From contig CAIYRH010000007.1 of the NCBI GenBank assembly GCA_903928565.1, positions 14,139-78,138 of the forward strand: a stretch of 64,000 bases of DNA, in the 5' to 3' direction. The notes beneath the pieces are model-generated. The model saw only the letters and a list, made by a program, of their open reading frames with translations. It did not search any database and was not told the origin of the DNA. The position numbers were made by a program, and so were the translations under genes. This document shows, one piece after another, positions 1 to 64,000 of the stretch. The stretch comes from Candidatus Staskawiczbacteria bacterium (GTDB lineage Bacteria > Patescibacteriota > Minisyncoccia > Minisyncoccales > Staskawiczbacteraceae). Numbering within the stretch: position 1 is the stretch's first letter; every line of letters begins with the position of its first letter.

Positions 1-467
1 CCTCCAATGAAATTAACCAACAATTCTGTGGCCTCTGAATTTATTTTTGACTTCTTATTAGCAAATTCAACGACAATCCATTTTTTCAAATCGTTAGGCG
101 AAAGACTATCAAAACTTTGGCACTTCGCATGCTTCTGTAATGCCTTAAATAATTTGGTTCTTTGGTCGGGAGCAGAATCTTCATAAACAACCACAATGTC
201 TTGTATTTCTTCTAAATTTTTTATGGCTTCAAGAAAATCTTCTTGAAATTTTTTGTTAATGAAGACGTTCTTTAAAATTATTAACTTTTTCTCTGCAAAC
301 ATCGAATTAATTTTTAAATTGCTATAAAAATCGCTAAAACTATTGGCAGACACGTCTATATAAATTAAGTTTAATCCAGATTTATGTTTTTCTTTGTAAC
401 TTAAAACTATCTCTTCTAGTTTCCTTTTTGACCTATATGAATCTTGTCCGAATAAAAAAATTATCAT
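1..467 (-). CDS. holA: DNA polymerase III delta subunit-like (N-terminal part; gene continues beyond window start)
   Basis: Own minus-strand translation from ATG at 467: MIIFLFGQDSYRSKRKLEEIVLSYKEKHKSGLNLIYIDVS...FAEKKLIILKNVF. This is the usual N-terminal pattern of delta subunits. The start overlaps the mutM stop as ATGA. Absent from the ORF track because it is open at the window edge. Confidence 0.5.
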   Translation of the reverse strand, partial: MIIFLFGQDSYRSKRKLEEIVLSYKEKHKSGLNLIYIDVSANSFSDFYSNLKINSMFAEKKLIILKNVFINKKFQEDFLEAIKNLEEIQDIVVVYEDSAPDQRTKLFKALQKHAKCQSFDSLSPNDLKKWIVVEFANKKSKINSEATELLVNFIG

Positions 468-1336
468 TTTTGGCATTTGGGGCAAAAGAATGCACTTCTG
501 CCACCAAACTTTATTCTTTTAATTTTTTCTCCACACCTTATACACTTTTGATTTTCTCTTTTATAAACCCGCCTTTCGGTATCAAAGTCTCCCTTAGAAC
601 CATCGGGTTTGCGGTAGTCAGAAAAGCTTTCTCCGCCCAATTTAACACCCATAACCAAAACCTTATTTATGGCTTTGTAAATCAACTCTAACTCTTTTGC
701 CGTTAAATTTGCAACACTTTTTTCGGGATGGACTTTTGCCTGCCATAAAATTTCTGAAGAATAAATATTCCCAATGCCCGCAATTATTTCAGGCACCATT
801 AAAACTTGTTTTACCTTGCCTTTTTTGTTTTTTAATACTTCTTTAAATTTTTCTAAAGTAAAACTTCTTTCAAGGGGTTCGGGCCCTAAATTTTTAAACT
901 CATTTGAATTTAACAATTCTTTTGTATTCCACAATTCAATTTTGGCAAATTTTCTGGCATCGGAAAGAGCCATCATTTCTCCATTATTTAAAAAGAATAT
1001 TATATGCAAGAATCTGTTATAGGGGTCATTAAGTGGCCCTTTTTTAATTGGTTTCCAGGTGTTATTATTCAGCGCCCACTTCCCAACCAGCAAGTGCCCT
1101 GTCATTTTTTGGTGCACTAAAAGCGATGCTTCGCCAGACAATTCAAAAATAATATTTTTAGCTCGGCGCCAAATTTTTTTTATTTTTTTATTTTTTATTT
1201 CTTTTTCAAACTGTTTAAAGTCTTTTGGTTTTTTAACTGTTTTTTTCCAATCTGACCACACACCAACAAAGGTCCTGTTAAGGACCTTTGCATTTAAACC
1301 TTTTACTGTTGTTTCCACTTCGGGCAATTCTGGCAT
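464..1336 (-). CDS. mutM: Formamidopyrimidine-DNA glycosylase (Fpg/MutM)
   Basis: N-terminus MPELPEVET (catalytic Pro2/Glu3 motif). C-terminal zinc finger CIRCGEKI...FFCPKCQK. 290 aa. Confidence 0.9.
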   Translation of the reverse strand: MPELPEVETTVKGLNAKVLNRTFVGVWSDWKKTVKKPKDFKQFEKEIKNKKIKKIWRRAKNIIFELSGEASLLVHQKMTGHLLVGKWALNNNTWKPIKKGPLNDPYNRFLHIIFFLNNGEMMALSDARKFAKIELWNTKELLNSNEFKNLGPEPLERSFTLEKFKEVLKNKKGKVKQVLMVPEIIAGIGNIYSSEILWQAKVHPEKSVANLTAKELELIYKAINKVLVMGVKLGGESFSDYRKPDGSKGDFDTERRVYKRENQKCIRCGEKIKRIKFGGRSAFFCPKCQK

Positions 1337-1351
1337 ATATAAAACGATTTT

Positions 1352-1903
1352 TTAAACTGTTTCTTTTTTTGCTTTTATTTTATCAATTTCACTTTTAATA
1401 TCAGTGGCTTCTGCAACTCTTTCTTGCGCCTGCCCCTGCAATTTTGCCGCCTCCTGCATAAGTTTTTCAATTTCAATTGTTCTGTTTTTAACTTTTTGCT
1501 CTAGGGCATTTATTGTTTCTTGTAAATCTTGCGTTTTTGCTTTAACTTTTATTCCAACAGACTTTTCCGAGTTTGCGGCATTGGCTCTGCTGGTTTCTAG
1601 GTCGTCTGCTATTTTGTTAAAAATTTGAGCAAGCTCTCCAAATTCGTCTTTTGTTTCTAAATAAAATCTGGTTTTTAAATCTCCGTTGCTTAAATTTATT
1701 GCTCTTTTTAATATTTTTTGTACCGGAGCCGAAACCGTTTGCCCCACATGCAAACCATAAAAGAATATAAACACAGATAATAAAAATAAAATTATATAAA
1801 AACTTGGGTCTAAACCTTCGGGGTTTAAAGCTAAAAATACAACAACTGCAAACATTCCTGCCAAGATTACCGGTAGAGCTACTTTAAATGATATTTTCTC
1901 CAT
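1352..1903 (-). CDS. Membrane protein with HAMP domain and coiled-coil tail
   Basis: Two N-terminal hydrophobic helices, then a HAMP-like segment (PVQKILKRAINLSNGDLKTRFYLETKDEFGELAQIFNKIADDLE), then a heptad-rich C-terminus. Confidence 0.6.
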   Translation of the reverse strand: MEKISFKVALPVILAGMFAVVVFLALNPEGLDPSFYIILFLLSVFIFFYGLHVGQTVSAPVQKILKRAINLSNGDLKTRFYLETKDEFGELAQIFNKIADDLETSRANAANSEKSVGIKVKAKTQDLQETINALEQKVKNRTIEIEKLMQEAAKLQGQAQERVAEATDIKSEIDKIKAKKETV

Positions 1904-1937
1904 ATTTTAGAATAAATTTATTGTTAACATTAATTAA

Positions 1938-2819
1938 TTAATTATAACCCAGTTGTGGTATGCGGTCAACGAGACTATAAAACTCCAAACTATTAAAAAC
2001 TTCCGCCAATTTTTTTGCATCAAATTTGCCAAATTTACAATCTTCAATTACAAAATCTATTTCAACATTAGACTTCATTTGAGCTAAGTCGCGTGACATT
2101 AAGGCCGACTCTTTGTTTTGTTTTAATGCCTCTTTTACTTTTGGTTTTAAAATGGCGGTATCTGTAGCAAGTTCTTCGTAAAGATTTTTTATATTGCCAT
2201 ATTTTTGAATAATTTCCGCTGCCGTTTTTTTGCCAATGCCCGCAACTCCGGGGATATTGTCAGAAGCGTCGCCGGTTAAAGCTTTAAAATCTACCATTTG
2301 TTCGGGCTCCACTCCAAACCTTTCACGTACTTTTGCCGTGTCATAAATTACGGTGTCTTTTATTCCTTTGCCCAAAGTATAAACTTTAATTTTTTCGTTG
2401 ACAAGCTGAGTGTTGTCCATGTCTCCCGAAACAATAAAAATATCCAAATTAGGTGTTTTAGCACAAATGGTAGCAATTAAGTCGTCGGCCTCTACGCCTT
2501 CTTTTGCAAAAATAGGAATTTGCAAGGCTTCTACAACTGTTTTTGTAACAGGAATTTGTGAAACAATTCCACTAGGTGTTACAGGGCGTTGTGCCTTATA
2601 ATCTTTATACATTTCGTGCCTAAAAGTTGGCATTTTTGTGTCGAAACAAGCTACAACATACTCTGGCTTCAGATCGTTAATAGCCTTAAACAAAGTAAGC
2701 AAATACCCGTAAACCGCCCCAGTCTCCTGCCCCGCTTTTGTCATTAGCGGTGGCAAGGCATGAAACGACCTGTGCAACAACGCATTCGAATCAATAATAA
2801 TTAACCTTTTATTTTCCAT
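1938..2819 (-). CDS. Stand-alone 5'-3' exonuclease (Pol I N-terminal / FEN-like)
   Basis: LIIIDSNALLHRSFHALP near the N-terminus. GDASDNIPGVAGIGKKTAAEII helix-hairpin-helix motif. 293 aa with no polymerase domain. Confidence 0.85.
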   Translation of the reverse strand: MENKRLIIIDSNALLHRSFHALPPLMTKAGQETGAVYGYLLTLFKAINDLKPEYVVACFDTKMPTFRHEMYKDYKAQRPVTPSGIVSQIPVTKTVVEALQIPIFAKEGVEADDLIATICAKTPNLDIFIVSGDMDNTQLVNEKIKVYTLGKGIKDTVIYDTAKVRERFGVEPEQMVDFKALTGDASDNIPGVAGIGKKTAAEIIQKYGNIKNLYEELATDTAILKPKVKEALKQNKESALMSRDLAQMKSNVEIDFVIEDCKFGKFDAKKLAEVFNSLEFYSLVDRIPQLGYN

Positions 2820-2830
2820 TGCTAATTATA

Positions 2831-3295
2831 TCACGCTTTTAATTTTATTTCCCTTTTGTTTTCTGTGAGTGTTTTGAAATTTATTTTGATGATATTTTTA
2901 GGGAGGGCTTTTTTTATTCGTTCGGGCCATTCAATTGCCACAATGTTTTTTGGGTTAGAAATAATTTCTTTCCAGCCTAATTCCAAAACGTCTTTCTCGT
3001 CTTTTAGTCTGTAACAATCAAAATGGTAAAAGATATTAAAATGCTTCATAACTACATAAGTAGGGCTTAAGACTTTTTCTTTAATGCCCAAGCCTATGGC
3101 AAACCCCTGCAAAAATGTAGTTTTACCTGCCCCCAAATTACCGCGCAACGCCAAAACCGTAGCCTTCGGTTCGCCGAAGCCACGCGCGGAGGCGACAGTT
3201 TTTTGTGAAGTCCGACTTAACAAAATTTCTTTGGCCAGGTTCTCACCCAATTTTTGTGTGTCTTTTGCGCTTTTTGTTATGTGAGTTATTAACAT
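2831..3295 (-). CDS. tsaE: tRNA t6A biosynthesis ATPase TsaE (YjeE family)
   Basis: P-loop LRGNLGAGKTTFLQG and a size (154 aa) typical of TsaE. Carries an extra GC-rich segment encoding VASARGFGEPKA just before the P-loop. Confidence 0.8.
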   Translation of the reverse strand: MLITHITKSAKDTQKLGENLAKEILLSRTSQKTVASARGFGEPKATVLALRGNLGAGKTTFLQGFAIGLGIKEKVLSPTYVVMKHFNIFYHFDCYRLKDEKDVLELGWKEIISNPKNIVAIEWPERIKKALPKNIIKINFKTLTENKREIKLKA

Positions 3296-3341
3296 TGACT
3301 TATATAGCTAAATTTTATAGGGTATATTAACCTTTAAATAT

Positions 3342-4040
3342 ATGGAAAATCAAGAAACAAAAAATTTAATTAATGACTCTAAAAATATTTATTTAATAAC
3401 GTCTCAGGAGCCCGAAGCCATAGCTTCAACGCTGGCTCTTTTTTATACTTTAAAAGATTTAGGCAAAAATGTAAACTTGCTCATTGACGAATTGCTCGAA
3501 AATTTGAAGTTTTTGTCCCCCTCTATAGATTTTATTTCTTACCCAAAGAATTTTGTAATGTCCATTCCAAACAGCGTAGCTCAAATTTCTCAAATTTATT
3601 ACGAAAAAAATGACGAAGCATTAAAAGTTCATCTAACACTCAACGGCGGGATTATAAAAAAAGATAATATTTCTTTTTATTTTGCCGAGGCAAAACCCGA
3701 TTTAATTATAACAGTTGGCATTAAAGATTATCAAAAAGAGCTGGCAGAAAAGTTAAATTCATATGGCTTTTTATTAGATTCGCCAGTTGTGGATATCGAT
3801 AATAGCCAAGAGAACCAAAAATTTGGTAAAATTAACTTAATAAAAGACTGCTCACTTGCAGAGATAGTTGTTGGTTTAACTGAAAACCTTACAAAAGAGT
3901 CGGCGCAATGCTTATTAACGGGTTTAGTAATTTATACAGACAATTTTAAAAAAAATCTTACTGCAGAAATTTTTGAGCTGTCTGCAAAATTAATGAAAAA
4001 TGGAGCCGATTTAAAAATAATAACAGAAAATATAAAATAA
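3342..4040 (+). CDS. DHH-family-like protein, apparently degenerate (catalytic DHH/DxD motifs not visible)
   Basis: The N-terminal pattern IYLITSQEPEAIASTLALFYTLKDLGKNVNLL resembles NrnA-like DHH domains, but the acidic and His residues are replaced. 232 aa. Confidence 0.3.
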   Translation: MENQETKNLINDSKNIYLITSQEPEAIASTLALFYTLKDLGKNVNLLIDELLENLKFLSPSIDFISYPKNFVMSIPNSVAQISQIYYEKNDEALKVHLTLNGGIIKKDNISFYFAEAKPDLIITVGIKDYQKELAEKLNSYGFLLDSPVVDIDNSQENQKFGKINLIKDCSLAEIVVGLTENLTKESAQCLLTGLVIYTDNFKKNLTAEIFELSAKLMKNGADLKIITENIK

Positions 4041-4042
4041 TT

Positions 4043-5374
4043 ATGGAAGAAAATAAAAAACTGCTTGGTTCGGTAACAATTTCGCCAAAAATTATTGAAG
4101 AAGTTAAAGCCCAAGTTAAAGACATTGGCGGTTTTAAGAAAAAAATTGAAGAATATTTAGTGGCCAGCATCACTGATTTATTAGATGTTATTTTATATGG
4201 CGCCATTACTTTAGATGTTTCCGACATCCACTTAGAGCCTCAAGAAAAAGAGGCCCGACTGCGAATTAGGCTAGATGGTATTTTACAAGATGTTGTTTTT
4301 TTTGATCATGCTGCCTACAAACACTTAATTTCAAGGTTAAAACTGCTTTCAAAACTTAAACTAAACATTACCGACAAACCACAAGACGGAAGATATACAA
4401 TTGAGGTTGATGAATTGTTAATTGAAGTTAGAACTTCCAGCTTGCCCGCCGAATATGGAGAATCTATTGTTATGAGAATTTTAAATCCAAAAAGTTTAAT
4501 TTCTTTAGACGACTTGGGTTTAAGAGAAGACCTTTATAAAACTTTTCAAAAAGAAATTGATAAACCAAACGGAATGATTATTGTTACAGGTCCTACGGGC
4601 GCGGGAAAAACAACAACTCTTTATGCTTTTTTGAAAAAAATTCAAAACCCCGAAATTAAAATTATTACCATTGAAGATCCAATTGAATATCACCTAACCG
4701 GAGTTTCACAAACGCAAGTTGCACCAGAAAAAGGCTATGACTTTTCCGATGGCTTAAGATCTATTGTAAGGCAAGACCCAGATGTTATCTTGGTTGGAGA
4801 AATTAGAGACTTAGAAACCGCTAAAATAGCCCTGCAAGCCGCCCTTACCGGTCACCTGGTACTTTCTACATTACACACTAACGATGCAGCTGGAACCATT
4901 CCACGACTTGTAGACCTTGGCGTAGAACCAGCAACCATTGCTTCTGGCCTAAAAATGGCAGTTGCCCAAAGACTTACCAGAAAAGTTTGCAAAAAATGTT
5001 CCACGCTTGTTGCCCCAGATGCTGGAATTTTGGCCAGTTTAAAAAAGGGGTTAAAAAATTTGCCAAAAGAAATCAAAATTCCCGAATTAGATAAAGTGCA
5101 AATTGCAAAAGCCAAAGAAGGCGGATGCAAAGATTGTAACTTCACGGGATATAAAGGAAGGCAGGGTTTATTTGAAGCATTTTTGGTAGATTCAGAAATG
5201 GAAAGATTTATTTTAACCAATCCCCCAGTTTCTGAGGTTAGAAACTTAGCAATTAAAAAGGGCATGGTAACTATGTGGCAATCGGGGTTAATAGATGTTG
5301 CAGAAGGCAGAACAACAATGGATGAAGTTTTGCGCGTTGTTGAAGAAGATGAAAATAAAATAATAGATCAATAA
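4043..5374 (+). CDS. GspE/PilB-family secretion ATPase (type II secretion / type IV pilus assembly ATPase)
   Basis: Walker A VTGPTGAGKTTTLYAF, Asp box, Walker B ILVGEIRD, His box LSTLHTND, and a C-terminal tetracysteine cluster CKKC...CKDC. Confidence 0.85.
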   Translation: MEENKKLLGSVTISPKIIEEVKAQVKDIGGFKKKIEEYLVASITDLLDVILYGAITLDVSDIHLEPQEKEARLRIRLDGILQDVVFFDHAAYKHLISRLKLLSKLKLNITDKPQDGRYTIEVDELLIEVRTSSLPAEYGESIVMRILNPKSLISLDDLGLREDLYKTFQKEIDKPNGMIIVTGPTGAGKTTTLYAFLKKIQNPEIKIITIEDPIEYHLTGVSQTQVAPEKGYDFSDGLRSIVRQDPDVILVGEIRDLETAKIALQAALTGHLVLSTLHTNDAAGTIPRLVDLGVEPATIASGLKMAVAQRLTRKVCKKCSTLVAPDAGILASLKKGLKNLPKEIKIPELDKVQIAKAKEGGCKDCNFTGYKGRQGLFEAFLVDSEMERFILTNPPVSEVRNLAIKKGMVTMWQSGLIDVAEGRTTMDEVLRVVEEDENKIIDQ

Positions 5375-5377
5375 TTT

Positions 5378-5728
5378 ATGCCAAAAGAACCAGGCGAAAA
5401 ATTCCCAGAACACGACCCTGAGGCCAAACATGAAACGTCTGTTGTGGCCTTAAATGCGCTTAGAGGGTTTTATGTTTCCATGGCAGATGTTGAGGGGTTT
5501 GGCGCTGATAAGGTAGACTTAAACAGAATTGCCTTTAACGGTGATTATGGGAATATGAAACAAAGAGATATTTTAGCAGAAACATTAGAGGCAGTTGAGG
5601 AACATATAATTGACCTTCGTGGCGACTTAAGAGATGCGGCAGATGAATTAATTAGAAAAGCTAGAATATATTTATTAGACTATGACGCCAGAAACGAACC
5701 CGATACCTGGGGAAAAGCTGAAAAATAA
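5378..5728 (+). CDS. Hypothetical acidic protein
   Basis: 116-aa ORF starting 3 nt after the ATPase gene. No recognisable motif. Confidence 0.4.
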   Translation: MPKEPGEKFPEHDPEAKHETSVVALNALRGFYVSMADVEGFGADKVDLNRIAFNGDYGNMKQRDILAETLEAVEEHIIDLRGDLRDAADELIRKARIYLLDYDARNEPDTWGKAEK

Positions 5729-5729
5729 C

Positions 5730-5888
5730 AAAAAAAAGCGGCCTTAGAGCTGGAGGTGTTCTTATGTCTGGGACATAAACAAAGATTTGCCTGAGGAATA
5801 ATCGAGCCGGAGCAAGATTATCCGAAACTGAGGTAAATCCAAATAAATACCTCCAACTCTAGAGCCGCTTATTGGTGTCAGTTCAATA
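5730..5888 (-). ncRNA. Candidate small RNA of unknown class: long imperfect hairpin followed by a U8 tract
   Basis: 5738-5757 (gcggccttagagctggaggt) pairs with 5849-5868 (acctccaactctagagccgc): 17 Watson-Crick pairs, 1 GU and 2 mismatches, enclosing further internal stems. On the minus strand the hairpin is followed by T8 (A-run 5730-5737 on plus). A TTGACA-17-TACAAT promoter lies upstream at 5923-5895. Confidence 0.35.
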
Positions 5889-5894
5889 TCTTCA

Positions 5895-5923
5895 ATTGTA
5901 GCATTTTTTAATATATATGTCAA
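5895..5923 (-). promoter_or_regulatory. Sigma70-type promoter reading leftward (TTGACA-17 nt-TACAAT)
   Basis: Minus strand reads gTTGACAtatatattaaaaaatgcTACAATtg. The -35 element overlaps the ruvB ATG (5917-5919). Confidence 0.45.
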
Positions 5924-6921
5924 CCCCTTTACCTAAACTTGATGAACAAACTTTAGACTCGGCTTTAAGGCCGAGTTCTTGGGCTGACTACGTTGGCCAA
6001 GACAAAATTAAAGAAAACATACAGGTAATTATTACCGCCGCCAAACAAAGGAGCCAAAGCCCCGACCATTTGTTGTTTTATGGCAATTCGGGCTTGGGCA
6101 AAACCACTCTTGCCTACTTAGTTGCAAACGAAATGGGTAAAAAAATAAAATCTACTTCGGGGCCAGCTCTTGAAAGAGCGGGAGATTTAGCTGCAATTTT
6201 AACAAATTTATCTGAAGGTGACGTTTTATTTTTAGATGAAATTCACAGAATTAACAAAACAATAGAAGAATATTTATATCCTGCACTTGAAGAATATAAA
6301 TTAAATTTAATTTTGGGCAAAGGGCCAATGGCGCGCACCATGGAACTAAAATTACCAAAATTTACTTTAATTGGTGCCACCACTCGCCCTGGTTTATTAT
6401 CCGCTCCCCTCCGCAACAGGTTTGGCGCAACATTTCAGCTTAACTTTTATAATTTAGAAGATATCAAAAAAATTATTGAACGCTCGGGCAGACTTTTAAA
6501 TATTAAGATGGAACCCGAAGCCGTAAAAGCAATTGCTGAACGCTCGCGCTTTACGCCAAGAGTTGCCAACCGCCTAGTAAAAAGAGTGCGAGATTTTGCC
6601 CAAGTGCAAAATGCAGAAATTATTACAGAAAAAATTGCCAAGCACGCGCTAGACTCTTTAGAGGTTGACTTAATGGGGCTAGAACCAAGCGACCGAAATA
6701 TTTTATTGGCCTTAATTGAAAAGTTTAATGGCGGGCCGGTTGGGTTGCAATCGTTAGCGGCGGCTGCCATGGAAGAAGAGGAAACAATTTTAGATATTTA
6801 CGAACCCTATTTAATGCAATGCGGTTTGCTTGAGCGCACTCCAAAAGGCCGAGTTGCCACCGCCTTAGCTTATAACCACCTGGGCCTTGGCCACCTTCGC
6901 AAACAATCTGGCTTATTCTAA
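5917..6921 (+). CDS. ruvB: Holliday junction branch migration helicase RuvB
   Basis: Walker A GNSGLGKTTLA, Walker B LFLDEIHR, a TTRPGLLSAPLRNRFG sensor region, and a winged-helix C-terminus. 334 aa. Confidence 0.95.
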   Translation: MSTPLPKLDEQTLDSALRPSSWADYVGQDKIKENIQVIITAAKQRSQSPDHLLFYGNSGLGKTTLAYLVANEMGKKIKSTSGPALERAGDLAAILTNLSEGDVLFLDEIHRINKTIEEYLYPALEEYKLNLILGKGPMARTMELKLPKFTLIGATTRPGLLSAPLRNRFGATFQLNFYNLEDIKKIIERSGRLLNIKMEPEAVKAIAERSRFTPRVANRLVKRVRDFAQVQNAEIITEKIAKHALDSLEVDLMGLEPSDRNILLALIEKFNGGPVGLQSLAAAAMEEEETILDIYEPYLMQCGLLERTPKGRVATALAYNHLGLGHLRKQSGLF

Positions 6922-6931
6922 ACAACCCAAT

Positions 6932-6958
6932 AAAAAACCGCCCCTCGGCGGTTTTTTT
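6932..6958. terminator. Bidirectional intrinsic terminator between convergent genes
   Basis: aaaaaa-CCGCC-cctc-GGCGG-ttttttt. Confidence 0.6.
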
Positions 6959-7697
6959 ATTTTCCCTTATTCCATTTTACGTTTTTTAGGAATGGAGAAT
7001 AGATATCTTCGTTAATGCTAATTAGCAAGGGGTCTTTTTTGTAGGTTTTAGTCTCAAATTTAATGTCGCCCGCGTCTTCAATAACGGCAATTGGGGTTTG
7101 CTCGGCGCCCTCGCCCATTTCATAAACTGCAGCCGAAGCCAAAGAATCAACTATATTTGTTTGCGACATTTTTAATTTTCTACCAAAAATATCTTTTTTA
7201 CCGCGGTAATCTCGCAAAGGGTTAAAACCATAATATGCTAAACCAAAACCCACAATACCCGTTCTTAAAGGAGTTGTGTGACTGTCGGAAATTATTACTC
7301 CAAAATTCTTTAACTTAAACTCTTTTTTAGTAAAGTTATATATTTCTTTAGCGTCGGCAAAAGGATTTTTTGGCCACATAACATAATATCCGTTAGAATT
7401 GCTTTCATCTATGCCTGCTGTAGGAATTAAAATGTTATCTTTCATAGTCAGCATTACGTTGTATTTTGGGTGAGTGCTTTTTAAGTAAAAATCAGCCTCT
7501 TTTTTTATTAGGCTATCTTTATCTGTTTTCTTATCTATCTTTATGCAATCTCCGCGCCAGATAGACACCACCTTAGAGGTAACAATTACTACAGACTTCT
7601 CTTTTGGCTTATATTTTAAAAAACTGTGCTTTAAAACAGAAAGCAAATCATCTTGTGGAGGAACTAGAGGCCTGGTTTTAATTACTTTTACTTGCAT
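6957..7697 (-). CDS. F420-0:gamma-glutamyl ligase (CofE)-family protein / putative gamma-glutamate ligase
   Basis: Family-typical stretches: VTSKVVSIWRG, IPTAGIDESNSNG, ISDSHTTPLRTGIVGFGLAYYGF, VDSLASAAVYEMGEGAEQTPIAVIED. Start placed at the internal Met (MQVKVIKT); the track ORF extends to 7721. Confidence 0.6.
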   Translation of the reverse strand: MQVKVIKTRPLVPPQDDLLSVLKHSFLKYKPKEKSVVIVTSKVVSIWRGDCIKIDKKTDKDSLIKKEADFYLKSTHPKYNVMLTMKDNILIPTAGIDESNSNGYYVMWPKNPFADAKEIYNFTKKEFKLKNFGVIISDSHTTPLRTGIVGFGLAYYGFNPLRDYRGKKDIFGRKLKMSQTNIVDSLASAAVYEMGEGAEQTPIAVIEDAGDIKFETKTYKKDPLLISINEDIYSPFLKNVKWNKGK

Positions 7698-8349
7698 TGA
7701 ATAAAAGCTCTGGCTTAACAAGCGGTTTTAATGCCGAGGCAAATTTAAGGTTTGTAAGTTTATCTAAAGCAAAATTAAAGGCCAAACAACTTGCCCAAAT
7801 TCCCACTGTAAAAACACCTCTTTCAATAAACACAACTGGAATTAAACTTATCCAAATTGCGGGAGTTAAGCCAAATGTGTAAAGAAATATTACCGAACCA
7901 ACTGCGTGGGCTGTAAAAGTTGCACCCAAACTATTTAAAATTAACTTTTTCTTAAAGAAGGTGGCTACAAATGGAATTAACCAAATTAAAGAATACTCCC
8001 ACGCCTGCCTACCAATTGGGTTTAATAAAAATAATAAAATACAAATTTGAAAAATAATTGCAGTAGATTTTTGTTTTAGTCCAAAATAAACAGCTGCTAA
8101 CATTGCCGGCAAAAACCTAATTATAGTTAGCAAGTCTAATTTTTGATGCAAAAATATTACGTTTAAGGCCCTTACAACAAAAGCCGAAACCCCGCCCAAA
8201 ATTGGCCCCAAAAACATTCCCCCAATTGGCCCCAGTAATTCAAACAAAGTAAAACTTTGCCCAGAACCAACAATTTTGTTCACTGAAACTTGAAAGGCCA
8301 GAAGTCCCAAAACGGTAAATATTATTGAAAATAAGATTTTCCTATTCAT
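7678..8349 (-). CDS. Polytopic membrane protein (possibly a vitamin/ECF-S-component-like transporter)
   Basis: 223 aa, about 6 hydrophobic helices. Overlaps and is co-oriented with the CofE-like gene. Function inferred only from context. Confidence 0.35.
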   Translation of the reverse strand: MNRKILFSIIFTVLGLLAFQVSVNKIVGSGQSFTLFELLGPIGGMFLGPILGGVSAFVVRALNVIFLHQKLDLLTIIRFLPAMLAAVYFGLKQKSTAIIFQICILLFLLNPIGRQAWEYSLIWLIPFVATFFKKKLILNSLGATFTAHAVGSVIFLYTFGLTPAIWISLIPVVFIERGVFTVGIWASCLAFNFALDKLTNLKFASALKPLVKPELLFNASKSN

Positions 8350-8400
8350 ATGTTTCTTTTATACTCCTTTTATTATAAAATACAATAATAAACTACATCT

Positions 8401-9381
8401 ATGAAAAAGCTTATATTTATATTCTATTTTATATTTATATTATCCCCTGCTTTTGCCTGCCTGCCGTTAGGCACGGTTTTAGCTGCGGACACAATTGATA
8501 TTAACACTGCAACATTGTCGCAATTAGACGAATTAACGGGAATTGGGCCAGCAAAAGCTCAGGCAATAATTAACGCAAGGCCATTTTCGTTAGTTGATGA
8601 ATTAGACAGGGTAAAAGGCATTGGCCCCAAAATATTGCAGGAAATTAAGAGTCAGGGAGTCGCTTGCGTAAACTGTGCCACCTCCGTCACAACTTCGGCG
8701 AGCCAAGCAGACAATAAACCGCCAACACCCGTGCCAACTCAAGATCCTACTCCCACAATAGTTTACCCCACTGGAATATTTATTAATGAAATTTTACCAA
8801 ATCCTTCTGGAGCAGATGAAACTAACGAATGGGTAGAATTATATAATTCTAATTCTACCGACGTAGATTTATCGGGCTGGCAAATTCAAGATACCGGTGG
8901 CACACCCACAACTTTTACAATAACTCAAGGACTAAAAATTTTAGCAAATGGATTTTTAATATTCAAAAGACCCGATACAAAAATAATGTTGAACAATAAT
9001 TCCGATGGCATAAACCTTTTGACACCCGACAAGAAAATCGTAGATTCGGCAACTTATTCAACTGCACCCCTGGGCCAATCTTATAACAAAACTTCTTCTG
9101 GATGGACTTTTAGCACTACCGCAACGCCTGGGGCAGAAAACATTATTACAACAAAAGCCCATTCGACAAGCTCAGGGCCTAAGGGCTTGTCAAAAGCAAA
9201 AAATTCTGCTAATAATGACTTAGCAACCCAAGGCTTGGCCGATATAAGCCAAAGCCTAGACCAAAATAACCTTCAAAAAAATAATCCTTGGTATTTATTT
9301 TTTACAGTTTTAGTAACAACAGTTGTTTTGGCAACAATTATATTATTTATTAAATTAAGATTTTCTAAAAAAACAATATGA
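8401..9381 (+). CDS. Secreted ComEA-like helix-hairpin-helix DNA-binding domain fused to a lamin-tail domain (LTD), with a C-terminal membrane anchor
   Basis: Signal peptide. HhH pair DINTATLSQLDELTGIGPAKAQAIINARPF...LDRVKGIGPKILQEI. LTD signature INEILPNPSGADETNEWVELYNSNSTDVDLSGWQIQD. Hydrophobic C-terminus. Confidence 0.7.
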   Translation: MKKLIFIFYFIFILSPAFACLPLGTVLAADTIDINTATLSQLDELTGIGPAKAQAIINARPFSLVDELDRVKGIGPKILQEIKSQGVACVNCATSVTTSASQADNKPPTPVPTQDPTPTIVYPTGIFINEILPNPSGADETNEWVELYNSNSTDVDLSGWQIQDTGGTPTTFTITQGLKILANGFLIFKRPDTKIMLNNNSDGINLLTPDKKIVDSATYSTAPLGQSYNKTSSGWTFSTTATPGAENIITTKAHSTSSGPKGLSKAKNSANNDLATQGLADISQSLDQNNLQKNNPWYLFFTVLVTTVVLATIILFIKLRFSKKTI

Positions 9382-10103
9382 GCGGACATAGTCATGCAAA
9401 AACAGTTATGGCCACAAAAATGGCCAACGATGCAAAAAAGGGCAAAGTTTATTCTAAATATGGCCGGCTAATTACTATTGCCGTAAAAGACGGTGGCGGT
9501 TCTGGTGACCCACTAAAAAATTCTAAACTAAAAGCAATAATAGAGCAAGCAAAAAATGCCAATATGCCTAAGGAAAATATTGAAAGGGCCATTAAAAAGG
9601 GCACCGGAGAATTGGCGGGCGAAAGTTTAGAAGAAGTTTCTTTTGAGGGTTTTGGACCAGGAGGAATTGCCTTAATAATTAATGGCATTACGGACAACAC
9701 CAACCGAACCTTGGGTGAAATAAGATCAATTTTAAACCAGAACAATGGTAAAATTGCTGGTGAGGGAGCTGTTAGGTGGATGTTTGAAAGAAAGGGAGCT
9801 ATAACTGTTAAGACCGAAGGCAAATCAAAAGAAGAAATAGAGTTGTTGGCCATAGAATTGGGTGCCGATGACGTTTCATCTAACGGCGACACAATTGATA
9901 TTTATACTCAGCCTGAAAATTTAGACAATTTAAAAAAGGCACTGGACGAAAAACAGATTATAATTGAATCTTCATCAATTGATTTTGTTGCAAAAGAAGA
10001 AGTAACTCTTTCTGAGCGCGAAAAAGAGCAAGCTGAAAAACTTTTTGAGTCACTAGACGACAACGACGCAGTAAACGATATTTACTCAAATATCAAAAAC
10101 TAA
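9378..10103 (+). CDS. yebC: YebC/PmpR-family transcriptional regulator
   Basis: MSGHSHAKTVMATKMANDAKKGKVYSKYGRLITIAVKDGG is the canonical family N-terminus. 241 aa. Confidence 0.9.
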   Translation: MSGHSHAKTVMATKMANDAKKGKVYSKYGRLITIAVKDGGGSGDPLKNSKLKAIIEQAKNANMPKENIERAIKKGTGELAGESLEEVSFEGFGPGGIALIINGITDNTNRTLGEIRSILNQNNGKIAGEGAVRWMFERKGAITVKTEGKSKEEIELLAIELGADDVSSNGDTIDIYTQPENLDNLKKALDEKQIIIESSSIDFVAKEEVTLSEREKEQAEKLFESLDDNDAVNDIYSNIKN

Positions 10104-10108
10104 TCTCA

Positions 10109-10612
10109 ATGATAATATTAGGAATTGACCCGGGCTCTGTAATTACCGGGTATTCTATTCTCAAAAAAAATAAGGGCAATTCCCCCACCGAGCAATTTGA
10201 AGTGATAGATTTTGGGTGCATAATAACAGATAAATTTTCAACAACAGGAGACGGCCTTAAGCAAATTTATAAAGAAATTACCAAACTCATAGAAAAATAT
10301 AAACCAAATGTAATGTCTGTTGAAAGACTTTTTTTCTTTAAAAATGTAAAAACAGTAATGCCCGTAAGCCAAACCAAAGGTGTTATTTTACTGGCTGCTG
10401 CTGAAAAAAAATTGCCCGTTTATGAATTTACTCCCCTACAAATGAAGATGGCCATTGCTGGTTATGGCAGAGCAGAAAAAAAACAGGTTCAGAAGATGAT
10501 TAAGAAAACGGTGAATATTGAACACTTTGACTTAACTAAAAATAATAGAAAAAAGGACGATGCTTTTGACGCCATTGGCATAGCAATTTGTGCCGCACTA
10601 AAAACATATTAG
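10109..10612 (+). CDS. ruvC: Holliday junction resolvase RuvC
   Basis: MIILGIDPGSVITGYSIL (catalytic Asp), VERLFFFKN, and a C-terminal DDAFDAIGIAIC motif. 167 aa. Confidence 0.9.
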   Translation: MIILGIDPGSVITGYSILKKNKGNSPTEQFEVIDFGCIITDKFSTTGDGLKQIYKEITKLIEKYKPNVMSVERLFFFKNVKTVMPVSQTKGVILLAAAEKKLPVYEFTPLQMKMAIAGYGRAEKKQVQKMIKKTVNIEHFDLTKNNRKKDDAFDAIGIAICAALKTY

Positions 10613-10692
10613 CATGTGTGGAGAAAGAACGCTTGACAATAGTTGTTTAAAAAATATAATGGATTAAATATAATTAAAAATATTATAAAAAA

Positions 10693-10851
10693 ATGGAAGA
10701 GGAATTTTTAACAAAGCTTATAAACGAAGATGACGACCTAGAAGACACCAACTGGGACGACGGTGCCACAGATGACGACAAAGATGACGATGACGACGAC
10801 ACCGATGACGACACCGATGACGTTGAAGATCCAGAAGAGGAAGAAGAATAA
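10693..10851 (+). CDS. Small highly acidic protein (52 aa)
   Basis: Own translation: MEEEFLTKLINEDDDLEDTNWDDGATDDDKDDDDDDTDDDTDDVEDPEEEEE. Followed by a plus-strand intrinsic terminator. Below the ORF-track length cut-off. Confidence 0.4.
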   Translation: MEEEFLTKLINEDDDLEDTNWDDGATDDDKDDDDDDTDDDTDDVEDPEEEEE

Positions 10852-10867
10852 AAAATGTTAAAAAATT

Positions 10868-10891
10868 TCCGCCGTTTAGGGCGGATTTTTT
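10868..10891 (+). terminator. Intrinsic terminator
   Basis: TCCGCC-gttta-GGGCGGA-tttttt. Confidence 0.6.
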
Positions 10892-10953
10892 GTTTGTGTT
10901 TTCCTTTCAAAAAATGTCCTTTTAGAGTATAATGTATCAATATTTAAAAAACC

Positions 10954-13116
10954 ATGAAAAAGTTTAATTTTTTAAACAAAATAAAAAATAAGAAAGTTTG
11001 GTCTTACATTATAAAGAATTTAGTCTTTTTATTTTTAGGGTGTTGCGCCTTTATTCTGGCGCTGTTTGTTTATTACACCTGGAATTTACCACAACCAGAA
11101 AAGTTTATAGAAACGCCATTTATACAGTCTACAAAAATTTATGACAACACAGGAAAGGTTTTGCTTTACGATATTTATGGAGAAGAGAAAAGAGAAATAG
11201 TCTCTTTTGATAAAATTTCCGACAATCTAAAACATGCCGTGCTTGCATCGGAAGATTCTAGATTTTACCAACATGGAGGAATTGATATTATTGGAATATT
11301 AAGGGCAGTTTGGATTGATGTCACCCATCAATCTAAAAGCCAGGGCGGGTCTACCCTAACCCAACAATTAATACGGTCTGTATACCTTACAAACCAAAAA
11401 AGTGTTTCCAGAAAAATTAAGGAAATTGTTTTGAGCGTAGAATTAGATAATAAATATTCTAAAGACCAAATATTTGATTGGTACTTAAACGAAATTCCTT
11501 TTGGAGAAAATGCTTATGGTGCCGAATCGGCCAGCCAAACTTATTTTAGTATACCAGCCTCGGATTTGTCAGCGGCACAAGCGGCCACTTTAACGGCAAT
11601 GATTACTGGCCCAAGTTATTATTCTCCTTACGGCGCAAACAAAGCAGAACTCTTGCAACGGAAAGACATCATTTTAGATAAAATGCAAAAACTAGGCTTT
11701 ATAACAAACCAACAATTAATAAGTGCTAAAAACGAAAAAATTACTTTTACTCAAAATACAAAAGCCATAAAGGCACCAGACTTTGTAATGTATGTTAAAA
11801 AATATTTAGACAATAAATATGGTGAAGATTATTTAAAAGAAAAAGGATTGCGTGTTTACACCTCTTTAAATTGGGACATTCAAGAATATGCCGAACAAGT
11901 AATTAAAGACGCTGAGAAGACTAGTATAAGCAAAGGGGCATATAATGCCGCCATGGTTGTTTTAGACCCTAAGACCGGGCAAATTTTAGCACTGATAGGG
12001 TCAAGAGATTACTTTGCGCCGTCATACCCTGAAGGTTGCGACGAAAAGGGTCCGGGAAATTGTTTATTTGAACCAAAATACGATGTAGCAACAATGGGTC
12101 AAAGACAACCAGGTTCGTCTTTTAAACCAATTGTTTATGCAACCGCTTTTAAAAAAGGTTACACGCCAAGCACAGTTTTATGGGATGTTAAAACCGAATT
12201 TAATCCCGCTTGTGATGCCAGTGGAGATGCAACAACCGGTTCAGATGGAAGTAGGTGTTATAATCCACAAGATTATGACAACCTAAACCGCGGACCAATG
12301 ACTTTGCGCACCGCACTTGATTGTTCGTTAAACATTCCTGCGGTAAAAGTTTTATATTTGGCTGGAATTAAAGATTCTCTGCAAACTGCAAAAGACCTTG
12401 GCATTTCAACGCTCACCGATGTTAATAATTATGGATTATCTTTAGTGTTGGGCGGAGGAGATGTAAATTTATTAGAGTTAACTTCGGCATATGGAGTATT
12501 TGCAACAGAAGGAAATTATATTCCACCAATAAGTATTCTAAAAATAACCGATGCCAATGGAAATATTATTGAGCAAAGCAATGAACAACCAACAAAAGTT
12601 TTAGACACTCAAGTGGCGCGACAAATTAACGATGTTTTATCTGATAATAATGCAAGGGCTCCAATTTTTGGACTTAATTCCCCCTTGCATGTGGCTGGTT
12701 ACCAAGTAGCTGCTAAAACTGGTACAACTCAACGATATGTAGACGGTTGGACAATGGGTTACACCCCTTTTGTTGTTATAGGTTCTTGGACAGGAAATAA
12801 TAATAATGTGCCCACAAAAGATGAAGGTATTGGAGTTACGGCTCCCATGTGGAATAAAGTTATGCAAAAAATAGTTAGCTCTCACCCCGTTGAAAACTTT
12901 ACACCGCCAAATCCAATAACAGAAAGAAGCCCCGTATTATTAGGGCAATTACCTGCGGGTGACACAAACACAATTTTATATTATGTTGATAAAAATAATC
13001 CCACGGGTCCTGCGCCACAAAATCCTTCGGCCGATCCAGAATACTATTTATGGCAAACTGGAATTAACAGCTGGTTGTCGAATAATATTACTACCGATTT
13101 GCCTCCCGGAAGTTAA
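10954..13116 (+). CDS. Class A penicillin-binding protein (glycosyltransferase + transpeptidase, PBP1A-type)
   Basis: GT51 motifs ASEDSRFYQHGGID and GGSTLTQQL. Transpeptidase motifs SSFKP (SxxK), SLN and KTGTT. N-terminal membrane anchor. Confidence 0.9.
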   Translation: MKKFNFLNKIKNKKVWSYIIKNLVFLFLGCCAFILALFVYYTWNLPQPEKFIETPFIQSTKIYDNTGKVLLYDIYGEEKREIVSFDKISDNLKHAVLASEDSRFYQHGGIDIIGILRAVWIDVTHQSKSQGGSTLTQQLIRSVYLTNQKSVSRKIKEIVLSVELDNKYSKDQIFDWYLNEIPFGENAYGAESASQTYFSIPASDLSAAQAATLTAMITGPSYYSPYGANKAELLQRKDIILDKMQKLGFITNQQLISAKNEKITFTQNTKAIKAPDFVMYVKKYLDNKYGEDYLKEKGLRVYTSLNWDIQEYAEQVIKDAEKTSISKGAYNAAMVVLDPKTGQILALIGSRDYFAPSYPEGCDEKGPGNCLFEPKYDVATMGQRQPGSSFKPIVYATAFKKGYTPSTVLWDVKTEFNPACDASGDATTGSDGSRCYNPQDYDNLNRGPMTLRTALDCSLNIPAVKVLYLAGIKDSLQTAKDLGISTLTDVNNYGLSLVLGGGDVNLLELTSAYGVFATEGNYIPPISILKITDANGNIIEQSNEQPTKVLDTQVARQINDVLSDNNARAPIFGLNSPLHVAGYQVAAKTGTTQRYVDGWTMGYTPFVVIGSWTGNNNNVPTKDEGIGVTAPMWNKVMQKIVSSHPVENFTPPNPITERSPVLLGQLPAGDTNTILYYVDKNNPTGPAPQNPSADPEYYLWQTGINSWLSNNITTDLPPGS

Positions 13117-13125
13117 TCTAAACAA

Positions 13126-13152
13126 AAAACACCTCATTTACGAGGTGTTTTT
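13126..13152. terminator. Bidirectional intrinsic terminator
   Basis: aaaaa-CACCTC-atttac-GAGGTG-ttttt, between convergent PBP1A and dnaN. Confidence 0.6.
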
Positions 13153-13159
13153 AATTAGA

Positions 13160-14290
13160 CTAAACCTGTGTAGATTTAATTGGCATTACCACATAAATGT
13201 AACTAGCGTCTCCAACTGGCTTTAAAATGCATGGCCCATCTTCCTTGCTAAGATCAAACATCACCTCAGAACTTTTAATGTTTAACAGGCCTTCAGACAA
13301 AAATTTAAAGTTAAACGACGCCTCAATGCTTTCTCCTTCAACTTTAGATTCTATACTAGATCTGCTCTCACCCACATCTGGATCTTGTGCATATATTTCA
13401 ACTTCTTTTTTTTCTGCATCAACTTTTATTTTTATTTCATTAATTTTTCCAGAAAAAAGTGATGCAGCCTTAATTTGATTTAAAAATTCATCTCTTTTAA
13501 TAACAACGTGAGTTTTAAATTTTTTAGGAATAATTTCTTCATAGTTTGGGTATTCGCCCTCAATTAATCTAGAAATTATTTGAATTTGGGGCCTGGGCGC
13601 ATCTTTCATGGGAGACTCAAACATTACCTGGCTAGTGGAAAAATATATTTTTGTTTTACCTTCTTTTTCGCCCAGAATATTAATAATTTCTTTAGCGGGC
13701 TTTTGAGGCAAAATAAATGTTACTTCTTTTTTAATTGGCTCTTCTGGCGTTAAGTTTTTTTCTGCTAATCTAAAGCTGTCCGTAGCAACAATTTTTATTG
13801 AGTTTTTTGAAAAAATAAAATAAATTCCAGAGATTTCTGGCCTAGACTGAGATGGCGAGGCGACATCAACAATTTGAGCGAGCCCTTGGCAAAATTTTCT
13901 GTTATCAACTTCTATAAATTCTAAATTTTTAAATTCTGGAATTAGCGGAAATTCTTCTGGACTAAACCCTTGAATTTGGTTTTTAAAACTATTGCACTCA
14001 ATATACAACCCTTGCTTTTTCTCTTCTAAAATAATTTTTTCGTTAGGCAATAATGAAACAAAGTTGGAAAAAAATCTGGCGGGCACAACTGCTTTTCCTT
14101 TTTTAATTATTTTAGTTAATATCCACAACTTTACAGCAGTTTCAAGATCTGTAGAGCTTAAACTTAAAAAACTGTCTTCTGTGTCAATTAATACATTGTC
14201 TAAAATTGGCAATGAAGGGTTTTTGCCCACAATCTTTTCAACAATACTTAATCCGTTTTTTAAATTTTCTTTTAATATTTCTACTTTCAT
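13160..14290 (-). CDS. dnaN: DNA polymerase III beta sliding clamp
   Basis: 376 aa. N-terminus MKVEILKENLKNGLSIVEKIVGKNPSLPILDNVLI. Lies immediately downstream of dnaA. Confidence 0.9.
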   Translation of the reverse strand: MKVEILKENLKNGLSIVEKIVGKNPSLPILDNVLIDTEDSFLSLSSTDLETAVKLWILTKIIKKGKAVVPARFFSNFVSLLPNEKIILEEKKQGLYIECNSFKNQIQGFSPEEFPLIPEFKNLEFIEVDNRKFCQGLAQIVDVASPSQSRPEISGIYFIFSKNSIKIVATDSFRLAEKNLTPEEPIKKEVTFILPQKPAKEIINILGEKEGKTKIYFSTSQVMFESPMKDAPRPQIQIISRLIEGEYPNYEEIIPKKFKTHVVIKRDEFLNQIKAASLFSGKINEIKIKVDAEKKEVEIYAQDPDVGESRSSIESKVEGESIEASFNFKFLSEGLLNIKSSEVMFDLSKEDGPCILKPVGDASYIYVVMPIKSTQV

Positions 14291-14494
14291 AATTAATTAT
14301 GATTAATATATTATTAATCTTATTGTTATTATGTGGAAAATTTTTTAAGTTTTTTAAAAAATAAATAGTCTTAAATATATTTTATTTCCCTAGTAATTTT
14401 TTTGTGGAAAAGTTGTGGAAAGCTTATATAAATAGAATGTGTAAATTGTATTGTCTGTTTTGGCTATGTAAATTATTAGATTATTTAACACCAG
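14291..14494. other. Candidate oriC module (dnaA-dnaN intergenic region: DnaA-box-like sites plus an AT-rich unwinding stretch)
   Basis: TGTGGAAAA at 14332-14340 and 14403-14411, TGTGGAAAG at 14414-14422, and TTATCCACT overlapping the dnaA stop. 14291-14400 is almost pure A/T. Confidence 0.5.
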
Positions 14495-15850
14495 TTATCC
14501 ACTATATATTCTCTGTTTTATTAAGTTTAATTCTTCGGTTAATTTGTTGTTTTCTTCGTTTTCTTGCAGTATTTTTTTGTAGGCATAAATGGCGGTGGTG
14601 TGATCTTTGCCTCCAAATTTTCTTGCTATGGCAGGAAAAGAATACTTTAATTCTTTTCGTAGTAGAAACATAGCAATTTGTCTTGGCTTAACAATTTCCT
14701 TTCTTCTTGTTGGGTCAAATAAGTTTTTTTCTTCTAAATTGTAGAATTTTGCAACCGTTTCAATAATTTTTTTATAATTAGCTACATCAAATGGTGAAAA
14801 AACAAAGCCACGTAATAGTTTTTTTGTTGTTTCAACATTGAGGTTTGGGTTTATTTTGCCATGAATTAAAATTTTGTTTAGGGCGCCTTCTAATTCTCTA
14901 ATATTTTTTTTAACATTGGCTGCAATATAATCTAACACCTCTTCTGGCAAGTCGGCGTTTTTTTCTTGAAGCTTGGTTTTTAAAATAACAAGCCTTGTTT
15001 CGTAGTCTGGCAAGCTTACGTCGGCTATCATTCCCCCCTCAAATCTTGATCTTAGTCTGTCTTCTAGTTCGGCAATAGCATTTGGTGGCCTGTCTGAAGA
15101 AAGAATAATTTGTTTATTTTTTTCGTAAAGAGAATTAAATATGTGAAAAAATTCTTCTTGGCTTTTATTTTTTCCGGCTATAAACTGGATGTCGTCTAAA
15201 ATTAAAATATCAATTGGAGCTAGGCTTGCCTTAAAAGCTTCCATGGTGTTTGTTCTAATAGCAGAAACTATGCTGGAAACAAATTTTTCTGAAGAAATAT
15301 ATTTTATCTTTTTCTTTTTTGCCTCATCATTTATTTTGTTTCCAATGGCCTGAATTAAATGTGTTTTGCCTAAACCCGTCCCGCCATAAATAAATAAGGG
15401 GTTGTAAGTATAGCCCGGGTTGTCGGCTACGGCCATGGCGGCAGCATGTGCCAACTCATTAAAAGAACCCACAACAAAGCTGGCAAAAGTGTATCGTGGA
15501 TTTAAGTTGGTATCTTTATTTATTTTAAATTCTTCAAATTTTAATTGAATTTCTTCTTGTTCTTCTCTGCCGGTGGGCGTTTTGAGAACGGCATTCTTTA
15601 TGGGTTGCGGTTTTATAACAAATTCCAACTCCCTTATGGTGTCATCAATATCGTGAAGAGTCTTTAATATTAATTTGTTATATTTATTGCTCAGCCACTC
15701 TTTAGAAAAAGCATTTGGTACAGAAATGATTATCTTTTCATTGTCTTTAGAGATAATTTCGGTATTTTGGAACCAAGTAGCAAAATTAGCTCTAGAGATG
15801 TGAAATTGCATCTGGGCCAAGACTGATTGCCATAATTCAACGTTATTCAT
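14495..15850 (-). CDS. dnaA: Chromosomal replication initiator DnaA
   Basis: AAA+ Walker A GGTGLGKTHL, Walker B ILILDDIQF, and a C-terminal DNA-binding domain (GGKDHTTAIYAYKKI). Start set at MNNVELWQSVLAQMQ; the track ORF begins 17 codons upstream. Confidence 0.95.
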   Translation of the reverse strand: MNNVELWQSVLAQMQFHISRANFATWFQNTEIISKDNEKIIISVPNAFSKEWLSNKYNKLILKTLHDIDDTIRELEFVIKPQPIKNAVLKTPTGREEQEEIQLKFEEFKINKDTNLNPRYTFASFVVGSFNELAHAAAMAVADNPGYTYNPLFIYGGTGLGKTHLIQAIGNKINDEAKKKKIKYISSEKFVSSIVSAIRTNTMEAFKASLAPIDILILDDIQFIAGKNKSQEEFFHIFNSLYEKNKQIILSSDRPPNAIAELEDRLRSRFEGGMIADVSLPDYETRLVILKTKLQEKNADLPEEVLDYIAANVKKNIRELEGALNKILIHGKINPNLNVETTKKLLRGFVFSPFDVANYKKIIETVAKFYNLEEKNLFDPTRRKEIVKPRQIAMFLLRKELKYSFPAIARKFGGKDHTTAIYAYKKILQENEENNKLTEELNLIKQRIYSG

Positions 15851-15919
15851 AATTGTATTTTTCCCTTTTATTAACCCTTTGTCAACACATAGGGAAGACA
15901 AAGAAGGCTGTTATTAACA

Positions 15920-15928
15920 TGTGGATAA
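15920..15928 (-). promoter_or_regulatory. Perfect consensus DnaA box (TTATCCACA on the minus strand)
   Basis: Plus strand reads tgtggataa, in the dnaA/rpmH divergent intergenic region. Confidence 0.6.
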
Positions 15929-15969
15929 CTTGTGAGATTGGAATATACAGAGACGCACAATAACAAATC

Positions 15970-15998
15970 TTGTAAAAGTAAGTCTTTTGGGCTATAAT
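15970..15998 (+). promoter_or_regulatory. Promoter of the rpmH operon (TTGTAA-17-TATAAT)
   Basis: ttgtaa aagtaagtcttttgggc tataat, about 35 nt upstream of the rpmH ATG. Confidence 0.5.
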
Positions 15999-16031
15999 GG
16001 CTATATTATATATTAACTAAAAAAAGATACA

Positions 16032-16166
16032 ATGAGCAAGACATATCAGCCGAAAAAGAAGAAACGTGCAAACACCCACGGTTTCCTAAGAAGAAAGAAA
16101 ACAAAAACCGGTAAACAGGTTATGCAAAAAAGAAGAAGAAAAGGCAGAGCTAAAATAACTGTTTAA
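16032..16166 (+). CDS. rpmH: 50S ribosomal protein L34
   Basis: Own translation: MSKTYQPKKKKRANTHGFLRRKKTKTGKQVMQKRRRKGRAKITV (44 aa). Canonical position before rnpA. Below the ORF-track cut-off. Confidence 0.9.
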   Translation: MSKTYQPKKKKRANTHGFLRRKKTKTGKQVMQKRRRKGRAKITV

Positions 16167-16173
16167 TTTTTTA

Positions 16174-16518
16174 ATGCTACCCAAAGTAAACAGAATAAGA
16201 AAGAAAAAAGATTTTGAGGCAATTTTTAAAAATTCTAAGAGCTTTAAAAACAACCTCTTTATTTTTAAAATTGCAAAAAACAACTTAGGCATTAACAGAT
16301 TTGGATTTGTTGTTAGCCAGAAGGTTTCTAAAAAAGCAGTTGTTAGAAATAAGATTAGAAGAAGGTTGTCGGAAATAATAAAGGCAAAATTTCATACTAT
16401 AAAGAATGGCACAGACATTGTTATAATTGCACTGCCAGGAATTGATAAAAGAGAATTTTCTGAAATGAACGAAGGGGTGGAAAAAACAATTATTAAATTA
16501 GGACTTATTTTAAAATAA
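16174..16518 (+). CDS. rnpA: RNase P protein component
   Basis: 114 aa, basic, with the KVNRIRKKKDFEAIF motif. Follows rpmH. Confidence 0.85.
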   Translation: MLPKVNRIRKKKDFEAIFKNSKSFKNNLFIFKIAKNNLGINRFGFVVSQKVSKKAVVRNKIRRRLSEIIKAKFHTIKNGTDIVIIALPGIDKREFSEMNEGVEKTIIKLGLILK

Positions 16519-16521
16519 AAA

Positions 16522-17262
16522 ATGTTTCAATCTATAGTAAATTTTTTTTATATTATATTATACCAGCCATTATTTAATTTATTGGTATGGCTGTATAATT
16601 CTACGCCCGGGCACGATTTTGGCATTGCAATAATTCTTTTAACAATTATTATTAGGGTTGTGCTCTACCCCACTTCCGTGAAGGCTGTAAAATCGCAAAA
16701 AGGTTTGCAAAAGTTGCAACCTTTAATGAAAGAAATTCAAGAAAAATATAAAGACGATAAAGAAAAGCAGGCAAAAGAAATGTTGGCTCTTTATAAAAGA
16801 GAAAAAATAAATCCCTTTTCTGGATTACTTCTCACGTTTATACAAATACCAATCTTAATAGCGCTTTACCGAGTTTTTTGGGACGGGCTTAACCAGAAAA
16901 AATTAACCGTTTTATATAGCTTTGTAGCTAATCCAATTCAAATAAACCCTCTATTTTTACATTTGGTAAATTTATCTAAGCCAAACATAATTCTTGCTAT
17001 ATTGGCAGGAATAACCCAGTATTTCCAGACAAAAATGTTGCTTCCTAAACACCAAATTGACCCGGCCAAGAAGAGCAAAGAAGTTGATGTTTCACAAATG
17101 ATGCAAAAACAGATGGTTTATTTTATGCCAGTTATTACCGTTATAATTCTTTTAGGATTGCCTTCTGCACTAGGATTATATTGGACAGTAAGCGGAATAT
17201 TTTCTGTAATTCAACAGTACTTTATATTTAAGAAGAAAAAACCAGAATTAGCAAAAATTTAA
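16522..17262 (+). CDS. yidC: Membrane protein insertase YidC (short form)
   Basis: Five TM helices. Conserved LYPTSVKAVKSQKGLQKLQPLMKEIQEKYKDD and INPFSG motifs. In the rnpA-yidC-jag order. Confidence 0.85.
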   Translation: MFQSIVNFFYIILYQPLFNLLVWLYNSTPGHDFGIAIILLTIIIRVVLYPTSVKAVKSQKGLQKLQPLMKEIQEKYKDDKEKQAKEMLALYKREKINPFSGLLLTFIQIPILIALYRVFWDGLNQKKLTVLYSFVANPIQINPLFLHLVNLSKPNIILAILAGITQYFQTKMLLPKHQIDPAKKSKEVDVSQMMQKQMVYFMPVITVIILLGLPSALGLYWTVSGIFSVIQQYFIFKKKKPELAKI

Positions 17263-17265
17263 AAC

Positions 17266-17742
17266 ATGGAAGATCAAGAAAAAAAAATAAAAGAAGCGGT
17301 TTCAGAATTTTTTGAAAAAATGACAATGCCGGTTTTAGATGTGGCCGTTGAATTTTCTTTTGTTGAAAAAGGCGAGGAGAAAACTGAAGTTATTAGTTTG
17401 GACATAAAAATAGACGATCCGCCTGTTTTGATTGGTCAGCAGGGGCAAACACTTTTTGAAATTCAGCGTATTTTGAGAATGGTTTTGAATAAAAAATTAG
17501 GGAAAACATTTTATTTAAATTTAGATATAGACGGTTATAAGAAAAAGAAAATAGAATATTTGAAATATTTAGTTAAAGATTATGCCGACAGTGTTGCAAT
17601 GACTGGAAAAGAAAAAGAGCTTTTACCAATGTCTGCCTACGAAAGAAGAATTGTTCATGCAGAGTTGTCCCAACGAACAGATGTAAAAACGGAAAGCCGT
17701 GGCGAAGGGTCAGAAAGGCACATAGTAATAACGCCAAAGTAA
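17266..17742 (+). CDS. jag: KH/R3H-domain RNA-binding protein (Jag-like)
   Basis: KH-like LIGQQGQTLFEIQRIL and R3H motif ERRIVHAELS. Lies downstream of yidC. Confidence 0.8.
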   Translation: MEDQEKKIKEAVSEFFEKMTMPVLDVAVEFSFVEKGEEKTEVISLDIKIDDPPVLIGQQGQTLFEIQRILRMVLNKKLGKTFYLNLDIDGYKKKKIEYLKYLVKDYADSVAMTGKEKELLPMSAYERRIVHAELSQRTDVKTESRGEGSERHIVITPK

Positions 17743-17751
17743 ATTTAAATT

Positions 17752-17780
17752 AAAACTGCCCCAATAAAGGGCAGTTTTTT
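17752..17780. terminator. Bidirectional intrinsic terminator
   Basis: aaaa-CTGCCC-caataaa-GGGCAG-tttttt, between convergent jag and the last gene of the T4SS-like locus. Confidence 0.6.
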
Positions 17781-17787
17781 GATGAAA

Positions 17788-19050
17788 TTATTTAATTGGA
17801 GTAATAACCGGTGCTAACGATTGCGGCGCGGCTAGGGGTGGTTTTATGGGAATAATGGCTACGGCGTTGGGTACTCTGCTTGAACTGTTTCTAATAAGTT
17901 CCCATTTTATTTGACGTGGGCCTATTCTATTTACGTCGTTGGTTGTTGGAAATTCCTGGCAAAAAGACCATGGTCCACCATCATCAGATTGGGCAGTTTC
18001 TTCTGGTGAAACATAAACAAGCAAAACAAGATAATTACCGTCTATTATTATGGAAGAAATGTTTTCCCCTGCCAGAGTTGGCGGGGTTCTTGCCCCAGGT
18101 TCGCACCTTCCCTCTTTATCATATTTTGTGCACTCTTGTTCGGTTTCATCAACCCCTTCAAAGGTTAAATCATCAAGGTTGGCTACATAAATGCCGTTTA
18201 TTGCATCATTTTTAACTTCGTAATAGCCGCCCATTGATTTTGAAGTTGGTTGGGGTACATTGCCATTTGCATCGGGCGGGCCTGTTGGGTTTTTAACATC
18301 GCCGCTTTTATTACTGCAATGTTCAATTAAGTCTTTGACTTTGTTATAGTAAGGTTTGTCATTTAAGCAGGGTTTGCGGAAGAAATAAACGCCTTCTCCA
18401 TTTGGGTTGGGGTCATATTCATAAATGGAGGCAGAAGACACGAAGTTGCCAGTTTCGGCACATTTTTTTTTACCATTAAAATATTGGCATTTACCCCAAA
18501 AATTTGGATTTTCATAGGTAATTGTAAAAAAGGAATGGCCGTTTGCCGTGTCTGCTACTACGTCAACTTTTTTAAGGTTGTTCTTTTTTAGTTTTGTTCC
18601 CAAATCTTCAATATTTGAAACGAATGGAGTTGCAGAGTTGTCGTCGCAATTGTCTGCATTATAAAAATAAACGCCTGGTAGTTTTTGCGCGGCAACAGGC
18701 TGTAGAGAAACATCTTGTAATTTATCTATGTTAAAAATGTTTAATTGGGGATTTATGGTGGTAATAATTAAATATGTCAAAACCAAAATAAGCAAACCAG
18801 AAATGGCGCTAAAAATTCTGTCTTTAGCTTCTCTTTGAAGTTCGGGCTTTGCAGCAGACAAAAAATACATTATTCCTGCAATAACCAGGCCAAATAAAAC
18901 GGCAATAAAGCCAATGGTCATTCCGGCGCTAAACATATATTTTATGTAACTTGGAAGATCGGTGACAGTTGCCGCATTTTGTCCTGCTATATTTGGAAGT
19001 GTTGGATATTGAACTTCTAGGTTGGCAACGGCCAAAATTTTATTTATCAT
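17788..19050 (-). CDS. T4SS pilin-like (VirB2/TrbC-type two-helix module) fused to a ~300-aa Cys-containing ectodomain
   Basis: The N-terminal module FSAGMTIGFIAVLFGLVIAGIMYFLSAAKPELQREAKDRIFSAISGLLILVLTYLIITTINPQL aligns by eye with the modules of the 350-, 1460- and 121-aa proteins. The ectodomain starts with PGVYFY, as in the 350-aa neighbour. Confidence 0.55.
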   Translation of the reverse strand: MINKILAVANLEVQYPTLPNIAGQNAATVTDLPSYIKYMFSAGMTIGFIAVLFGLVIAGIMYFLSAAKPELQREAKDRIFSAISGLLILVLTYLIITTINPQLNIFNIDKLQDVSLQPVAAQKLPGVYFYNADNCDDNSATPFVSNIEDLGTKLKKNNLKKVDVVADTANGHSFFTITYENPNFWGKCQYFNGKKKCAETGNFVSSASIYEYDPNPNGEGVYFFRKPCLNDKPYYNKVKDLIEHCSNKSGDVKNPTGPPDANGNVPQPTSKSMGGYYEVKNDAINGIYVANLDDLTFEGVDETEQECTKYDKEGRCEPGARTPPTLAGENISSIIIDGNYLVLLVYVSPEETAQSDDGGPWSFCQEFPTTNDVNRIGPRQIKWELIRNSSSRVPNAVAIIPIKPPLAAPQSLAPVITPIK

Positions 19051-19061
19051 CGAAATTGTAT

Positions 19062-20114
19062 TTATTGGATAATGGGAATGATGTGGATTGTTGTCATTTC
19101 ATTTGTGCCAGCCGCCACAAACGGGTCTGTATTTAAGTTTGCAACGCTGTTTGTAAATGTTTCGCAATATGAACCGGTAGTTGAACCACCACCGCTACCA
19201 GATGAATAAATGGCAACTAGGTCATCTCCTACTATATCTATTGAGCCCGGGCAAGATCCAAAATCTACGCATTCCACATCTTTATATTCGTCCGGCACAT
19301 TAACGCCGGTATAATCAAACTTCATACTGCTTGGTGTTTCAGTGTGTTTGGCATCGGTAATTTTATCTGCAGTAACAGGGTAAAAACCCGCTCTTGCCCC
19401 TTTGGCTCCTCCATATGGCCTGCCATAGAAGGTTACGGCTGGAGTATCTGTGCCCGAGCCCGCATCTGGATTTATTCTAAAAACATCTATGGCGCCATTC
19501 ATGCTATTGGTTGGTTGGCAATCTGTTTTGTCTGTTACGGGTTCGCCACAACCGCCCCCTTTTTCAAGGCCCTCTACCTGATGCAAAATATAACCAAAAG
19601 TATTTGTCTCGTCATTTACAATTTTAATACCTTTAATGTCGGCGCCTATTTTGTCTGCGCTTTGGGTGGTCATTCCTGCGCCCGTGTCACAACTTTCATC
19701 TGAATAAAAATAAACTCCAGGTGCGGGGGCCGTGGGATTTAATTCAACATTATTTAAAGGATTTAAAGTTGGGTTAATAAGGTTTGGGTTAATGGTGTTT
19801 AAAATTATATATGATGCCCCTAAAAGTAATATGCCCAATATTGACCCCCTCATTCGGTCTTTTCCGCTTGATGCTAATTCGGTGTTGTCGGCAGAGGCCA
19901 TTAACGTAACGGCGCCAACCACAAAAGAAATTGCAGCAACAACAGCGGCAATTCCAATTCCCCACTGAAAATAATGTACCGCGCAAGTTGCAATGCTATT
20001 ATCACTGGCGCAGGGGCCACCTGGCACTTCTACATTATTAGCGGCATAAATAAAGTTGGCACTGCTAAAGAATGAAATTGATGAAGCAAAGAAAATTAAT
20101 ATTTTTTTATTCAT
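19062..20114 (-). CDS. T4SS pilin-like module fused to a ~230-aa ectodomain (paralog of 17788-19050)
   Basis: Signal peptide, then WGIGIAAVVAAISFVVGAVTLMASADNTELASSGKDRMRGSILGILLLGASYIILNTINPNL, then APAPGVYFYSDESCD. Confidence 0.55.
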   Translation of the reverse strand: MNKKILIFFASSISFFSSANFIYAANNVEVPGGPCASDNSIATCAVHYFQWGIGIAAVVAAISFVVGAVTLMASADNTELASSGKDRMRGSILGILLLGASYIILNTINPNLINPTLNPLNNVELNPTAPAPGVYFYSDESCDTGAGMTTQSADKIGADIKGIKIVNDETNTFGYILHQVEGLEKGGGCGEPVTDKTDCQPTNSMNGAIDVFRINPDAGSGTDTPAVTFYGRPYGGAKGARAGFYPVTADKITDAKHTETPSSMKFDYTGVNVPDEYKDVECVDFGSCPGSIDIVGDDLVAIYSSGSGGGSTTGSYCETFTNSVANLNTDPFVAAGTNEMTTIHIIPIIQ

Positions 20115-20130
20115 AGTTTTAAAAAACTTT

Positions 20131-23100
20131 TTAATAGTTTTTATTTTTTATGTTGTATATGGGGTTATTATTTTCTACTTGCTTGTCATTCCATTCATGG
20201 CAACACATCCAGTCATCGGTTAAATCTTTGCCAGCAGCATTTCCTAAATTTTTTCCATAACAATAGCCAGTGTAATCTTTACCGCCAAAGTTTAATTTGT
20301 CTTGATTAATTGGAGGTAATAGTTCGTCTTCAGCGCGCGAACAACTTAACAGTCGAGTATCTGCTCCGCCAACAATTGTATTGTTCACGCTACAGGTATT
20401 TGCCTGTTGTCTGGAATAAGTTAATTGTTTTAATATGTCGCTTCTGGGTTCTTTAATTATATTAACATCAAAACTCATGTAATCTGTTTTTAGTTTTTTG
20501 TATGCATTCCACAGTTGAGAATTATAATCTACAACTTGTTGGCATGGACTGCCCTTGCATGGCACTAAGTCGCAACTTCCTAATTCGGCCTGTTCGGTGC
20601 CAGTTTGCACTTGTCCTGGCGGGCAACCATTTTCAGCTAATACAAAAGGATTATGATTGTTTATGTCAAAGTGTTGGATATCAGAAATAATTTTATTGTT
20701 TGCCGATGTGCCCAGTAAGCTGGCGGTTATATTTTTAGAAGAATTATTATAAGGGAAAGTGGGAGCAGGATTATAAGTAGGAAGGTTCCAATTAAATGGA
20801 CTTGGGATGCAAGGGGCAATATAGCTTCCTTGATTTCCGCATGAGTCAAACCAATATAGGTTGCCCCAATATATACTGCCCGCTGGTACGCAGTTTTGAT
20901 AATTGTTTGGTATGCAACCAGGATCGGAGGGAGTGGTGGGTGGGGTGTCAGGAGTGTCGGGAGGCGCAGGCGCACAAATTGGCACTTGAGATTGAGATTG
21001 AGAGTATTTGCAATCGGTATTGCAAATTGGTTCGCCATTTCCATATTGTGCAGAGCACGTGCAGTAATTTTTTACGGGTTCGGTGTCTTTTGCTTTTCCA
21101 ATTTTTGTCATTTGGTCAAGAACTAATTGGGCATCTTTAGCCATAAGTTCAACATTAGCAAATACATTGTTAGCCCAGGCTAAAGCATTATCTACCGTTT
21201 GGCCAATAGGAATATCTCCGCCCTTGTCGCAAGTTTTTTCTTTGCCTACTGGTGTGGCAGGGTTGGCAGTGCCCTCTTTTTGTGGATCGGCCCACCAGTT
21301 ATCTTGGCAATAAAAAGTAAGCGGGTCGTCATTGTAAGAATAGGTATTACATTGTGGGCCCACCATTTGATAAATGGCTATATTGGGAGTTTCTGTGCCA
21401 GATTTTTCATTACCAGCATTGGTTACGCAAACATTTTTTGTTGGAGAGCAGGTTTCTCCTTCTTCAACGCAATCCGAATCGTCTGTGCAAGGTATGGCAT
21501 TTTTCCCACTGCTCATACAAATATTTTCTACGCAAACCTGATCTTGAAAACATTCATCATCTGTTTGACATCTTGCTCCTGTAATTGTACATGCATTTAA
21601 ACCATTGGCAGGGGCTGAGCCCGTTGGAACTGATGTAGCCCCGGGGGCAGCAGTTGAGGGAGAATCTGTTGAGCAAAGTTCTCCAGCAATAGATTGGCTG
21701 GTGGCGGAGGGCTGGCCGGGAGTTGAGGGTTGAGTAGAGTTTTGGTTAATAGGGCAATCGGCATTTGATGAACAATCTTTTTTGCTAATTGCAGTGCTTC
21801 TGTCTGGAACATAAAAGGTAATAGGCTTATCTATTTTATCACAGGGGCAAGCTGCGCAGTCTGAAGCAGTTGGGCATTTTGAGGTTTCGGGGCAAACTTC
21901 TTGGCAGGTAGCGTCTGGGTTTGAACTGCTTGTACATTTGCCACTAGTGGCGGGCACGCCCGAGGCGGTGCATTTTTGAACGCTTTTTTTCTGCCACAAA
22001 AATGATGCAGAATAATCTTGTGAACATGTTCCTGTTTGCCATTTGCATTTACTTGAACCATTGCAACTAGATGGGTCGCCAAAAGTTGCACAAGTTGAAG
22101 ACACGGTGCAATTTGCTGGTTGCCATGCGCATTGGTCTGTCGTATCGTTGGTGCAACTGGTTTGGTCTAGGCCCGTACAGGCGGCAGCTCCCGCACATTG
22201 TGCTTGTTTCCATTCACAGCTTCCGGTGCAAGAAGCTTGGTTTTTAGCTTTATTGCAGACTGCGCTTGAACTTTTATTTACACAAATGTCGGGGTTCCAA
22301 ACGCAACCGCCCCAAAGGCCGTTCCCTATTCCGTTGGCACTAGAACACTGAAGAGAATTGTTGTAAGAAGCGCAATTTAAACTTAATGGAGTATTTACAC
22401 AATCTTTATAGCCAGCAAATTCGTCGGAACCATTTTTACAAGAGTAGGCATTATTTATACAAAAATTTATATTTCCCTTATCTGTAGAGTCTAATTTAGC
22501 ACAATTTGCGAAATTTTTTGCACCTTGGGTATCAAATAAGCATTTGCCCAAATTATTTAAAACGCATTGGCCGTTATCGCCTGCCCATTGATAACAATTA
22601 TTGTATTCTGGCGAGCACGACGGGTAGTTGCGCGCACAAACTTCTTTTAAGGAGCTTTGGCAAGCAGTAATGCATTCACTAAAAGTTGCGGAATCGCCGG
22701 TTCCTTTTGTGCAAGGCCTTGTTTTATAAGCATTTTGAACACAACTTGCCACCTGGTCGCCACTGCCACCGCTTGTACTGCCGCTGTCGCAGTCTCCGTA
22801 TGCTTGTATGGCGCCATCGCCGGTGTCTGGGCAGTCGTCATTGCAGTGTTTTAAACAAGTAGAATTATTATAATTAAATCCTGTGCAATATTGCGAAGCG
22901 TTTACCGCTTGCCCAGTAGTAAAATCTTGGTAAGCAGAAGTTTGCCGTAAAACAACGCGGTCTTTTTGTGGGGCAACTTTGTAGGCACTTATCAAGTCTG
23001 CATATGGCATTGCTAAATAGCATTTAGCTAATTGTGCACGGGCTGCTTGTAAATTATCTGCATCTTCTTTAAAACCTTGTCCTTGTGCCCACATAGGAAG

Positions 23101-24513
23101 TATCTCGGAATAAAATTTAATTTGTTGCCACAAATTAATTCCTCTCCATTTTATTGGGTCTATGACCATTACCCCTTGTGCACCATAATCTTGTCCATTG
23201 GGGGCAACTATTTTTTTTATGTTAGAACATTGCTCGTCTGCGCTCTGCGAAGCATTAGTAGCCAGTGGTACACGGTCTTCTCCTGCTTGTTGTCCGGGTT
23301 CGGGTGTTGTGTTGGGGCACCTAAATTCGTCTAACCCATTATATCTTCTGGCACAAGTGTGAGTGGAGAGGTCGCAACCTTCCACCTTAATAATCTTAGA
23401 CCCGCCGCCGGCTACAGAAAAGGTTGCTGTAGCCTTACAGTCGCCATCTGTATTGCAAACCTGTTCGCAGGGCTTTCCGTTTACGTCCTTGTCGCTGGGG
23501 GTAGCACCACTAGTATCTTGTTTGCAATTTACGTGAACATAAATGGGGCCGTGTTCAATTTGGTCTTTAACTGACCAAGGGTCGCCATTTGATTCTTTAA
23601 GCGGTTGGCCGGTTTTTAAATCTTTTAACGGTTGGCCGCCTGAAAGGGCTACGCTTGGGCAACAATCTTTTGTGTCTGGAGGTTGTTTACACGCACCGCC
23701 AACGCAACTTCCTCCGCACGAGCCATTTTGTTGCAACTGACAACCACCATTGGCGGGGTCGCAAACGGGACTGCATTTTGAAGAGCCATCGGGGTTTGCA
23801 CAAGAACAGGTGTCCATTAGTTTTGTTATTTCAGCACCCAACAATGCAGCAACGTTGGCTTTTTTCTGCATGCCTTCAACGAATTGTCTTAAACAAGCAA
23901 CTCTATCTTGGTTAACAAAATCTTTAGAAGTGGGCTGTCTGTTTGAACCGGTTTCTTCAAACGGACTGGGCGTTGCGTAGTCTCCATATTTATCAAAATC
24001 AGTGCAAACGCTAGTTCTAGTTAATAAGTTTTCGGTTAAAATTCCTATTGGAATTTCATTATATGTGGCAACAATTACGCCCGGTGGAACAGCTGTGTCG
24101 TTGCTAGAAAAAGGATTTAAATTAAGTTGTGGCAGAAAATCAATTTTACAACTGCCAATGTTGGGGTTTATTGTATATAAAATTAAAGATGAGCAAACAA
24201 TAATTAATAACCCCAATATTCCCGCTTTTACCCAGGCCTTGCCTTCGTCTGTAAATTTTCCTTGGCCATAGGAAATTAAATAGTAAATTCCTCCAACAAC
24301 AATTGTGGTAACAGCAATTGTTATGGCTAAAATAAGGCCCGCATTAAATAAATAACAAACAAAGTCTCCAATTGTAGAATTGTTATTTAAAGATTTACCA
24401 AGAAAATCTGGGTATTTAACTTCTAAAGTTACCGCAGAAATAAAACTGGCGCGTAGCAAAAAAGCACTTAGCGCGAAAAAGTATAAAGCAAATTTTTTAC
24501 GAAATAATGCCAC
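20131..24513 (-). CDS. Giant (1460 aa) cysteine-rich surface protein with an N-terminal T4SS pilin-like module
   Basis: N-terminal module CYLFNAGLILAITIAVTTIVVGGIYYLISYGQGKFTDEGKAWVKAGILGLLIIVCSSLILYTINPNI. The remaining ~1300 aa contain about 99 Cys (manual count) in CxnC-dense blocks, plus Pro/Thr linkers (PPDTPDTPPTTPSDPG). No TM segment after the module. Confidence 0.6.
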   Translation of the reverse strand: MALFRKKFALYFFALSAFLLRASFISAVTLEVKYPDFLGKSLNNNSTIGDFVCYLFNAGLILAITIAVTTIVVGGIYYLISYGQGKFTDEGKAWVKAGILGLLIIVCSSLILYTINPNIGSCKIDFLPQLNLNPFSSNDTAVPPGVIVATYNEIPIGILTENLLTRTSVCTDFDKYGDYATPSPFEETGSNRQPTSKDFVNQDRVACLRQFVEGMQKKANVAALLGAEITKLMDTCSCANPDGSSKCSPVCDPANGGCQLQQNGSCGGSCVGGACKQPPDTKDCCPSVALSGGQPLKDLKTGQPLKESNGDPWSVKDQIEHGPIYVHVNCKQDTSGATPSDKDVNGKPCEQVCNTDGDCKATATFSVAGGGSKIIKVEGCDLSTHTCARRYNGLDEFRCPNTTPEPGQQAGEDRVPLATNASQSADEQCSNIKKIVAPNGQDYGAQGVMVIDPIKWRGINLWQQIKFYSEILPMWAQGQGFKEDADNLQAARAQLAKCYLAMPYADLISAYKVAPQKDRVVLRQTSAYQDFTTGQAVNASQYCTGFNYNNSTCLKHCNDDCPDTGDGAIQAYGDCDSGSTSGGSGDQVASCVQNAYKTRPCTKGTGDSATFSECITACQSSLKEVCARNYPSCSPEYNNCYQWAGDNGQCVLNNLGKCLFDTQGAKNFANCAKLDSTDKGNINFCINNAYSCKNGSDEFAGYKDCVNTPLSLNCASYNNSLQCSSANGIGNGLWGGCVWNPDICVNKSSSAVCNKAKNQASCTGSCEWKQAQCAGAAACTGLDQTSCTNDTTDQCAWQPANCTVSSTCATFGDPSSCNGSSKCKWQTGTCSQDYSASFLWQKKSVQKCTASGVPATSGKCTSSSNPDATCQEVCPETSKCPTASDCAACPCDKIDKPITFYVPDRSTAISKKDCSSNADCPINQNSTQPSTPGQPSATSQSIAGELCSTDSPSTAAPGATSVPTGSAPANGLNACTITGARCQTDDECFQDQVCVENICMSSGKNAIPCTDDSDCVEEGETCSPTKNVCVTNAGNEKSGTETPNIAIYQMVGPQCNTYSYNDDPLTFYCQDNWWADPQKEGTANPATPVGKEKTCDKGGDIPIGQTVDNALAWANNVFANVELMAKDAQLVLDQMTKIGKAKDTEPVKNYCTCSAQYGNGEPICNTDCKYSQSQSQVPICAPAPPDTPDTPPTTPSDPGCIPNNYQNCVPAGSIYWGNLYWFDSCGNQGSYIAPCIPSPFNWNLPTYNPAPTFPYNNSSKNITASLLGTSANNKIISDIQHFDINNHNPFVLAENGCPPGQVQTGTEQAELGSCDLVPCKGSPCQQVVDYNSQLWNAYKKLKTDYMSFDVNIIKEPRSDILKQLTYSRQQANTCSVNNTIVGGADTRLLSCSRAEDELLPPINQDKLNFGGKDYTGYCYGKNLGNAAGKDLTDDWMCCHEWNDKQVENNNPIYNIKNKNY

Positions 24514-24537
24514 GTATTATTTTGGTTTTTAAAAACT

Positions 24538-26343
24538 TTAATTTTGAGCCGACTCTAAATTTTTCTTTGCTTCTCTGTTTTGTAAAACTTCTTGCGGGTT
24601 TGTTGTAATTATTTGAGTTTCTGTTTGGCTGGCAACTACAGAAAGGAAAACGTGTTTTTTGCCTGCAAAAAATAACCCCTCACCCACCGCAGCTCCCAGC
24701 AATAAATATTTTTCTTGTTCTGTAAGTTGAAAAGTTTTTTGCACAGAATCAATGTCGGCGGTTGATTGCTTCATTAAAAGTTGCAAAGAAGAGTTTGTAA
24801 TAATTGCTTTTCCGTAATCAGACTTCATAAAGTCTGCAACGTCTTGAGTAATTGTTGTAACACCCAGCCAATATTTTCTTCCTCTTTTAACAATTCCAAA
24901 TAAGAAAGAGGCGCCATCGGGTGACTGCATAAGCCACCAGGCCTCATCAATAACCAAAAGTCTTTTTTTCAATTTTTGGCGCACAATATTCCAAATGTAA
25001 CGCATAATAATGTACAAAGCAATTGGCCTTAAAGATTCTTCCATGTCTCTTATGCCAAAAACAACCAAGCTTTTATCCATGGAAATATTTGATTGCTGGT
25101 TAAAGAAATCGGCAAAAGTTCCTTTTGTAAATTTTCCAATACGTTTTACTAAAGAATCTGTGCCAGTCATGCTTTGTAAAATTTCTTCAAAGTCAGACAT
25201 TAAGGGAATGTTGTTTACCCAAGTTTGTGGGTCTGAATCTACGGTAATGTCTCTTACGGCATAAGTTTGCGTTAAAGCTTCATCTAAAATGCTGTCTTCT
25301 TCTGGAGTTAGCCCGCCCAACATAATGCGTAAAAGCCCAACCAAGTTTATAACGTTAGACCTTAAAATATCTGCTGGGTTGTCGTCTGGCCCAGGAATTG
25401 GTAAGTCAAACGGATTTACATGATTTGGTGAAGTTAAAGAAATTTTTAAGAATGCTCCGCCAACTGCGTCGGCTAAAAATTCATATTCATTTTCTGGGTC
25501 AACAATTATGCAGTCTATGCCTTGCATTAAATATCTTAAAATTTCCAGTTTAATGGCAAAAGATTTTCCCGAACCAGATTTTGCAAAAACCACCATGTTG
25601 GCATTTTCCAAACTAAACCTGTCAAACAAAACCAAAGAATTATTGTGACGGTTTATGCCATATAAAATTCCTTCGTTAGAACTTAGGTCAAAACAAATAA
25701 ATGGGAAACAAGTTGAAAGTGGAGCGGTGTCCATTGGCGTGTGCACGTTAATTAAGTCCATCCCATACGGATTGCAAGAAATAAAACCTTCTTTTTGTTT
25801 AAACAATGCCGGCTTTATATAAATTAACCTAGACTCAAAAATTGAACGCAAAGTTAATTCGGTGTCGCGCAGTTCTTTTTCTGATGTTTCATAAATTGTA
25901 ATATACAAACCCAGCCTAAACATTTTTTCTTGGGCAGTCATTAAATTATCTCTTAAGGATTCAATGTCTTTGTAGGCGGTTTCAAGTGCAGGGTCTCTAA
26001 TTAAGCCCTTCTCTTCCCTTTCCAATAATTCTGAAGAAACTTCTGTAACTTTTTTTCTTAACTTTTTTAAAATTAATTCACTGCTTACCGGATGAATGAA
26101 AAAAGAAATATCCATTGGAGTGTTTAAATCTATAACAGGTGAAAACCAACCGGTATTTAAATAACGGGGATAAGAAAAAACGAAAAAAGATTTGGCCAAC
26201 CTTTCGCCAAGTTTTATGTGGTCTTGTAAAACCCCAATATATGGTGGAGCAATAATGTCTTTTACATCAAAAGACTCTTCTTTAAAAATTTGCCCAGTTA
26301 GGTCTTTTTCTTTTTTCCCCAATATATTATCTAAAAGTTTCAT
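24538..26343 (-). CDS. virB4: VirB4/TrbE/CagE-family type IV secretion ATPase
   Basis: Walker A VVFAKSGSGKSFAIK and Walker B RLLVIDEAWWLM. The N-terminal region (FVFSYPRYLNTGWFSPVIDLNTPMDISFFIHP) is typical of Gram-positive-type VirB4 homologs. 601 aa. Confidence 0.85.
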   Translation of the reverse strand: MKLLDNILGKKEKDLTGQIFKEESFDVKDIIAPPYIGVLQDHIKLGERLAKSFFVFSYPRYLNTGWFSPVIDLNTPMDISFFIHPVSSELILKKLRKKVTEVSSELLEREEKGLIRDPALETAYKDIESLRDNLMTAQEKMFRLGLYITIYETSEKELRDTELTLRSIFESRLIYIKPALFKQKEGFISCNPYGMDLINVHTPMDTAPLSTCFPFICFDLSSNEGILYGINRHNNSLVLFDRFSLENANMVVFAKSGSGKSFAIKLEILRYLMQGIDCIIVDPENEYEFLADAVGGAFLKISLTSPNHVNPFDLPIPGPDDNPADILRSNVINLVGLLRIMLGGLTPEEDSILDEALTQTYAVRDITVDSDPQTWVNNIPLMSDFEEILQSMTGTDSLVKRIGKFTKGTFADFFNQQSNISMDKSLVVFGIRDMEESLRPIALYIIMRYIWNIVRQKLKKRLLVIDEAWWLMQSPDGASFLFGIVKRGRKYWLGVTTITQDVADFMKSDYGKAIITNSSLQLLMKQSTADIDSVQKTFQLTEQEKYLLLGAAVGEGLFFAGKKHVFLSVVASQTETQIITTNPQEVLQNREAKKNLESAQN

Positions 26344-26363
26344 AACTTTGAAATTACTCTAAT

Positions 26364-27026
26364 TTATTTTAGTAATTCTGGTAGTATTTCTGGATAGTAG
26401 CCAATTTCGGCTTGGTCTGGGTGGTGAATAGACCAGAAAAGTTCTATGAGTTCGGGCGTTGTAAGTGGCACAGCTTCCAGCCCGCACCTGCGCAACCCCA
26501 TGGAAACATATTCCATTCTTTGCCAAAGTTGCGTTTTGCACCTTTGGAATTCTTCTTCGCTAATTGGTTTGCTGTTTTTCCCACTTCCGGGCGCATCACC
26601 AAAGTTCAATTTTTTTTGTGTTCCTTTTAATCCAAAAATTTCCATTAAGTTGTATGGAATTACAATGTAAAAACTTTTTGTCATAACCACATCCCCCACC
26701 ACCATTTCTTTTATAAATTCTCTGTAAGAAGAAGTTTGTTTTTTTAACAAAGCGTTTGTTTGTTTTTCTTCTAAATCTTTTAAGCTATCTAAATATGGCG
26801 TTATGTTTATGTTTCTTGATTGAATAACAATTTGGCAGAAAAAATCTAAAGAGTTTAAAAAGTTTTGAAAAGCAAAAATTGTGGCAGTTTGTTCTTCCTC
26901 GGATTTTAGTGCAAAATTTATTGAAGAGGTCATTAAAATTCCTCTAATAGAATTATTTTTCAAAAGCAAAACACCCTCTCTAATATCTTGTACTTCTAAA
27001 AATGCTTGTGTTGCTGATTCGGCCAT
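26364..27026 (-). CDS. T4SS-locus protein of unknown function (no NTPase motifs)
   Basis: 220 aa. The N-terminal pattern FLEVQDIREGVLLLKNNSIRGILMTSSINFALKSEEEQTATIFAFQNFLNSLDF..QIVIQS recalls N-terminal regions seen in some VirB4/TraE-type proteins (from memory, low certainty). Confidence 0.4.
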   Translation of the reverse strand: MAESATQAFLEVQDIREGVLLLKNNSIRGILMTSSINFALKSEEEQTATIFAFQNFLNSLDFFCQIVIQSRNINITPYLDSLKDLEEKQTNALLKKQTSSYREFIKEMVVGDVVMTKSFYIVIPYNLMEIFGLKGTQKKLNFGDAPGSGKNSKPISEEEFQRCKTQLWQRMEYVSMGLRRCGLEAVPLTTPELIELFWSIHHPDQAEIGYYPEILPELLK

Positions 27027-27043
27027 AGCGTTGGGTAAGTTTT

Positions 27044-27499
27044 AATTTCTAATTTTTAATTTATATTAAAGTTATATTTAGTTAAGTTTAATTTTATTAT
27101 CAAGCGTGTTTGTTGCTTTTTGGAAGATAAGATGGAATTCATGTGCTTCTTGCCATAACTTCATTATTTTTTCTTTATGTTCGGGGTGATAATTTGATAA
27201 TAATCTTAACCAATATTTTGTTTCATTCGCCTCTTTTTTAGAAATGTAAATTTTATTTCTAAAATCTTTTTTTGAGCTGGACGCATTTGCTTCATAGTAA
27301 TTTGCTCCTATTGATGTGGCTGCTCTAGCCAACTGACCGACTAAATTTTTATTAATATCATCTATTCTAAGTTTTTTTATAAAGTCTAAAATATCTTCTG
27401 AAAACTTCGCAGTTCTCTCTTCTAGGTTATATGTTTTATTATTTATAACTTCGTTCATTTTAAAATTTAATAGAAATTAGAAATTGAAAATTAGAAATT
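27044..27499 (-). mobile_element. Candidate insertion cassette 1: four-helix-bundle gene bracketed by a 19-bp inverted repeat made of stop-containing heptads
   Basis: 27044-27062 aatttctaatttttaattt versus 27481-27499 aaattgaaaattagaaatt (18/19 complementary). Heptads tagaaat/tagaaat/tgaaaat/tagaaat at 27471-27498. The cassette fills the gap between the PrgI-like stop (27499) and the 220-aa start (27026). Confidence 0.4.
27078..27458 (-). CDS. Four-helix-bundle protein (23S rRNA intervening-sequence protein family)
   Basis: LARAATSIGANYYEANASSSKKDFRNKIYISKKEANETKYWLRLL is the family core motif. 126 aa. Confidence 0.8.
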   Translation of the reverse strand: MNEVINNKTYNLEERTAKFSEDILDFIKKLRIDDINKNLVGQLARAATSIGANYYEANASSSKKDFRNKIYISKKEANETKYWLRLLSNYHPEHKEKIMKLWQEAHEFHLIFQKATNTLDNKIKLN

Positions 27500-27906
27500 C
27501 ACTTCGTCTTCAGGTCTATTAACGTTTTTGTTCTTTTTAATTGGCTTGTTTGCGCTTGTAAAACAGGACCCTGATCTATTTTTTTAATTTTAGTGCGGGA
27601 AATTGGTTTAAACGGATAAGGCGATTCTTTTTTCTTCCATGTGTAATTTTTACCTCCCATTGAAAACCCAATTGAGCCCAAAATAACATTTAAAATTGGC
27701 GTGCCATTTATTGTTCCAAATGCCAAAATTGCAGAAATAATAAAAAGTATTACAGACACTATATAAAAAACCGGTTTTGGTAAAAGGTAATATAAAAAGA
27801 AAGAAAGAATCCCCGCCCCCACCAAATAAAAGAATTGCCTAAATGATATAAAGAAAGCAATTTTACTTTCGGACTCAATAAATTGTGGAATAGGATATTG
27901 CTCCAT
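27499..27906 (-). CDS. PrgI-family / VirB3-like small T4SS membrane protein
   Basis: IPQFIESESKIAFFISFRQFFYLVGAGILSFFLYYLLP followed by a second TM helix. Size (135 aa) and position upstream of virB4 match Gram-positive PrgI/VirB3 analogs. Confidence 0.6.
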   Translation of the reverse strand: MEQYPIPQFIESESKIAFFISFRQFFYLVGAGILSFFLYYLLPKPVFYIVSVILFIISAILAFGTINGTPILNVILGSIGFSMGGKNYTWKKKESPYPFKPISRTKIKKIDQGPVLQAQTSQLKRTKTLIDLKTK

Positions 27907-27910
27907 GATT

Positions 27911-28378
27911 GTTGAATTAAGAGTTTTGAATTTTGAATTTCGATTAAAATTTGAATTTCTAATTTTAAAAATTTATTTCATAGATGAGATGATTTTTCCG
28001 AATATAAAAGTAAGTTCTTGAGTTTCGCGCCATAAAACTTCAGCTTCATTTTTTCTGCCAGGTTCGCATTCTGTTATCATCTTTAACCAATGCATTGTTT
28101 CTTGAGCTTCTTTTTTGCAAATAAATATTTTATTTTTGAAATCTTTTCTAGAACTTGCGGCATTTGCCTCCATGTAGTTTGCCCCAATACTCGTTGCAGA
28201 TCTAACTAACTGGTTTATTAGCGGCCTACTTATGTTGTCTTCCATAATGGTCCTACAAAATTTGATAGTGTTTCCGCCAAATCTCGAAGTTCTCTCTTCT
28301 AGGTCGTATTTATTGTTCATAAAATTTCGAAATTAAGTCATTTAAAATTTATTCGAAATTCGAAAATCAGAATTCAAC
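27911..28378 (-). mobile_element. Candidate insertion cassette 2: four-helix-bundle gene with imperfect inverted arms of tgaattt-type heptads
   Basis: The left arm starts gttgaatt (27911) and the right arm ends aattcaac (28378). tgaattt units at 27927, 27934 and 27952. The reverse complement of the right arm reads gttgaattctgattttcgaatttcgaataa. Confidence 0.35.
27973..28320 (-). CDS. Four-helix-bundle protein (same subfamily as 27078-27458)
   Basis: LVRSATSIGANYMEANAASSRKDFKNKIFICKKEAQETMHWLKMI. 115 aa. Confidence 0.8.
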   Translation of the reverse strand: MNNKYDLEERTSRFGGNTIKFCRTIMEDNISRPLINQLVRSATSIGANYMEANAASSRKDFKNKIFICKKEAQETMHWLKMITECEPGRKNEAEVLWRETQELTFIFGKIISSMK

Positions 28379-28453
28379 ATTATTTTATTATACCATAATA
28401 ATTATTAGTAGATACAAGCGTTATTCACATGTGCAATGCGCAGGGCCAAAGTA

Positions 28454-28482
28454 TTGACAAGGTGCCAATAATATGATATAGT
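28454..28482 (+). promoter_or_regulatory. Strong sigma70-type promoter of the SPFH gene (TTGACA-17-TATAGT with TG extension)
   Basis: ttgaca aggtgccaataatatga tatagt. The -35 element is part of an inverted repeat, ttgacaaggt (28454-28463) / accttgtcaa (about 28497-28506). Confidence 0.5.
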
Positions 28483-28590
28483 AATGGCATCAATGAACCT
28501 TGTCAAATACAGCTTTAGAAGGTTTGGGGTGTACCCAACCGGCTGTCATTTGATTGTTTTGAATAGTAGCAACAGAAAGGAAAAACAGAG

Positions 28591-30027
28591 ATGAAAATCA
28601 TGAAATGGGTTACGCTTGGCGTCGTGTTGTTGAACTTTGTCTTCGCTCTCGCTTGGCTCTATGCCACCAAAGCCAGTTTCGTCTGGTGGGTGGTGTACGG
28701 CACAGCGATTGTCATTGCACTTGGCATCTGGTGGTTTGTAAAATCACCGGCCACGGCGCGATGCGCGATAAAGGCACTGTTCACGGGCACGCGGCGAGCG
28801 GCAACGGCAACATGTGGAGTAGGTGCTCCTCTGCTGGCCCGACTAGTGGCGAAGGCAAAGACTGTCGGCAAAATCCTTTTTTGGATTCTGTTGGTAATCA
28901 TTTTCGCCTTTGTCTTCAAAGTCCTCTACGGTGGCAATGCCAGCTTTGGACAGTGGCTGGTCTACTACCTCGCTCTGGCATGGGTGTTTGGTGGTTTAAG
29001 GACCATCGGCACCGCTGAGGTCGCACTTCAAAGCCGTTTTGGTAGCATCAAGAAAAAGATCTACCGGAGCGGTCTCACGTGGGTCCCCCCATTCCCAGGG
29101 ATAAGCCTCTACCGGATCACGACCGAGCCGATAACATTCAAGTTCGAGGGAGTAGAATCACACAGCTTGCGGTGTAAAGATCGCTTGCTGGTGTTTGCCG
29201 ACATTGTTGGGAACATACGGTTCCCCTATGATGAAATTGACTCTCTCATCTTGATGATCAAGTCGAAAGTCCCGCTCGATGAGGCAGGGCTTCAGAATAA
29301 GGTCGAGGAAGAGGTGGTTAGTGGCATGAGGGGAATTGTGGCCAAGTTCTCCCTTGAGGAAGCCTTGGCAAAGGATAACCTCGAGGAGATTAGAAAAGCA
29401 GCTCAGACGTTCTTGCTCAGAAAAACCGGCTACTTCGCAAAGGCCGGGATTTGTGGCAATAACGGTAAAAACTTCACGCCAGGTACTGGTGAGGTTATCG
29501 TGCGAATTGAACAAATTCGTACGACTCCAGGGTTGGAAGCGGCTCTGCAAAAACCCGCGATTGCCAAACTTGAGGCCGAAGCCGCGAAATCAACACAGGA
29601 ACGGGACGCAGCTCTTATAGCCGGTCCGTTCCATGTTGCGATGGCTGAGTGGGTCACCGCTCAGTTGCCCGCAGATAAGAGCAAGTCCCCCGAGCAGGTA
29701 ATGGCAGAACTCGTTGAGAGCGGTGCCTACTCCGCACATGCAACGGTCGTAAAAGACCTAATGCTAGCTAATAGCGGGCATCTCCAAGTCGCCAAAATGG
29801 AAATTGGTGGGCCGGGGGGTAAATCGCTCCCCGACAGTCTCCAGTATTTGTCATTAGGCGGTGGCGGAGGCGCAGGCCTCATGCTACCTGGCGGGCGTCG
29901 TCAACCTCGCCAAGTGGGCGGCGGAAAACCAAACCCGTCGGCAGAACGATCAGCGTTCTTCGAGAAGAATTACGGCATTAAGCCGACCCCCGAAGACATT
30001 GCTGACGATGACGATAGTGGCTACTAG
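28591..30027 (+). CDS. SPFH/Band-7 (stomatin-prohibitin-flotillin-like) membrane protein, high-GC
   Basis: Four N-terminal TM helices. SPFH-type core (GTAEVALQSRFGSIKKKIYRSGLTWVPPFPGISLYRI...), an Ala/Glu-rich coiled coil, and a Gly-rich tail (GGGGGAGLMLPGG). A sampled line (28801-28860) is 60% GC versus 20-25% in flanking lines. Confidence 0.65.
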   Translation: MKIMKWVTLGVVLLNFVFALAWLYATKASFVWWVVYGTAIVIALGIWWFVKSPATARCAIKALFTGTRRAATATCGVGAPLLARLVAKAKTVGKILFWILLVIIFAFVFKVLYGGNASFGQWLVYYLALAWVFGGLRTIGTAEVALQSRFGSIKKKIYRSGLTWVPPFPGISLYRITTEPITFKFEGVESHSLRCKDRLLVFADIVGNIRFPYDEIDSLILMIKSKVPLDEAGLQNKVEEEVVSGMRGIVAKFSLEEALAKDNLEEIRKAAQTFLLRKTGYFAKAGICGNNGKNFTPGTGEVIVRIEQIRTTPGLEAALQKPAIAKLEAEAAKSTQERDAALIAGPFHVAMAEWVTAQLPADKSKSPEQVMAELVESGAYSAHATVVKDLMLANSGHLQVAKMEIGGPGGKSLPDSLQYLSLGGGGGAGLMLPGGRRQPRQVGGGKPNPSAERSAFFEKNYGIKPTPEDIADDDDSGY

Positions 30028-30091
30028 CTTAACGGGTGGGTCCAATCCCCACAAAACAATCATGCGGGCGTAATTCCCGCGAAACAAACAA

Positions 30092-30141
30092 GGGGCGGTT
30101 GCAATCGACGTAATGTCGAAAGCACCCGCCCCCCTTTTTTT
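30092..30141 (+). terminator. GC-rich intrinsic terminator of the SPFH gene
   Basis: GGGGCGG (30092-30098) pairs with CCGCCCC (30126-30132), enclosing an inner tcgac-gtaat-gtcga hairpin, followed by T7. Confidence 0.55.
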
Positions 30142-30157
30142 ATACCTTTATTTTTTT

Positions 30158-30574
30158 CTATTCTATTGGCTCTCTGTAGGCGTCTGGGCCTTGGTTCTGT
30201 TGAACAACCGGTGGAGCTATATTTTCTAAAGGTTTTTTAATTCTAGGCTTCCTGACAACAGGAATTTTAGGATTTATTTCACTTGCCGCTAATTTTTCTG
30301 CAATAGGCACAAGTTTACTTATAATTTCCGCATAAATGGTGCTTGCAGTTAATGCTGGTATGTTTAGTTCTGTTGCTAAAAAAGTGCATATGTCTTTTTC
30401 GACAGCGCCATCTACTACAATTTTTTCAACAGCACTAATAATAATTTGCCCTTGCAAGGGTTTGTTGTTAGATAATTTCTCTAAAATATCTTCATTAGAT
30501 TCTTCTATTTTGTTATCTTGAAGAATTTTTGTAATTATAGGAAACGTATCTTCTTTGAAATTTATTTTTTCCAT
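30158..30574 (-). CDS. Hypothetical protein of the T4SS-like locus
   Basis: 138-aa ORF immediately downstream of the VirB6-like gene. No TM helix or recognisable motif. Confidence 0.45.
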   Translation of the reverse strand: MEKINFKEDTFPIITKILQDNKIEESNEDILEKLSNNKPLQGQIIISAVEKIVVDGAVEKDICTFLATELNIPALTASTIYAEIISKLVPIAEKLAASEINPKIPVVRKPRIKKPLENIAPPVVQQNQGPDAYREPIE

Positions 30575-30596
30575 AGTATTTTTTTAATATATACTT

Positions 30597-33077
30597 TTAT
30601 CTTCTTGGATGGTTTCTCTCAAAATCGGCTCCTGGCGGAATTATTATTCTTGGGCCTTCTGGCGCCGGTGTGGCATTGCCGCCACCTCCTCCTTCGCCTC
30701 GTGTGTCGTCGTTTTTTCTTACTCTTCTCGTCGCTTCTTTCATGGCGTTAAAGCGTTCAACAGCTTTTTCTTGAGCTACGGCGTCACCATGCTGGAGCTC
30801 TCTTAGGTGGTCATTAAAAGCATTTGTAAATGCAGCCACTTTTTCATCATTTCCATTTCTAAGCAAGTTTGTCATTTGGTTGGTGCCAGCGTATTTAGCA
30901 AATGTAGGCATAGCTTCTTTTGGTAATTCCAAAACTTTATCCGTTGGCATTTTCTTAATGGCTTTTTCAATTCTTTCCTCACCCAACTTTTCTTTTCTCT
31001 TTATAATGTCTTCAGATTTAATGTTATTTCCAAAAGTGACAATTTGTTTTGCCACAGCTTCTTTAGACATACCCGAAGTCGCCAGCCTTTCTTCTTCTTT
31101 ATCCATTATGCTTCTCTTCGCCTCGGCATCGGAAACTGGGGCAGTTATTCCTAGGGCGCCCTCTATAGTTCTTCGGTGTCTTATCGTTCGGCTAGCATTT
31201 TCCATGTCGGTAGCTGTAACTCCTTCCCCTTTCATAGAATGTTTAGCTATTTTGATTGCTCCTTTTTCAGATATGCCTTCTCCAACCTTTTTATCGATGC
31301 GTTCTTTCAATATATGTGTCATTATTTCTTCCTTTGATGGAGTAGCTCCTGCTGTTGGGCTGGCTTTTCCTAATAATTCTTTTGAAACACCAAATGATTT
31401 AGCATAAGCAATAGCTTCTTCTCGTTTTGTTGAATCAATGGCGCTAAGAGCATTCCTCTTGGCTAATATTTGCACTGCCGAGGCTTTTTCTGCTGCTTTT
31501 GCGGCGGTTAATGGTTTCTGTGCAGCAATTTTACCAAGCACTTCGTTGTCTTGAATTGCGTCTAATTTAGCCAAAGGATCTTTCATTCGGGCAGCCTGGT
31601 TAGAAGCAGTTGTGCCTTGCGGGACAATACGAATTCCTGTTGCCATACCAAATTTTTCTGCTGCATTAGTAGCAAAATCTTTTACTTTTTGTCCGCCCCT
31701 TTGTGCGGCTCCGGCTACCCCTGTTAATTTTGCAGCTCCCGTGAGCCCCCCCATTGCTAACATTGCTCCGCCAGAAACTAGCCCAATGGCAGCGGTGCTC
31801 GCCATTTTTGCAATGCCGGTTTTTTGTGAAGTCATTTTAAACCCTACAACTAAAAATCCTAATACAATAACAACTTGAGTTATTAACTGTCCGGCATTTG
31901 GCGTTGTGGTAGACGGCGAAGATAAAGTAGCAATTGGCTGATTCAAAAGGCTTTGTGTAGTCATTACAGTGGCGGCAAGCCACAAAACAAACGAACCAAT
32001 TACGCCAATGAAGACCCATTTTAAAAAGTGGCCCCACCACTCTGTCCATAAATGTCTTGAAGCCGGGAAAACCCAAAAAGTAAATGCCAAGGGCGACAAA
32101 ATATATAACATTATTAAAATTACATATCTTGCCAATAAAATAAAAAGTAAATAAAAATAAGTAAAAGCAATTCCCAAATAAACCACTCCGAACATAGCAC
32201 ACAAGGTTACATAATTAAAAATACCCGATGCTGCGAGATCATTAGTAAGTAAAGTTTTTGTGGCAATTTGTAGGCGGAATAAAAGAATGGCCGGGCCACC
32301 AATTACTGGTATTGTGGCAGCTGCTGTCTGTCCTGCTCCTTGTAGCCCCATTCCAGAAAAGGAACTTGTTATTAAATTTGCTGCATCTATTAGCAACCCG
32401 CAGAATAACCCAGAAAAATTAATTGCTAAAGCAACTAATATTAAGGGCAGTAAAAGTTTTTTTGCTTCATACTCTCTAAGTCTTAAAGCAGTAGCAATGC
32501 CAACTACAACAAAACCCAAAACAATAAGCATGTTGCCCAAATTTCTTACTTGCGCCCAAGCTTTGGTAAAATCTGCACCACCGTTGGAACTTTGGTCTGT
32601 TGTTATTGGTGCACTTAAATAGTTAATTAAAATAAAGTTAAGTGAAGACATGGCTGAGCTGGCTATCATATATGGGCCATCAACTAAAACATCACCAATT
32701 AAACCGCCAAGCCATTTAAACCCTATGCCCTCGTCAAATGGTGGGTCTTGGAGCCTTGTGTTTTCAGCCGTACTTTCATAGGCCTTTTGTGCAGCAGCGG
32801 TTCCAGTGCCAGGCCCACAAAAAGACATAATCCATTCCTGAGCATTGGCGACGGTATTTCTACTATTGAATATTTTTCCCACTGCTAATGAAAGGTCTAC
32901 AAAACCACGGGCTACCGAACTTCCAGCTGCATTGAGCATGCCCTGATTATTCCATTGCGTGCACCAAGGAGCTAACCCGTGTGCTACAACTGGAGATAAA
33001 AATCCTATAGATAGCGCAAGTAAAAAGGTAAAAGCAGTTAGTTTCTTATGTGCTAAAAATTTAGAGAATAAATTCAT
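30597..33077 (-). CDS. VirB6/TrbL-like polytopic T4SS membrane protein with a long hydrophilic C-terminal extension
   Basis: Signal peptide, then a periplasmic segment, then at least 7 hydrophobic helices (FTKAWAQVRNLGNMLIVLGFVVVGIATAL...LILVALAINFSGLFCGLLIDAANLI is TrbL-like). A ~370-aa Ala/Lys/Glu-rich tail ends in GEGGGGGN. Confidence 0.6.
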   Translation of the reverse strand: MNLFSKFLAHKKLTAFTFLLALSIGFLSPVVAHGLAPWCTQWNNQGMLNAAGSSVARGFVDLSLAVGKIFNSRNTVANAQEWIMSFCGPGTGTAAAQKAYESTAENTRLQDPPFDEGIGFKWLGGLIGDVLVDGPYMIASSAMSSLNFILINYLSAPITTDQSSNGGADFTKAWAQVRNLGNMLIVLGFVVVGIATALRLREYEAKKLLLPLILVALAINFSGLFCGLLIDAANLITSSFSGMGLQGAGQTAAATIPVIGGPAILLFRLQIATKTLLTNDLAASGIFNYVTLCAMFGVVYLGIAFTYFYLLFILLARYVILIMLYILSPLAFTFWVFPASRHLWTEWWGHFLKWVFIGVIGSFVLWLAATVMTTQSLLNQPIATLSSPSTTTPNAGQLITQVVIVLGFLVVGFKMTSQKTGIAKMASTAAIGLVSGGAMLAMGGLTGAAKLTGVAGAAQRGGQKVKDFATNAAEKFGMATGIRIVPQGTTASNQAARMKDPLAKLDAIQDNEVLGKIAAQKPLTAAKAAEKASAVQILAKRNALSAIDSTKREEAIAYAKSFGVSKELLGKASPTAGATPSKEEIMTHILKERIDKKVGEGISEKGAIKIAKHSMKGEGVTATDMENASRTIRHRRTIEGALGITAPVSDAEAKRSIMDKEEERLATSGMSKEAVAKQIVTFGNNIKSEDIIKRKEKLGEERIEKAIKKMPTDKVLELPKEAMPTFAKYAGTNQMTNLLRNGNDEKVAAFTNAFNDHLRELQHGDAVAQEKAVERFNAMKEATRRVRKNDDTRGEGGGGGNATPAPEGPRIIIPPGADFERNHPRR

Positions 33078-33079
33078 AT

Positions 33080-33097
33080 TAGTTTGTAGTGAGTAGT
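33080..33097 (+). repeat. Solo copy of the tagtttg-type heptad repeat
   Basis: tagtttg tagtgag tagt, 3 nt upstream of the VirB6-like start codon. Confidence 0.6.
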
Positions 33098-33161
33098 ATT
33101 AAATTGTTTTATTTTACACCATCTAAACTTTTAAAGGTAGTCAAGTTATTCACACATTTAC

Positions 33162-33663
33162 TAGTTTGTAGTTTGTAGTTGGTAGTGAGTAGACGAAAAG
33201 CTAATCTCGCTAATTAATCTTTTAGTTCGTGAGTCAATTTATTTAACATGCGCATTATCTCAGATAATAAGTTTTCAATTTTTTGATAATCTTCGGCTTT
33301 CCCAAATTTCAGTCGTTTTGCAATTTCTATTTGAGTTTCTAATTCCGCGCCAGATCCATAAGCAGTTAAAAGGAAGTTTCTAAAATCTTTTCTTGAACTG
33401 CGTCGGCTTCCCTCGGCGATATTAGAAGGGATAGAAACCGAGGCTCTACACATTTGAGAAGTTAATCCATAAATTTCTTCTTTTGGGAAATTTCCAGTTA
33501 ATTTATAAACTAGAACAACTAAATCCATTGCCTTTTGCCACACAATTAGATTTCCATAAGATTCTATTCCCATATATTTGATTTTAATATTTTCTACAAA
33601 CTACTCACTCTTTCTACAAACTATTATCCTTTCTACAAACTACAAACTACTCACTACAAACTA
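33162..33663 (-). mobile_element. Candidate insertion cassette 3: four-helix-bundle gene bracketed by inverted tagtttg-type heptad arrays
   Basis: Left arm 33162-33192: tagtttg tagtttg tagttgg tagtgag tag. Right arm 33594-33663 has the reverse-complement words (ctacaaactactcact, ctacaaacta, ctacaaactacaaactactcactacaaacta). TAG codons fall in all three frames on the inward-reading strand of each arm. Confidence 0.4.
33214..33573 (-). CDS. Four-helix-bundle protein (classical 23S rRNA-IVS protein type)
   Basis: YGLTSQMCRASVSIPSNIAEGSRRSSRKDFRNFLLTAYGSGAELETQIEIAKRL. 119 aa. Confidence 0.8.
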   Translation of the reverse strand: MGIESYGNLIVWQKAMDLVVLVYKLTGNFPKEEIYGLTSQMCRASVSIPSNIAEGSRRSSRKDFRNFLLTAYGSGAELETQIEIAKRLKFGKAEDYQKIENLLSEIMRMLNKLTHELKD

Positions 33664-34473
33664 TCTGTAAGGTTTTTCCAGTCTTCAATGCTCAATGTTT
33701 GGGCGCGTTGGGTTGGTTGAATATTATTTTTTAGAAGCCATTCTTCAACTTTTGTTTTTTCTAGTTTTAATATTTTTGATAAATTCCCCCCAAGCTGTTT
33801 TCTTGGTTGTGAAAAACCAGCTTTAACTATTTTAAAGAATTTATCGGGAGAAGTCAGACCTCCTGTCGGGCGAAAGGTTTGACTTCGGGGAGTAATTTTT
33901 ATTATTGCAGAATCAATTTTTGGTGCTGGCCAAAAACAATTTTTTGAAACATAACTTATAATTTTTGGCGTTGCATAAAATTGCACAGAAACGGCCAACA
34001 AGTTCATGTCCCCCACCGTTGCACAAATTCTTTGTGCCACTTCTTTTTGAATCATTAAAATTATTTCTTGCGGTGGATTGGGGTGCCCTTCGGGCCGTTC
34101 TAAAAATTTTCTAATTAACGGTGAAGTTAAATAATAAGGAATGTTTGCTATTAGTTTGTAGTTTGTAGTGAGTAGTGGGTAGTCTGCAAGATTAATTTTT
34201 AAAATCCTTAATAGTTTCTTTTAAAATTGTTTGCATTGCCGAACTTTTTTCAACAGCAATAATTTTTTTTGCACGGCTTGCTAATTCTTTTGTTAAAACT
34301 CCAATGCCCGGCCCCACTTCTAAAATTGTGTCTGTTTTTTTTATGTCGCCCGCTTCAACTATTTTTCTTAAAACATTTTCATCTATTAAGAAATTTTGCC
34401 CCAAACCTTTTGAAGCGCGTGTTTCATATTTTTTGAGAAGCTCTTTTATTATTGTTGGAGAAGTTAAATTCAT
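33654..34473 (-). pseudogene. rsmA: 16S rRNA (adenine1518/1519-N6)-dimethyltransferase RsmA/KsgA, split by a frameshift
   Basis: ORF 34192-34473 carries the SAM motif (LGQNFLIDENVL, ILEVGPGIGVLT). The next frame (+1) continues ...NLADYPLLTTNYKLIANIPYYLTSPLIRKFLE...MIQKEVAQR to 33654. The frame break is at the A-run/TAA at 34192-34200, next to an embedded heptad repeat (34152-34183). Confidence 0.6.
34152..34183 (+). repeat. tagtttg-type heptad repeat embedded inside rsmA
   Basis: tagtttg tagtttg tagtgag tagtggg tagt. Read on the coding (minus) strand it encodes DYPLLTTNYKL. Confidence 0.6.
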
Positions 34474-34541
34474 TTATATATTGTATCATAGATTGTAATT
34501 TGTGATACAATTAATAAACATAAAAAATTAAATAAAAGAAT

Positions 34542-37343
34542 ATGAATAAAGAACAAATAGTCAAAATAAAATTATGGCTTGCCAAAAACAAGCTATTGAT
34601 ATTGTTTTCTGTTTTTGTGATAGCAACATACGCTTTCATTGGAGGGCACATTGTAGAAAATCAACAAGCCTCTCTTTCAACCGCCCTGCAATCTTCAAAC
34701 TATGTAATTTCCCCTATGAATTCTGCCACGGGCATGGGCATTGTCACAAAGTTAGATAATGTTTGTAATTATGGTCCAGCTGTTGACCAAATTAATAAAA
34801 TTATCAATTCAATTGATTACCAGTCCCAACTGGCAATTAAAGCATACAAAACATCTAGTTGTGCAAATGGAAATAAAAGTACAACTCAACCCTGCATCCA
34901 AATAGAAGACACCTTATCAAATCTTTTTATCTCTCGAGCTTCGTATTCGCAAGAATTAGACAGAATAAATTATCAGGCAAATCAAAATCATTGCGGGACG
35001 CCTGTTGCATATAATAATAAAACAGATAAGAAATTTAATATATTAAACAATTCCTTAGGTGCTCTGGCGAATATTGTATTAGCTGTGACAAACAGTTCAA
35101 CTTTACATGCAAATTGTACTGTGCCAAGTAACAACATAACGGTTGGTATGTCAGTTGTTTACAGGGCTTCGGTATCTGGTGGAAGTGGAAATTATTCATA
35201 TACCTGGGCAAATAGTTGGTCTGGACCAAGTGCAAATGGAAGCACAATGTCTAAAACATTCACAGCTCCAGGCATTTATACAGCATCTGTAATAGTATAT
35301 TCTGGAGCAACATCTGCTACAGCTTCATGCCCCAGTATAACAGTGGCGCAAACATCAGGAACAGGAACAAACACCGGCATAGGTACCAATACAGGATCCG
35401 GCACGAACACTCCATTAAGTGCAACTTGTTCAACAAGCTCATCATCAACAATATTAAGCAGGGCTGTAACTTATTCTGCTTCGGCATCCGGGGGGAATGG
35501 AATATATTCATATAGTTGGTCGGGGCCTTTGGGCAATACGGCCAGTGTATCAAGAATATTTCCATCTGCAGGTACATACTCTGGGTCTGTTACCGTCAGT
35601 TCTGGTGGGCAAACCGCTACAGCACTTTGCCCAACAGTAACGGTTACATCAACAACTGGAGGAGGTTCGGGCGCGGGATCGGGGACGGGCACAGAAACTG
35701 GCACAGGAACTGGCAATATAAATTTACCGGCAACTAATAACGTAATTCGTCCCGTTAACGATCCTGTAGGATTATCACTTAATATCGTGGAATCTGCTTT
35801 GAGTTTAGGTGCGAATGGAGGAACAGACTTTGGTTGGTTAATTCAACAAACAACAGATAGTAAATTTAATACTGCCATTTCTGGTGGATTTACATACACA
35901 CCAACTAATCAGACGATGAGGGCATTGGTTGTTTCGTGGTTAAATTCAAGAATAAATAGTTTTAATACTTCATTGCCAAGCGTGCCGGTGCCGCCTTCGT
36001 CCGATGTTCTTGTGGATATTTTAATGTATCCTGGAAATATCAATAACAAGTTAGGTGTTGGAGCAACTGATCCGTCATCCTTCATAAATTCTACAGATGG
36101 CACAATTTTCTCTCTTAATAAATATGCCACAGTTGCCACTTCTGCAATCTCAAAATTAAATTCTATACAGCAAACTGCCACGTCGTATGGCTTCTCCGAT
36201 GTTGCTTCACTCGTTCAACAGCTAATTACCAAAACACAATTAATTATTGACCTTAATCTTTACGGGCAAAATTCTCCGGGCACTTTAAATCAAGGGGGTC
36301 AATTAAAACTTAATATAAAGACAACGGATCAACTTAATTCTTTTATTGATGGAATCAGTTTTTCAAATAATAATAGCAAAGAAATCGTCAGACAGAATTT
36401 AGAAAATAATATTAAAGTGCCCAGCAATATCATTACTGTGTATTTTGATACTGCAAATAATCCACGAGATGATAAATACAATTCAAAGATAGGAAGATAT
36501 CAAGATTATTATGTGGAGGACGAAGTGATTGTAAATACTCCGATGTGTGCGAGAGAAATATTGGCCGATGAACAAAATGTGGTTCAGAACGATCCCCTAC
36601 CTGAAGATTCTTTTTTGGGAGACAATAAAGATGGAATATGTTCCATACTTTCTGCAGCAAAATCTCTAGAAGATGATTTGTCGTTTAATGACGGCTCTTA
36701 TCCTGGATATCCTAATCCCACACTAAACTCAAATTCCGATACCCTCCCCAGGAATACAAAAGTTTGGAGTTGCCCATTTCTAGAAAAAATAACTCAGGTT
36801 GCCGGAGTGCCCTCTGGCCCCAGTGCCGTACAACGGCTAGATTTTTATACAAAAAATTTAACTAAGGCAACCAAGGTTAACCAATATTTTTTCCCGCCCA
36901 ATCTTAATGAGGAGTTTATTAAATGGTTTAAAAAAAATGATGGCAGAAATTGTACATTTAATTCCTACATAAAAGTTGATGACCAATTCTTTGGTCACTC
37001 GAGTCATATAGTAGACATTAAACAGGAAAATGGTAAATATAATGTTGTGATTGATAATATGCTTGATCAAGGAGAAAAGCAGAGTGTGTTGGGCGCCGAT
37101 GGAAAAGTTAAAAAAATTAATTGGTATGTTAATGCACCAGTAGATCCGGGGCAAACAACTTTGCAAATAGACTTTGCAGATAATAAAACTTTGACATGGG
37201 TGAAGGACAGTAAAAATGTGCGGGGTGATGCGGGAAATTTTTGGAGAAATATTAAGCTAACTAGTTGGATAATTGATTGTGTTGTTCCTGAATACCCGGG
37301 TAAAACCCCACTGCTCCCACCCCAGGATGTAAGCGATTTTTAA
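34542..37343 (+). CDS. Large secreted/anchored protein with two tandem PKD/Ig-like repeats
   Basis: N-terminal TM anchor. Two ~90-aa repeats (CTVPSNNITVGMSVVYRASVSGGSGNYSYTWANSWSGP...CPSITV and CSTSSSSTILSRAVTYSASASGGNGIYSYSWSGPLGN...CPTVTV) separated by GTGTNTG linkers. The ~550-aa C-terminal region is unassigned. Confidence 0.55.
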   Translation: MNKEQIVKIKLWLAKNKLLILFSVFVIATYAFIGGHIVENQQASLSTALQSSNYVISPMNSATGMGIVTKLDNVCNYGPAVDQINKIINSIDYQSQLAIKAYKTSSCANGNKSTTQPCIQIEDTLSNLFISRASYSQELDRINYQANQNHCGTPVAYNNKTDKKFNILNNSLGALANIVLAVTNSSTLHANCTVPSNNITVGMSVVYRASVSGGSGNYSYTWANSWSGPSANGSTMSKTFTAPGIYTASVIVYSGATSATASCPSITVAQTSGTGTNTGIGTNTGSGTNTPLSATCSTSSSSTILSRAVTYSASASGGNGIYSYSWSGPLGNTASVSRIFPSAGTYSGSVTVSSGGQTATALCPTVTVTSTTGGGSGAGSGTGTETGTGTGNINLPATNNVIRPVNDPVGLSLNIVESALSLGANGGTDFGWLIQQTTDSKFNTAISGGFTYTPTNQTMRALVVSWLNSRINSFNTSLPSVPVPPSSDVLVDILMYPGNINNKLGVGATDPSSFINSTDGTIFSLNKYATVATSAISKLNSIQQTATSYGFSDVASLVQQLITKTQLIIDLNLYGQNSPGTLNQGGQLKLNIKTTDQLNSFIDGISFSNNNSKEIVRQNLENNIKVPSNIITVYFDTANNPRDDKYNSKIGRYQDYYVEDEVIVNTPMCAREILADEQNVVQNDPLPEDSFLGDNKDGICSILSAAKSLEDDLSFNDGSYPGYPNPTLNSNSDTLPRNTKVWSCPFLEKITQVAGVPSGPSAVQRLDFYTKNLTKATKVNQYFFPPNLNEEFIKWFKKNDGRNCTFNSYIKVDDQFFGHSSHIVDIKQENGKYNVVIDNMLDQGEKQSVLGADGKVKKINWYVNAPVDPGQTTLQIDFADNKTLTWVKDSKNVRGDAGNFWRNIKLTSWIIDCVVPEYPGKTPLLPPQDVSDF

Positions 37344-37403
37344 TTATCAAAAATTTTCCGGCATTGAAGAAAAAGTAGGTGTCTATATATGTCATCAAAT
37401 AGC

Positions 37404-37433
37404 TTGACAAACATCATATCTGTATAGCATAAT
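37404..37433 (+). promoter_or_regulatory. Sigma70-type promoter of the BNR-propeller gene (TTGACA-18-CATAAT)
   Basis: ttgaca aacatcatatctgtatag cataat. The ~105-nt leader contains the palindrome attgaaaattttcaat. Confidence 0.45.
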
Positions 37434-37542
37434 AAAGCCAGACTATTGGGATTATGGCAAGTGCCACAAAAGGCCTTTGTCATAGTTCCAATATTGAAAA
37501 TTTTCAATTCCAAACCAACAATCAACCCCCACAACCAACCCC

Positions 37543-39093
37543 ATGAAAACAACAACCGCCGTCGCCGCAAAGGCGATTTCCATGAAGAAGATGGTTATAG
37601 GCGCCGTGTTGGCGCTTATGGCCTCAATTGCGATTTTCGTTGCCAACCAGGCGGAGCCGACGAAGGCGCGGGTGTACCCCACGCAAGCGACGGTGGCAGC
37701 GTTTCACCAAAACGCTCCATTGGTCCCAATGTCCAGAAGCGACACGGGGCATTCAGTCTCACGAACCGCCGTCGACAATAGTGCCGATTACACCGCTCCG
37801 CTGAAGAGCGGAGTGTCCACGTTCAACCAAAACCAGCCCTCAACCAAGACGCTGGTGAACTCCAGGTCGGGCGGAGCATTCTACGTCTTCCCCACCACCG
37901 TGGTCTCATCCGCCCCGAAGACAGTCAATCTCTCAAGAAGTGGTGCCGGTAACTATCGTGCGACTTCGTCGACGAACGGCAACTACGGTAGTGGGTACTA
38001 TCCCTCTTTGGGGGGTGGCGACTACCTCAACTTCGGCTACCCTGGTGGTGGCGGAGGTGGCGGTGGGTCTATTGGAAATCCCGATAACGGGAACCAGACC
38101 CACCCGCAACTGCCGTTTAACGGGTACGGAGGCACGCCGGGTGGAAACGGCCAAGACACCACACTGTGGGTTGGCCTTACATGCTCCAATGATGGAGTAT
38201 ATGTTTTCGCCTGTGGCAAAGGCCGAATGATTTCTGTGTCTGACGACGGCGGAACAACGTGGAAAGCGTGCGGAGAAATCCGTAACTACTCGGGTATCTC
38301 CGTTTCTGGCACGGGCCAGTATGGCATAGCTACCGTTTTCCACGGTGGCGTGTACGCCACCAAAGACTTCGGTCAAACATGGAAAGCTGAGCCAGGCCTG
38401 AAAGACGCGGATTATTCGGCCTGTGCCATCTCTAAAGATGGCCTCGTCCGGACTCTAACCGTTTCGGGCGGAAATATTTTCACGTCAAAAGACGGCGGAA
38501 AAAACTACCGCTTGGTTGCGAGCCCTCGCGATTGGCGTGGGGTTACGTTGTCGGTCTACGGCGAGCTTCAGGTTGCGGTGGACGCAAAGGGTTATCCCAA
38601 TTTCTCAGTCAACAGCGGTGTTGACTGGAAGCCGGTTGGCTCCTTAGTCAGCAGCTGGTCTGCTGTGACAATGTCCATCGATAGCATGTTCGGTCTCTAT
38701 GCCGACGGCAAGGCATTGTACAGATGGGAGAAATTTGACCTAACTCCCATTCTGGCCTTAAACGTCGCGGCAATTGCCGTGGCTACCGACCGGTACGGGC
38801 TGAACAGCCTTGTTACCGATGGCAAAGCTCTTTACGAGTCATTTGACTACAGCCACAAGTGGAGGACGATTGTCGCCCCCACCAGAACTTGGGCTGTTAT
38901 TGCTATGGCTGCGGAGGTGCCACAACGCATCTACGTTGCCGAGCAGAACGGTGCAGTGTGGAGCTCTTACGAGTTCGATAAGGTGACGGGCAACCGTATC
39001 TGGCATCAAGGTGTCACAAATGCTGACGCCCCTTATCCAGATGTTGCTCCGGCCCCAACGAGTCCCCCGGGATTCTTCGGCTCGGAGTTCTGA
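37543..39093 (+). CDS. Secreted BNR/Asp-box repeat beta-propeller protein, high-GC
   Basis: Signal/anchor, a Gly-rich linker (GGGGGGGGS), then repeated Asp-boxes: SVSDDGGTTWK, ATKDFGQTWK, TSKDGGKNYR, SVNSGVDWK. A sampled line (38041-38100) is 62% GC. Confidence 0.6.
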   Translation: MKTTTAVAAKAISMKKMVIGAVLALMASIAIFVANQAEPTKARVYPTQATVAAFHQNAPLVPMSRSDTGHSVSRTAVDNSADYTAPLKSGVSTFNQNQPSTKTLVNSRSGGAFYVFPTTVVSSAPKTVNLSRSGAGNYRATSSTNGNYGSGYYPSLGGGDYLNFGYPGGGGGGGGSIGNPDNGNQTHPQLPFNGYGGTPGGNGQDTTLWVGLTCSNDGVYVFACGKGRMISVSDDGGTTWKACGEIRNYSGISVSGTGQYGIATVFHGGVYATKDFGQTWKAEPGLKDADYSACAISKDGLVRTLTVSGGNIFTSKDGGKNYRLVASPRDWRGVTLSVYGELQVAVDAKGYPNFSVNSGVDWKPVGSLVSSWSAVTMSIDSMFGLYADGKALYRWEKFDLTPILALNVAAIAVATDRYGLNSLVTDGKALYESFDYSHKWRTIVAPTRTWAVIAMAAEVPQRIYVAEQNGAVWSSYEFDKVTGNRIWHQGVTNADAPYPDVAPAPTSPPGFFGSEF

Positions 39094-39108
39094 GAACATT
39101 TTTAGCAA

Positions 39109-39150
39109 AAGCGCCTAGCGGTCTTCGGACTGCTTCGCGCTTCTTTTTTT
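39109..39150 (+). terminator. GC-rich intrinsic terminator of the BNR gene
   Basis: aagcgc...gcgctt outer stem, inner agcggtc-ttcg-gactgct stem with a UUCG loop, followed by T7. Confidence 0.55.
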
Positions 39151-39212
39151 GCATAAAAAAGTGTGTATAACTATTTGACCTAGGGTCTTAAAAATGGTAA
39201 GTTAGAACTAAG

Positions 39213-40331
39213 TTGTTAAAAATAATTAACAAATTATTAATAAGGATAAAAAAACTCAAAATTAAGGGATTATCAAAAAATCCTTTGTTTTTTTTCGGTT
39301 TAATTTCTGTCTTTCTATTTATAAGTATATATATGTCCTGCGACGGCTCTAGTCTTGTGCCAAACCATTTGGCATTTTTTAATTCATCATTTGATAATAC
39401 AAACGGCAGTGCTTTGTTCTCTAGCCAATCAACTGCCATTCCTTTAGAAACTCCCGATTTAAAAATATTGCAAAACAATACGCTTTGCGCCATGGCTACT
39501 CCGTGCGCTGTTTCGGGGAAAGTTTTGGGAGATGTTTTTGGTGGAAGCCCGCAAAATAAAGATGTTACCGATTATACAGTACAACCGGGCGATACTTTTC
39601 AATCAATTGCAAACTCTTACAACATTTCTGTAGATACCATTCTTTGGGCAAATGAATTATCTTCTTCTTCAAAAATCAAAAATGGCGAAATTTTAACAAT
39701 TTTACCGGTAGACGGCGTTTTACACATTGTGCAATCTGGCGATACAATGACGGCCATTGCTGCAAAATACAAGGCTAAAGCCGACGACATTATTTCTTTC
39801 AACGATTTGGCAAACCAAGACGACATTTATGTTGGAGATATTTTAGTAATTCCTGGTGGAGTAATGCCTAAAAAATCAACCGCCAAACCAGTGCCCATTT
39901 CCAATCACCAAGTACCTCTAGCCCACAACTATTTTATATCTCCAGTTTTGCAGGGGCACATTACGCAAGGCTTACATTATTTCAATGGCATTGACATTGC
40001 CAACCCATGCGGAACGCCAATTTATGCTGCAGCTTCCGGCATTGTACAAAGGGTTTACAGCGACGGTGGTTGGCACCAAGGTGGAGGAAATTTTGTTACA
40101 ATTTTGCATCCTAATGGAACGTCAACTTACTACGGACACTTCGAAACGGTTTATGTTGTGTCTGGCCAGCATGTTACAGTTGGTGATAGGTTGGGCCTTA
40201 CTGGAAGAACGGGAAAAGCAACTGGTTGCCACGTGCACTTTGAAGTTATTGGAGCGTGGAATTTTATGTCGCAATACCCTGTTGGTGCGCACATTAAATG
40301 CGACGCAGCCGGGTGTCATATTACAAAATAG
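39213..40331 (+). CDS. LysM (x2) + M23-family peptidoglycan endopeptidase
   Basis: LysM motifs YTVQPGDTFQSIANSYNISVDTILWAN and HIVQSGDTMTAIAAKYKAKADDIISFN. M23 core GIDIANPCGTPIYAAASG...HPNGTSTYYGHF...GRTGKATGCHVHFEV. N-terminal TM anchor. Confidence 0.85.
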   Translation: MLKIINKLLIRIKKLKIKGLSKNPLFFFGLISVFLFISIYMSCDGSSLVPNHLAFFNSSFDNTNGSALFSSQSTAIPLETPDLKILQNNTLCAMATPCAVSGKVLGDVFGGSPQNKDVTDYTVQPGDTFQSIANSYNISVDTILWANELSSSSKIKNGEILTILPVDGVLHIVQSGDTMTAIAAKYKAKADDIISFNDLANQDDIYVGDILVIPGGVMPKKSTAKPVPISNHQVPLAHNYFISPVLQGHITQGLHYFNGIDIANPCGTPIYAAASGIVQRVYSDGGWHQGGGNFVTILHPNGTSTYYGHFETVYVVSGQHVTVGDRLGLTGRTGKATGCHVHFEVIGAWNFMSQYPVGAHIKCDAAGCHITK

Positions 40332-40333
40332 AC

Positions 40334-41182
40334 ATGTACATTTTTGACCCAGTGCAGTTTAAAGAATATGGTCATCGCTTTATTCAGGGCGATGATTTTT
40401 GGTATAGATGCCAATTAACCAAAAAGCTTTTCTGGAAAAGCATCTATATCCCCTTTGGGCCCGCTTGCCAAACAGAAAAAGGTTTTGAAAATTTTATAAA
40501 ACAAATTGAAACAACAAGGCTGGCAAAAGTTACAATTGATTTGCCAATGATTTATAACAATAAAATTGCACAAGATGTTATAAAAAAACTTGAAGAAAAA
40601 AATTATAAAAAAGTGCCCTATGTTTTTCAAGACGAAGAAACACTTTTATTGTTTAAAGATAAATTTAAATTTGATAGCCAAAAAAGAAACAGTATAAACA
40701 ATGGTTATAAAGCGACAAATGTTGTAGTAAAAAGCAAACTTTCGGAAAAAGAAATTAACGACATTTATAAAATATATTTAGAATCTGGCCAACGAATTGG
40801 TTACAGCCCAAAACCAAAAGATGTGTTTTTAAAATTGTCTGAAAACTGTTTGGCGGCATTAGCACTGGGGAAAGAAACTGGCGAAGTAGAGGGTTATGCC
40901 TTTGGTTATTTTATGGATTATGGAAAGACTAATTTTTCAGAAAAAGAAAATAACAAAATATTTTTGAATATGTTTACAGGGGTGAATGCCGAAGGCAGAG
41001 CACATAAAATAGGCCACGCCTTGCACTACGAATTATTTAAAAGCGCCTTTGAAAATGGGGCCGACATTGTTGATTTGCGTGGAGCCAGCCGAACAAAAAA
41101 AAGAAGCTATATCCACTTTAAGCACGACTTTTCAAATGATTTTTTTGACTTGCCGGGAAGTTTCACAAAAATATACTTATAG
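40334..41182 (+). CDS. FemAB-like / GNAT-fold peptidoglycan-bridge aminoacyltransferase-like protein
   Basis: 282 aa from MYIFDPVQF. The overall pattern and its position after the M23 peptidase suggest a cell-wall function. Assignment is by resemblance only. Confidence 0.35.
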   Translation: MYIFDPVQFKEYGHRFIQGDDFWYRCQLTKKLFWKSIYIPFGPACQTEKGFENFIKQIETTRLAKVTIDLPMIYNNKIAQDVIKKLEEKNYKKVPYVFQDEETLLLFKDKFKFDSQKRNSINNGYKATNVVVKSKLSEKEINDIYKIYLESGQRIGYSPKPKDVFLKLSENCLAALALGKETGEVEGYAFGYFMDYGKTNFSEKENNKIFLNMFTGVNAEGRAHKIGHALHYELFKSAFENGADIVDLRGASRTKKRSYIHFKHDFSNDFFDLPGSFTKIYL

Positions 41183-41195
41183 TTTTTTTGCAACT

Positions 41196-41227
41196 AAAAA
41201 TCCGAGGCAAACCTCGGATTTTTTTTA
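41196..41227. terminator. Bidirectional intrinsic terminator
   Basis: aaaaa-TCCGAGG-caaa-CCTCGGA-tttttttt, between convergent genes. Confidence 0.65.
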
Positions 41228-41231
41228 CAAA

Positions 41232-41255
41232 CTACTCACTACCAACTACAAACTA
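41232..41255 (-). repeat. Solo tagtttg-type heptad repeat; exact 24-nt inverted copy of 33169-33192
   Basis: The reverse complement of 41232-41255 is tagtttgtagttggtagtgagtag, identical to 33169-33192. Its first TAG (41253-41255) is the stop codon of the DksA/TraR-like gene. Confidence 0.7.
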
Positions 41256-41609
41256 TTTGTCGCACTTCAAGCAAGTTTTTGCCTCGGGGCAAGCAAGCAA
41301 TCTTTCTTCGTCTATTTTTTTTCCGCAGTTTTCGCAAACGCCATAAGTCCCTTTTTCTATTTTTTCTAAAGCACTAACTACGTCTTTTAATTTTGATTCC
41401 AAGCTATATTCTAAAGATAATTTATTGTTGTATTCTTGGACTTCATCGGCTTCTTCGTCTTTGTCGCCCTCTTCCCTATTTGGGTATTTGGTATCCCAGT
41501 TATTTTTTAAGTTGGGGTCTTCTTTTGCAAAACTTTCTAGCTCACCTTGAATAGATTTTTTTTGTTCTTCAAGTTTTTCTTTTAATTCATCTAATAACTT
41601 TTTTTCCAT
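41253..41609 (-). CDS. DksA/TraR-family C4 zinc-finger protein
   Basis: Coiled-coil N-terminus plus GTYGVCENCGKKIDEERLLACPEAKTCLKC. Confidence 0.8.
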   Translation of the reverse strand: MEKKLLDELKEKLEEQKKSIQGELESFAKEDPNLKNNWDTKYPNREEGDKDEEADEVQEYNNKLSLEYSLESKLKDVVSALEKIEKGTYGVCENCGKKIDEERLLACPEAKTCLKCDK

Positions 41610-41623
41610 TATCTTATTTTTTA

Positions 41624-42646
41624 TTATTTAATATTACTTTGTTTTTGACCCCCGCCCGATTGCACACCCTTATCTACGTCTTGTAAAAACTTTTTTCGGG
41701 CCTCTTCTTCATCCGCAAAAGATTTTACGGGTTTTTTTGTTGGCACGGGCATTGTAAGTGAGGCTGTTTTTCTGGGCACCGCTATTGGCGTGTTTTTCCA
41801 TTGTTGCCTTTGCATTTTTTCATTTTCTGCGGCTCTAACCTTGGCCAAGGCCTCGCGCTTGGCAACTTGTTCGGCGGCAAGCCCCTTTCGCTTTTCTTCT
41901 TCTCTGGCCATTATAACAGAATAAATTTCTCTTAACGATTTATCCGCTCCTAAAACTTTTTCACGCAGACCATTTTTTTCTAATACCATGTTTTCAGAAG
42001 ACTTATCAATTTCTGTAACTTTGGCAGTTGTTTCTTGAATGTCTTTTTCTGCTACCCACCTTCTTTTTTCCACTTCTTTTATTTTTTCATCTAAATCCCA
42101 GCGCGATTGTTCTAGCCCTTTCCGCTCTTCTGGAATGGTGGTTGTTTTTTCTTTTTCAACAATAAATTTTTGTTCGTCTTCAAACTTTTTTTCTTCGGCT
42201 AAAATTGCATTTAACTTTTCTTGTTGTGTGCGTTTTTGTAATAATAAATTATTTTTTTCTAATTTTAAAGCTGGGTCTTTTACTTTATCAATGTCGTCAA
42301 TTTGTTTTTCAAAGCCAAGCCTTTGCGACTCTAACAAAAATATTTGTTGGCGTTCTTGCTCGGTGGCATAATTTTTTAAATCTTTTTCGGCAACTCTTTC
42401 TTGGCCTTCATTTTTTGTTAATACTTCGTCTCTGCCAATTTTTTCTACAACTTTTTTTGCGCCTGCTAATTCATTGGCCTTTTGTCTTTCTGTAAGTTGT
42501 TCTTCTAAAGTTTTTAACTTAACAATTTTATCTCTTTCTCTAAGAGCATCGGTTTCGCGAAGGGCCATTAGGTCTTTTTTCATTGTACGAATTTCGGCCC
42601 TCTTTAAAAATTCTTTTGCTTGTAGTTCTTCTGCTTGTGTTGGCAT
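41624..42646 (-). CDS. Lys/Glu-rich coiled-coil protein, function unknown
   Basis: 340 aa, highly charged, heptad-like throughout. Confidence 0.45.
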   Translation of the reverse strand: MPTQAEELQAKEFLKRAEIRTMKKDLMALRETDALRERDKIVKLKTLEEQLTERQKANELAGAKKVVEKIGRDEVLTKNEGQERVAEKDLKNYATEQERQQIFLLESQRLGFEKQIDDIDKVKDPALKLEKNNLLLQKRTQQEKLNAILAEEKKFEDEQKFIVEKEKTTTIPEERKGLEQSRWDLDEKIKEVEKRRWVAEKDIQETTAKVTEIDKSSENMVLEKNGLREKVLGADKSLREIYSVIMAREEEKRKGLAAEQVAKREALAKVRAAENEKMQRQQWKNTPIAVPRKTASLTMPVPTKKPVKSFADEEEARKKFLQDVDKGVQSGGGQKQSNIK

Positions 42647-42664
42647 AATTTTATAAGTTTTAAT

Positions 42665-43408
42665 TTATTGGCATTGTTCTTCCCATGTGCGTAAACATTT
42701 TTGTTTTACTTCGCACCAAGTATAACCGGCCGAGCCAATGCAACCATGAGAATCTCTGTCGTCACCTACAACTATGGGTGCTGGGTTTGCAGATCCAGTT
42801 AACTTAAAAGTAGATATAATTTTGTTAAATGTATCTTTTGTTAAAAATGTTGCTTCATCTGGAAATTGTACAGCCCCAAAGACAACATATGACGTGTCAC
42901 CTATTGGAAAATAAGCTTGAAAGTCATTTGTTTGAACCCCGCTTTTGATAGGGTTATAATAAAATTCTTTACCATTTATGCCATTGACGGATATATTTTC
43001 TACGGTAAAATTGCTACCTTCTTTTTTTATTTGTGCGATATAGTCATCCATTATTTGTCTAAAAGTTACGGTTTTGCCATAAATTTCATCGGGATAAGTT
43101 CTAACATCAAAGTAATCTCCCAAACTAACTATGACACTCCATGCATGTGTTTCTTCTTTTAGCGCGTCCCATTGTTGTGAGTTGGGATAATTAAATTCAA
43201 ATCCATATTGTGCATTTTTGAATGTTTTCCAATTGGCTGTTAAGTCGGCGGGTTTCTGAGTTTGTGTTTGCGTTGTGGGTGCTTTAAACCAGCTCATTAT
43301 ATTCCAGTTCCAACTGAATGGGTTCCACCACGCGGCCAGCGCAACCGAAGGTACAACTAAAACAGCAATAAATAATATTAATAAAAATTTAAAATATTTG
43401 TGTTGCAT
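42665..43408 (-). CDS. Secreted protein, WWNPFSWNWN-motif family (paralog A)
   Basis: Signal peptide ...VVPSVALA, then AWWNPFSWNWNIMSWF, a Q/T linker, a WKTFKNAQYGFEFNYP domain, and a Cys-containing C-terminus. Confidence 0.55.
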   Translation of the reverse strand: MQHKYFKFLLILFIAVLVVPSVALAAWWNPFSWNWNIMSWFKAPTTQTQTQKPADLTANWKTFKNAQYGFEFNYPNSQQWDALKEETHAWSVIVSLGDYFDVRTYPDEIYGKTVTFRQIMDDYIAQIKKEGSNFTVENISVNGINGKEFYYNPIKSGVQTNDFQAYFPIGDTSYVVFGAVQFPDEATFLTKDTFNKIISTFKLTGSANPAPIVVGDDRDSHGCIGSAGYTWCEVKQKCLRTWEEQCQ

Positions 43409-43439
43409 ATTTTTAAATTATAAATTATAAGATTTTGCA

Positions 43440-44318
43440 TTATTTGCAATCTTGAGGACAATTGCATTTATTTTCCATGCTGGCACACTTTCCATCACCG
43501 CATTTGATACACGTACCAATATCGCCAGGAGGCGGAGTTTTGTTTATGGAACAATCGTTATTATATTCATGACCTGTTATTGCTTTTAGGCCGGTACAGC
43601 ATTGCGCGGGGAATCCCGCGCCTGAAGGGCGCATTTTTTCACTTTCTTTGGCGCATACAACGGGCGTTGTAAATTTAAAAGTGGAAATAATTTGGTTGGC
43701 AACTTTGGCGGCATTTACGTTATTATTATCAAAGCCATAGCCAACGCTTAATTCTTCCCCATTATTTAATTCAAAAATTATTCTCACGGAATTTAGTTTT
43801 GTCGGACTACCTATTTCATGTTCGCCCAAAATAGTTGTTTTTATCCCTTTTACGCCGTTAATAACAACGTTTTCTTTTTTTATGAAATCGGAACTTGATG
43901 ACCTTTCTTTTGATATCGGCGGAACTTTCCAAAACATCCAAGATATTAAAGTATAATCTGGCGGAGCATACATTCCATCTTTTTCTAAATAATTTGAGAT
44001 TGAGGTATCGCCACCGATATAGTCTTTGTTGGGCCCACGAGGTGTAAGGTCAAGATTAGAATATTGTGTGTTTATATACCAATTTGTAGGATATTTTATA
44101 GAATATCCATATTTAGTATTTGTGTATGTTTTCCAGTCAGTAGTTGCGTCGGTGGGTTTTTGAGTTTGTTGTTGTGTCGTTGATGGTCTTGAGAACCACG
44201 TTATAATATTCCAATTCCAACTGAATGGGTTCCACCACGCGGCCAAGGCAACCGAAGGTATAACTAAAACAGCAACCAACAATAAGAGAATATAATATTT
44301 TGTTGATTGCTGTTTCAT
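43440..44318 (-). CDS. Secreted protein, WWNPFSWNWN-motif family (paralog B) with a Cys-rich C-terminus
   Basis: The leader and motif are nearly identical to paralog A at the DNA level (44203-44275 versus 43296-43370). C-terminal CIKCGDGKCASMENKCNCPQDCK. Confidence 0.55.
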   Translation of the reverse strand: MKQQSTKYYILLLLVAVLVIPSVALAAWWNPFSWNWNIITWFSRPSTTQQQTQKPTDATTDWKTYTNTKYGYSIKYPTNWYINTQYSNLDLTPRGPNKDYIGGDTSISNYLEKDGMYAPPDYTLISWMFWKVPPISKERSSSSDFIKKENVVINGVKGIKTTILGEHEIGSPTKLNSVRIIFELNNGEELSVGYGFDNNNVNAAKVANQIISTFKFTTPVVCAKESEKMRPSGAGFPAQCCTGLKAITGHEYNNDCSINKTPPPGDIGTCIKCGDGKCASMENKCNCPQDCK

Positions 44319-44338
44319 ATTTTTACTTTTTAATTTGT

Positions 44339-46486
44339 TTAATGCTTTTCGTTTTTCGGAGTGGGTTTGAAGCCTGCATCAATTGCCGATAAGTTTATTC
44401 TGCCCAGCTCGTCAACCGCCATTACTTTTACTGGAATTATTTGCCCCTCTTTTACAACTTCGCTGACACTATTTATTCTTTCTTTTACAAACTTTGAAAT
44501 ATGCACCATGCCGTCTGTGCCGGGGAATAATTCCACAAATGCTCCAAAGTCCATAATTTTTACAACTTTTCCTTGGAATGTTTCGCCAACTTCAACGTCT
44601 CTAACAATTCCTTTAATCCAAGCTACGGCTTTATCAACATCTTCTTGGTTTTGGCCAGTAACAGAAACAAATCCAGAATCTTCAATGTCTATTGCCACTC
44701 CCCCACAAGCCTCAATTATTTTATTTATTACGCTTCCTTTTGGTCCAACTACTTCTCCAATTTTTGCAGGATTAATTTTAAGTGTAGAAATTTTAGGAGC
44801 GTATGGTGATAATTGTTTTCTTGGTTCTGAAATCTCTTTCTTTATTATATCAAGTATTTTAAATCTTGCATCTTTTGCACGCGTTAAAGCCTCTTCCATA
44901 ATGTTTTTATCAATGCCATCTATTTTAATATCCATTTGAATTGCGGTAATTCCGTTGCGAGTGCCTGCAACTTTAAAGTCCATGTCGCCATAGTGATCTT
45001 CTGGGCCCTGAATGTCGGTAAGCACTTTATATTTTCCGGTTTCTTCGTCTTTGGCTAAACCAACAGAAATTCCAGCCACCGGTTCTTTAATTGGCACGCC
45101 CGCATCCATTAAGGCAATGCAAGCTGCGCAAGTTGAAGCTTGCGAAGTAGAACCATTTGAAGAAACAACTTCAGAAACAATTCTTATTGTGTAAGGGAAT
45201 TGTTCTACGTCTGGCAAAATTGGCAATAAGGCTTTTTCAACCAAGGCGCCATGCCCAATTTCTCTTCTTTTTGGCCCACGCATTGGGGCTGTTTCACCCG
45301 AAGAAAATGGAGGAAAATTATAGTGGTGCATAAACCTTTTCTTTCCAACAATTTCCATTCCTTCTAAAATTTGCTGGTCGCCAGGGCCACCCAAAGTTAA
45401 AATAGAAAGCACTCTTGTAAGCCCTCTAAAAAACACTGCGCTTCCGTGGGCCCTAGGCAAAACAGCAACTTCACAAGACAGCGCCCTAATATCAACAGAC
45501 TTTCTTCCATCTGGGCGGTAGTCTTTTTCAATAATATTCTTTATAATTATTCTTTCAATTTCTTTCTCAAAGAAAGATAATACTTGTTTTTCTTTTCCTT
45601 CGCCAGGGTGTTTTTCTGCCAAATATTTAATTAATTCGGCTTTTAAAATTTCGGTTGCCCCAAGATTTTTTTCTCCTTTTGGCGCATTATTAATTGCCTT
45701 TTCTAATTTGTCACCCAGCCAATCTTTAATTTCATTTGCAATGTCTAATTCAACTGCTGGTTCAAAAACATCTTTTTCTTTCCCAATTTTTTTAACAGCT
45801 GTAACCTGAGCTTCAATAATTTTTTTCAATTCTTTTTTGGCAACCTCGTAGGCTTCTAAAACGTCTTTTTCTGAAACTTCTTTGGCTCCCATTTCTATCA
45901 TATTAACCAAAATGTCGCCGTCTTTTTCAATGGCAGACAAAGTTAAATCCATACTGCAATCTTTTCTTTGTTCATAATTGGAATTAAAAATCCATTCAGA
46001 ACCGGCAGCAGGGTTTTTGGTAACTCTTATTGCTCCCAATGGGCCATTCCAAGGAATTTGCGAAGTGGCCAATGCAAATGAAGCACCAATCATTCCTAAA
46101 ATGTCTGGGTCATTTTCGCCGTCCCAAGACAAGCAAGTAACAATAACCTGAACTTCTTTCATGAAATCTTTTGGGAATAACGGCCTTATTGCCCTATCAA
46201 TCATTCTGGCGGTTAAAATTGCTTCTTCGCTTGGCCTGCTCTCTCTTTTCATAAAGCGTGAACCATAAATTTTACCGGCTGCGTAAAACCTTTCTTCGTA
46301 CTCAACCGTTAGCGGAAAATAATCCATGCCTTCTCTTGTGTGTGGCGACAAAACTGCGGTTACCAAAACTTTTGTTTCTCCGCACGAAACCAAACAACTG
46401 CCCGAGGCTTGCTCGGTCCAATTTGTAGTTTCAATTATGACTGGCTTTTCGCCAACCTTTATCTCAAACGTATCTTTTACTGCCAT
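44339..46486 (-). CDS. pnp: Polyribonucleotide nucleotidyltransferase (PNPase)
   Basis: 715 aa. Two RNase PH domains, then KH (VGPKGSVINKI) and S1 (GETFQGKVVKIMDFGAFVEL) domains. Confidence 0.95.
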   Translation of the reverse strand: MAVKDTFEIKVGEKPVIIETTNWTEQASGSCLVSCGETKVLVTAVLSPHTREGMDYFPLTVEYEERFYAAGKIYGSRFMKRESRPSEEAILTARMIDRAIRPLFPKDFMKEVQVIVTCLSWDGENDPDILGMIGASFALATSQIPWNGPLGAIRVTKNPAAGSEWIFNSNYEQRKDCSMDLTLSAIEKDGDILVNMIEMGAKEVSEKDVLEAYEVAKKELKKIIEAQVTAVKKIGKEKDVFEPAVELDIANEIKDWLGDKLEKAINNAPKGEKNLGATEILKAELIKYLAEKHPGEGKEKQVLSFFEKEIERIIIKNIIEKDYRPDGRKSVDIRALSCEVAVLPRAHGSAVFFRGLTRVLSILTLGGPGDQQILEGMEIVGKKRFMHHYNFPPFSSGETAPMRGPKRREIGHGALVEKALLPILPDVEQFPYTIRIVSEVVSSNGSTSQASTCAACIALMDAGVPIKEPVAGISVGLAKDEETGKYKVLTDIQGPEDHYGDMDFKVAGTRNGITAIQMDIKIDGIDKNIMEEALTRAKDARFKILDIIKKEISEPRKQLSPYAPKISTLKINPAKIGEVVGPKGSVINKIIEACGGVAIDIEDSGFVSVTGQNQEDVDKAVAWIKGIVRDVEVGETFQGKVVKIMDFGAFVELFPGTDGMVHISKFVKERINSVSEVVKEGQIIPVKVMAVDELGRINLSAIDAGFKPTPKNEKH

Positions 46487-46598
46487 TTATTTTTGCAGTG
46501 GAAGATGAGTTGTACGAATATGTGAAAAAGTTGAATCTCAACGCTTTCATATAGCCGCACACTTCTTCCTTCCCCCTGCGATTATCTATTATTTTTCA

Positions 46599-47105
46599 TT
46601 ATTTTTTTAGTAAGAATTTTTCAACGCCGGTATCTAAATCAATAAACTCGTCAGCGGCTTCTTTTAATTTGCCAGAAGTTGACCTACCAAAGGCAGCCAC
46701 CTCCACTCTTTTGCCCATATTTTTTAAATATTCCACTAGCGCAATAAAGTCGCCATCGCCAGAAACCAACACAACAACATCAATGCCGGGAGCCGTGCGA
46801 ATAGCATCAATTACAATTCCTACATCCCAGTCGGCTTTTTTGGCTCCGCCGTAAAATTCTTGTAAATCTTTTACTCTTGTTTCAATGCCAATTTTACTCA
46901 AAGCATCAAAAAATGGCGTTTCTTCGCCAGTTTTTGTGCGCACAACGTACCCAAAAGCTCTAATAAACTTTCTGCCTGCTACTGCTTGTTTTAAAACTTC
47001 CTGAAAATTAACTTTTGAGTGGTAGAGATTTTTTGCCGAATAGTATAAGTTTTGTACATCTATTAGCACCTCTACTCTCTGTTCTTTTGGTTTTGGTTGC
47101 ATCAC
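46599..47105 (-). CDS. NYN-domain (LabA/DUF88-like) predicted RNase
   Basis: VLIDVQNLYYSAKNL...VVLVSGDGDFIALVEYLKNMGKRVEV. Confidence 0.7.
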   Translation of the reverse strand: MMQPKPKEQRVEVLIDVQNLYYSAKNLYHSKVNFQEVLKQAVAGRKFIRAFGYVVRTKTGEETPFFDALSKIGIETRVKDLQEFYGGAKKADWDVGIVIDAIRTAPGIDVVVLVSGDGDFIALVEYLKNMGKRVEVAAFGRSTSGKLKEAADEFIDLDTGVEKFLLKK

Positions 47106-47119
47106 CTTCTATATATATG

Positions 47120-47389
47120 TTATTTCTTGAGTCCTATTTTCTTTATAATTACTGCGTATCTTTTTTCCGATGTCTTTTTTAAATAGGCTAACAATTTTTT
47201 TCTTTTTATGACCATTGTTATTAAACCTTTTTTAGAGTGGATGTCTTGAGGATGCTTTTTCAAATGCAAAACAAGCTTGTCTATTGCTTTTGACAATAAG
47301 CCAATCTGAACTTCCGAAGACCCTGTGTCTTTTTCATTTATCCCAACTTCTTTTACGATTTTTGTTTTTTCTTTGGTGTTTAATGCCAT
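47120..47389 (-). CDS. rpsO: 30S ribosomal protein S15
   Basis: 89 aa. GSSEVQIGLLSKAIDKLVLHLKKHPQDIHSKKGL. Confidence 0.9.
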   Translation of the reverse strand: MALNTKEKTKIVKEVGINEKDTGSSEVQIGLLSKAIDKLVLHLKKHPQDIHSKKGLITMVIKRKKLLAYLKKTSEKRYAVIIKKIGLKK

Positions 47390-47412
47390 TTTATAGTGTA
47401 AAAGCGCTTCCG

Positions 47413-47432
47413 CCTGCCTGCCGGCAGGCAGG
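47413..47432. repeat. 20-bp perfect GC palindrome CCTGCCTGCCGGCAGGCAGG (copy in the rpsO leader)
   Basis: Identical 20-mer also at 47818-47837. Lies 24 nt upstream of the rpsO start. Confidence 0.8.
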
Positions 47433-47486
47433 GCGCCTTAGTTAATTTATATAGATAGTATAAGCTATTTTCTCGGTTTTGTAAAG

Positions 47487-47557
47487 TGCCCCTACTCAGA
47501 ATCGGACTGAGATTGACTGCTTAAGAGGCAGCTACTTTACCATTAAGTTATAGGGGC
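47487..47557 (-). tRNA. tRNA-Lys (anticodon CTT)
   Basis: Manual cloverleaf: GCCCCTA-TA-ACTT-AATGGTA-AAGT-A-GCTGC-CTCTTAA-GCAGT-CAAT-CTCAG-TCCGATT-CTGAG-TAGGGGC-A. No encoded CCA. Confidence 0.85.
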
Positions 47558-47790
47558 ATGATATTATGCAAAAACTCTTTGCCGAAGCCACTTTTAAAAT
47601 ACTTCTCTCTTTTTCTGGCTTCTGCTCTGTTTTTACAAGCTTCTTTATATATTATTTTAAATGGTCTTCTGTATTTTGTGGATTTTGTCATTCCAGAGTT
47701 ATGCCCGATTAATCTTTTTTCGGGATTTTCAGAAATGCCTATATACAGATGTTTATCTTTTATGCTTTGTAGGGCGTAAGTATACCACAT
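47548..47790 (-). CDS. GIY-YIG nuclease superfamily protein (small stand-alone YhbQ/UPF0213-like)
   Basis: MWYTYALQSIKDKHLYIGISENPEKRLIGHNSGMTKSTKYRRPFKIIYKEACKNRAEARKREKYFK (GIY...YIG, R, E, N motifs). Its last 10 nt overlap the tRNA-Lys(CTT) 5' end. The track ORF extends upstream through tRNA-like sequence and was trimmed. Confidence 0.75.
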   Translation of the reverse strand: MWYTYALQSIKDKHLYIGISENPEKRLIGHNSGMTKSTKYRRPFKIIYKEACKNRAEARKREKYFKSGFGKEFLHNIMPL

Positions 47791-47800
47791 AAATCTCAAA

Positions 47801-47858
47801 TTAAAATAGAACTGCTCCCTGCCTGCCGGCAGGCAGGTACCAATTGAGCTACGGGGGC
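47801..47858 (-). pseudogene. Truncated tRNA (5' half of a tRNA-Lys(TTT)-like gene) with a 20-bp palindrome inserted in the D-loop
   Basis: GCCCCCG-TA-GCTC-AATTGGTA-[CCTGCCTGCCGGCAGGCAGG]-GAGC-A-GTTCT-ATTTTAA, then no complementary AGAAC, T-arm or 3' acceptor. The sequence runs directly into the GIY-YIG start 10 nt later. Confidence 0.55.
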
Positions 47859-47870
47859 ATAAAATTGGGG

Positions 47871-48236
47871 CTATAAATAATTGCCTGTCCACCCAACCGC
47901 ACCCAGGGCAAAGTTTACGATTGCTTTTGTGGCAAAAGCTAACACAAGTCCAATAACTGCCGCATAAAAAACTTTTTTACCAATGCCCATTCTCCCAGGG
48001 TCTCCCGCAGAAGTCATCATTAAGACGCCTCCTATAATAATGGCTACTACAGCCAAGGGTGCCGCTATTTTGGTAACAAGAAAGTCGTAAATATTATTTG
48101 CCGTTGTGAAAACGTCGTTTAGTGCACAGTTGTCCGTGCAGGAAACTAACCCATTATTTTGTGCTTTTGCCAAAACCGGAACAAAAATTATTGATAATAA
48201 GCACAACGTAAGAATTGCGAATAATATTTTTTTCAT
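47871..48236 (-). CDS. Stand-alone T4SS pilin (VirB2/TrbC-like, T4SS_pilin family)
   Basis: 121 aa. Signal peptide, then KIAAPLAVVAIIIGGVLMMTSAGDPGRMGIGKKVFYAAVIGLVLAFATKAIVNF (two helices with a short polar loop). Confidence 0.7.
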   Translation of the reverse strand: MKKILFAILTLCLLSIIFVPVLAKAQNNGLVSCTDNCALNDVFTTANNIYDFLVTKIAAPLAVVAIIIGGVLMMTSAGDPGRMGIGKKVFYAAVIGLVLAFATKAIVNFALGAVGWTGNYL

Positions 48237-48262
48237 GTTTTAAAGTGCCCTCGCCAGGACTC

Positions 48263-48302
48263 GCCCAGTCATTCGACTGGGCGTCGGGTTGTATAACCCG
48301 AC
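48263..48302 (-). repeat. Two abutting perfect 8-bp-stem/4-nt-loop GC-rich hairpins in the pilin leader
   Basis: gcccagtc-attc-gactgggc (48263-48282) immediately followed by gtcgggtt-gtat-aacccgac (48283-48302). Located between tRNA-Arg and the pilin start. Confidence 0.7.
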
Positions 48303-48329
48303 GAACCCCTGTTGTTGTGGAAACGTTTG

Positions 48330-48401
48330 TGCCCCTAGGAAGATTCGAACTCCCAACGTTTGGTTCGAAGCCAAATATGATATCCATTTCACCATAGGGG
48401 C
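48330..48401 (-). tRNA. tRNA-Arg (anticodon TCG)
   Basis: Manual cloverleaf: GCCCCTA-TG-GTGA-AATGGATA-TCAT-A-TTTGG-CTTCGAA-CCAAA-CGTT-GGGAG-TTCGAAT-CTTCC-TAGGGGC-A. Confidence 0.85.
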
Positions 48402-48470
48402 AGACATTTTCACCACGAGGGCAAAATTAGCTTATTATTATTTTAACCTAAAAGGGCCCAAAAAACAATT

Positions 48471-49088
48471 CTACAAAATGTTTTTAAGCTCGGCTATGCT
48501 TTTGTGTATTTTTTCTGAATGTTCGGCATCTTTTGAATATGGTCCTTTCACTAAAAAAATTTTAGCATTTTCCCCAATTGCCTTTTGCATTGCCAAAGAT
48601 TGGTCAGCTCTGTCATTTATAATAAGAACCTCTTCATTTGAGTTGGCCAACTCTTTTAGAAAATCATTTTGCGTTTTGTCTTTTTCTTCGCAAATAATTT
48701 TTTCAAAGTATTTTTTTATGCACGAGCTGTCAATTTTTGGTTGTTGCATTTGGGGGTCGCCAAATGTCATTAACACCATTTTGTATCCCCTACCCTTTAA
48801 ATAGGCCAAGGTGTCTTCTGCCCCTGGGAATAAATAGTTGTCTGTATTTTTTACTAATTTTTCAAATTCTTCTTTTATTTTATTTTCCTCTTCGTTATTT
48901 TTTATGTGACCGGAATCTTTTAAAAATTTTATGTGTTTAAACGGGTTGTAACCAACTCCATGTTTTTTAAAAAGCTCTTGGCCGTGAGCTTCGTTTTCTT
49001 CAAAAGTCAATTTAAAAACTTTGCTTTTGTCAGCTTTAAATCTTTCAATGTCTAACAGCGTGTGGTCTAAATCAAAAAGTAAAATCAT
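48471..49088 (-). CDS. HAD-superfamily hydrolase
   Basis: Motif I MILLFDLDHTLLD. Later LMTFGD and IINDRADQ motifs. 205 aa. Confidence 0.75.
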   Translation of the reverse strand: MILLFDLDHTLLDIERFKADKSKVFKLTFEENEAHGQELFKKHGVGYNPFKHIKFLKDSGHIKNNEEENKIKEEFEKLVKNTDNYLFPGAEDTLAYLKGRGYKMVLMTFGDPQMQQPKIDSSCIKKYFEKIICEEKDKTQNDFLKELANSNEEVLIINDRADQSLAMQKAIGENAKIFLVKGPYSKDAEHSEKIHKSIAELKNIL

Positions 49089-49091
49089 TAG

Positions 49092-50084
49092 TTATATATT
49101 ATAAATTATTTTCGCCAGTTTATCTGAGTCGTGCCGAATTACAGATCTTTCGGCAGCCAGTACGTCGTTTTTATCAATTTTCGGAGTTTTGTGGCTCAAC
49201 AGTTTTTTGCCAATAAAATTAATACCGTTAATTTTTTTATAATCCCCCGGTACAACCAGCCCTTCCCCATGTTGAGTATATTTTTTTAATAATTTAGCCT
49301 CGGGGACTTCAGTATTAAAAATAACATATTTAATAATTCCTTTTCCTAAATATTTTTCAACACTATTTATGTATTCGCCTAAACTAAAGTTGTCGGTTTG
49401 GCCGGGCTTTGTCATTAAATTAACAACAAATATAACTTTTGCCTTTGATTTGGCTATTTCTTCGCGCAATCCCCTAACTAAAAAGTTTGGAATTAAGCTT
49501 GAATAAAGGTCGCCGGGGTTTATTACAATTTTATCTGCTTTTTTTATTGCTGGAATTATTTTGGGGTTAAGTTGCGCGGCTGGTTTTAAATATAATTTTT
49601 TTAAATTACAAAAGTCGCCCTTATTGCAATAAATATTTTTTTCTCCAAAAACTTCTTTGCCATTATTTAATACCGCAACTAGTCTGGTGCTTTTTAAGGT
49701 AACGGGTAAAACATAACCTTTTATTCTTAAGATTCTGCTGGCTTCTATTAAAGCTGTATCAAACCCGCCGGTAATTTTTTCTAATGTAGATATAAAAATA
49801 TTTCCAAAACTGTGCCCGTTAAGCCCACCGGCTCCATATCTGTAATTAAATAGGTCCCGTAAAGTTTTGCTGGAATATGACAAGGCTACTAAGCATTGCC
49901 TAACGTCGCCGGGAGGTAAAACGCCCATTTCGTCGCGCAACATTCCAGTAGAACCGCCGTCGTCGGTCATGGTAACCACCGCCGACAAATCAACAGGATA
50001 TTTTTTTAACCCGGTTAAAACCATAAAGCTTCCCGAGCCTCCGCCAATGGTTACAATTTTTTGTTTTCTCTTACTCGTTTTCAT
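49092..50084 (-). CDS. YvcK/CofD-family protein (gluconeogenesis factor / UPF0052)
   Basis: IVTIGGGSGSFMVLTGLK, VVTMTDDGGSTGMLRDEMGVLPPGDVRQCLVAL. Confidence 0.8.
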   Translation of the reverse strand: MKTSKRKQKIVTIGGGSGSFMVLTGLKKYPVDLSAVVTMTDDGGSTGMLRDEMGVLPPGDVRQCLVALSYSSKTLRDLFNYRYGAGGLNGHSFGNIFISTLEKITGGFDTALIEASRILRIKGYVLPVTLKSTRLVAVLNNGKEVFGEKNIYCNKGDFCNLKKLYLKPAAQLNPKIIPAIKKADKIVINPGDLYSSLIPNFLVRGLREEIAKSKAKVIFVVNLMTKPGQTDNFSLGEYINSVEKYLGKGIIKYVIFNTEVPEAKLLKKYTQHGEGLVVPGDYKKINGINFIGKKLLSHKTPKIDKNDVLAAERSVIRHDSDKLAKIIYNI

Positions 50085-50418
50085 TTAGGTACATTTTAAA
50101 TTCTATGCCAAAATTTTTAAAACCGGCTTTTTCATATATTTTATGCACAATTTGTCTTTCGTGCCTGCTAGTGGCTACAAGTTTATAACATTTTTGATTT
50201 TTTGCTTCTGCAATAACCATATTTAAAAGTTCTGTGCCAATTCCTTGTCCACGCAAGCTTTCGTCAACAAACAAATCTTCTAAAAGTCCAAAAGGTTCTT
50301 TGTGCAAATCGTTGTTCATTATATATAAAAAAGCACGGGCAACTTCTCTCCCCTCTTCTTCAATAAAAAATTTAATTCCCTCTGCTTTTATAGCTTTCTT
50401 ATTTATTTCTAAATTCAT
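50071..50418 (-). CDS. GNAT-family N-acetyltransferase
   Basis: From the internal Met: MNLEINKK...LFVDESLRGQGIGTELLNMVIAEAKNQKCYKL (acetyl-CoA motif Q/RxxGxG). The upstream part of the track ORF is antisense to cca and was trimmed. Confidence 0.7.
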   Translation of the reverse strand: MNLEINKKAIKAEGIKFFIEEEGREVARAFLYIMNNDLHKEPFGLLEDLFVDESLRGQGIGTELLNMVIAEAKNQKCYKLVATSRHERQIVHKIYEKAGFKNFGIEFKMYLNENE

Positions 50419-50487
50419 GTTTATTAGGCATATTTTACATAAAAAATTGAAAAAAAGCAACATTTGGGCTAAGATATATAAACTATT

Positions 50488-51960
50488 ATGATTATTCCAA
50501 AAGAGGTAAAAAATATAATTGGAAAGTTGGAAAAAGCTGGGTTTAAGGCATATATTGTGGGCGGGTGCGTGCGCGATTTTTTGCTTGCCCAGCGAAGCCT
50601 TGGCGAAGTTGGGCTGGCTCCACAAGATTGGGATGTTACAACTAACGCTAAACCAGAAGAAATTCAAAAAGTCTTTCCAGACAGCTTTTACGAGAACAAT
50701 TTTTTAACAGTTACTGCGCGTACAGGTTCAAAAGACCCAAAATTGGCAGAAATAGAAATTACAACTTATAGGTTTGAAGCAAAATATTCCGACAAGCGGC
50801 ACCCCGACGAGGTAAAATATGCAGACAAACTAGAAGAAGATTTAAGTCGTCGCGACTTTACTGTAAACGCCATTGCTATGGACGGGAAGAAGAAAATCAT
50901 TGATTTGTTTGAAGGCCAAAAAGATTTAGATAATAAAATTATTAGAACTGTTGGCAATGCAGATGAAAGGTTTAACGAAGACGCCTTAAGAATGTTGCGA
51001 GCCGTGCGGTTTGCTACAACTTTAGATTTTAAAATAGAAGAAAATACTGCAAAAGCAATTAAAAAAAATAGTATTTGGTTAGAGGCGGTTTCAAAAGAAA
51101 GAATTAGAGATGAATTTGTGAAAATAATTATGGCAGACAAAGCAGCTGATGGCATTGAATTGCTAAGAGAATTGGGTTTATTAAAATTTATTATTCCCGA
51201 GCTTTTAGAAAATTATGGAGTGGCTCAAAATAAACATCATATTTACGACTGCTATATGCACGCCATAAAAGCACTGGAATTTACGGCCAAGAAAAAATTG
51301 AATATGTATGTTAGAATTGCTTCCCTACTGCATGATGTTGGCAAGCCACGTTCTAAAGCTGGCGAAGGTGAAAGTGCAACTTTTTATAATCACGAAATTA
51401 TTGGTGCCCGAATGACCTTTCAAATTTTAAATAATTTAAAGTTTTCAAAAAAAGAAGTTGAAAAAATTACAAAGTTGGTTAGGTTTCACCTCTTCTATTA
51501 TAATGTAGATGAAGTTGGTGAGGCTTCAGTGCGCAGACTTGTTAAAAATGTTGGGCCGGAAAATATGGAAGAATTATTGCAAGTGCGCCAGGCCGACAGA
51601 ATTGGCAGCGGCGTGCCAAAAGCCGAACCTTATAAACTGAGGCACTTAAAATATCTGGTTGAAAAGGTTTCAAAAGATCCAATTTCTGTTAAAATGATAA
51701 AGATAAATGGGAATGACTTAATGACGGTTTTGGGGGTAAAGCCTGGGCCAAAAATTGGGCAAATTTTAGACATCCTATTGGGGTATGTTTTAGATGACCC
51801 TAAAAAAAATACAAAAGTATTTTTAGAAAAAGAAGCAAAAAAATTAGCTAACTTGTCAGAAATTGAATTACAAAAATTAGCCGAAAAATCTAAAGAAGAA
51901 AAGTTTGAAGTTCAAAATAAAGCCGACGAATCAGTAAAGCAGAAATATTGGGTGAAATAA
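50488..51960 (+). CDS. cca: CCA-adding enzyme / tRNA nucleotidyltransferase with an HD domain
   Basis: GGCVRDFLL...DWDVTT, RRDFTVNAIA, and HD motif LLHDVGKP. 490 aa. Contains an extra GC-rich segment encoding AQRSLGEVGLAP. Confidence 0.85.
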   Translation: MIIPKEVKNIIGKLEKAGFKAYIVGGCVRDFLLAQRSLGEVGLAPQDWDVTTNAKPEEIQKVFPDSFYENNFLTVTARTGSKDPKLAEIEITTYRFEAKYSDKRHPDEVKYADKLEEDLSRRDFTVNAIAMDGKKKIIDLFEGQKDLDNKIIRTVGNADERFNEDALRMLRAVRFATTLDFKIEENTAKAIKKNSIWLEAVSKERIRDEFVKIIMADKAADGIELLRELGLLKFIIPELLENYGVAQNKHHIYDCYMHAIKALEFTAKKKLNMYVRIASLLHDVGKPRSKAGEGESATFYNHEIIGARMTFQILNNLKFSKKEVEKITKLVRFHLFYYNVDEVGEASVRRLVKNVGPENMEELLQVRQADRIGSGVPKAEPYKLRHLKYLVEKVSKDPISVKMIKINGNDLMTVLGVKPGPKIGQILDILLGYVLDDPKKNTKVFLEKEAKKLANLSEIELQKLAEKSKEEKFEVQNKADESVKQKYWVK

Positions 51961-51966
51961 AAATTA

Positions 51967-52037
51967 CGGCGCATCGTATAGTGGTAGTATGCAGACTTCG
52001 GGAGTCTGCGGTCTCAGTTCGATTCTGAGTGCGCCGA
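51967..52037 (+). tRNA. tRNA-Pro (anticodon CGG)
   Basis: Acceptor CGGCGCA/TGCGCCG, anticodon arm CAGAC-TTCGGGA-GTCTG, T arm CTCAG-TTCGATT-CTGAG. The D-arm pairing is less regular. Confidence 0.75.
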
Positions 52038-52043
52038 ATTTAT

Positions 52044-52071
52044 TGAAAATTAAAAATTGAAAATTTAAAAT
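52044..52071 (+). repeat. Heptad stop-codon repeat in the tRNA-Pro/tRNA-Ala spacer
   Basis: tgaaaat taaaaat tgaaaat ttaaaat. Stops at 52044, 52051 and 52058 fall in three different frames. Same word family as the cassette-1 arms. Confidence 0.6.
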
Positions 52072-52100
52072 TCCACTTTTGCAAAAGCAAAATGTGGCTT

Positions 52101-52171
52101 GGGCCTGTAGTAAAGTGGTATTACGCCTCGTTCGCAACGAGGAAGCGGCAGTCCGATTCTGCCCAGGTCCA
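52101..52171 (+). tRNA. tRNA-Ala (anticodon CGC)
   Basis: GGGCCTG-TA-GTAA-AGTGGTA-TTAC-G-CCTCG-TTCGCAA-CGAGG-AAGC-GGCAG-TCCGATT-CTGCC-CAGGTCC-A. The G3:U70 identity pair is present. Confidence 0.85.
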
Positions 52172-52230
52172 CTATTCAATTTTTAAAGTAATTTTAATGA
52201 TTGATAAGTATAATTAATTAAAAATTAAGA

Positions 52231-52953
52231 ATGGCAATTGTTGAAATAAAAAATTTAGTGAAAAGATTTGATAAATTCGTTGCGGTTAACGATGTGTCTT
52301 TTGAAATACAGGAGGGCGAAACGCTGGGTCTTTTAGGGCCAAATGGGGCTGGCAAAACTACAACTATTCAGGCACTGCTTGATTTGGTTACGCCAACCAG
52401 TGGATCAATTAAAATTTTTGGTAAAGAGATTAGTGAAAATCGTTCTGAAATATTGGGGCAAATTAATTTCTCGTCACCTTATGTGGCGCTCCCGGGTAAT
52501 TTGAAAGTTTGGGAAAATCTTTCAATTTTTGCCGGGTTATATGGCATTAAAAACCCCAAACAAAAAATAGAAGAACTGGCTGAAATTTTTAAAATTAAAG
52601 ATTTGTTGCCCAAAATGACTTCTAACCTTTCTACTGGTCAAATGACTCGGCTTAACTTAACCAAGGCTATGTTAAACGATCCCAAATTATTATTATTAGA
52701 CGAGCCAACTTCATCTTTAGATCCCGACATTGCCGACAAATACAGAAAACTTCTTAAAAAAATTCAAAAAGAAAGAAATCTAACTATTCTTTATACGTCA
52801 CACAATATGTTAGAAATTGAAGAAATTTGCGACAGAGTAATATTTTTAAATAAGGGTAAAATTACAGATAATGGAACGCCACAACAATTAATAAAAAAAT
52901 ATGGTCGAAAAGATTTAAATGATGTTTTTTTGGCAATTGCCAGAGAGACATAA
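52231..52953 (+). CDS. ABC transporter ATP-binding protein
   Basis: Walker A GPNGAGKTT, signature LSTGQ, Walker B LLLLDEPTSSLD. Confidence 0.9.
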   Translation: MAIVEIKNLVKRFDKFVAVNDVSFEIQEGETLGLLGPNGAGKTTTIQALLDLVTPTSGSIKIFGKEISENRSEILGQINFSSPYVALPGNLKVWENLSIFAGLYGIKNPKQKIEELAEIFKIKDLLPKMTSNLSTGQMTRLNLTKAMLNDPKLLLLDEPTSSLDPDIADKYRKLLKKIQKERNLTILYTSHNMLEIEEICDRVIFLNKGKITDNGTPQQLIKKYGRKDLNDVFLAIARET

Positions 52954-52959
52954 AAATAT

Positions 52960-53754
52960 ATGAAATGGCATCGCATTAAAGCGTTAATGACTAGGCATTT
53001 GTATTTATACCAAAGAAGTATTCCAAGACTTATGGATATTTTCTTTTGGCCCACAATGACTCTACTTTTGTGGGGCTTTGTGAGTGAATATTTACAGCAA
53101 TCTAATTTCTCAGGAAGCGTAAACATTGTAACAGTGCTGTTGGGGGCAATAATTTTGTGGGAAATTTTATCTGAAGGGCAGCATTCTTTATCGGTGGCAT
53201 TTTTAGAAGATATTTGGGAAAGAAATTTATTAAATATTTTTGTAACGCCATTAAAAATCAGCGAATTCCTTGCTTCCACTGCCCTACTAGGGGTTATAAG
53301 AGTTTTCCTGGTTGGAATTGTAATGGGCGTTGTTGCGCTTTTTGCATATTCATTTAATTTATTTTCGCTTGGATTTTACATTATTCCATTTGCGTTTAAC
53401 TTAATCTTTTTTGGGTGGATTCTTGGGCTTATAATAACTGCCGTAATTTTGCGGTTTGGAACTTCGGCTCAAGTTCTGGCATTTGGTATAATGTTTTTAG
53501 TCCAACCATTTACAGCAGTATTTTACCCCGTTTCTATTCTGCCAAAATACATCCAGTATATTTCGTATGCCCTCCCCTCCACTTATGTTTTTGAGGGCCT
53601 AAGGGCAGTAGTAAATACGGGGCACTTTCTAAATTCCTATTTTTTAATTTCCGTGGGATTAAATATAATTTATTTAGCGCTGGCGTTGTGGTTTTTTTAT
53701 CGAATGTTTGCTAGAGTTAAGAAAAATGGCATGCTAACTAAATTAGATTCTTAA
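52960..53754 (+). CDS. ABC-2-type transporter permease
   Basis: 264 aa, six hydrophobic helices, immediately after the ATPase. Confidence 0.75.
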   Translation: MKWHRIKALMTRHLYLYQRSIPRLMDIFFWPTMTLLLWGFVSEYLQQSNFSGSVNIVTVLLGAIILWEILSEGQHSLSVAFLEDIWERNLLNIFVTPLKISEFLASTALLGVIRVFLVGIVMGVVALFAYSFNLFSLGFYIIPFAFNLIFFGWILGLIITAVILRFGTSAQVLAFGIMFLVQPFTAVFYPVSILPKYIQYISYALPSTYVFEGLRAVVNTGHFLNSYFLISVGLNIIYLALALWFFYRMFARVKKNGMLTKLDS

Positions 53755-53803
53755 TTGTCTAAAATAGCGCATCTCAATTAAAAGAGTATAATTAAATAAA
53801 GCT

Positions 53804-54154
53804 ATGAAAATAAAAAATATTCTAGGAATTATTTTGGTTGTTTTAGGAGTTGTTCTTGCCGTTTTGTCTATATTTGCCCCCATTGGAGAAGGCACGGGCT
53901 ATTTAATGATTTGGTTTGCAATTCCATTGTTCATTCTTGGGCTTTTGCTTTTAGTGAGCATTGTGGGTGCTGGTATATTTTTATCCGGTGAAATAGTATT
54001 ACTTTTAACTATTTTGACTCAGCCCACTTTCAATAAATCTACCGTCGATTTAGTAACTAGTCTGATATTTATTTCTTATGGCTTATTTGTTGCGGGCATT
54101 CTTTACGGAATAGTTGAGGGCATAATTAAGTTAATTAAAATTATTAAAAAGTAA
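53804..54154 (+). CDS. Small integral membrane protein
   Basis: 116 aa, four hydrophobic helices. Confidence 0.45.
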   Translation: MKIKNILGIILVVLGVVLAVLSIFAPIGEGTGYLMIWFAIPLFILGLLLLVSIVGAGIFLSGEIVLLLTILTQPTFNKSTVDLVTSLIFISYGLFVAGILYGIVEGIIKLIKIIKK

Positions 54155-54158
54155 AATT

Positions 54159-55112
54159 ATGGACAATCAAAACATTAGCGTAGAGCCAAAAAGAAATATT
54201 CCACGAGATTTATTTTTACATCTTTTGGCAATTGTCACTCTTTATTGGTCGGCAATTAGTTTTGTTGCACTGCTCTGGCAATTTATTAATTATTATTTTC
54301 CCAATGTGCTAGCTTCTTATTATTCTGTAAGTTATTCATTGGGGCTAATTCGTTTTGAGGTTTCTTCTTTATTTATTGTATTTCCCCTATTTGTAATTGT
54401 GTCTTGGTATTTAAATAAAATTTACAGAAGAGAAGCCGTTGTTAGAGAATCTAAAATTAGAAAATGGCTTTTATATTTAACTCTTTTTGTTGCGGCCTTA
54501 GTTGTTGTTGGCGACTTAGTGGCTGTAATAAATAATCTTTTAGGTGGCGACACAACTGCACGCTTTATTTTAAAAGCCTTGTCTGTATTACTGGTTGCCG
54601 GTTTTGTTTTTGGTTATTATTTTGACGACGTCAGACGCGAGACCCCTTCAAAACTTGGCAAGCCCTTTGCTTGGGTTGCTGGAGTTTTGGTGTTGGTGGT
54701 AATTGTCTGGTCGTTTTTTATAATTGGCTCACCCAATTCGGCAAGGTTAATTCAGTACGACCAACAAAGAGTGTCAGATTTACAGGGCATTCAATCTCAA
54801 ATTGTTAACTACTGGCAAAGTAAAGGTGCTCTTCCCCCAACCTTGGTCAATTTAAGTGATACAATTTCTGGTTACAACGCGCCGGTTGATCCGCAATCTA
54901 AGGTTAATTATGAATACAATATAAAAGACGTTACAAATTTATCTTTTGAATTGTGCGCCACATTTAGTAAGCCAACACAAAAAGACACAACAAGGGCTTT
55001 GTATCCTGTTGGAGCAGGCATTGACCAAAATTGGGACCACTCTGCCGGCACAGTTTGTTTTGCACGAACAATTGATAAACAACTTTACCCAATTTTTAGC
55101 AAAGTGAAGTAA
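54159..55112 (+). CDS. DUF5671-like membrane protein with a pilin-like C-terminal domain
   Basis: The N-terminal pattern PRDLFLHLLAIVTLYWSAISFVALLWQFINYYFP with 4-5 TM helices. The C-terminal segment ARLIQYDQQRVSDLQGIQSQIVNYWQSKGALPPTL resembles type IV pilin-like cores. Confidence 0.5.
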   Translation: MDNQNISVEPKRNIPRDLFLHLLAIVTLYWSAISFVALLWQFINYYFPNVLASYYSVSYSLGLIRFEVSSLFIVFPLFVIVSWYLNKIYRREAVVRESKIRKWLLYLTLFVAALVVVGDLVAVINNLLGGDTTARFILKALSVLLVAGFVFGYYFDDVRRETPSKLGKPFAWVAGVLVLVVIVWSFFIIGSPNSARLIQYDQQRVSDLQGIQSQIVNYWQSKGALPPTLVNLSDTISGYNAPVDPQSKVNYEYNIKDVTNLSFELCATFSKPTQKDTTRALYPVGAGIDQNWDHSAGTVCFARTIDKQLYPIFSKVK

Positions 55113-55136
55113 GTGTGTGTAACTCTGTGAATAAAG

Positions 55137-56039
55137 ATGGCAGAAGCTGTTGAAATTACTAGTGAAAAATATCCTAAAATTTTAAAAGTAGCACTTAAAG
55201 AGCTTCAGTTAAGTTTGGGTCCTAAAAAATTATATTACAGAGGAAATTGGGATGAAAAAATATTTGAAAACTGCTTAGCGGTGGTGGGCTCGCGCCGTTT
55301 AACCTATTATGGCAGAAAAGCAACCGAGCAAATAGTGACTCAAGCGGCTGCTTCAGGCATTACAATTGTTTCGGGTTTTATGTATGGTGGAGATGAGGCC
55401 GCTCATTCTGCGGCAGTAAAATGCGGTGGCAAAACCATTGCCGTTATGCCGTGCGGAATTGATTTAATACACCCACCAAGTCAAAAAAAATTATACCGAG
55501 AAATTTTAGACACAGGCGGGTTAATAATTTCTGAATACCCTGGCTTTACTCAACCACAAACTTTTACTTATATTCAACGCGACAGAATTGTAGCCGGACT
55601 TTCAAAAGCGGTTTTAGTTACAGAAGCTGCTTTAGAGTCTGGCTCTTTAATTACTGCAAGTTACGCCAAAAAGTTTGGCAGAAAAATCTTTGCAATTCCT
55701 GGCCCTATTACCAGTGAAGTTTCACAAGGCACAATGAAACTTATAAAAGAAGGAGCTGAGCCAATTGCTGATGCAAAAGACATTTTAGATTTTTTTAAAA
55801 TTACTCTAAAATTTTCCAAAAAAACCGCGCTTCCCGCCTCCGCCCTTTCGGAGCTTCGGCGAGGCAAGTGTTTCACTTTGGAAGAAAAAATTATTGACCA
55901 GCTGAAGCGCGAGCCGTTAAAAGCCGATGAAATGGCCAGACTTTTTGCGGTTCCCGTTGCTCAGCTTGGCACTGCCCTATCGCTAATGCAACTCAAGGGT
56001 TTTATAAATCAAGACAACGGAAAATATTATATCAACTAA
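55137..56039 (+). CDS. dprA: DNA processing protein DprA (Smf)
   Basis: AVVGSRRLTYYGRKATEQIV...GITIVSGFMYGGDEAAHSAAV...GGLIISEYP. Winged-helix C-terminus. Extra GC-rich segment ALPASALSELRRGKC. Confidence 0.85.
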   Translation: MAEAVEITSEKYPKILKVALKELQLSLGPKKLYYRGNWDEKIFENCLAVVGSRRLTYYGRKATEQIVTQAAASGITIVSGFMYGGDEAAHSAAVKCGGKTIAVMPCGIDLIHPPSQKKLYREILDTGGLIISEYPGFTQPQTFTYIQRDRIVAGLSKAVLVTEAALESGSLITASYAKKFGRKIFAIPGPITSEVSQGTMKLIKEGAEPIADAKDILDFFKITLKFSKKTALPASALSELRRGKCFTLEEKIIDQLKREPLKADEMARLFAVPVAQLGTALSLMQLKGFINQDNGKYYIN

Positions 56040-56074
56040 ATTAATTGTGATATAATTCAGAAATAAATTAAGTT

Positions 56075-57766
56075 ATGAATAAAGAATTAAAAAACTGTCA
56101 GAACTGTAAAAACGAGTTTGTAATAGAGCCCGACGATTTTGATTTCTACGAAAAAGTAAAAGTGCCAGCACCAACATTTTGCCCGCAATGCAGATTGCAA
56201 AGAAGGTGGGCTTGGCGTAATGAATGGAGACTTCTCAGAAAAAAAGATGTTCATGGAAAAGAAATTTTTTCTATTTTTCATGAAGACTCGCCAACTAAAA
56301 TAATGGATGTGGCAGAATGGTATTCCGACTCTTGGGATCCATTAAGTTATGGCAAAGATTACAATTTTTCAAAACCATTTTTTGAGCAATTTGAAGAACT
56401 CATGCATGAAGTTCCTGTTATGTCTAGGTCGCTTTCCAGGCCAGTGAATAGCGACTATTGTGCTAATGCCACGCAACCTAAAGATTGCTACTTAACATTT
56501 GGTTTGTCGTATGTAGAAAATTCAGCATATTCTATTTGGGGAGCAAAATCTAAAGATATTTTTGATTGCCACATGTATAACGATTCAGAACTTTGTTATG
56601 ATTCTGTTAATATTACTAAGTGCTATAAGGCATTATATTCGGTAGACTGCGAAGATTGCAATGACGTTATGTTTTGTAAAAATTGCGTTGGTTGTAACAA
56701 TTGTTTTGGGTGCGCAAATTTAAAAAATAAATCTTATTATATTTTTAATCAGGCATGCACTAAAGAAGAATATAATAATAAATTAAAAGAATTAAAAACA
56801 AACTTAAGAACTAACGTTGAGGCACTTCGTGAACAAAGTGCCAAACACTGGGCGCAATTTCCAAATAAATTTATGCACGGTCGGCACAATACAGACGTTT
56901 CTGGCGACTACATTCAAAACTCAAAAAATGCTAAAAATAGTTGGAGAATTGTAGAGGGTGAAAATGTAAAATACTGTCAAAATTTTACTTTAGGGCCTGC
57001 TAAGGATTCATACGACCATAGTAATTTTGGCGACAAAACCGAATTAATTTATGAATCGCTTGTTGTGGGTGATGGTGCATATAATGTTGCATTTTCTTCA
57101 CAGTGTTACCCTTCTGTCTCTAATTTACGCTACTGTTATTTTTGCCAAAATTCTTCATACTTATTTGGCTGTATTAGTTTGCGTAACAAACAGTATTGTA
57201 TTTTTAATAAACAATACACAAAAGAAGAATATGAAGAGTTGATTCCTAAAATTATTGAGCACATGAAGACAACCAGAGAATACGGAGAATTTTTCCCAAT
57301 GAATATAAGCCCCCTGGCCTATAACGAATCTTATGCTTATGAGCATTTTTCTTTAAAAAAAGAAGAAGCAGAAAAGTTAGGATTGGTTTGGCGAGACTTT
57401 TCAGAAAAGCATTTTAATATAACAATGAATGGTAGCAATTTGCCCGATGATATTAAAGATGTTGCCGAAACCATTACAAAAGAAATTGTAGGCTGTGCTC
57501 ATGCAGGAAATTGCGCGCATGAATGTGCCGGTGTTTTTAAAATTACAAAACAAGAATTACAATTTTATAAATTGCTAAATATTCCACTACCACGCATATG
57601 TCAAAATTGCAGGCACTACGCCAGATTTGCTTGGCGAAACCCCGCCCAACTTTGGCCAAGAAAATGTATGAAGCCCGGTTGCCAAAATGAATTTGAAACT
57701 TCTTACTCCCCCACTCGCGAAGAAATTATTTATTGCGAAAGTTGTTACAACGCTGAAGTAGCATAA
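56075..57766 (+). CDS. Cysteine-rich zinc-ribbon repeat protein, function unknown
   Basis: N- and C-terminal CxxC...CxxC ribbons, each followed by R(W/F)AWRN. Two internal CxxC-dense blocks end in Y(Y/C)IFN(Q/K)..TKEEY. 563 aa with no signal peptide. Confidence 0.5.
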   Translation: MNKELKNCQNCKNEFVIEPDDFDFYEKVKVPAPTFCPQCRLQRRWAWRNEWRLLRKKDVHGKEIFSIFHEDSPTKIMDVAEWYSDSWDPLSYGKDYNFSKPFFEQFEELMHEVPVMSRSLSRPVNSDYCANATQPKDCYLTFGLSYVENSAYSIWGAKSKDIFDCHMYNDSELCYDSVNITKCYKALYSVDCEDCNDVMFCKNCVGCNNCFGCANLKNKSYYIFNQACTKEEYNNKLKELKTNLRTNVEALREQSAKHWAQFPNKFMHGRHNTDVSGDYIQNSKNAKNSWRIVEGENVKYCQNFTLGPAKDSYDHSNFGDKTELIYESLVVGDGAYNVAFSSQCYPSVSNLRYCYFCQNSSYLFGCISLRNKQYCIFNKQYTKEEYEELIPKIIEHMKTTREYGEFFPMNISPLAYNESYAYEHFSLKKEEAEKLGLVWRDFSEKHFNITMNGSNLPDDIKDVAETITKEIVGCAHAGNCAHECAGVFKITKQELQFYKLLNIPLPRICQNCRHYARFAWRNPAQLWPRKCMKPGCQNEFETSYSPTREEIIYCESCYNAEVA

Positions 57767-57796
57767 AAAATTATTTTAAAATATAATTAATATATA

Positions 57797-57824
57797 ACCG
57801 CTTAGGCGGTAGCGCTTAAGCGGT
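57797..57824. repeat. Two adjacent copies of the 14-bp palindrome family (ACCGCTTAGGCGGT, AGCGCTTAAGCGGT) directly upstream of comM
   Basis: They end 12 nt before the comM ATG (57836). Confidence 0.8.
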
Positions 57825-57835
57825 ATGTAAAAAAT

Positions 57836-59383
57836 ATGCTTATTAAAGTGCCAAGTGTGGTGAATTTAGGTTTAGAAACAATAAAGGTTGATATTGAAAT
57901 TAACCTAGCCAATAAGGGTTTGCCCGGGTTTGAAATTGTGGGGCTGGCGGGCAAGGCGGTAGACGAAAGCAAAGAAAGAGTGCGAACAGCCATTTTAAGT
58001 AGCGACGTTGATTTCCCACAAAAGAAAATTACGGTGAACATGGCCCCCGCCGACGTGCCCAAAGAGGGCTCAATGTACGACCTGCCAATTGCCCTTGGAA
58101 TTTTAAGCAGTGTATTAGAATTTAAAATTCCAGAAAAATCTTTATTCTTAGGTGAACTGTCATTTGACGGTAGCTTGCGCCACACAAAGGGCGCTTTTTT
58201 AGCGGCACTTTTTGCAAAAGAATCGGGTTACACAAATTTATATGTTCCAAAAGATTCGGCCAATGAAGCCGCCGCCATTAAGGGAGTTAAAGTTTTTCCG
58301 GTTGAAGATATTGCTCAACTTTGTAGACATTTTTTGGGATTTCAAAAAGATGTTCCAGAAATTTTTCCCATTGTTTATAAACAATCTAAAAATGAAAACA
58401 ATGTAGTTGTTGAATTTGATATGAAAGAAGTTTTGGGCCAAGAACAAGCCAAAAGAGCAACAGAAATTGCCGCTGCCGGTGGGCATAATATTATAATGAT
58501 TGGCTCGCCAGGTTCGGGTAAAACAATGTTGGCGCGCGCGTTGCCTGGAATTTTGCCGCCGTTAAATGAGGCAGAAAGTTTGGAAGTAACAAAAATATTT
58601 TCGGCCTCGGGTGGAATTCCACCGGGTGGAAGTTTAATAACAACCCGTCAGTTTCGCTCGCCACATCATACGGCTTCACTTGCGGGTTTGGTTGGTGGTG
58701 GTAGTAAACCACAGCCAGGTGAAATTAGTTTGGCTCACCGCGGAGTTTTATTTTTAGATGAATTTAATGAATTCCCGCGCGCAATTATGGAGGCACTCCG
58801 CCAACCATTAGAAGACGGTTATTTAACAATTTCGCGAAGTAGGCAACGCATAACTTACCCGGCCGATTTTATGTTGGTGGCCAGTGCCAACCCCTGCCCT
58901 TGCGGGTATGCCTTGCACCCAAAAAGGAGTTGCAACTGTAGCCAAAATCAAATTCAAAAGTATCAGAAAAGAATTTCTGGGCCAATTTTAGACAGAATTG
59001 ATTTGCATATTTCTGTTATGCCTGTTGACGCAACAGAGTTTGAAGACAACCAAAAAAATTCAGAATTTTTGGAGCCCTCAGATAAAATACGGCAAAGAGT
59101 AATGCAGGCGCGGGCAAAACAAGAAGCTCGTTTTGGCGCAGAAACAATTTGCTCAAACAGCCAAATGAAAAATAGCCATATTAAAAAATATTGCAAACTA
59201 GCAAAAGATGTTGAGGCAATTTTACGGCAGGCAAGTTTAAAATTTAATTTGTCGGCTAGAAGCTACATGAAAATGATAAAGGTGGCGCGCACTATTGCCG
59301 ACTTAGCTGGAGAAGCAGAAATTTCTGTAAACCACATGGCCGAGGCTTTGCAATATTCACCAAAAAATTTCGAAACAGCATAA
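57836..59383 (+). CDS. comM: YifB/ComM-family Mg-chelatase-like AAA+ ATPase
   Basis: Lon-protease-like N-domain, Walker A IGSPGSGKTMLA, Walker B VLFLDEFNEF, and a C-terminal Mg_chelatase_C-like region. Confidence 0.9.
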   Translation: MLIKVPSVVNLGLETIKVDIEINLANKGLPGFEIVGLAGKAVDESKERVRTAILSSDVDFPQKKITVNMAPADVPKEGSMYDLPIALGILSSVLEFKIPEKSLFLGELSFDGSLRHTKGAFLAALFAKESGYTNLYVPKDSANEAAAIKGVKVFPVEDIAQLCRHFLGFQKDVPEIFPIVYKQSKNENNVVVEFDMKEVLGQEQAKRATEIAAAGGHNIIMIGSPGSGKTMLARALPGILPPLNEAESLEVTKIFSASGGIPPGGSLITTRQFRSPHHTASLAGLVGGGSKPQPGEISLAHRGVLFLDEFNEFPRAIMEALRQPLEDGYLTISRSRQRITYPADFMLVASANPCPCGYALHPKRSCNCSQNQIQKYQKRISGPILDRIDLHISVMPVDATEFEDNQKNSEFLEPSDKIRQRVMQARAKQEARFGAETICSNSQMKNSHIKKYCKLAKDVEAILRQASLKFNLSARSYMKMIKVARTIADLAGEAEISVNHMAEALQYSPKNFETA

Positions 59384-59533
59384 TCACTCAGGTATTTGCT
59401 TCAGAAACACAGCGTCGTTTGAAATCGCATTTTAAATTTATACAATTTCAAACGCGCTTGTAACTCAGCGCCCACAACGGGGCGCTTCCGTTACCGTTTC
59501 TTTCGCAAAAACCTTCGCTATTTATAAGTAAAC

Positions 59534-59559
59534 AAAAAAGGGGTTAGGCCCCTTTTTTT
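59534..59559. terminator. Bidirectional intrinsic terminator
   Basis: aaaaaa-GGGG-ttagg-CCCC-ttttttt. The stop codon of the 233-aa gene lies in the loop. Confidence 0.55.
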
Positions 59560-60245
59560 GTTTCTTCGGTTTCTGAGAAGTTTCCATCTTCAAACCTAAT
59601 CCCCTCTTGTGACTCGCCAAAAGGCGGGTCTTTTTTTGGCGCGTGAAGTTGCTTTTGAAGATAATTAATTTGAGACACTAACAACTGTTTTGTATTTCTT
59701 GCGTCGCCAATTACCTTTTCTATTATGCCCTGCATAAATTTTTCTCTTTCTATTAGTTCGTTATCTTTGGCCTTATAGTCGCCAAGCAGGGACTCGTATT
59801 TTTTAATCCAATCCTTTTTCTCGGCCCGGTCTTCTTTTAAGAGTTCTAAAAACTCTCGGTCAATGGCTACCTGATTATCCGCTAAGGCAGATTCGCTTAG
59901 GCGGTTAAGTTCGGCTTGCGAGGGTGCTTCTGGCGGGACCGCATAAGCGGTACCGCTTAAGCGGTCTGGGGTACCGCTTAAGCGGTTTTGGCTGTTTTCG
60001 TCGGACCGCTTAAGCGGTTCCGCATAAGCGGTTTCTTTGGCCACGGCGTCCAGTTCTTTTACCCAAAAATCTTCTTTCAAAAGAATGATATTTCCAACCC
60101 CTTTGTCGTGCCTTTCGCTTAAATTCCCCTCTAATTTTTGGGGTTCTACCAGTTTATACTTTCGAATTCTTCTTCTAATTCTAATGTCGGCAACATCATA
60201 TTTTTGAATAAATTCTTGTATGGTTAGGAAGTCATTATTGTTCAT
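59544..60245 (-). CDS. Hypothetical DNA-binding-like protein whose gene carries six copies of the 14-bp palindrome
   Basis: 233 aa. The N-terminus FLTIQEFIQKYDVADIRIRRRIRKY looks HTH-like. The central segment is encoded by the palindromes (PLKRS / NRLSGT / DRLSGT). Coiled-coil C-terminus. Confidence 0.5.
   Translation of the reverse strand: MNNNDFLTIQEFIQKYDVADIRIRRRIRKYKLVEPQKLEGNLSERHDKGVGNIILLKEDFWVKELDAVAKETAYAEPLKRSDENSQNRLSGTPDRLSGTAYAVPPEAPSQAELNRLSESALADNQVAIDREFLELLKEDRAEKKDWIKKYESLLGDYKAKDNELIEREKFMQGIIEKVIGDARNTKQLLVSQINYLQKQLHAPKKDPPFGESQEGIRFEDGNFSETEETKKGA
59892..60032. repeat. Intragenic array of six 14-bp palindromes (consensus ACCGCTTAAGCGGT)
   Basis: Copies start at 59892, 59938, 59952, 59973, 60005 and 60019. 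Layout from 59938: pair, 7 nt, single, 18 nt, pair. Confidence 0.85.
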
Positions 60246-60264
60246 TTTTTTGTTTTTTTTAGAG

Positions 60265-60347
60265 ACCGCTTAAGCGGTACCGCTTAAGCGGTGGGGGTAC
60301 CGCTTAAGCGCTTTTGGTGACCGCTTAAGCGGTATCGCTTAAGCGGT
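60265..60347. repeat. Upstream array of five 14-bp palindromes (consensus ACCGCTTAAGCGGT)
   Basis: Copies start at 60265, 60279, 60299, 60320 and 60334. Layout: pair, 6 nt, single, 7 nt, pair. Located between the predicted promoter and the start codon of the 233-aa gene. Confidence 0.85.
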
Positions 60348-60359
60348 TGTTATTAACTA

Positions 60360-60388
60360 ATTCTATCAATGCCAGCAACCCCTGTCAA
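60360..60388 (-). promoter_or_regulatory. Sigma70-type promoter of the 233-aa gene (TTGACA-17-TAGAAT)
   Basis: Minus strand reads ggTTGACAggggttgctggcattgaTAGAATtag. Divergent from the HTH-gene promoter (extended -10 TGATATAAT at 60428-60436). Confidence 0.5.
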
Positions 60389-60440
60389 CCATTATCTGTA
60401 TCCCCTTGACCACTCTCTATGACAATATGATATAATAAAC

Positions 60441-60465
60441 TCAGGTTAACATTATGTTAACCTGA
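60441..60465. repeat. 25-nt palindrome tcaggttaacat-t-atgttaacctga in the leader of the HTH gene
   Basis: Perfect 12-bp arms. A near-identical palindrome lies after the gene. Confidence 0.8.
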
Positions 60466-60472
60466 AAATATA

Positions 60473-60685
60473 ATGAGCAAAATATATATAGAAAGTAAAA
60501 TACAAATAGAGAAAAATTTTTATACGATAATTGAATTGGCAAAAATATTGAAGATTAGCAGAATATCTGTTTTCAAAAGAGTGAGGCAGGGCTCGATTGT
60601 GGGTCAAAAGCTTGGCCGTAATTTTGTTATTATGAAAAAAGATATCGATTTAAAGAAGTTAATGGAAATAGTAAAACATAATTAG
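60473..60685 (+). CDS. Excisionase-family helix-turn-helix DNA-binding protein
   Basis: YTIIELAKILKISRISVFKRVRQGSIVGQKLGRNFVI fits the excisionase/MerR-like HTH pattern. 70 aa. Confidence 0.65.
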   Translation: MSKIYIESKIQIEKNFYTIIELAKILKISRISVFKRVRQGSIVGQKLGRNFVIMKKDIDLKKLMEIVKHN

Positions 60686-60694
60686 CCGGCGCAG

Positions 60695-60721
60695 CCCAGG
60701 TTAACATAATGTTAACCTGGG
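60695..60721. repeat. 27-nt palindrome cccaggttaacat-a-atgttaacctggg after the HTH gene
   Basis: Perfect 13-bp arms sharing the caggttaacat core with 60441-60465. Confidence 0.8.
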
Positions 60722-60750
60722 GTCGAGACTAGGTAAATGAATTTAATTTT

Positions 60751-61359
60751 ATGGAAAGAAAAATAAACACTTTTATATTTGATTGCTTTGGCGTTGTATG
60801 TGACTCTGTGTTGAGCAATTGGTATAAAGACAAAATAGTTAAGCGCGGGCTGAAAGACGAAAATTTAAAAAACGTTTTTGAACAGTTTGATTTGGGGAAA
60901 TTAACAGAAGAAGACATTATTACTTATTTTTTAAAATATGAGGGAATCAATTCAACTAGGGAAGAGCTTCGAGAAGAAATAGACAGCTATTTAAAATTAG
61001 ATGAAGTCTTAGCAGACGCAATTATGAAATTAAAGGAAAAAGGCTTTAAAACAGTGCTTTTATCTAATGCGAATGCCGCATTTTTTCATAGGAAAATTTA
61101 TACAACTTACCCCTAATTTAAAAGTCTTTTTAATAATATTATTATTTCCTCTGAAGTTGGAATGACAAAGCCAGGAAAAGGCATATATGTGCATGCACTT
61201 GATAAAGTTGGTTCGACGCCGGAGGAATCTTTATTTATTGATGACAGCCAAGCAAATGTTGACGGCGCAGTAGCAGTCGGCATGGTGGGGTTTCTGTATA
61301 CCGATGTTGCATCTTTTTTAAATTATTTAAAAACTTTAGGAATTAATTTAGATAATTAA
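60751..61359 (+). pseudogene. HAD-superfamily hydrolase interrupted by a single in-frame TAA
   Basis: ORFs 60751-61116 and 61162-61359 are in the same frame. Across the stop the sequence reads ...IYTTYP*FKSLFNNIIISSEVGMTKPGKGIY, a continuous HAD motif II/III region. TAA at 61114-61116. Confidence 0.6.
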
Positions 61360-61364
61360 TTTTT

Positions 61365-61754
61365 ATGGCGGAGCATAATTATGTGGGAAAAGTTGGGGAG
61401 GAGCTGGCTAAAAAATATTTGGAGGGGGAGGGGTATAAAATTTTAGAACAAAATTACCGGACAAAATATGCCGAGATTGATTTGGTGTGCGAGTCCGCCC
61501 AAGGCGGATTGCTCTTTGGTAAAAAAGCTAAGACACTTGTGTTTGTGGAGGTGCGCACAAAAGTTGGTGAAAATTTTGGAAGCCCCGAAGATACAATAAA
61601 TAAAGCGAAGTTGTGGAAAGTTTTGCAAAATGCAAAAAGCTATACTGGGTTTAAGAGGTGGGATGGGCCTTGTAGGATTGATGCAATATGCATTGTTTTA
61701 AGAGGCGACTATTCTGTTGTACGTCTAACGCATCACGAAAATATTGTCACGTAG
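61365..61754 (+). CDS. yraN: YraN-family (UPF0102) endonuclease-like protein
   Basis: GEELAKKYLEGEGYKILEQNYRTKYAEIDLVCE...LVFVEVRTK. Confidence 0.75.
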   Translation: MAEHNYVGKVGEELAKKYLEGEGYKILEQNYRTKYAEIDLVCESAQGGLLFGKKAKTLVFVEVRTKVGENFGSPEDTINKAKLWKVLQNAKSYTGFKRWDGPCRIDAICIVLRGDYSVVRLTHHENIVT

Positions 61755-61764
61755 TTATAACTGC

Positions 61765-61793
61765 TTGACACGGGTTCTTATAAATGAGACAAT
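61765..61793 (+). promoter_or_regulatory. Candidate promoter (TTGACA-17-GACAAT); near-duplicate of the nusA promoter
   Basis: ttgacacgggttcttata (61765-) versus ttgacagcgggtttttat (62038-). Confidence 0.35.
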
Positions 61794-61799
61794 GAAGGT

Positions 61800-62017
61800 G
61801 AGGCGGGACACAGTGATGCAGGGTGCATCGTGATGCAAATGCATCAACCGTTCCAATTGGAACAACCCCACCTCAACCGCACCTTCCCAAACTGCTTTCC
61901 GCTTCCCCTTAGGCAACATCGTTGCCACCCCACACCCACCACCATTCTTCACCCACTCACTCAATCAAACCCACCCAAAACATTCTTCTCCCATGCGTCT
62001 CTCACCAGACGCTTTTT
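61800..62017 (+). ncRNA. Candidate noncoding transcript with a 70-nt G-free, C-rich tract
   Basis: Promoter at 61765-61793. Small hairpins (gatgcaaatgcatc, gttccaattggaac). No G between 61925 and 61994 (ccaccccacacccaccacc...cccacccaaaa). Intrinsic terminator gcgtct-ctcacc-agacgc-ttttt at 61995-62017. Only implausible low-complexity ORFs. Confidence 0.35.
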
Positions 62018-62037
62018 CCCTATATGGCCCCGCAATA

Positions 62038-62066
62038 TTGACAGCGGGTTTTTATTTTGCTAAGAT
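62038..62066 (+). promoter_or_regulatory. nusA promoter (TTGACA-17-TAAGAT)
   Basis: ttgaca gcgggtttttattttgc taagat. Confidence 0.45.
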
Positions 62067-62140
62067 AATATAAAGATAAGAAAGATATTTTGTCCGTCTG
62101 ACCACGGGCTTTTATTTTTAAAAAAATTAAAAACAAAAAC

Positions 62141-63508
62141 ATGGATATAAAATCATTCAAAGGAGCTTTGGCTCAAATTGCAGAAGAAAGAGGAATTTCA
62201 CCAGAAAGAGTAATAGAAACAATTGAAGCTGCAATTGCAACAGCTTACAAAAAAGACTATGGCCAAAAAGGACAAAAAATTAAGGCCAAATTTAACCCTT
62301 CATCCGGGGATGTTAAGTTTTGGCAAATAAAATTGGTGGTGGACAATGATATGCTTTACACCGATGAAGAACTTGAAGAAATGCAAGAAAGAAAAGAAAT
62401 TCCTCAAGATGAAGCGCGAGCTGGCGAAGAGCCACCAAAAAAATATGTATTCAACCCCGAAAAACATATAATGATTGACGAGGCCAAAAAAGATTATCCT
62501 AAAATAAAAGTTGGAGAAGAAATTGAAATTGCTTTGGTTTCTAAACAAGATTACGGAAGAATTGCTGCTCAAACAGCAAAGCAAGTTATTTTGCAAAAAA
62601 TTAGAGAAGCCGAAAAAGAAACTGTTTCTGCAGAATATAGAAGTAAAGAAGGAGAAATTATTTCTGGAATTGTGCAGCGCATTGAAGGCCACACAATTTA
62701 CATTGATATTGGAAAAACCTTGGGAATTTTAAATAGAGAAGAGCAAATTCCCGGAGAATTTTACAGACCTGGGCAACGCCTAAAACTTTACATTTCAAAA
62801 GTGGAAGAAACGCCAAAAGGTAGCGTGGTGATACTTTCAAGGGCATACCCAAAATTAGTTTCAAGACTGTTTGAATTAGAAGTGCCCGAGGTTGCTGCCG
62901 GCACAGTTGTAATAAAAGCAATTGCGCGTGAGCCTGGTTTTAGAACAAAAATTGCAGTGGAATCTAATGAAGAGGGTGTTGACCCAATTGGAGCTTGCGT
63001 TGGACAGCGTGGAACCAGAATTATGGCGGTAATAAATGAATTGGGTGGAGAAAAAATTGACGTTATAACTTTTGATGAAAAACCTGAAAAATTTATTGCT
63101 AACAGTTTGTCACCCGCAAAAATTATTGGTGTGAAAGTTGAAGATAAAAATACGGCAACTGTTTTTGTGCCAGAAGACCAGCTTTCTTTGGCAATTGGAA
63201 AAGATGGCAGAAATGTAAGGTTGGCTGCACAATTAACTGGCTGGAAAATAGATATTAAGCCAACAGAAGTTGAGCCAGAACCCGCCGACGCCGAAGGCTC
63301 CGGCGAGGCGAAGGAAGAAGGGGCCGAAGTCGAAGGAAAAAAGGCAAAGAAAACAAAGAAACCCGCCACCGCAAAAGCTAAGAAGGCTAAAAAAGTTGTT
63401 GAGGATGAAGAAGCCGAAAATGATGAAGCCGATGTTGAAAATGCCGATGAAGTTGACGCAGCCGATGAAGAAAAACCCGAGCCAGTTGAAGGAGTTACAG
63501 AAGAATAA
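62141..63508 (+). CDS. nusA: Transcription termination/antitermination factor NusA with a charged C-terminal tail
   Basis: NusA N-domain, S1 (GEIISGIVQRIEGHTIYIDIG), and two KH domains (GACVGQRGTRI, LAIGKDGRNVRLAAQLTGWKIDI). Lys/Glu/Asp-rich tail. Confidence 0.9.
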   Translation: MDIKSFKGALAQIAEERGISPERVIETIEAAIATAYKKDYGQKGQKIKAKFNPSSGDVKFWQIKLVVDNDMLYTDEELEEMQERKEIPQDEARAGEEPPKKYVFNPEKHIMIDEAKKDYPKIKVGEEIEIALVSKQDYGRIAAQTAKQVILQKIREAEKETVSAEYRSKEGEIISGIVQRIEGHTIYIDIGKTLGILNREEQIPGEFYRPGQRLKLYISKVEETPKGSVVILSRAYPKLVSRLFELEVPEVAAGTVVIKAIAREPGFRTKIAVESNEEGVDPIGACVGQRGTRIMAVINELGGEKIDVITFDEKPEKFIANSLSPAKIIGVKVEDKNTATVFVPEDQLSLAIGKDGRNVRLAAQLTGWKIDIKPTEVEPEPADAEGSGEAKEEGAEVEGKKAKKTKKPATAKAKKAKKVVEDEEAENDEADVENADEVDAADEEKPEPVEGVTEE

Positions 63509-63518
63509 ATTTAAAATT

Positions 63519-64000
63519 ATGGGAGAACTTCCAAGACCAGAAGATTTGCCAGCACAGCTCGATGTTTTAAAAGCGGAGCATTTAGCTGAGGGCGTAAAAC
63601 CAATTATGGGTTGCGTTGGAACGCGTGAAGAATTTAAATATGATGTAGACAAGCTTGAAGACTTAGAGCAAATTGGCCATAATGTTGAATGGGCGGCTTC
63701 GCAAGATAAATTAGATAAACAAGACTTTAAGAATGCTGGCAGGGAGACTTATGCTATTTCCACAGTTGACTCTAAACCAAAATTTACAAAAAAATTATAC
63801 AAATGTACGAGTCTTGCAGTTGTGGGCGTTGACGCAACCACCGGCAAAGAAATATCTATTTTAACGCACCAAGACCCACAGAAATTTCTTGGAGAAGACA
63901 GCGAATTATTTAAAGACGATTTGGAAGCACGCGTTGGTGAAATGAAAAAAAGATGTTTGCCTGGCACAATTGATGCAGTTATTGCAGGAGGGCAATATGA
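63519..64000 (+). CDS. Hypothetical protein (5' part; runs off window end)
   Basis: Own translation from ATG 63519: MGELPRPEDLPAQLDVLKAEHLAEGVKPIMGCVGTREEFKYD... is open to the window end. No motif recognised. Confidence 0.35.
   Translation, partial: MGELPRPEDLPAQLDVLKAEHLAEGVKPIMGCVGTREEFKYDVDKLEDLEQIGHNVEWAASQDKLDKQDFKNAGRETYAISTVDSKPKFTKKLYKCTSLAVVGVDATTGKEISILTHQDPQKFLGEDSELFKDDLEARVGEMKKRCLPGTIDAVIAGGQY

Follow-up and report, generated by a model that had tools for sequence, protein, structure and literature searches.

The stems of 23S rRNA intervening sequences are cleaved by RNase III. In Coxiella burnetii, RNase III excises such an insert, and tandem GACAGAT heptamers, the copy number of which varies between strains and which have a TGA at each junction, lie just upstream of the start of the gene for S23p, a homopentameric toroid; S23p intervening sequences are considered to be selfish and horizontally moving, and versions lacking the open reading frame (ORF) exist (PMC4990558). 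ORFs of the same family (23S_rRNA_IVP) are dispersed across rRNA insertion sites in CPR bacteria (PMC11270868) and are found within cas operons (PMC3936711). The family (PF05635/TIGR02436), which is abundant in Patescibacteria and Cyanobacteria, is among the commonest unexplained small bacterial protein families; its occurrence in rRNA genes, cas operons and restriction operons has been noted without explanation.

Catalogues of heptanucleotide tandem repeats go back to 1990, with no function assigned. In many genomes no other long simple repeats are as abundant, a finding that has been put down to slippage of the polymerase (cited in PMC4679880, PMC4692102). Read forward they contain stops in three frames and overlap upstream stop codons, read in reverse they are translatable and occur inside ORFs, and a start codon often follows the end of an array after 1-2 nt (PMC4679880); in Xanthomonas the arrays commonly form convergent inverted pairs (PMC4692102). 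We found no paper describing PF05635 genes between inverted heptamer arrays, but many subscription journals lie outside the coverage of the literature search and an earlier description is possible.

At the locus described here a PF05635 gene and heptamer arrays form one inserted unit. Within the window, i.e. the whole 64,000-nucleotide stretch analysed, positions 33162-33656 are an insert of 495 nt that interrupts rsmA within its last codons and is co-oriented with rsmA and with a TrbL/VirB6-like gene. The relevant features are as follows.

33654..34473, (-) strand: host gene rsmA, 16S rRNA adenine dimethyltransferase (Pfam RrnaAD on both of its parts)
33162..33656, (-) strand: whole inserted cassette, 495 nt, comprising 5' arm, leader, four-helix-bundle ORF and inner 3' arm (in-silico excision)
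33633..33663, (-) strand: 5' arm, reading TAGTTTG TAGTGAG TAGTTTG TAGTTTG TAG on the sense strand (TRF period 7, 4.4 copies; five-unit chain)
33591..33632, (-) strand: leader between the arm and the ATG, with two further arm-end copies, TAGTTTGTAGAAAG, as a 19-20-nt repeat
33214..33573, (-) strand: four-helix-bundle protein gene, 119 aa (PF05635/TIGR02436, S23p family of 23S rRNA intervening sequences)
33162..33192, (-) strand: inner 3' arm, reading CTACTCA CTACCAA CTACAAA CTACAAA CTA on the sense strand (TRF; inverted repeat I1)
33098..33161, (-) strand: displaced native sequence, i.e. the last rsmA codons (gta aat gtg tga) and the conserved intergenic block ATAACTTGACTACCTT...GGTGTAAAAT (alignment)
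33080..33097, (-) strand: outer 3' mini-array, ACTACTCACTACAAACTA, 2 nt upstream of the TrbL/VirB6-like ATG (inverted repeat I4)
30597..33077, (-) strand: TrbL/VirB6-like host gene downstream of the cassette, in the same orientation as the cassette and rsmA
34152..34182, (+) strand: solo five-unit array with the same words inside the rsmA coding region (chain scan and translation)
41225..41255, (-) strand: solo array with the same words between convergent genes (TRF, word search and chain scan)

The assignment as an insertion follows from in-silico excision, because joining 33657 to 33161 gives ...aca gat agt ttg/gta aat gtg tga, an intact rsmA end (TDSLVNV-stop) that is colinear with those of cassette-free relatives (L127, L128, L096 and L160). 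The first TAG of the insert (33654-33656) now terminates rsmA; the preliminary description attributed this stop to the last heptad of the arm, but counted from the outside it is the second TAG of the arm. The outermost unit (33657-33663) was probably there before the insertion, as the native end of rsmA; in relatives with an empty site, the gene ends in ...AATAGTTT(G/T)..., and the presence of a unit-like word, TAGTTTG, at the insertion site before the event suggests homology-guided integration. In relatives (alignment with L096, L098, L128, L148 and L160) the intergenic block of 33098-33161 lies directly 3' of rsmA. Occupancy of the site, which the preliminary description had proposed to compare among relatives, does vary: of 68 rsmA relatives with enough downstream flank, one has a cassette, two (L126 and L130, the latter as an ORF-less hairpin) have arrays without the gene, and 65 have nothing. 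The site is empty in L128, which is syntenic. A relative with a short flank, counted outside the 68 (L150), has an array remnant at the rsmA end, and in L015 the cassette has copies of the rsmA 3' end on its flanks; a single insertion may be the ancestor of the cassettes next to rsmA. Active mobility is not supported, since no target-site duplication is visible at the cassette junctions, no transposase or recombinase is encoded in the cassette (nor any transposase next to the cassettes examined) and no near-identical cassette copies were seen within a genome.

The host rsmA is present as two ORFs, 34192-34473 and 33654-34055 (the latter extending upstream in frame), with one frameshift near 34190-34200, as called by three-frame translation and alignment with rsmA of L015 and L001. 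The TrbL/VirB6-like gene has no Pfam match of its own; its product is 32% identical over 346 aa (E 1e-41) to an L001 protein carrying PF19590 TrbL_3. The ATG of this gene is at 33077, so the gap to the mini-array is 2 nt rather than the 3 nt first given. All 18 nt of the mini-array are complementary (100%) to 33646-33663, at the outer end of the 5' arm; L128 lacks the mini-array. The neighbours of the cassette are rsmA, the TrbL-like gene and a gene for a PKD-domain protein. A consensus scan for sigma-70 promoters and intrinsic terminators around the cassette gave nothing convincing in or at the arms; the conserved intergenic block of 33098-33161, in which TTGACT...TGTAAAAT has a 22-nt spacer, was not called as a sigma-70 promoter. 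A search of 26.5-42 kb against Rfam with E up to 1 gave only chance-level matches, with no known RNA family and no rRNA, and, the insert lying in the last rsmA codons, an rRNA intervening sequence sensu stricto was rejected.

Membership of the 119-aa protein in the S23p family is clear: the match to Pfam PF05635 23S_rRNA_IVP (E 6.4e-41; 139.3 bits, cut-off 33.8) spans residues 8-112 and profile positions 2-106 of 106, i.e. its full length, and the TIGR02436 score is 133.5 bits against a cut-off of 24. The closest solved homologues are PDB entries 2GSC (XCC0516; E 4e-26) and 2RLD, each with five chains. At least 8000 homologues were scored, those named all being from Patescibacteria, and an exact look-up of the window protein matched no record. 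No tblastn match was found in 50,697 phage records, and only 4 loci were found in IMG/VR; phages would not seem the obvious vehicle for the cassette. The gene was described at the outset as belonging to a subfamily distinct from the genes of the two other cassettes of the window, cassettes 1 and 2 (27078-27458 and 27973-28320), and this is upheld, since local identity to them is only 23-48%. Comparison of orthologous sites, at which the protein is 67-92% identical, reveals strong purifying selection on the gene, and 77 of 80 ORFs are intact.

That inverted period-7 TAG arms flank this gene, as proposed from inspection, is borne out by TRF, which calls period 7 at 33162-33186/33192 and 33633-33663, and by the inverted-repeat search, in which 33162-33193 and 33632-33663 (32 nt each) are 84% complementary. 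The arms are heptanucleotide tandem repeats in the accepted sense (at least three head-to-tail 7-nt units, mostly intergenic), and the leader copies form a separate repeat of period 19 (33591-33643, 2.7 copies, score 78; direct-repeat family D2). The 5' arm has TAG in every frame; the inner 3' arm has no stops in the outward direction, its opposite strand having TAG in all frames. The reported coverage of all three frames is therefore real, but is an arithmetic consequence of the period of 7. Templated, telomere-like addition of units was dropped as an origin, as units within one array differ, and so was accumulation of target duplications, the two arms being inverted rather than direct.

Arrays this regular, and this rare elsewhere in the window, cannot be put down to chance. 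There are 16 occurrences of TAGTTTGTAG when up to one mismatch is allowed (4.4 expected), and five chains (3-5 units) of at least three TAG or CTA at a spacing of 7-8 in the 64 kb, all of one word family, whereas dinucleotide shuffles give 0.78 chains of at least three units and 0.02 of at least four. Thus intergenic DNA of the window does not in general carry such arrays, contrary to a possibility that the preliminary description had left to be checked. Every solo array in the window carries the words of the 33162-33656 cassette, and the two listed above have no partner arm. The one inside rsmA (34152-34182) is read by rsmA in the stop-free direction as DYPLLTTNYKL, within the variable loop before ANIPYY, and in-frame arrays of this kind occur also in L001 and in about 12 of 80 rsmA relatives. 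The other (41225-41255) adjoins a terminator-like hairpin (41198-41227), and its last TAG (41253-41255) is the stop of a dksA/traR-type zinc-finger gene (41253-41609).

Pairing of the arms, for which comparison with shuffled controls had been suggested, is strongly predicted. In the window the arm duplex has an energy of -33.4 kcal/mol (-12.5 +/- 3.0 for shuffles; z = -7), and on folding of the sense RNA the arms are paired in both the MFE and the centroid structure (z = -2.6 and -3.5), so that the flanking inverted repeats are predicted to close the insert into a long stem, as in intervening sequences. The outer mini-array is predicted to pair perfectly with the outermost part of the 5' arm (-27.1 kcal/mol; fold of 33070-33675). 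Across 75 species-representative homologue loci, mostly from Patescibacteria, the median duplex energy is -35 kcal/mol with a median z of -4.7, the duplex exceeding shuffles in 73% of loci, compared with -23 kcal/mol for arms paired across loci (p = 9e-10); Smith-Waterman complementarity averages 35 within a locus and 20.8 between loci. A test of G.U wobble asymmetry for RNA-level selection gave no signal (52 sense-compatible changes, 63 antisense), and 247 of 362 arm-arm mismatches are whole-word transversions; the mismatches thus lend no support to selection on pairing at the RNA level in particular.

The same 75 loci demonstrate that the gene and its arms are a conserved unit, subject to purifying selection, and that its genomic surroundings are many and unrelated. 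TAG arrays are present upstream in 65 and CTA arrays downstream in 65, with both in 60, and the wrong orientation is found once per side; arms usually have 4-5 units, with a mode of 5. The distribution of inner distance for TAG-to-CTA pairs has two modes, with 67 pairs at 350-450 nt and 8 ORF-less hairpins at 10-70 nt, and the opposite CTA/TAG arrangement is rare. At orthologous sites, identity is 92% in TAG columns and 75% in spacer columns, both above the 29-71% at third codon positions of the gene, which indicates that the arms are under constraint. The upstream neighbour is co-oriented at 57 loci and divergent at 3, and the downstream neighbour co-oriented at 60 and convergent at 10. The stop of the upstream gene is TAG in 41 of 57 cases (23% background; p = 4e-15), and this TAG is usually that of the arm. 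Stop function alone cannot, however, explain both arms, because CTA is kept as strictly as TAG even though 60 of the 75 downstream neighbours are co-oriented. The arm words vary by lineage, with TAG and the period retained, yet homologues at 76-87% identity, located after a pilin gene or rsmA, have the same TAGTTTG, TAGTGAG and TAGTTGG words on both sides, so that common descent of the arms within the subfamily is real. The original argument for selection on architecture, as opposed to shared descent of the arms, thus holds in that the inverted period-7 design is kept with differing words, but not within the subfamily, where the words travel with the gene.

The inverted-arm, period-7 design extends beyond these loci: each of the three window cassettes has it, and it recurs in Cyanobacteria, Azospirillum and Gemmatirosa; heptamer arrays also flank the Xanthomonas homologue XCC0516, which one GGGAATC array abuts, and occur at the Coxiella 23S intervening sequence. 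Overall, at least five phyla have PF05635 family members accompanied by inverted heptamer arrays, the words being unrelated. A stop in each unit, originally taken as part of the design, does not hold as a general rule: relatives of cassettes 1 and 2 have stop-free CACGAAA, CCAAATT or ACAAATT arms with the orientation of base composition reversed (the CA-rich arm being upstream), and several cyanobacterial arms also have no stops.

On balance, we consider that the cassette is probably a selfish element of the intervening-sequence type residing in an operon, i.e. a promoterless PF05635 gene between inverted TAG-heptamer arrays of about 31 nt. Read-through from the host operon would transcribe it, the upstream arm would halt incoming ribosomes in whichever frame insertion had created, and the mirror arm would stop translation on the other strand; by this proposal insertion at gene ends would be harmless because ribosomes are halted in every frame on both strands. 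The arms may pair into a stem of about 31 bp, either in the transcript or in single-stranded DNA, so looping out the whole insert and bringing the upstream stop beside the downstream start; a stem and loop of this type would correspond to the architecture of 23S rRNA intervening sequences, and by analogy with these we infer that RNase III may process the cassette transcript. Slippage of units would turn the arrays over, giving lineage-specific words while TAG, a 7-8-nt period and about five units stay.

Other explanations merit consideration. The arrays may be binding sites of the four-helix-bundle protein, with a pentameric ring taking one heptamer per subunit, for autoregulation or in a ribonucleoprotein on its own arms; solo arrays at gene ends, in 5' leaders and inside rsmA would then also be bound, giving a small network at the post-transcriptional or DNA level. 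The distantly related Avd of diversity-generating retroelements binds nucleic acid and reverse transcriptase, and binding to the arrays would be in keeping with this, with the strong purifying selection on the protein, with the use of cassette words in all solo arrays of the window and with the equal conservation of TAG and CTA in both arms, which goes beyond the needs of pairing. The sharp peak at 4-5 units per arm, the five chains in 2GSC and 2RLD and the homopentameric toroid of S23p (PMC4990558) point in the same direction. We nevertheless regard this explanation as unlikely, in that units within one arm differ in their spacer words, leaving at most TAG and the spacing to be read, the unit number could stem from a requirement for stem length, copying can account for words common to a cassette and the solo arrays in its vicinity, and decay would explain the solo arrays and ORF-less hairpins equally well. 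Quite unlikely, in our view, is that the arms act at the DNA level, as terminal inverted repeats of a transposable but non-autonomous cassette moved through a single-stranded hairpin or by a recombinase or transposase encoded elsewhere, as for MITEs or REP elements, with the stops and RNA stem as by-products. DNA-level matching would fit the missing G.U bias, and the element is known with and without an ORF; presence at rsmA differs among relatives, rsmA 3' end copies flank the L015 cassette, and in one Nostoc operon neighbouring spacers contain different cassettes (L187 and L194 versus L196). By contrast, the junctions with no visible target-site duplication, the lack of a neighbouring transposase or of near-identical copies, and tandem-heptamer arms unlike known transposon ends argue against transposition, and the 57:3 and 60:10 co-orientation suggests reliance on transcription by the host and not a transposition blind to orientation, although the same bias could arise from post-insertion selection.

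It is also highly improbable, and already disfavoured by the data, that the arrays are functionless simple repeats made by slippage and hitch-hiking with the gene, TAG being a chance feature handed down from the ancestral unit. On this view heptamers would be, of all repeat lengths, the one that slips most readily in bacterial replication; the arm mismatches resemble the whole-word swaps that turnover would give, and native rsmA sequences, AACTACAAACTA (NYKL) and GATAGTTTGTAG (DSL and stop), hold 1.4 units and are possible seeds. Such an origin, however, does not account for arms far more conserved than synonymous positions, with TAG above the spacers, for the rule of TAG upstream and CTA downstream that is almost without exception, for the tight distribution of unit number, for the recurrence of the inverted arrays with this family across phyla with unrelated words, or for their rarity elsewhere in the window.

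It is conceivable, if doubtful, that PF05635 proteins are the missing protein partner of bacterial heptanucleotide arrays more generally, including the cyanobacterial STRR, Xanthomonas GGGAATC, the TAG heptads of Patescibacteria and the Coxiella intervening-sequence heptamers; a five-subunit ring would read about five 7-nt units, the nested gene would mark an 'autonomous' copy, and solo arrays and ORF-less hairpins would be non-autonomous relatives or regulatory targets. If so, the partnership would be a cross-phylum selfish or regulatory system, of which rRNA intervening sequences are the best-known special case. Irrespective of this, gene and repeats constitute one conserved inserted unit, with inverted arms of about five units each and often a stop per unit, which gives the PF05635 and heptamer puzzles a common, testable frame. 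Since the arrays supply host stops, occupy 5' leaders and are read through inside genes such as rsmA, they also affect the calling of CPR genes and pseudogenes.

With respect to known systems, integron cassettes and MITE/REP elements are, like the cassette, small, promoterless, co-oriented intergenic insertions that occur with and without an ORF and have imperfect inverted repeats able to fold in single strands. By contrast with them, the cassette has two tandem-heptamer arms and no target duplication, with no integrase, attI, attC, transposase or RAYT nearby; an integron gene cassette, in particular, was rejected, having one attC rather than two heptamer arms, the insert being a single cassette between housekeeping genes with no integrase among the annotated neighbours. 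Avd (PF22296 bAvd, NF033474), which is pentameric and binds nucleic acid, has a distantly related four-helix-bundle fold, but the window protein scores only 29.6 bits against the NF033474 equivalog cut-off of 80, and neither a reverse transcriptase domain nor a template/variable repeat pair is present among the neighbours, so that a diversity-generating retroelement was likewise rejected. Omega-type interposons follow the same logic, with symmetrical ends that stop translation in any frame from either side, but are artificial and only a conceptual analogue.

The heptanucleotide repeats (cyanobacterial STRR, TAACTGA of Beggiatoaceae, Cyanobacteria and Bacteroidetes, and Xanthomonas GGGAATC) share with the arms a period of 7, an intergenic location and a low number of units; the papers on them, however, treat stand-alone repeats of unknown role with no PF05635 connection, whereas here they form inverted pairs around such a gene, with solo arrays sharing the words. 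The closest likeness is to the 23S rRNA intervening sequences with an S23p ORF (Leptospira, Coxiella burnetii, Brucella and Haemophilus), which have a PF05635/TIGR02436 protein encoded in the loop of a long stem formed by flanking inverted repeats, and of which some are excised by RNase III, a process that extends to the cassette only as an analogy. Unlike these, the cassette lies in a protein-coding operon at the end of rsmA rather than in an rRNA helix, its arms consist entirely of TAG heptamers that double as host stop codons, and its ORF, which is decaying in Coxiella, is well conserved.

The inverted heptad arms noticed in the preliminary description were confirmed. The third cassette of the window, comprising a four-helix-bundle gene of the PF05635 family and its flanking heptad arms, is an insertion into the 3′ end of rsmA. 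The insert and both of its neighbouring genes are on the minus strand, which is the sense strand, as follows.

34473-33654, minus: rsmA, two ORFs with a single frameshift
33663-33633, minus (sense): 5′ arm, upstream of the gene, TAGTTTG TAGTGAG TAGTTTG TAGTTTG TAG
33214-33573, minus: four-helix-bundle gene, 119-aa product, PF05635 (23S_rRNA_IVP), E 6.4e-41
33192-33162, minus (sense): 3′ arm, downstream of the gene, CTACTCA CTACCAA CTACAAA CTACAAA CTA
33097-33080: outer array of 18 nt, 2 nt upstream of the TrbL-like start codon, a perfect complement of the 18 nt at the outer end of the 5′ arm
33077-30597, minus: TrbL/VirB6-like gene, 826 aa

The presence/absence polymorphism for which the preliminary description had suggested searching metagenomic relatives is indeed found. 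Of 80 rsmA relatives taken from metagenomes (57-73% identical), 68 have sufficient downstream sequence; the cassette is present at the rsmA end in one (L097; L numbers denote fetched relative loci), arrays without a gene in two (L126 and L130, the latter an ORF-less TAG...CTA hairpin), and nothing in 65. An array remnant is present at the rsmA end of L150, which has a short flank and is outside the 68. Many empty sites terminate in ...AATAGTTT(G/T)..., i.e. one unit-like word, directly followed by a conserved block, ATAACTTGACTACCTTGAA...GGTGTAAAAT, that in the window is found beyond the cassette (33161-33098). In-silico removal of 33162-33656 fuses ...aca gat agt ttg to gta aat gtg tga, which restores an unbroken rsmA end (TDSLVNV*) and colinearity with the empty sites. 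The L128 locus is syntenic (rsmA and the block, followed by a gene whose product begins MDFFSKIF..., compared with MNLFSKFL... in the window) and has neither the cassette nor the 18-nt outer array. Through the insertion rsmA has lost its last three codons and now stops at the insert's first TAG; the cassette 3 junctions show no target duplication.

The 119-aa protein scores 133.5 bits against TIGR02436 ('four helix bundle protein', cut-off 24), and the solved structure nearest to it is that of XCC0516 from Xanthomonas campestris (2GSC, E 4e-26). The equivalog for Avd, the accessory protein of diversity-generating retroelements, was ruled out (29.6 bits versus a required 80). Local identity to the other PF05635 genes of the window (27078-27458 and 27973-28320) is only 23-48%, in agreement with the earlier assignment of the gene to a subfamily different from that of cassettes 1-2. 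The latter two units (27036-28380), the arms of which are complementary over 35 nt at 80% and 54 nt at 76%, lie to the left and right of the gene for a PrgI-like protein (27499-27906). They share the type IV secretion-like locus of cassette 3, and one operon region thus holds three cassettes within 7 kb.

Both cassette 3 arrays have a period of 7, with a 19-nt repeat in the leader (TRF). As the preliminary description stated, TAG occurs in all three frames, but this is mere arithmetic for a repeat of period 7. The arms are 84% complementary over 32 nt, with a duplex energy of -33.4 kcal/mol compared with -12.5 ± 3.0 in shuffles, and MFE and centroid predictions for the sense RNA alike pair them (z = -2.6); a fold that takes in the outer array leaves none of the 31 nt of the 5′ arm unpaired (z = -3.5). 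The proposed stem enclosing the ORF is therefore predicted, and is more stable than shuffled controls. Chains of at least three TAG or CTA at 7-8 nt spacing number five in the 64-kb window, every one with cassette 3 words, versus 0.78 expected from dinucleotide shuffles (0.02 for at least four units); intergenic DNA in general therefore lacks such arrays, whereas their ubiquity would have counted against the preliminary description.

Arrays of cassette 3 words also occur alone, at two sites.

34152-34182: solo array inside rsmA
41225-41255: solo array, the last TAG of which is the stop of a dksA/traR-type gene

The latter directly follows a terminator-like hairpin (tccgagg-caaa-cctcgga, then a T run) between convergent genes, the two together spanning 41198-41255. 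Read in its stop-free direction, the rsmA array encodes ...DYPLLTTNYKL... within the variable loop preceding ANIPYY, where the conserved DILKL motif is partly overwritten (DYPLL); its 10-mer is already contained in the native NYKL codons (AACTACAAACTA). An in-frame array is present in about 12 of the 80 rsmA relatives, with different heptad words at the same spot in others. In many Patescibacteria the loop from the DIL motif to YKVVANIPYY consists of in-frame heptad arrays (L096-L175, L001:130-178, L015:1340-1400), with locus-specific peptides, e.g. NYSLLTTNYKL, NFKLISNFKFQISNYK, ENCKLKIENYK and SYKLKAISYK; this loop is a hotspot that tolerates arrays within a protein. The frameshift that splits rsmA into two ORFs lies near 34190-34200, in an A/T run immediately upstream of the array, and could be a sequencing error, a mark of a pseudogene or a real frameshift. 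At L015:2860-3540 (same as L016), two extra rsmA 3′-end copies (KNNLKPTQRAETLSVKDWIKLVGSL* and ...NQRAETLSIKDWKNLADSLQAQ*) flank a cassette 1 kb downstream of an intact rsmA, with AbiEii and HepT/MNT toxin-antitoxin genes interleaved, which suggests that cassettes can be copied along with pieces of a former target.

Two further repeats of the window may be recorded here. The spacer that separates tRNA-Pro (51967-52037) from tRNA-Ala (52101-52172) is filled by an AT-rich period-7 array (52042-52072, ATTGAAA/ATTAAAA, 4.4 copies), with words similar to those of the cassette 1 right arm (TGAAAAT/TAGAAAT). A 14-nt palindrome, ACCGCTTAAGCGGT, has 12 copies (0.12 expected by chance) in three clusters (57797-57824, 59938-60032 and 60265-60347) around a small minus-strand ORF near 60040-60245, and resembles an array of operator or partition sites with no relation to the heptads.

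The gene and its arms are conserved as a unit. In homologues at 76-87% identity, located downstream of rsmA (L001 and L015) or of a pilin gene (L005), the words TAGTTTG, TAGTGAG and TAGTTGG lie on both sides of the gene. A census covered 80 species-representative genomes, nearly all Patescibacteria (57-84% identity; only three broken ORFs), with arm statistics restricted to 75 loci with an intact ORF and adequate flanks; 65 have the upstream TAG array, 65 the downstream CTA array and 60 both, with one wrongly oriented array per side. Units peak at 4-5 per arm, are spaced by 7 nt (159 intervals) or 8 nt (83), and have the consensus TAG[GCT]T[TA]G, with a wide variety of words among loci (TAGCTTG, TAGGTTG, TAGGAAT, TAGTAAG and others). 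Arms of the same locus (about 34 nt, 84%) match better than those of different loci, as seen in mean Smith-Waterman complementarity (35 versus 20.8) and median duplex energy (-35 versus -23 kcal/mol, p = 9e-10; median z versus shuffles -4.7). Across all fetched loci, the inner distance of TAG-to-CTA pairs is bimodal: 67 pairs, with the ORF between them, are 350-450 nt apart, and eight, the ORF-less hairpins, 10-70 nt. The reverse CTA-to-TAG arrangement is rare. The ORF-less hairpins often surround a short GC-rich, terminator-like stem and T run (L058:2132-2228, L130:3037-3140, L160:855-949 and L053:2659-2738), e.g. cagcgga...tccgctgtttt in L058 and cgcgaa...ttcgcg in L130. Among orthologous sites, compared in five groups, identity is 92% for TAG columns and 75% for spacer columns, above the 29-71% of third codon positions (proteins, 67-92%); both arms and protein are thus subject to purifying selection, which is strongest on TAG.

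The surroundings are those of an operon. The upstream neighbour is co-oriented at 57 loci and divergent at three, and the downstream neighbour co-oriented at 60 and convergent at ten, with median gaps of 42 nt (upstream stop to ATG) and 28 nt (cassette stop to next start). TAG is the stop of the upstream gene in 41 of 57 cases, versus a background of 23% (p = 4e-15), and a consensus scan of the window cassette found no promoter or terminator. Thus the cassette behaves as a promoterless module within host operons, its arm routinely providing the host stop codon.

The best-supported interpretation is of an IVS-type (rRNA intervening sequence) selfish element adapted to intergenic life. Such a cassette would be transcribed by read-through, its arms insulating translation in any frame; a stem of about 31 bp would close the insert and might be an RNase III target, like the stems of rRNA IVSs, and integration may be guided by the unit-like word at the target. 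The preliminary description's stop per unit applies to this subfamily and some others, but not to the whole family; relatives of cassettes 1-2 have stop-less arms (CACGAAA, CCAAATT or ACAAATT) with reversed base-composition orientation, the CA-rich arm being upstream, and several cyanobacterial arms likewise lack stops. Its proposal of selection on architecture, rather than common descent of the arms, is upheld insofar as the architecture is kept across unrelated words and phyla, but within the subfamily the words descend with the gene.

Arm-arm mismatches give no RNA-specific pairing signature (52 sense-strand G.U-compatible versus 63 antisense), CTA in the 3′ arm is kept as strongly as TAG in the 5′ arm despite having no stop role toward co-oriented neighbours, and solo arrays occur without a partner arm. 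As rival or complementary explanations, the arrays may be bound by the protein itself as a putative pentamer, one unit to each of its five subunits, or may serve at the DNA level as terminal repeats of an element mobilised in trans. Transversions make up 247 of the 362 mismatches, which resemble whole-word swaps (TTTG, TGAG, TTGG), as expected with array turnover by unit slippage; that the arrays are simply neutral slippage products is, however, disfavoured by the conservation data.

The design extends beyond Patescibacteria. A tblastn search of plasmids gave 31 records, for the most part Nostocales, and nearly all of 18 inspected loci have period-7 arrays on both sides, usually inverted.

Heptad arms beyond Patescibacteria (upstream; downstream; location where noted)
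Nostoc edaphicum: GTAGGGA x8; CCCTACT x5; between nrdB and nrdA
Calothrix: GGGTGTA; CTACACC
Anabaena 90: ACAGGTG; TGTCACC; between cas6 and cas4
Nostoc C052, N. punctiforme and Aulosira: TCAGGAG; CTGACTC
Geminocystis: AAAAGGG; CCCTTTT
Azospirillum: GGACAGA-type; complementary

In a conserved plasmid operon of Nostoc, a cassette lies upstream of the 288-nt gene WP_104899637 in L187 and L194, and a different one, with another protein and other arm words, downstream of it in L196.

In the Coxiella 23S IVS, which RNase III excises, tandem GACAGAT heptamers immediately precede the start of S23p, the IVS protein of this family (PMC4990558). A supplementary table on Xanthomonas (file 2, repeat #15) lists, without comment from its authors, a GGGAATC x4 array (622956-622983 of X. 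campestris) between bccP (XCC0517) and XCC0516, over the XCC0516 start (PMC4692102); the gene for XCC0516, the crystallised PF05635 protein, thus appears to interrupt the accB-accC region. TAACTGA heptamer repeats, with all-frame stops one way and translatable the other, adjoin start codons (PMC4679880), and 23S_rRNA_IVP ORFs are scattered among CPR rRNA insertions (PMC11270868) and also occur in cas operons (PMC3936711). Full-text literature searches found no description of a gene between inverted heptamer arrays, and this conserved cross-phylum design appears to be undescribed so far; with an IVS/S23p element and heptanucleotide repeats combined in one cassette, two old puzzles can now be tested jointly.

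Follow-up and report, generated by a model that had tools for sequence, protein, structure and literature searches.

A GC-rich gene for a stalked beta-propeller protein, found in the 64,000-nucleotide stretch of DNA analysed here ('the window'), is best read as a resident, hypervariable gene for host contact, occupying a slot of persistently high GC. We regard this reading as moderately probable; it is built on direct observations of composition, architecture, fold, synteny, conserved flanks and contrast in divergence. The T4SS locus of Staskawiczbacteria-like genomes contains two conserved 'variable slots', one holding the stalked propeller and the other an SPFH protein. A preliminary description of the window had attributed both GC-rich units to the same donor or vehicle; this attribution was not supported, each gene having orthologs at the equivalent syntenic position in related Patescibacteria.

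The propeller unit and its neighbourhood

The window is a piece of oriC-proximal chromosome: dnaN, dnaA, rnpA, yidC and jag occupy 13-17.7 kb, and the T4SS genes and PNPase come after them. The host is probably a Staskawiczbacteria-like Patescibacterium, judging by its VirB6 homologs, which are named Staskawiczbacteria or Patescibacteria. Besides the genes listed in Table 1, bAvd-like four-helix-bundle genes are present in the locus. The conserved order is PNPase, p340, DksA/TraR-zf, LysM-M23 and propeller (these two on the opposite strand) and KsgA, continuing with VirB6, p138, SPFH (opposite strand), PrgI, TrsD and VirB4. A gene is assigned to a T4SS locus when it lies within 20 CDS of virB4, in the company of TrsD, PrgI/VirB3, VirB6 and a VirB1-like hydrolase (PMC12102498), and such is the position of the propeller gene. 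PMC12102498, the main survey of Patescibacterial T4SSs, describes T4SS genes as having been identified as indispensable to epibiotic growth in the class Saccharimonadia, and Patescibacterial T4SSs as usually devoid of a relaxase and thought to be repurposed; it mentions neither SPFH, nor a propeller, nor GC content.

Table 1. Features of the propeller unit, of the SPFH unit and of the T4SS locus, with their positions in the window
Feature	Position	Strand	Remarks
Sigma-70-type promoter of the propeller gene, TTGACA-18-CATAAT	37404..37433	+	11 of 12 consensus positions matched
Leader hairpin, 5'-proximal, 21 bp	37444..37493	+	conserved TTTGTCA in 3' arm
Perfect 16-nt palindrome ATTGAAAATTTTCAAT	37493..37508	+	directly 3' of the leader hairpin
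C/A-rich tract before the start codon, without Shine-Dalgarno	37509..37542	+	read from the sequence; unpaired in the fold
CDS of 516-aa membrane-anchored stalked beta-propeller protein	37543..39093	+	GC 0.559, GC3 0.63
N-terminal helix, aa 6-35, hydrophobic core aa 17-33	37558..37647	+	AlphaFold2 secondary structure
Disordered low-complexity stalk, aa 36-206 (~170 aa)	37648..38160	+	pLDDT below 50
Poly-Gly tract G168-G175, then S, inside the stalk	38044-38070		tract itself 38044-38067
Seven-bladed BNR/Asp-box-type beta-propeller, aa 207-492	38161..39018	+	pLDDT ~80-98
Canonical Asp-box SDDGGTTW, S233-W240	38239-38262		
Intrinsic terminator, GC-rich interrupted 12-bp stem, UUCG loop, U7 tail	39110..39150	+	
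Promoter of the downstream LysM-M23 hydrolase gene, TTGACC-17-TGgTAAGTT	39175..39203	+	
SPFH unit (promoter, CDS and 3' hairpins)	28454..30137	+	
SPFH promoter, TTGACA-17-TATAGT with TG	28454-28482	+	conserved in 12 loci
SPFH/Band-7 CDS	28591-30027	+	GC 0.534, GC3 0.59
Three GC-rich 3' hairpins plus U-run after the SPFH CDS	30034-30137	+	
MPF-FATA-like T4SS locus core	17788..33077	-	Pfam, synteny, PMC12102498
Pilin-like genes and 1460-aa protein of the T4SS core	within 17788..33077	-	
VirB4	24538-26343	-	
TrsD/TraC-like gene	26364-27026	-	
PrgI/VirB3	27499-27906	-	
p138	30158-30574	-	
VirB6/TrbL	30597-33077	-	homologs carry PF04610 and PF19590

The N-terminal helix of the protein is predicted to act as a signal-anchor or uncleaved signal peptide, and its K-K-(I/M)-G..hydrophobic pattern is kept in the orthologs. 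It is followed by a stalk rich in Gly/Ser/Asn/Tyr, which contains the poly-Gly stretch already noticed in the preliminary description. The AlphaFold2 model, built from a remote-homolog alignment, has seven blades (pLDDT ~90), and Foldseek matched it to propellers of YCF48 (5ojp, 5oj3 and 2xbg) and GH74, its closest matches, with E ~1e-11 to 1e-12. Four or more Asp-box-like motifs had been announced; of those found, only one is canonical, another being near-canonical (TKDFGQTW) and 3 to 4 degenerate (SKDGGKNY, SVNSGVDW, SFDYSHKW). The modelled fold is that of the BNR/Asp-box proteins, a propeller defined by an Asp-box-bearing hairpin in each blade, and the sequence falls below the PF02012/PF15899 thresholds. 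Its Pfam BNR, YCF48 and sortilin scores are all under the curated cut-offs (24 bits against a cut-off of 27 for PF02012, 17 against 27 for PF14870). HMMER retrieved 4023 relatives, mostly multi-propeller giants, and those sampled carry BNR_6 or BNR; a PDB sequence search with the protein yielded spurious low-complexity matches only.

The surface role suggested earlier fits a protein with an N-terminal membrane helix, a disordered stalk and a propeller, whose gene is flanked by those of the LysM-M23 hydrolase and VirB6 in a T4SS locus. From this architecture and neighbourhood, we infer that the protein is an adhesin or has another host-contact role. The propeller unit is probably a resident accessory gene of a chromosomal, oriC-proximal MPF-FATA-type T4SS locus, in which the stalk would hold the propeller beyond the cell wall. 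The propeller itself would serve as a binding module (adhesin or host recognition), working with the T4SS and the LysM-M23 wall hydrolase.

The unit is probably monocistronic, read from a conserved sigma-70 promoter into an mRNA with a 5'-proximal hairpin and ending at a conserved intrinsic terminator. The promoter, the leader with its palindrome and the GC-rich terminator with a UUCG loop were all recovered as first described, the leader measuring ~103 nt, instead of ~105, when counted from the predicted (unmapped) transcription start. The propeller and SPFH (28454) promoters are the two best promoter matches within 27.5-40.5 kb. A host-unusual promoter was rejected, since ordinary genes elsewhere in the window are preceded by consensus promoters that are just as good. 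The -35 (TTGACAA) and -10 (TAGCAT(T/A)AT) blocks are invariant in the orthologous upstream regions of three related genomes, L007, L009 and L014.

The fold of the whole leader had a dG of -28.8 kcal/mol and a z of -5.1, none of 200 shuffles being as stable. A hairpin of the same topology, with different arm sequences, appeared when the L009 and L014 leaders were folded at minimum energy, and in the centroid fold only for L007; the z values of these single-sequence ortholog folds were weak (-1.0 to -1.8). RNAalifold, run on a MAFFT alignment of the leaders, returned no consensus structure, and no credible Rfam family could be assigned to them in a scan of 27-41 kb. Conservation of the ATTGAAAATTTTCAAT palindrome is limited to its 5' part, within the leader motif CATTGA(A/C)AA(T/C)TT; nine such palindromes were observed in the window, against 2.4 +/- 1.5 expected. 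A CA-rich tract similar to that of the propeller gene also precedes the SPFH gene of L014, and in the other orthologs a GGAGG-like Shine-Dalgarno takes its place. The terminator (dG -21.9 kcal/mol, z = -3.9) is orthologous to those of L007 and L009, and the UUCG loop is also found in L009. In the promoter of the downstream hydrolase gene, whose product has LysM and Peptidase_M23 domains (Pfam), the GTGnATAACTnnTTGAC and AAnATGnTAA blocks are invariant in four genomes; this promoter marks the 3' edge of the conserved frame.

The companion SPFH gene was found in the same slot in 28 loci. As first described, it shares with the propeller gene the plus strand and the promoter-leader-CDS-terminator layout. 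An alignment of the promoter, leader and terminator regions of the two units, which had been proposed as a check of their common origin, revealed no homology beyond generic features.

Divergence and composition of the slots

Orthologs of the propeller gene (L007:7302-8825, L009:5692-7200 and L014:7336-8760) keep the TM, the stalk, the Gly-rich tract, the seven blades and the Pro-rich tail, and in these three genomes the slot reads LysM-M23 hydrolase, propeller, then KsgA/VirB6. The propeller was found in 4 of the ~38 related loci examined, all in one subclade; in L044, a different GC-rich protein fills the slot. Nucleotide identity among the orthologous loci is 52-76% for the flanks (promoter, leader hairpin, terminator and downstream promoter), and 38-43% for the CDS when the window is compared to its orthologs (60% for L007-L009). 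The corresponding amino acid identities of the window to L007, L009 and L014 are 31-34% for the propeller and 29-36% for SPFH, compared to 84-92% for PNPase, 93-94% for VirB4 and 91-93% for TrsD. Two neighbours, VirB6 and p138, are equally divergent and yet AT-rich. Comparing slot and housekeeping genes by dS brought no information, since between the compared genomes synonymous sites are saturated throughout. Independent contigs are 100% identical across both slot CDSs, with a variant stretch only in PrgI. The slot combines a conserved non-coding frame with a hypervariable coding sequence, and its content would have been replaced at least occasionally during evolution, presumably by recombination.

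The composition of the propeller CDS (GC1/2/3 of 0.53/0.52/0.63) is atypical. The ~62% GC initially reported is correct for a local line of sequence; the whole gene is at 0.559 and its highest 300-nt window at 0.603, so the value describes that line and not the gene. The 57 other ORFs scored in the window have a median GC3 of 0.31 and do not exceed 0.42; the propeller lies ~8.9 robust SD above the window median. Among all 59 ORFs, only the propeller and SPFH genes are GC3 outliers. Their codon usage is near-flat and draws on codons that are rare in the host.

Is this excess specific to the window? For the propeller, GC3 and locus median are 0.63/0.31 in the window, 0.55/0.22 in L014, 0.47/0.24 in L009 and 0.29/0.23 in L007. 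The L007 value is host-like, and the excess is therefore not obligatory for a propeller gene. For SPFH, 29 of 30 genes (28 loci) have a GC3 above the locus median (mean difference +0.185, Wilcoxon p = 3.7e-9), which makes the anomaly lineage-wide and not a recent event; it depends weakly on background GC3 (r = 0.36). Further metagenome loci with the same context gave SPFH GC3 values of 0.55 (L052) and 0.56 (L054), and a truncated copy in L051 showed no elevation (0.32). Pooled third positions of SPFH genes are close to even (A.22, C.24, G.25, T.28). Unrelated proteins that occupy the same slots in L028 and L044 are GC-rich too.

GC-richness would be a long-standing property of the propeller and SPFH slots, maintained over time, and not the unameliorated trace of one transfer. 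Slot CDSs would stay within roughly 45-63% GC3 and keep a near-flat codon usage, compared to 14-52% GC3 for the other genes of these genomes. Candidate forces that may keep them so are selection on the mRNA or CDS, biased fixation, and a compositionally distinct allele pool. Translational selection is unlikely to be responsible, since the GC3 of ribosomal S15 is 0.27 in L007 and enrichment also extends to the G-ending codons AAG, GAG and ACG.

Resident gene or imported segment

On balance, the GC-rich unit is likely to be a resident gene and not a freshly imported foreign island. Recent islands are expected to have atypical composition and codon usage, to be missing from the site in close relatives and bordered by repeats, a tRNA or mobility genes, and to have a closer homolog in the donor lineage than in relatives of the recipient; only the first of these was observed for the propeller. 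Its flanks are orthologous and better conserved than the CDS, which goes against the import initially proposed, and it is in sister Patescibacteria that its best true orthologs occur. Two protein searches, one covering 5.8 billion clusters and the other 1.84 billion representatives, returned no homolog above 50% identity, and tblastn against 50,697 phage records gave no match. In IMG/VR, relatives of the propeller are AT-rich giant-virus multi-propeller genes only; the IMG/VR scan for SPFH, whose full alignment was too divergent to serve as a query, returned nothing. A repeat search detected no att-like or border repeats around either unit, and Pfam scans of the window's ORFs reported no integrase or transposase domains.

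A possible but rather unlikely alternative is a continuous import of cassettes. The slots would be recombination hot spots receiving alleles from unsampled GC-richer Patescibacteria or mobile elements; the CDS would be replaced by homologous recombination in the conserved flanks, and most copies would be incompletely ameliorated. Conserved flanks could indeed act as homology arms, unrelated protein families are found in the same slots, and SPFH subtypes are incongruent with genome relatedness: the subtype of the window is shared with the distant genomes L005, L024 and L033, and not with the nearest ones, L014, L007 and L009. The host-like L007 propeller could be an old, ameliorated resident, and in the GC-richer genome L025 the GC3 of SPFH equals the background. 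However, alleles would have to turn over faster than synonymous sites become saturated, yet identity between the SPFH alleles of different species never exceeds 65%. Nor did any search retrieve a relative in a GC-rich genome or in viral contigs, the tblastn against phage records being likewise empty. Furthermore, the GC3 values of the two slots (propeller/SPFH) covary within genomes (0.63/0.59, 0.55/0.55, 0.47/0.51 and 0.29/0.47; n = 4), which is not what independent draws from a pool predict. Against the resident reading, the SPFH subtype incongruence and the different slot families also fit purely recurrent import, provided that an unsampled GC-richer donor pool exists.

It is unlikely, though worth stating, that an active process specific to the two opposite-strand slots of this Paceibacteria-type T4SS locus (targeted diversification, GC-biased repair or conversion, or strong mRNA selection) holds any CDS placed there near 50-60% GC and drives its hyperdivergence, while the non-coding frame stays conserved. 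If true, this would be a previously undescribed mode of evolution of host-contact proteins in ultra-small epibiotic bacteria, distinct from HGT.

We consider improbable the model first put forward, in which the unit was recently acquired from a high-GC donor through the same vehicle that delivered SPFH, neither gene having been ameliorated. Several features speak for it: the GC3 values of the two genes, 0.63 and 0.59, stand out against a background of 0.31, their codon usage is closer to each other than to that of their orthologs (with a strong preference for TTC, TAC, AAC, GTC and ACG), each ranks first or nearly first in its family for GC-richness, and neither resembles its allele in the nearest genome, L014, from which it is set apart by subtype or by strong sequence divergence. 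However, relatives have orthologs of the promoter, leader, terminator and downstream promoter; at most the CDS was exchanged. The units are also 7.5 kb apart, with genes of host composition between them, their flanks do not align with each other, and neither border repeats nor an integrase or transposase domain (Pfam, window's ORFs) accompany them. The propeller has no homolog above 50% identity, the best SPFH match is 44% identical and itself lies in a syntenic Patescibacterial locus, and the same GC excess is seen in 29 of 30 SPFH genes. A relic of a single transfer also sits poorly with the saturation of synonymous sites, the lack of any SPFH allele above 65%, and the failure of two large protein searches to reveal a donor.

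Very improbable is an active diversification restricted to the slots, that is, a targeted mutagenic or biased-repair process, DGR-like in outcome, which would drive both the hyperdivergence and the near-uniform base composition of the slot CDSs. These two properties do coincide in the same two CDSs, with sharp boundaries at the CDS ends, and bAvd-like four-helix-bundle genes lie in the locus. Independent samples nevertheless yield CDSs with 100% DNA identity, VirB6 and p138 next to them diverge just as much while being AT-rich, and in several genes GC3 lies many SD above 0.5, at up to 0.59-0.63. A DGR was rejected, as Pfam scans of the window's ORFs detected no reverse-transcriptase domain and neither a template repeat nor a repeat of the CDS was found in the window.

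Finally, an assembly chimera or contaminating GC-rich reads, which abrupt GC steps at the gene borders and the breaking of other assemblies into short contigs near these genes might evoke, is excluded for practical purposes by identical junctions in independent assemblies (L001 is 100% identical over 34532-39398, a segment that includes the PKD gene, the propeller and what lies downstream; L003 and L004 match the SPFH junctions at 100%; all three come from separate samples and assemblers) and by the orthologous frames in other genomes.

Significance and known systems

Patescibacteria depend on attachment to host cells and, to our knowledge, their host-contact proteins are largely unknown. With ~30% identity, compared to 93-94% for VirB4, the slot products are therefore candidate host-range determinants. 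As SPFH shows, a compositional outlier, which would usually be read as recent HGT, can be a stable and lineage-wide property of one gene. This calls for caution in island-calling in small AT-rich genomes, and the evolutionary pattern is worth testing.

Like YCF48/HCF136, sortilin-Vps10 and GH74 proteins (PF02012, PF15899, PF14870, PF15902), the propeller has seven blades of ~42 aa, of the form W..S.DG....A...G.IY.S.D.G.TW. Unlike them, it remains below Pfam cut-offs, has a single canonical Asp-box and is membrane-anchored on a long stalk; unlike those of YCF48 and GH74, its locus has no photosystem or glycoside-hydrolase context. Membership of the YCF48/HCF136 family, photosystem II assembly factors of oxygenic phototrophs, was rejected, the resemblance being in fold only, and the window contains no photosynthesis genes.

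HMMER relatives of the propeller carry BppL_N, Phage_tail_C or Peptidase_S74 chaperone domains, as in phage tail fibres and baseplates. Structural matches in BFVD include tail-fibre and baseplate proteins, and relatives and structural matches taken together also include endosialidase-chaperone proteins. These phage-type resemblances suggest that the propeller may be a ligand- or receptor-binding module, although identity is ~30% over four blades and the gene is chromosomal. PrgB of pCF10 is the surface adhesin of a Gram-positive (MPF-FATA) conjugative T4SS. The propeller would likewise be a surface protein encoded in a T4SS locus beside a wall hydrolase, with presumed target-cell contact; the likeness is one of position and presumed role.

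Phage morons are promoter-gene-terminator units of deviant GC inserted between phage genes. The propeller gene is similarly autonomous in promoter and terminator and deviates in composition from its neighbours; these are, however, T4SS, KsgA, PNPase and oriC-region genes and not a prophage, and the promoter and terminator are orthologous across genomes in a conserved slot, the CDS alone being deviant. Diversity-generating retroelements are frequent in CPR. As with their targets, hypervariable surface-exposed binding proteins are found here in Patescibacteria with bAvd-like genes nearby; unlike in those targets, there is no intrapopulation variation and divergence extends over the whole CDS instead of a C-terminal variable region. 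In replacement-type flexible genomic islands, such as O-antigen and capsule loci, conserved flanks enclose variable surface-structure content. The slots differ from these in having one gene each, content GC-richer than the genome and no shared recent alleles, but resemble them in their constant chromosomal position, their conserved flanks and their very divergent or non-homologous content specifying exposed structures.

The propeller unit and its protein

The propeller unit belongs with two known kinds, BNR-type propeller surface proteins and replacement-type hypervariable loci. All sequence features listed for it in the preliminary description (promoter, leader, palindrome, G8-S tract, Asp-boxes and UUCG terminator) were found. 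The 62% GC reported there fits the richest 300-nt stretch, but not the propeller gene overall. The leader is about 103 nt long, counted from a predicted start of transcription, and the promoter is host-typical, because ordinary genes in the window also have consensus-quality promoters. Perfect 16-nt palindromes numbered 9 in the window, compared to 2.4 expected. Only two GC3 outliers were detected in the window, the propeller gene (about 8.9 robust SD) and the SPFH gene (about 7.8); the other 57 scored ORFs had a median GC3 of 0.31 and a maximum of 0.42.

Table. Features of the propeller unit, its protein and the surrounding region (window coordinates; aa, residues of the propeller protein)
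Feature	Position	Strand	Evidence or value
Sigma promoter TTGACA-18-CATAAT	37404-37433	+	promoter match
Leader hairpin, 21 bp	37444-37493	+	RNA fold, z = -5.1
Perfect palindrome ATTGAAAATTTTCAAT	37493-37508	+	sequence, directly after hairpin
C/A-rich tract, no Shine-Dalgarno sequence	3' of palindrome, before ORF	+	sequence
Propeller ORF	37543-39093	+	GC 0.559; GC1/2/3 = 0.53/0.52/0.63
Terminator with UUCG loop, U7 tail	39110-39150	+	dG -21.9 kcal/mol, z = -3.9
Helix	aa 6-35		AlphaFold2
Disordered region	aa 36-206		AlphaFold2
G8-S tract	aa 168-176		
7-bladed propeller	aa 207-492		AlphaFold2, block pLDDT mostly 80-98
Canonical Asp-box	aa 233-240		
Disordered Pro-rich tail	C-terminal to propeller		AlphaFold2
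SPFH gene	28591-30027	+	GC3 0.59
dnaN, dnaA	13-17.7 kb	-	
rnpA, yidC, jag	13-17.7 kb	+	
T4SS locus: pilin-like genes, VirB4, TrsD/TraC-like gene, PrgI/VirB3, TrbL/VirB6 protein	17.8-33 kb	-	

The AlphaFold2 model was built on an alignment of remote homologs. Foldseek neighbours of the propeller were YCF48 and GH74 BNR propellers, plus generic WD40-like propellers, and BFVD structure matches included tail-fibre and baseplate proteins. Pfam matches (BNR, PSII_BNR, sortilin) were all under the curated cut-off; one Asp-box is canonical, one near-canonical, and three to four are degenerate. Scanning all 1.84 billion representatives with HMMER gave 4023 relatives, about 30% identical over some four blades, the majority being giant multi-propeller proteins, and some bearing phage baseplate, tail-tip or endosialidase-chaperone domains. 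Apart from the protein itself, no homolog with more than 50% identity was present in either large protein search.

The surface role proposed earlier is a reasonable reading of the predicted anchor, stalk and propeller, and of the position beside LysM-M23 and VirB6. The N-terminal helix would be a membrane anchor (signal-peptide processing is predicted), and the disordered stalk of about 170 residues could span the wall, the propeller then being an exposed binding module. The protein may thus contact host cells during T4SS-dependent epibiosis and evolve fast with host range, as suggested by the VirB1-like LysM-M23 and VirB6 neighbours, the extreme divergence, and the occurrence of related propellers in receptor-binding organelles of phages. 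An enzymatic role is possible, but there was no sign of one.

Conserved frame and GC-rich slots

Anchoring on VirB6 gave 37 genome loci plus several from metagenomes. Gene order is strongly conserved: PNPase, p340, DksA/TraR-zf, LysM-M23, propeller, KsgA, VirB6, p138, SPFH, PrgI, TrsD, VirB4 (p138 and p340 being handles of locus genes), with LysM-M23, propeller and SPFH on the opposite strand. Three related genomes, L007, L009 and L014, have a propeller ortholog of like architecture in the same slot, that is, at the syntenic position, and the propeller comparison therefore rests on four orthologs, with 64 kb of the present genome seen. All four keep the propeller promoter (-35 TTGACAA, -10 TAGCATTAT), the leader motifs TTTGTCA and CATTGAAAAYTT, and the LysM-M23 promoter downstream of the propeller gene. 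The terminator stem is common to the window, L009 and L007, the L014 stem being much less similar, and the UUCG loop is present in L009 as well as in the window. In L009 and L014, the leader's minimum-energy fold has a hairpin with this topology; L007 shows it in the centroid fold only. Since only the motif is kept across genomes, the palindrome noticed earlier is in part a conserved leader motif, but its symmetry is not conserved. Nucleotide identity was 52 to 76% in the non-coding flanks, compared to 38 to 43% in the propeller CDS (60% for L007-L009).

By profile search, 30 SPFH-like genes were located across 28 loci, always between p138 and PrgI and in opposite orientation to the T4SS genes. 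GC3 exceeded the locus median in 29 of the 30 genes (mean +0.185, Wilcoxon P = 3.7e-9) and was the highest of the locus in 18 cases, while SPFH GC stayed at 0.44 to 0.56 across background GC3 values of 0.14 to 0.52 (r = 0.36). Metagenome SPFH genes in the same context were also GC-rich (L052, 0.55; L054, 0.56); a truncated copy in L051 (0.32) showed no elevation. The promoter TTGACAAGGTG...TATGATATAATAA is kept in 12 loci, and P0008, the homolog on L005, repeats the whole layout: same extended -10, GC-rich CDS, GC-rich terminator and AT-rich flanks. For the propeller, GC3 relative to the locus median was 0.63/0.31 in the window, 0.55/0.22 in L014, 0.47/0.24 in L009 and 0.29/0.23 in L007. GC-rich genes also encode unrelated proteins in these slots. 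In L028, the SPFH promoter is followed by a gene for a 158-aa TM plus coiled-coil protein; in L044, the propeller slot encodes a 291-aa protein with a TM anchor. Slot genes have near-flat third-position usage (background A.37, C.17, G.14, T.33), and the host-rare codons CTC, GTC, ATC and CGG are frequent. The distinctive trait is a persistently GC-rich, hyperdivergent CDS within a conserved non-coding frame, the SPFH slot being alike in 28 loci. The T4SS literature examined (PMC12102498) does not mention such a CDS, nor SPFH, propeller or GC content.

Tandem SPFH-like pairs, both GC-elevated, were observed in L023 (2379-5778) and L029 (3322-6010); duplicated or stacked alleles can thus share one slot. 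In the SPFH promoter region (28454-28506), an inverted repeat TTGACAAGGT...ACCTTGTCAA flanks the -10 element, and its second arm can also be read as the -35 box of a minus-strand promoter toward PrgI/VirB4 (TTGACA-17-TACTAT at 28506). The arrangement may represent an operator, or two divergent promoters that overlap. The propeller leader likewise has a TTGACAA...TTGTCAA pair. Contigs from other samples match the GC-rich genes at 100% identity and diverge sharply from the window at slot edges, L001 beyond 39398, some 300 nt past the propeller stop codon, and L002 inside PrgI (27620-27830, 64 differences in about 200 nt), which indicates strain-level mosaicism or assembly breaks.

Divergence and the GC excess

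Amino-acid identities were compared among the four closest genomes. They were 84 to 93% for PNPase, 92 to 94% for VirB4 (24538-26343, minus strand) and 87 to 93% for TrsD, compared to 31 to 34% for the propeller (L007-L009, 56%), 29 to 39% for SPFH, 38 to 49% for VirB6 and 24 to 47% for p138. Between the window and the three other genomes, VirB4 identity (93 to 94%) equals or exceeds that of PNPase (84 to 92%). Cytoplasmic parts of the T4SS locus are highly conserved, and envelope-exposed parts hyperdivergent.

Replacement of slot content does occur, as indicated by non-homologous slot proteins and by SPFH subtype sharing: the window's subtype is common to the more distant L005, L024 and L033, and not to L014, L007 and L009. 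Taken together with synonymous saturation and the results on import and hypermutation below, this leads us to consider the GC excess a long-standing property of the slots. Candidate causes are selection acting on the mRNA or the coding sequence, recombination-linked GC-biased fixation, and a pool of alleles with distinct composition. A 5' hairpin, GC-rich body and strong 3' hairpins would together suit a long-lived transcript, which suggests the first of these causes.

Rapid import, with slot alleles drawn from a GC-rich pool, is difficult to uphold. No SPFH alleles were more than 65% identical between two species, no GC-rich genome yielded a relative, within-genome GC3 covaries between the two slots (n = 4), and the GC3 difference of the L007-L009 propeller pair is uniform along the gene. 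Synonymous differences in this pair were 72 AT(L007)/GC(L009) and 39 in the opposite direction. Active hypermutation of slot CDSs is unlikely: neither a reverse transcriptase nor a template repeat was found in the window, several slot genes are well over 0.5 GC3, slot CDSs are identical between samples, and VirB6 and p138 are equally divergent, yet AT-rich.

The preliminary description held that both islands probably came from one donor or vehicle. In codon usage, the window's propeller and SPFH genes are indeed nearer each other than to their own orthologs, and both are unlike the corresponding alleles of L014, the nearest genome, which favours a shared history. Import from one donor was nevertheless not supported by flanks, borders, mobility genes or donor searches: aligned to each other, the flanks of the two units had no homology apart from generic motifs, a repeat search found no border repeats at either unit, Pfam scans of window ORFs reported no mobility-gene or reverse-transcriptase domain, and no donor-like homolog appeared in either large protein search, viral contigs or phage genomes. 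The units lie 7.5 kb apart, with genes of host composition between them. A single old transfer does not account for the pattern, since synonymous sites are saturated in all genes (same-codon fraction about 0.65 in housekeeping genes, regardless of amino-acid identity) and a vertically kept gene should therefore have reached its own compositional equilibrium. An assembly chimera is excluded, because the junctions are 100% identical in contigs that come from other samples and other assemblers.

Chromosomal setting

The window belongs to the core chromosome, in the replication-origin region, and also carries RuvABC-type genes, PBP, PNPase, CCA-adding enzyme, DprA, ComM and NusA. Its T4SS locus matches the MPF-FATA-like, oriC-proximal, relaxase-poor T4SS of Patescibacteria, and VirB1-like LysM/M23 hydrolases are associated with VirB4 in Paceibacteria (PMC12102498). 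VirB6 homologs carry the names Staskawiczbacteria, Patescibacteria or Parcubacteria. The origin region (13160-17742) includes an AT-rich gap of 272 nt (15902-16173); with oriC in this gap, the T4SS block would be transcribed head-on to replication and both GC-rich genes would be co-directional.

A 933-aa PKD-domain surface protein (34542-37343, plus strand; host-like GC3 0.29) is encoded between KsgA and the propeller promoter. A homolog was not detected in any of the 15 related loci mapped, and its gene looks like a lineage-specific insertion within this variable region. The KsgA/RsmA rRNA dimethyltransferase gene (33654-34473, minus strand) appears disrupted: residues 1-93 (34474-34196) and 114-273 (34163-33657) are in different frames, with about 20 residues absent and the blocks merely 32 nt apart. 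It is unbroken, at 271 to 303 aa, in most related loci examined.

Three 23S_rRNA_IVP/bAvd-like four-helix-bundle genes lie within the T4SS locus (27078-27458, 27973-28320 and 33214-33573, minus strand), at least two flanked by inverted repeats (for example, 27036-27070/27459-27493 and 33162-33193/33632-33663). They are not at these positions in L007, L009 and L014, and occur elsewhere in four other loci (L011, L013, L019, L030), a pattern suggestive of small elements, either mobile or intervening-sequence-like. Repeats of the TAGTTTGTAGT type were seen at 33077-34186. Identical perfect 16-nt GC-rich palindromes occur as two pairs: TGCCTGCCGGCAGGCA at 47415-47430 and 47820-47835, around a GIY-YIG gene (47548-47892), and TAAGCGGTACCGCTTA at 59944-59959 and 60271-60286, around the 3' part of ORF 59544-60245.
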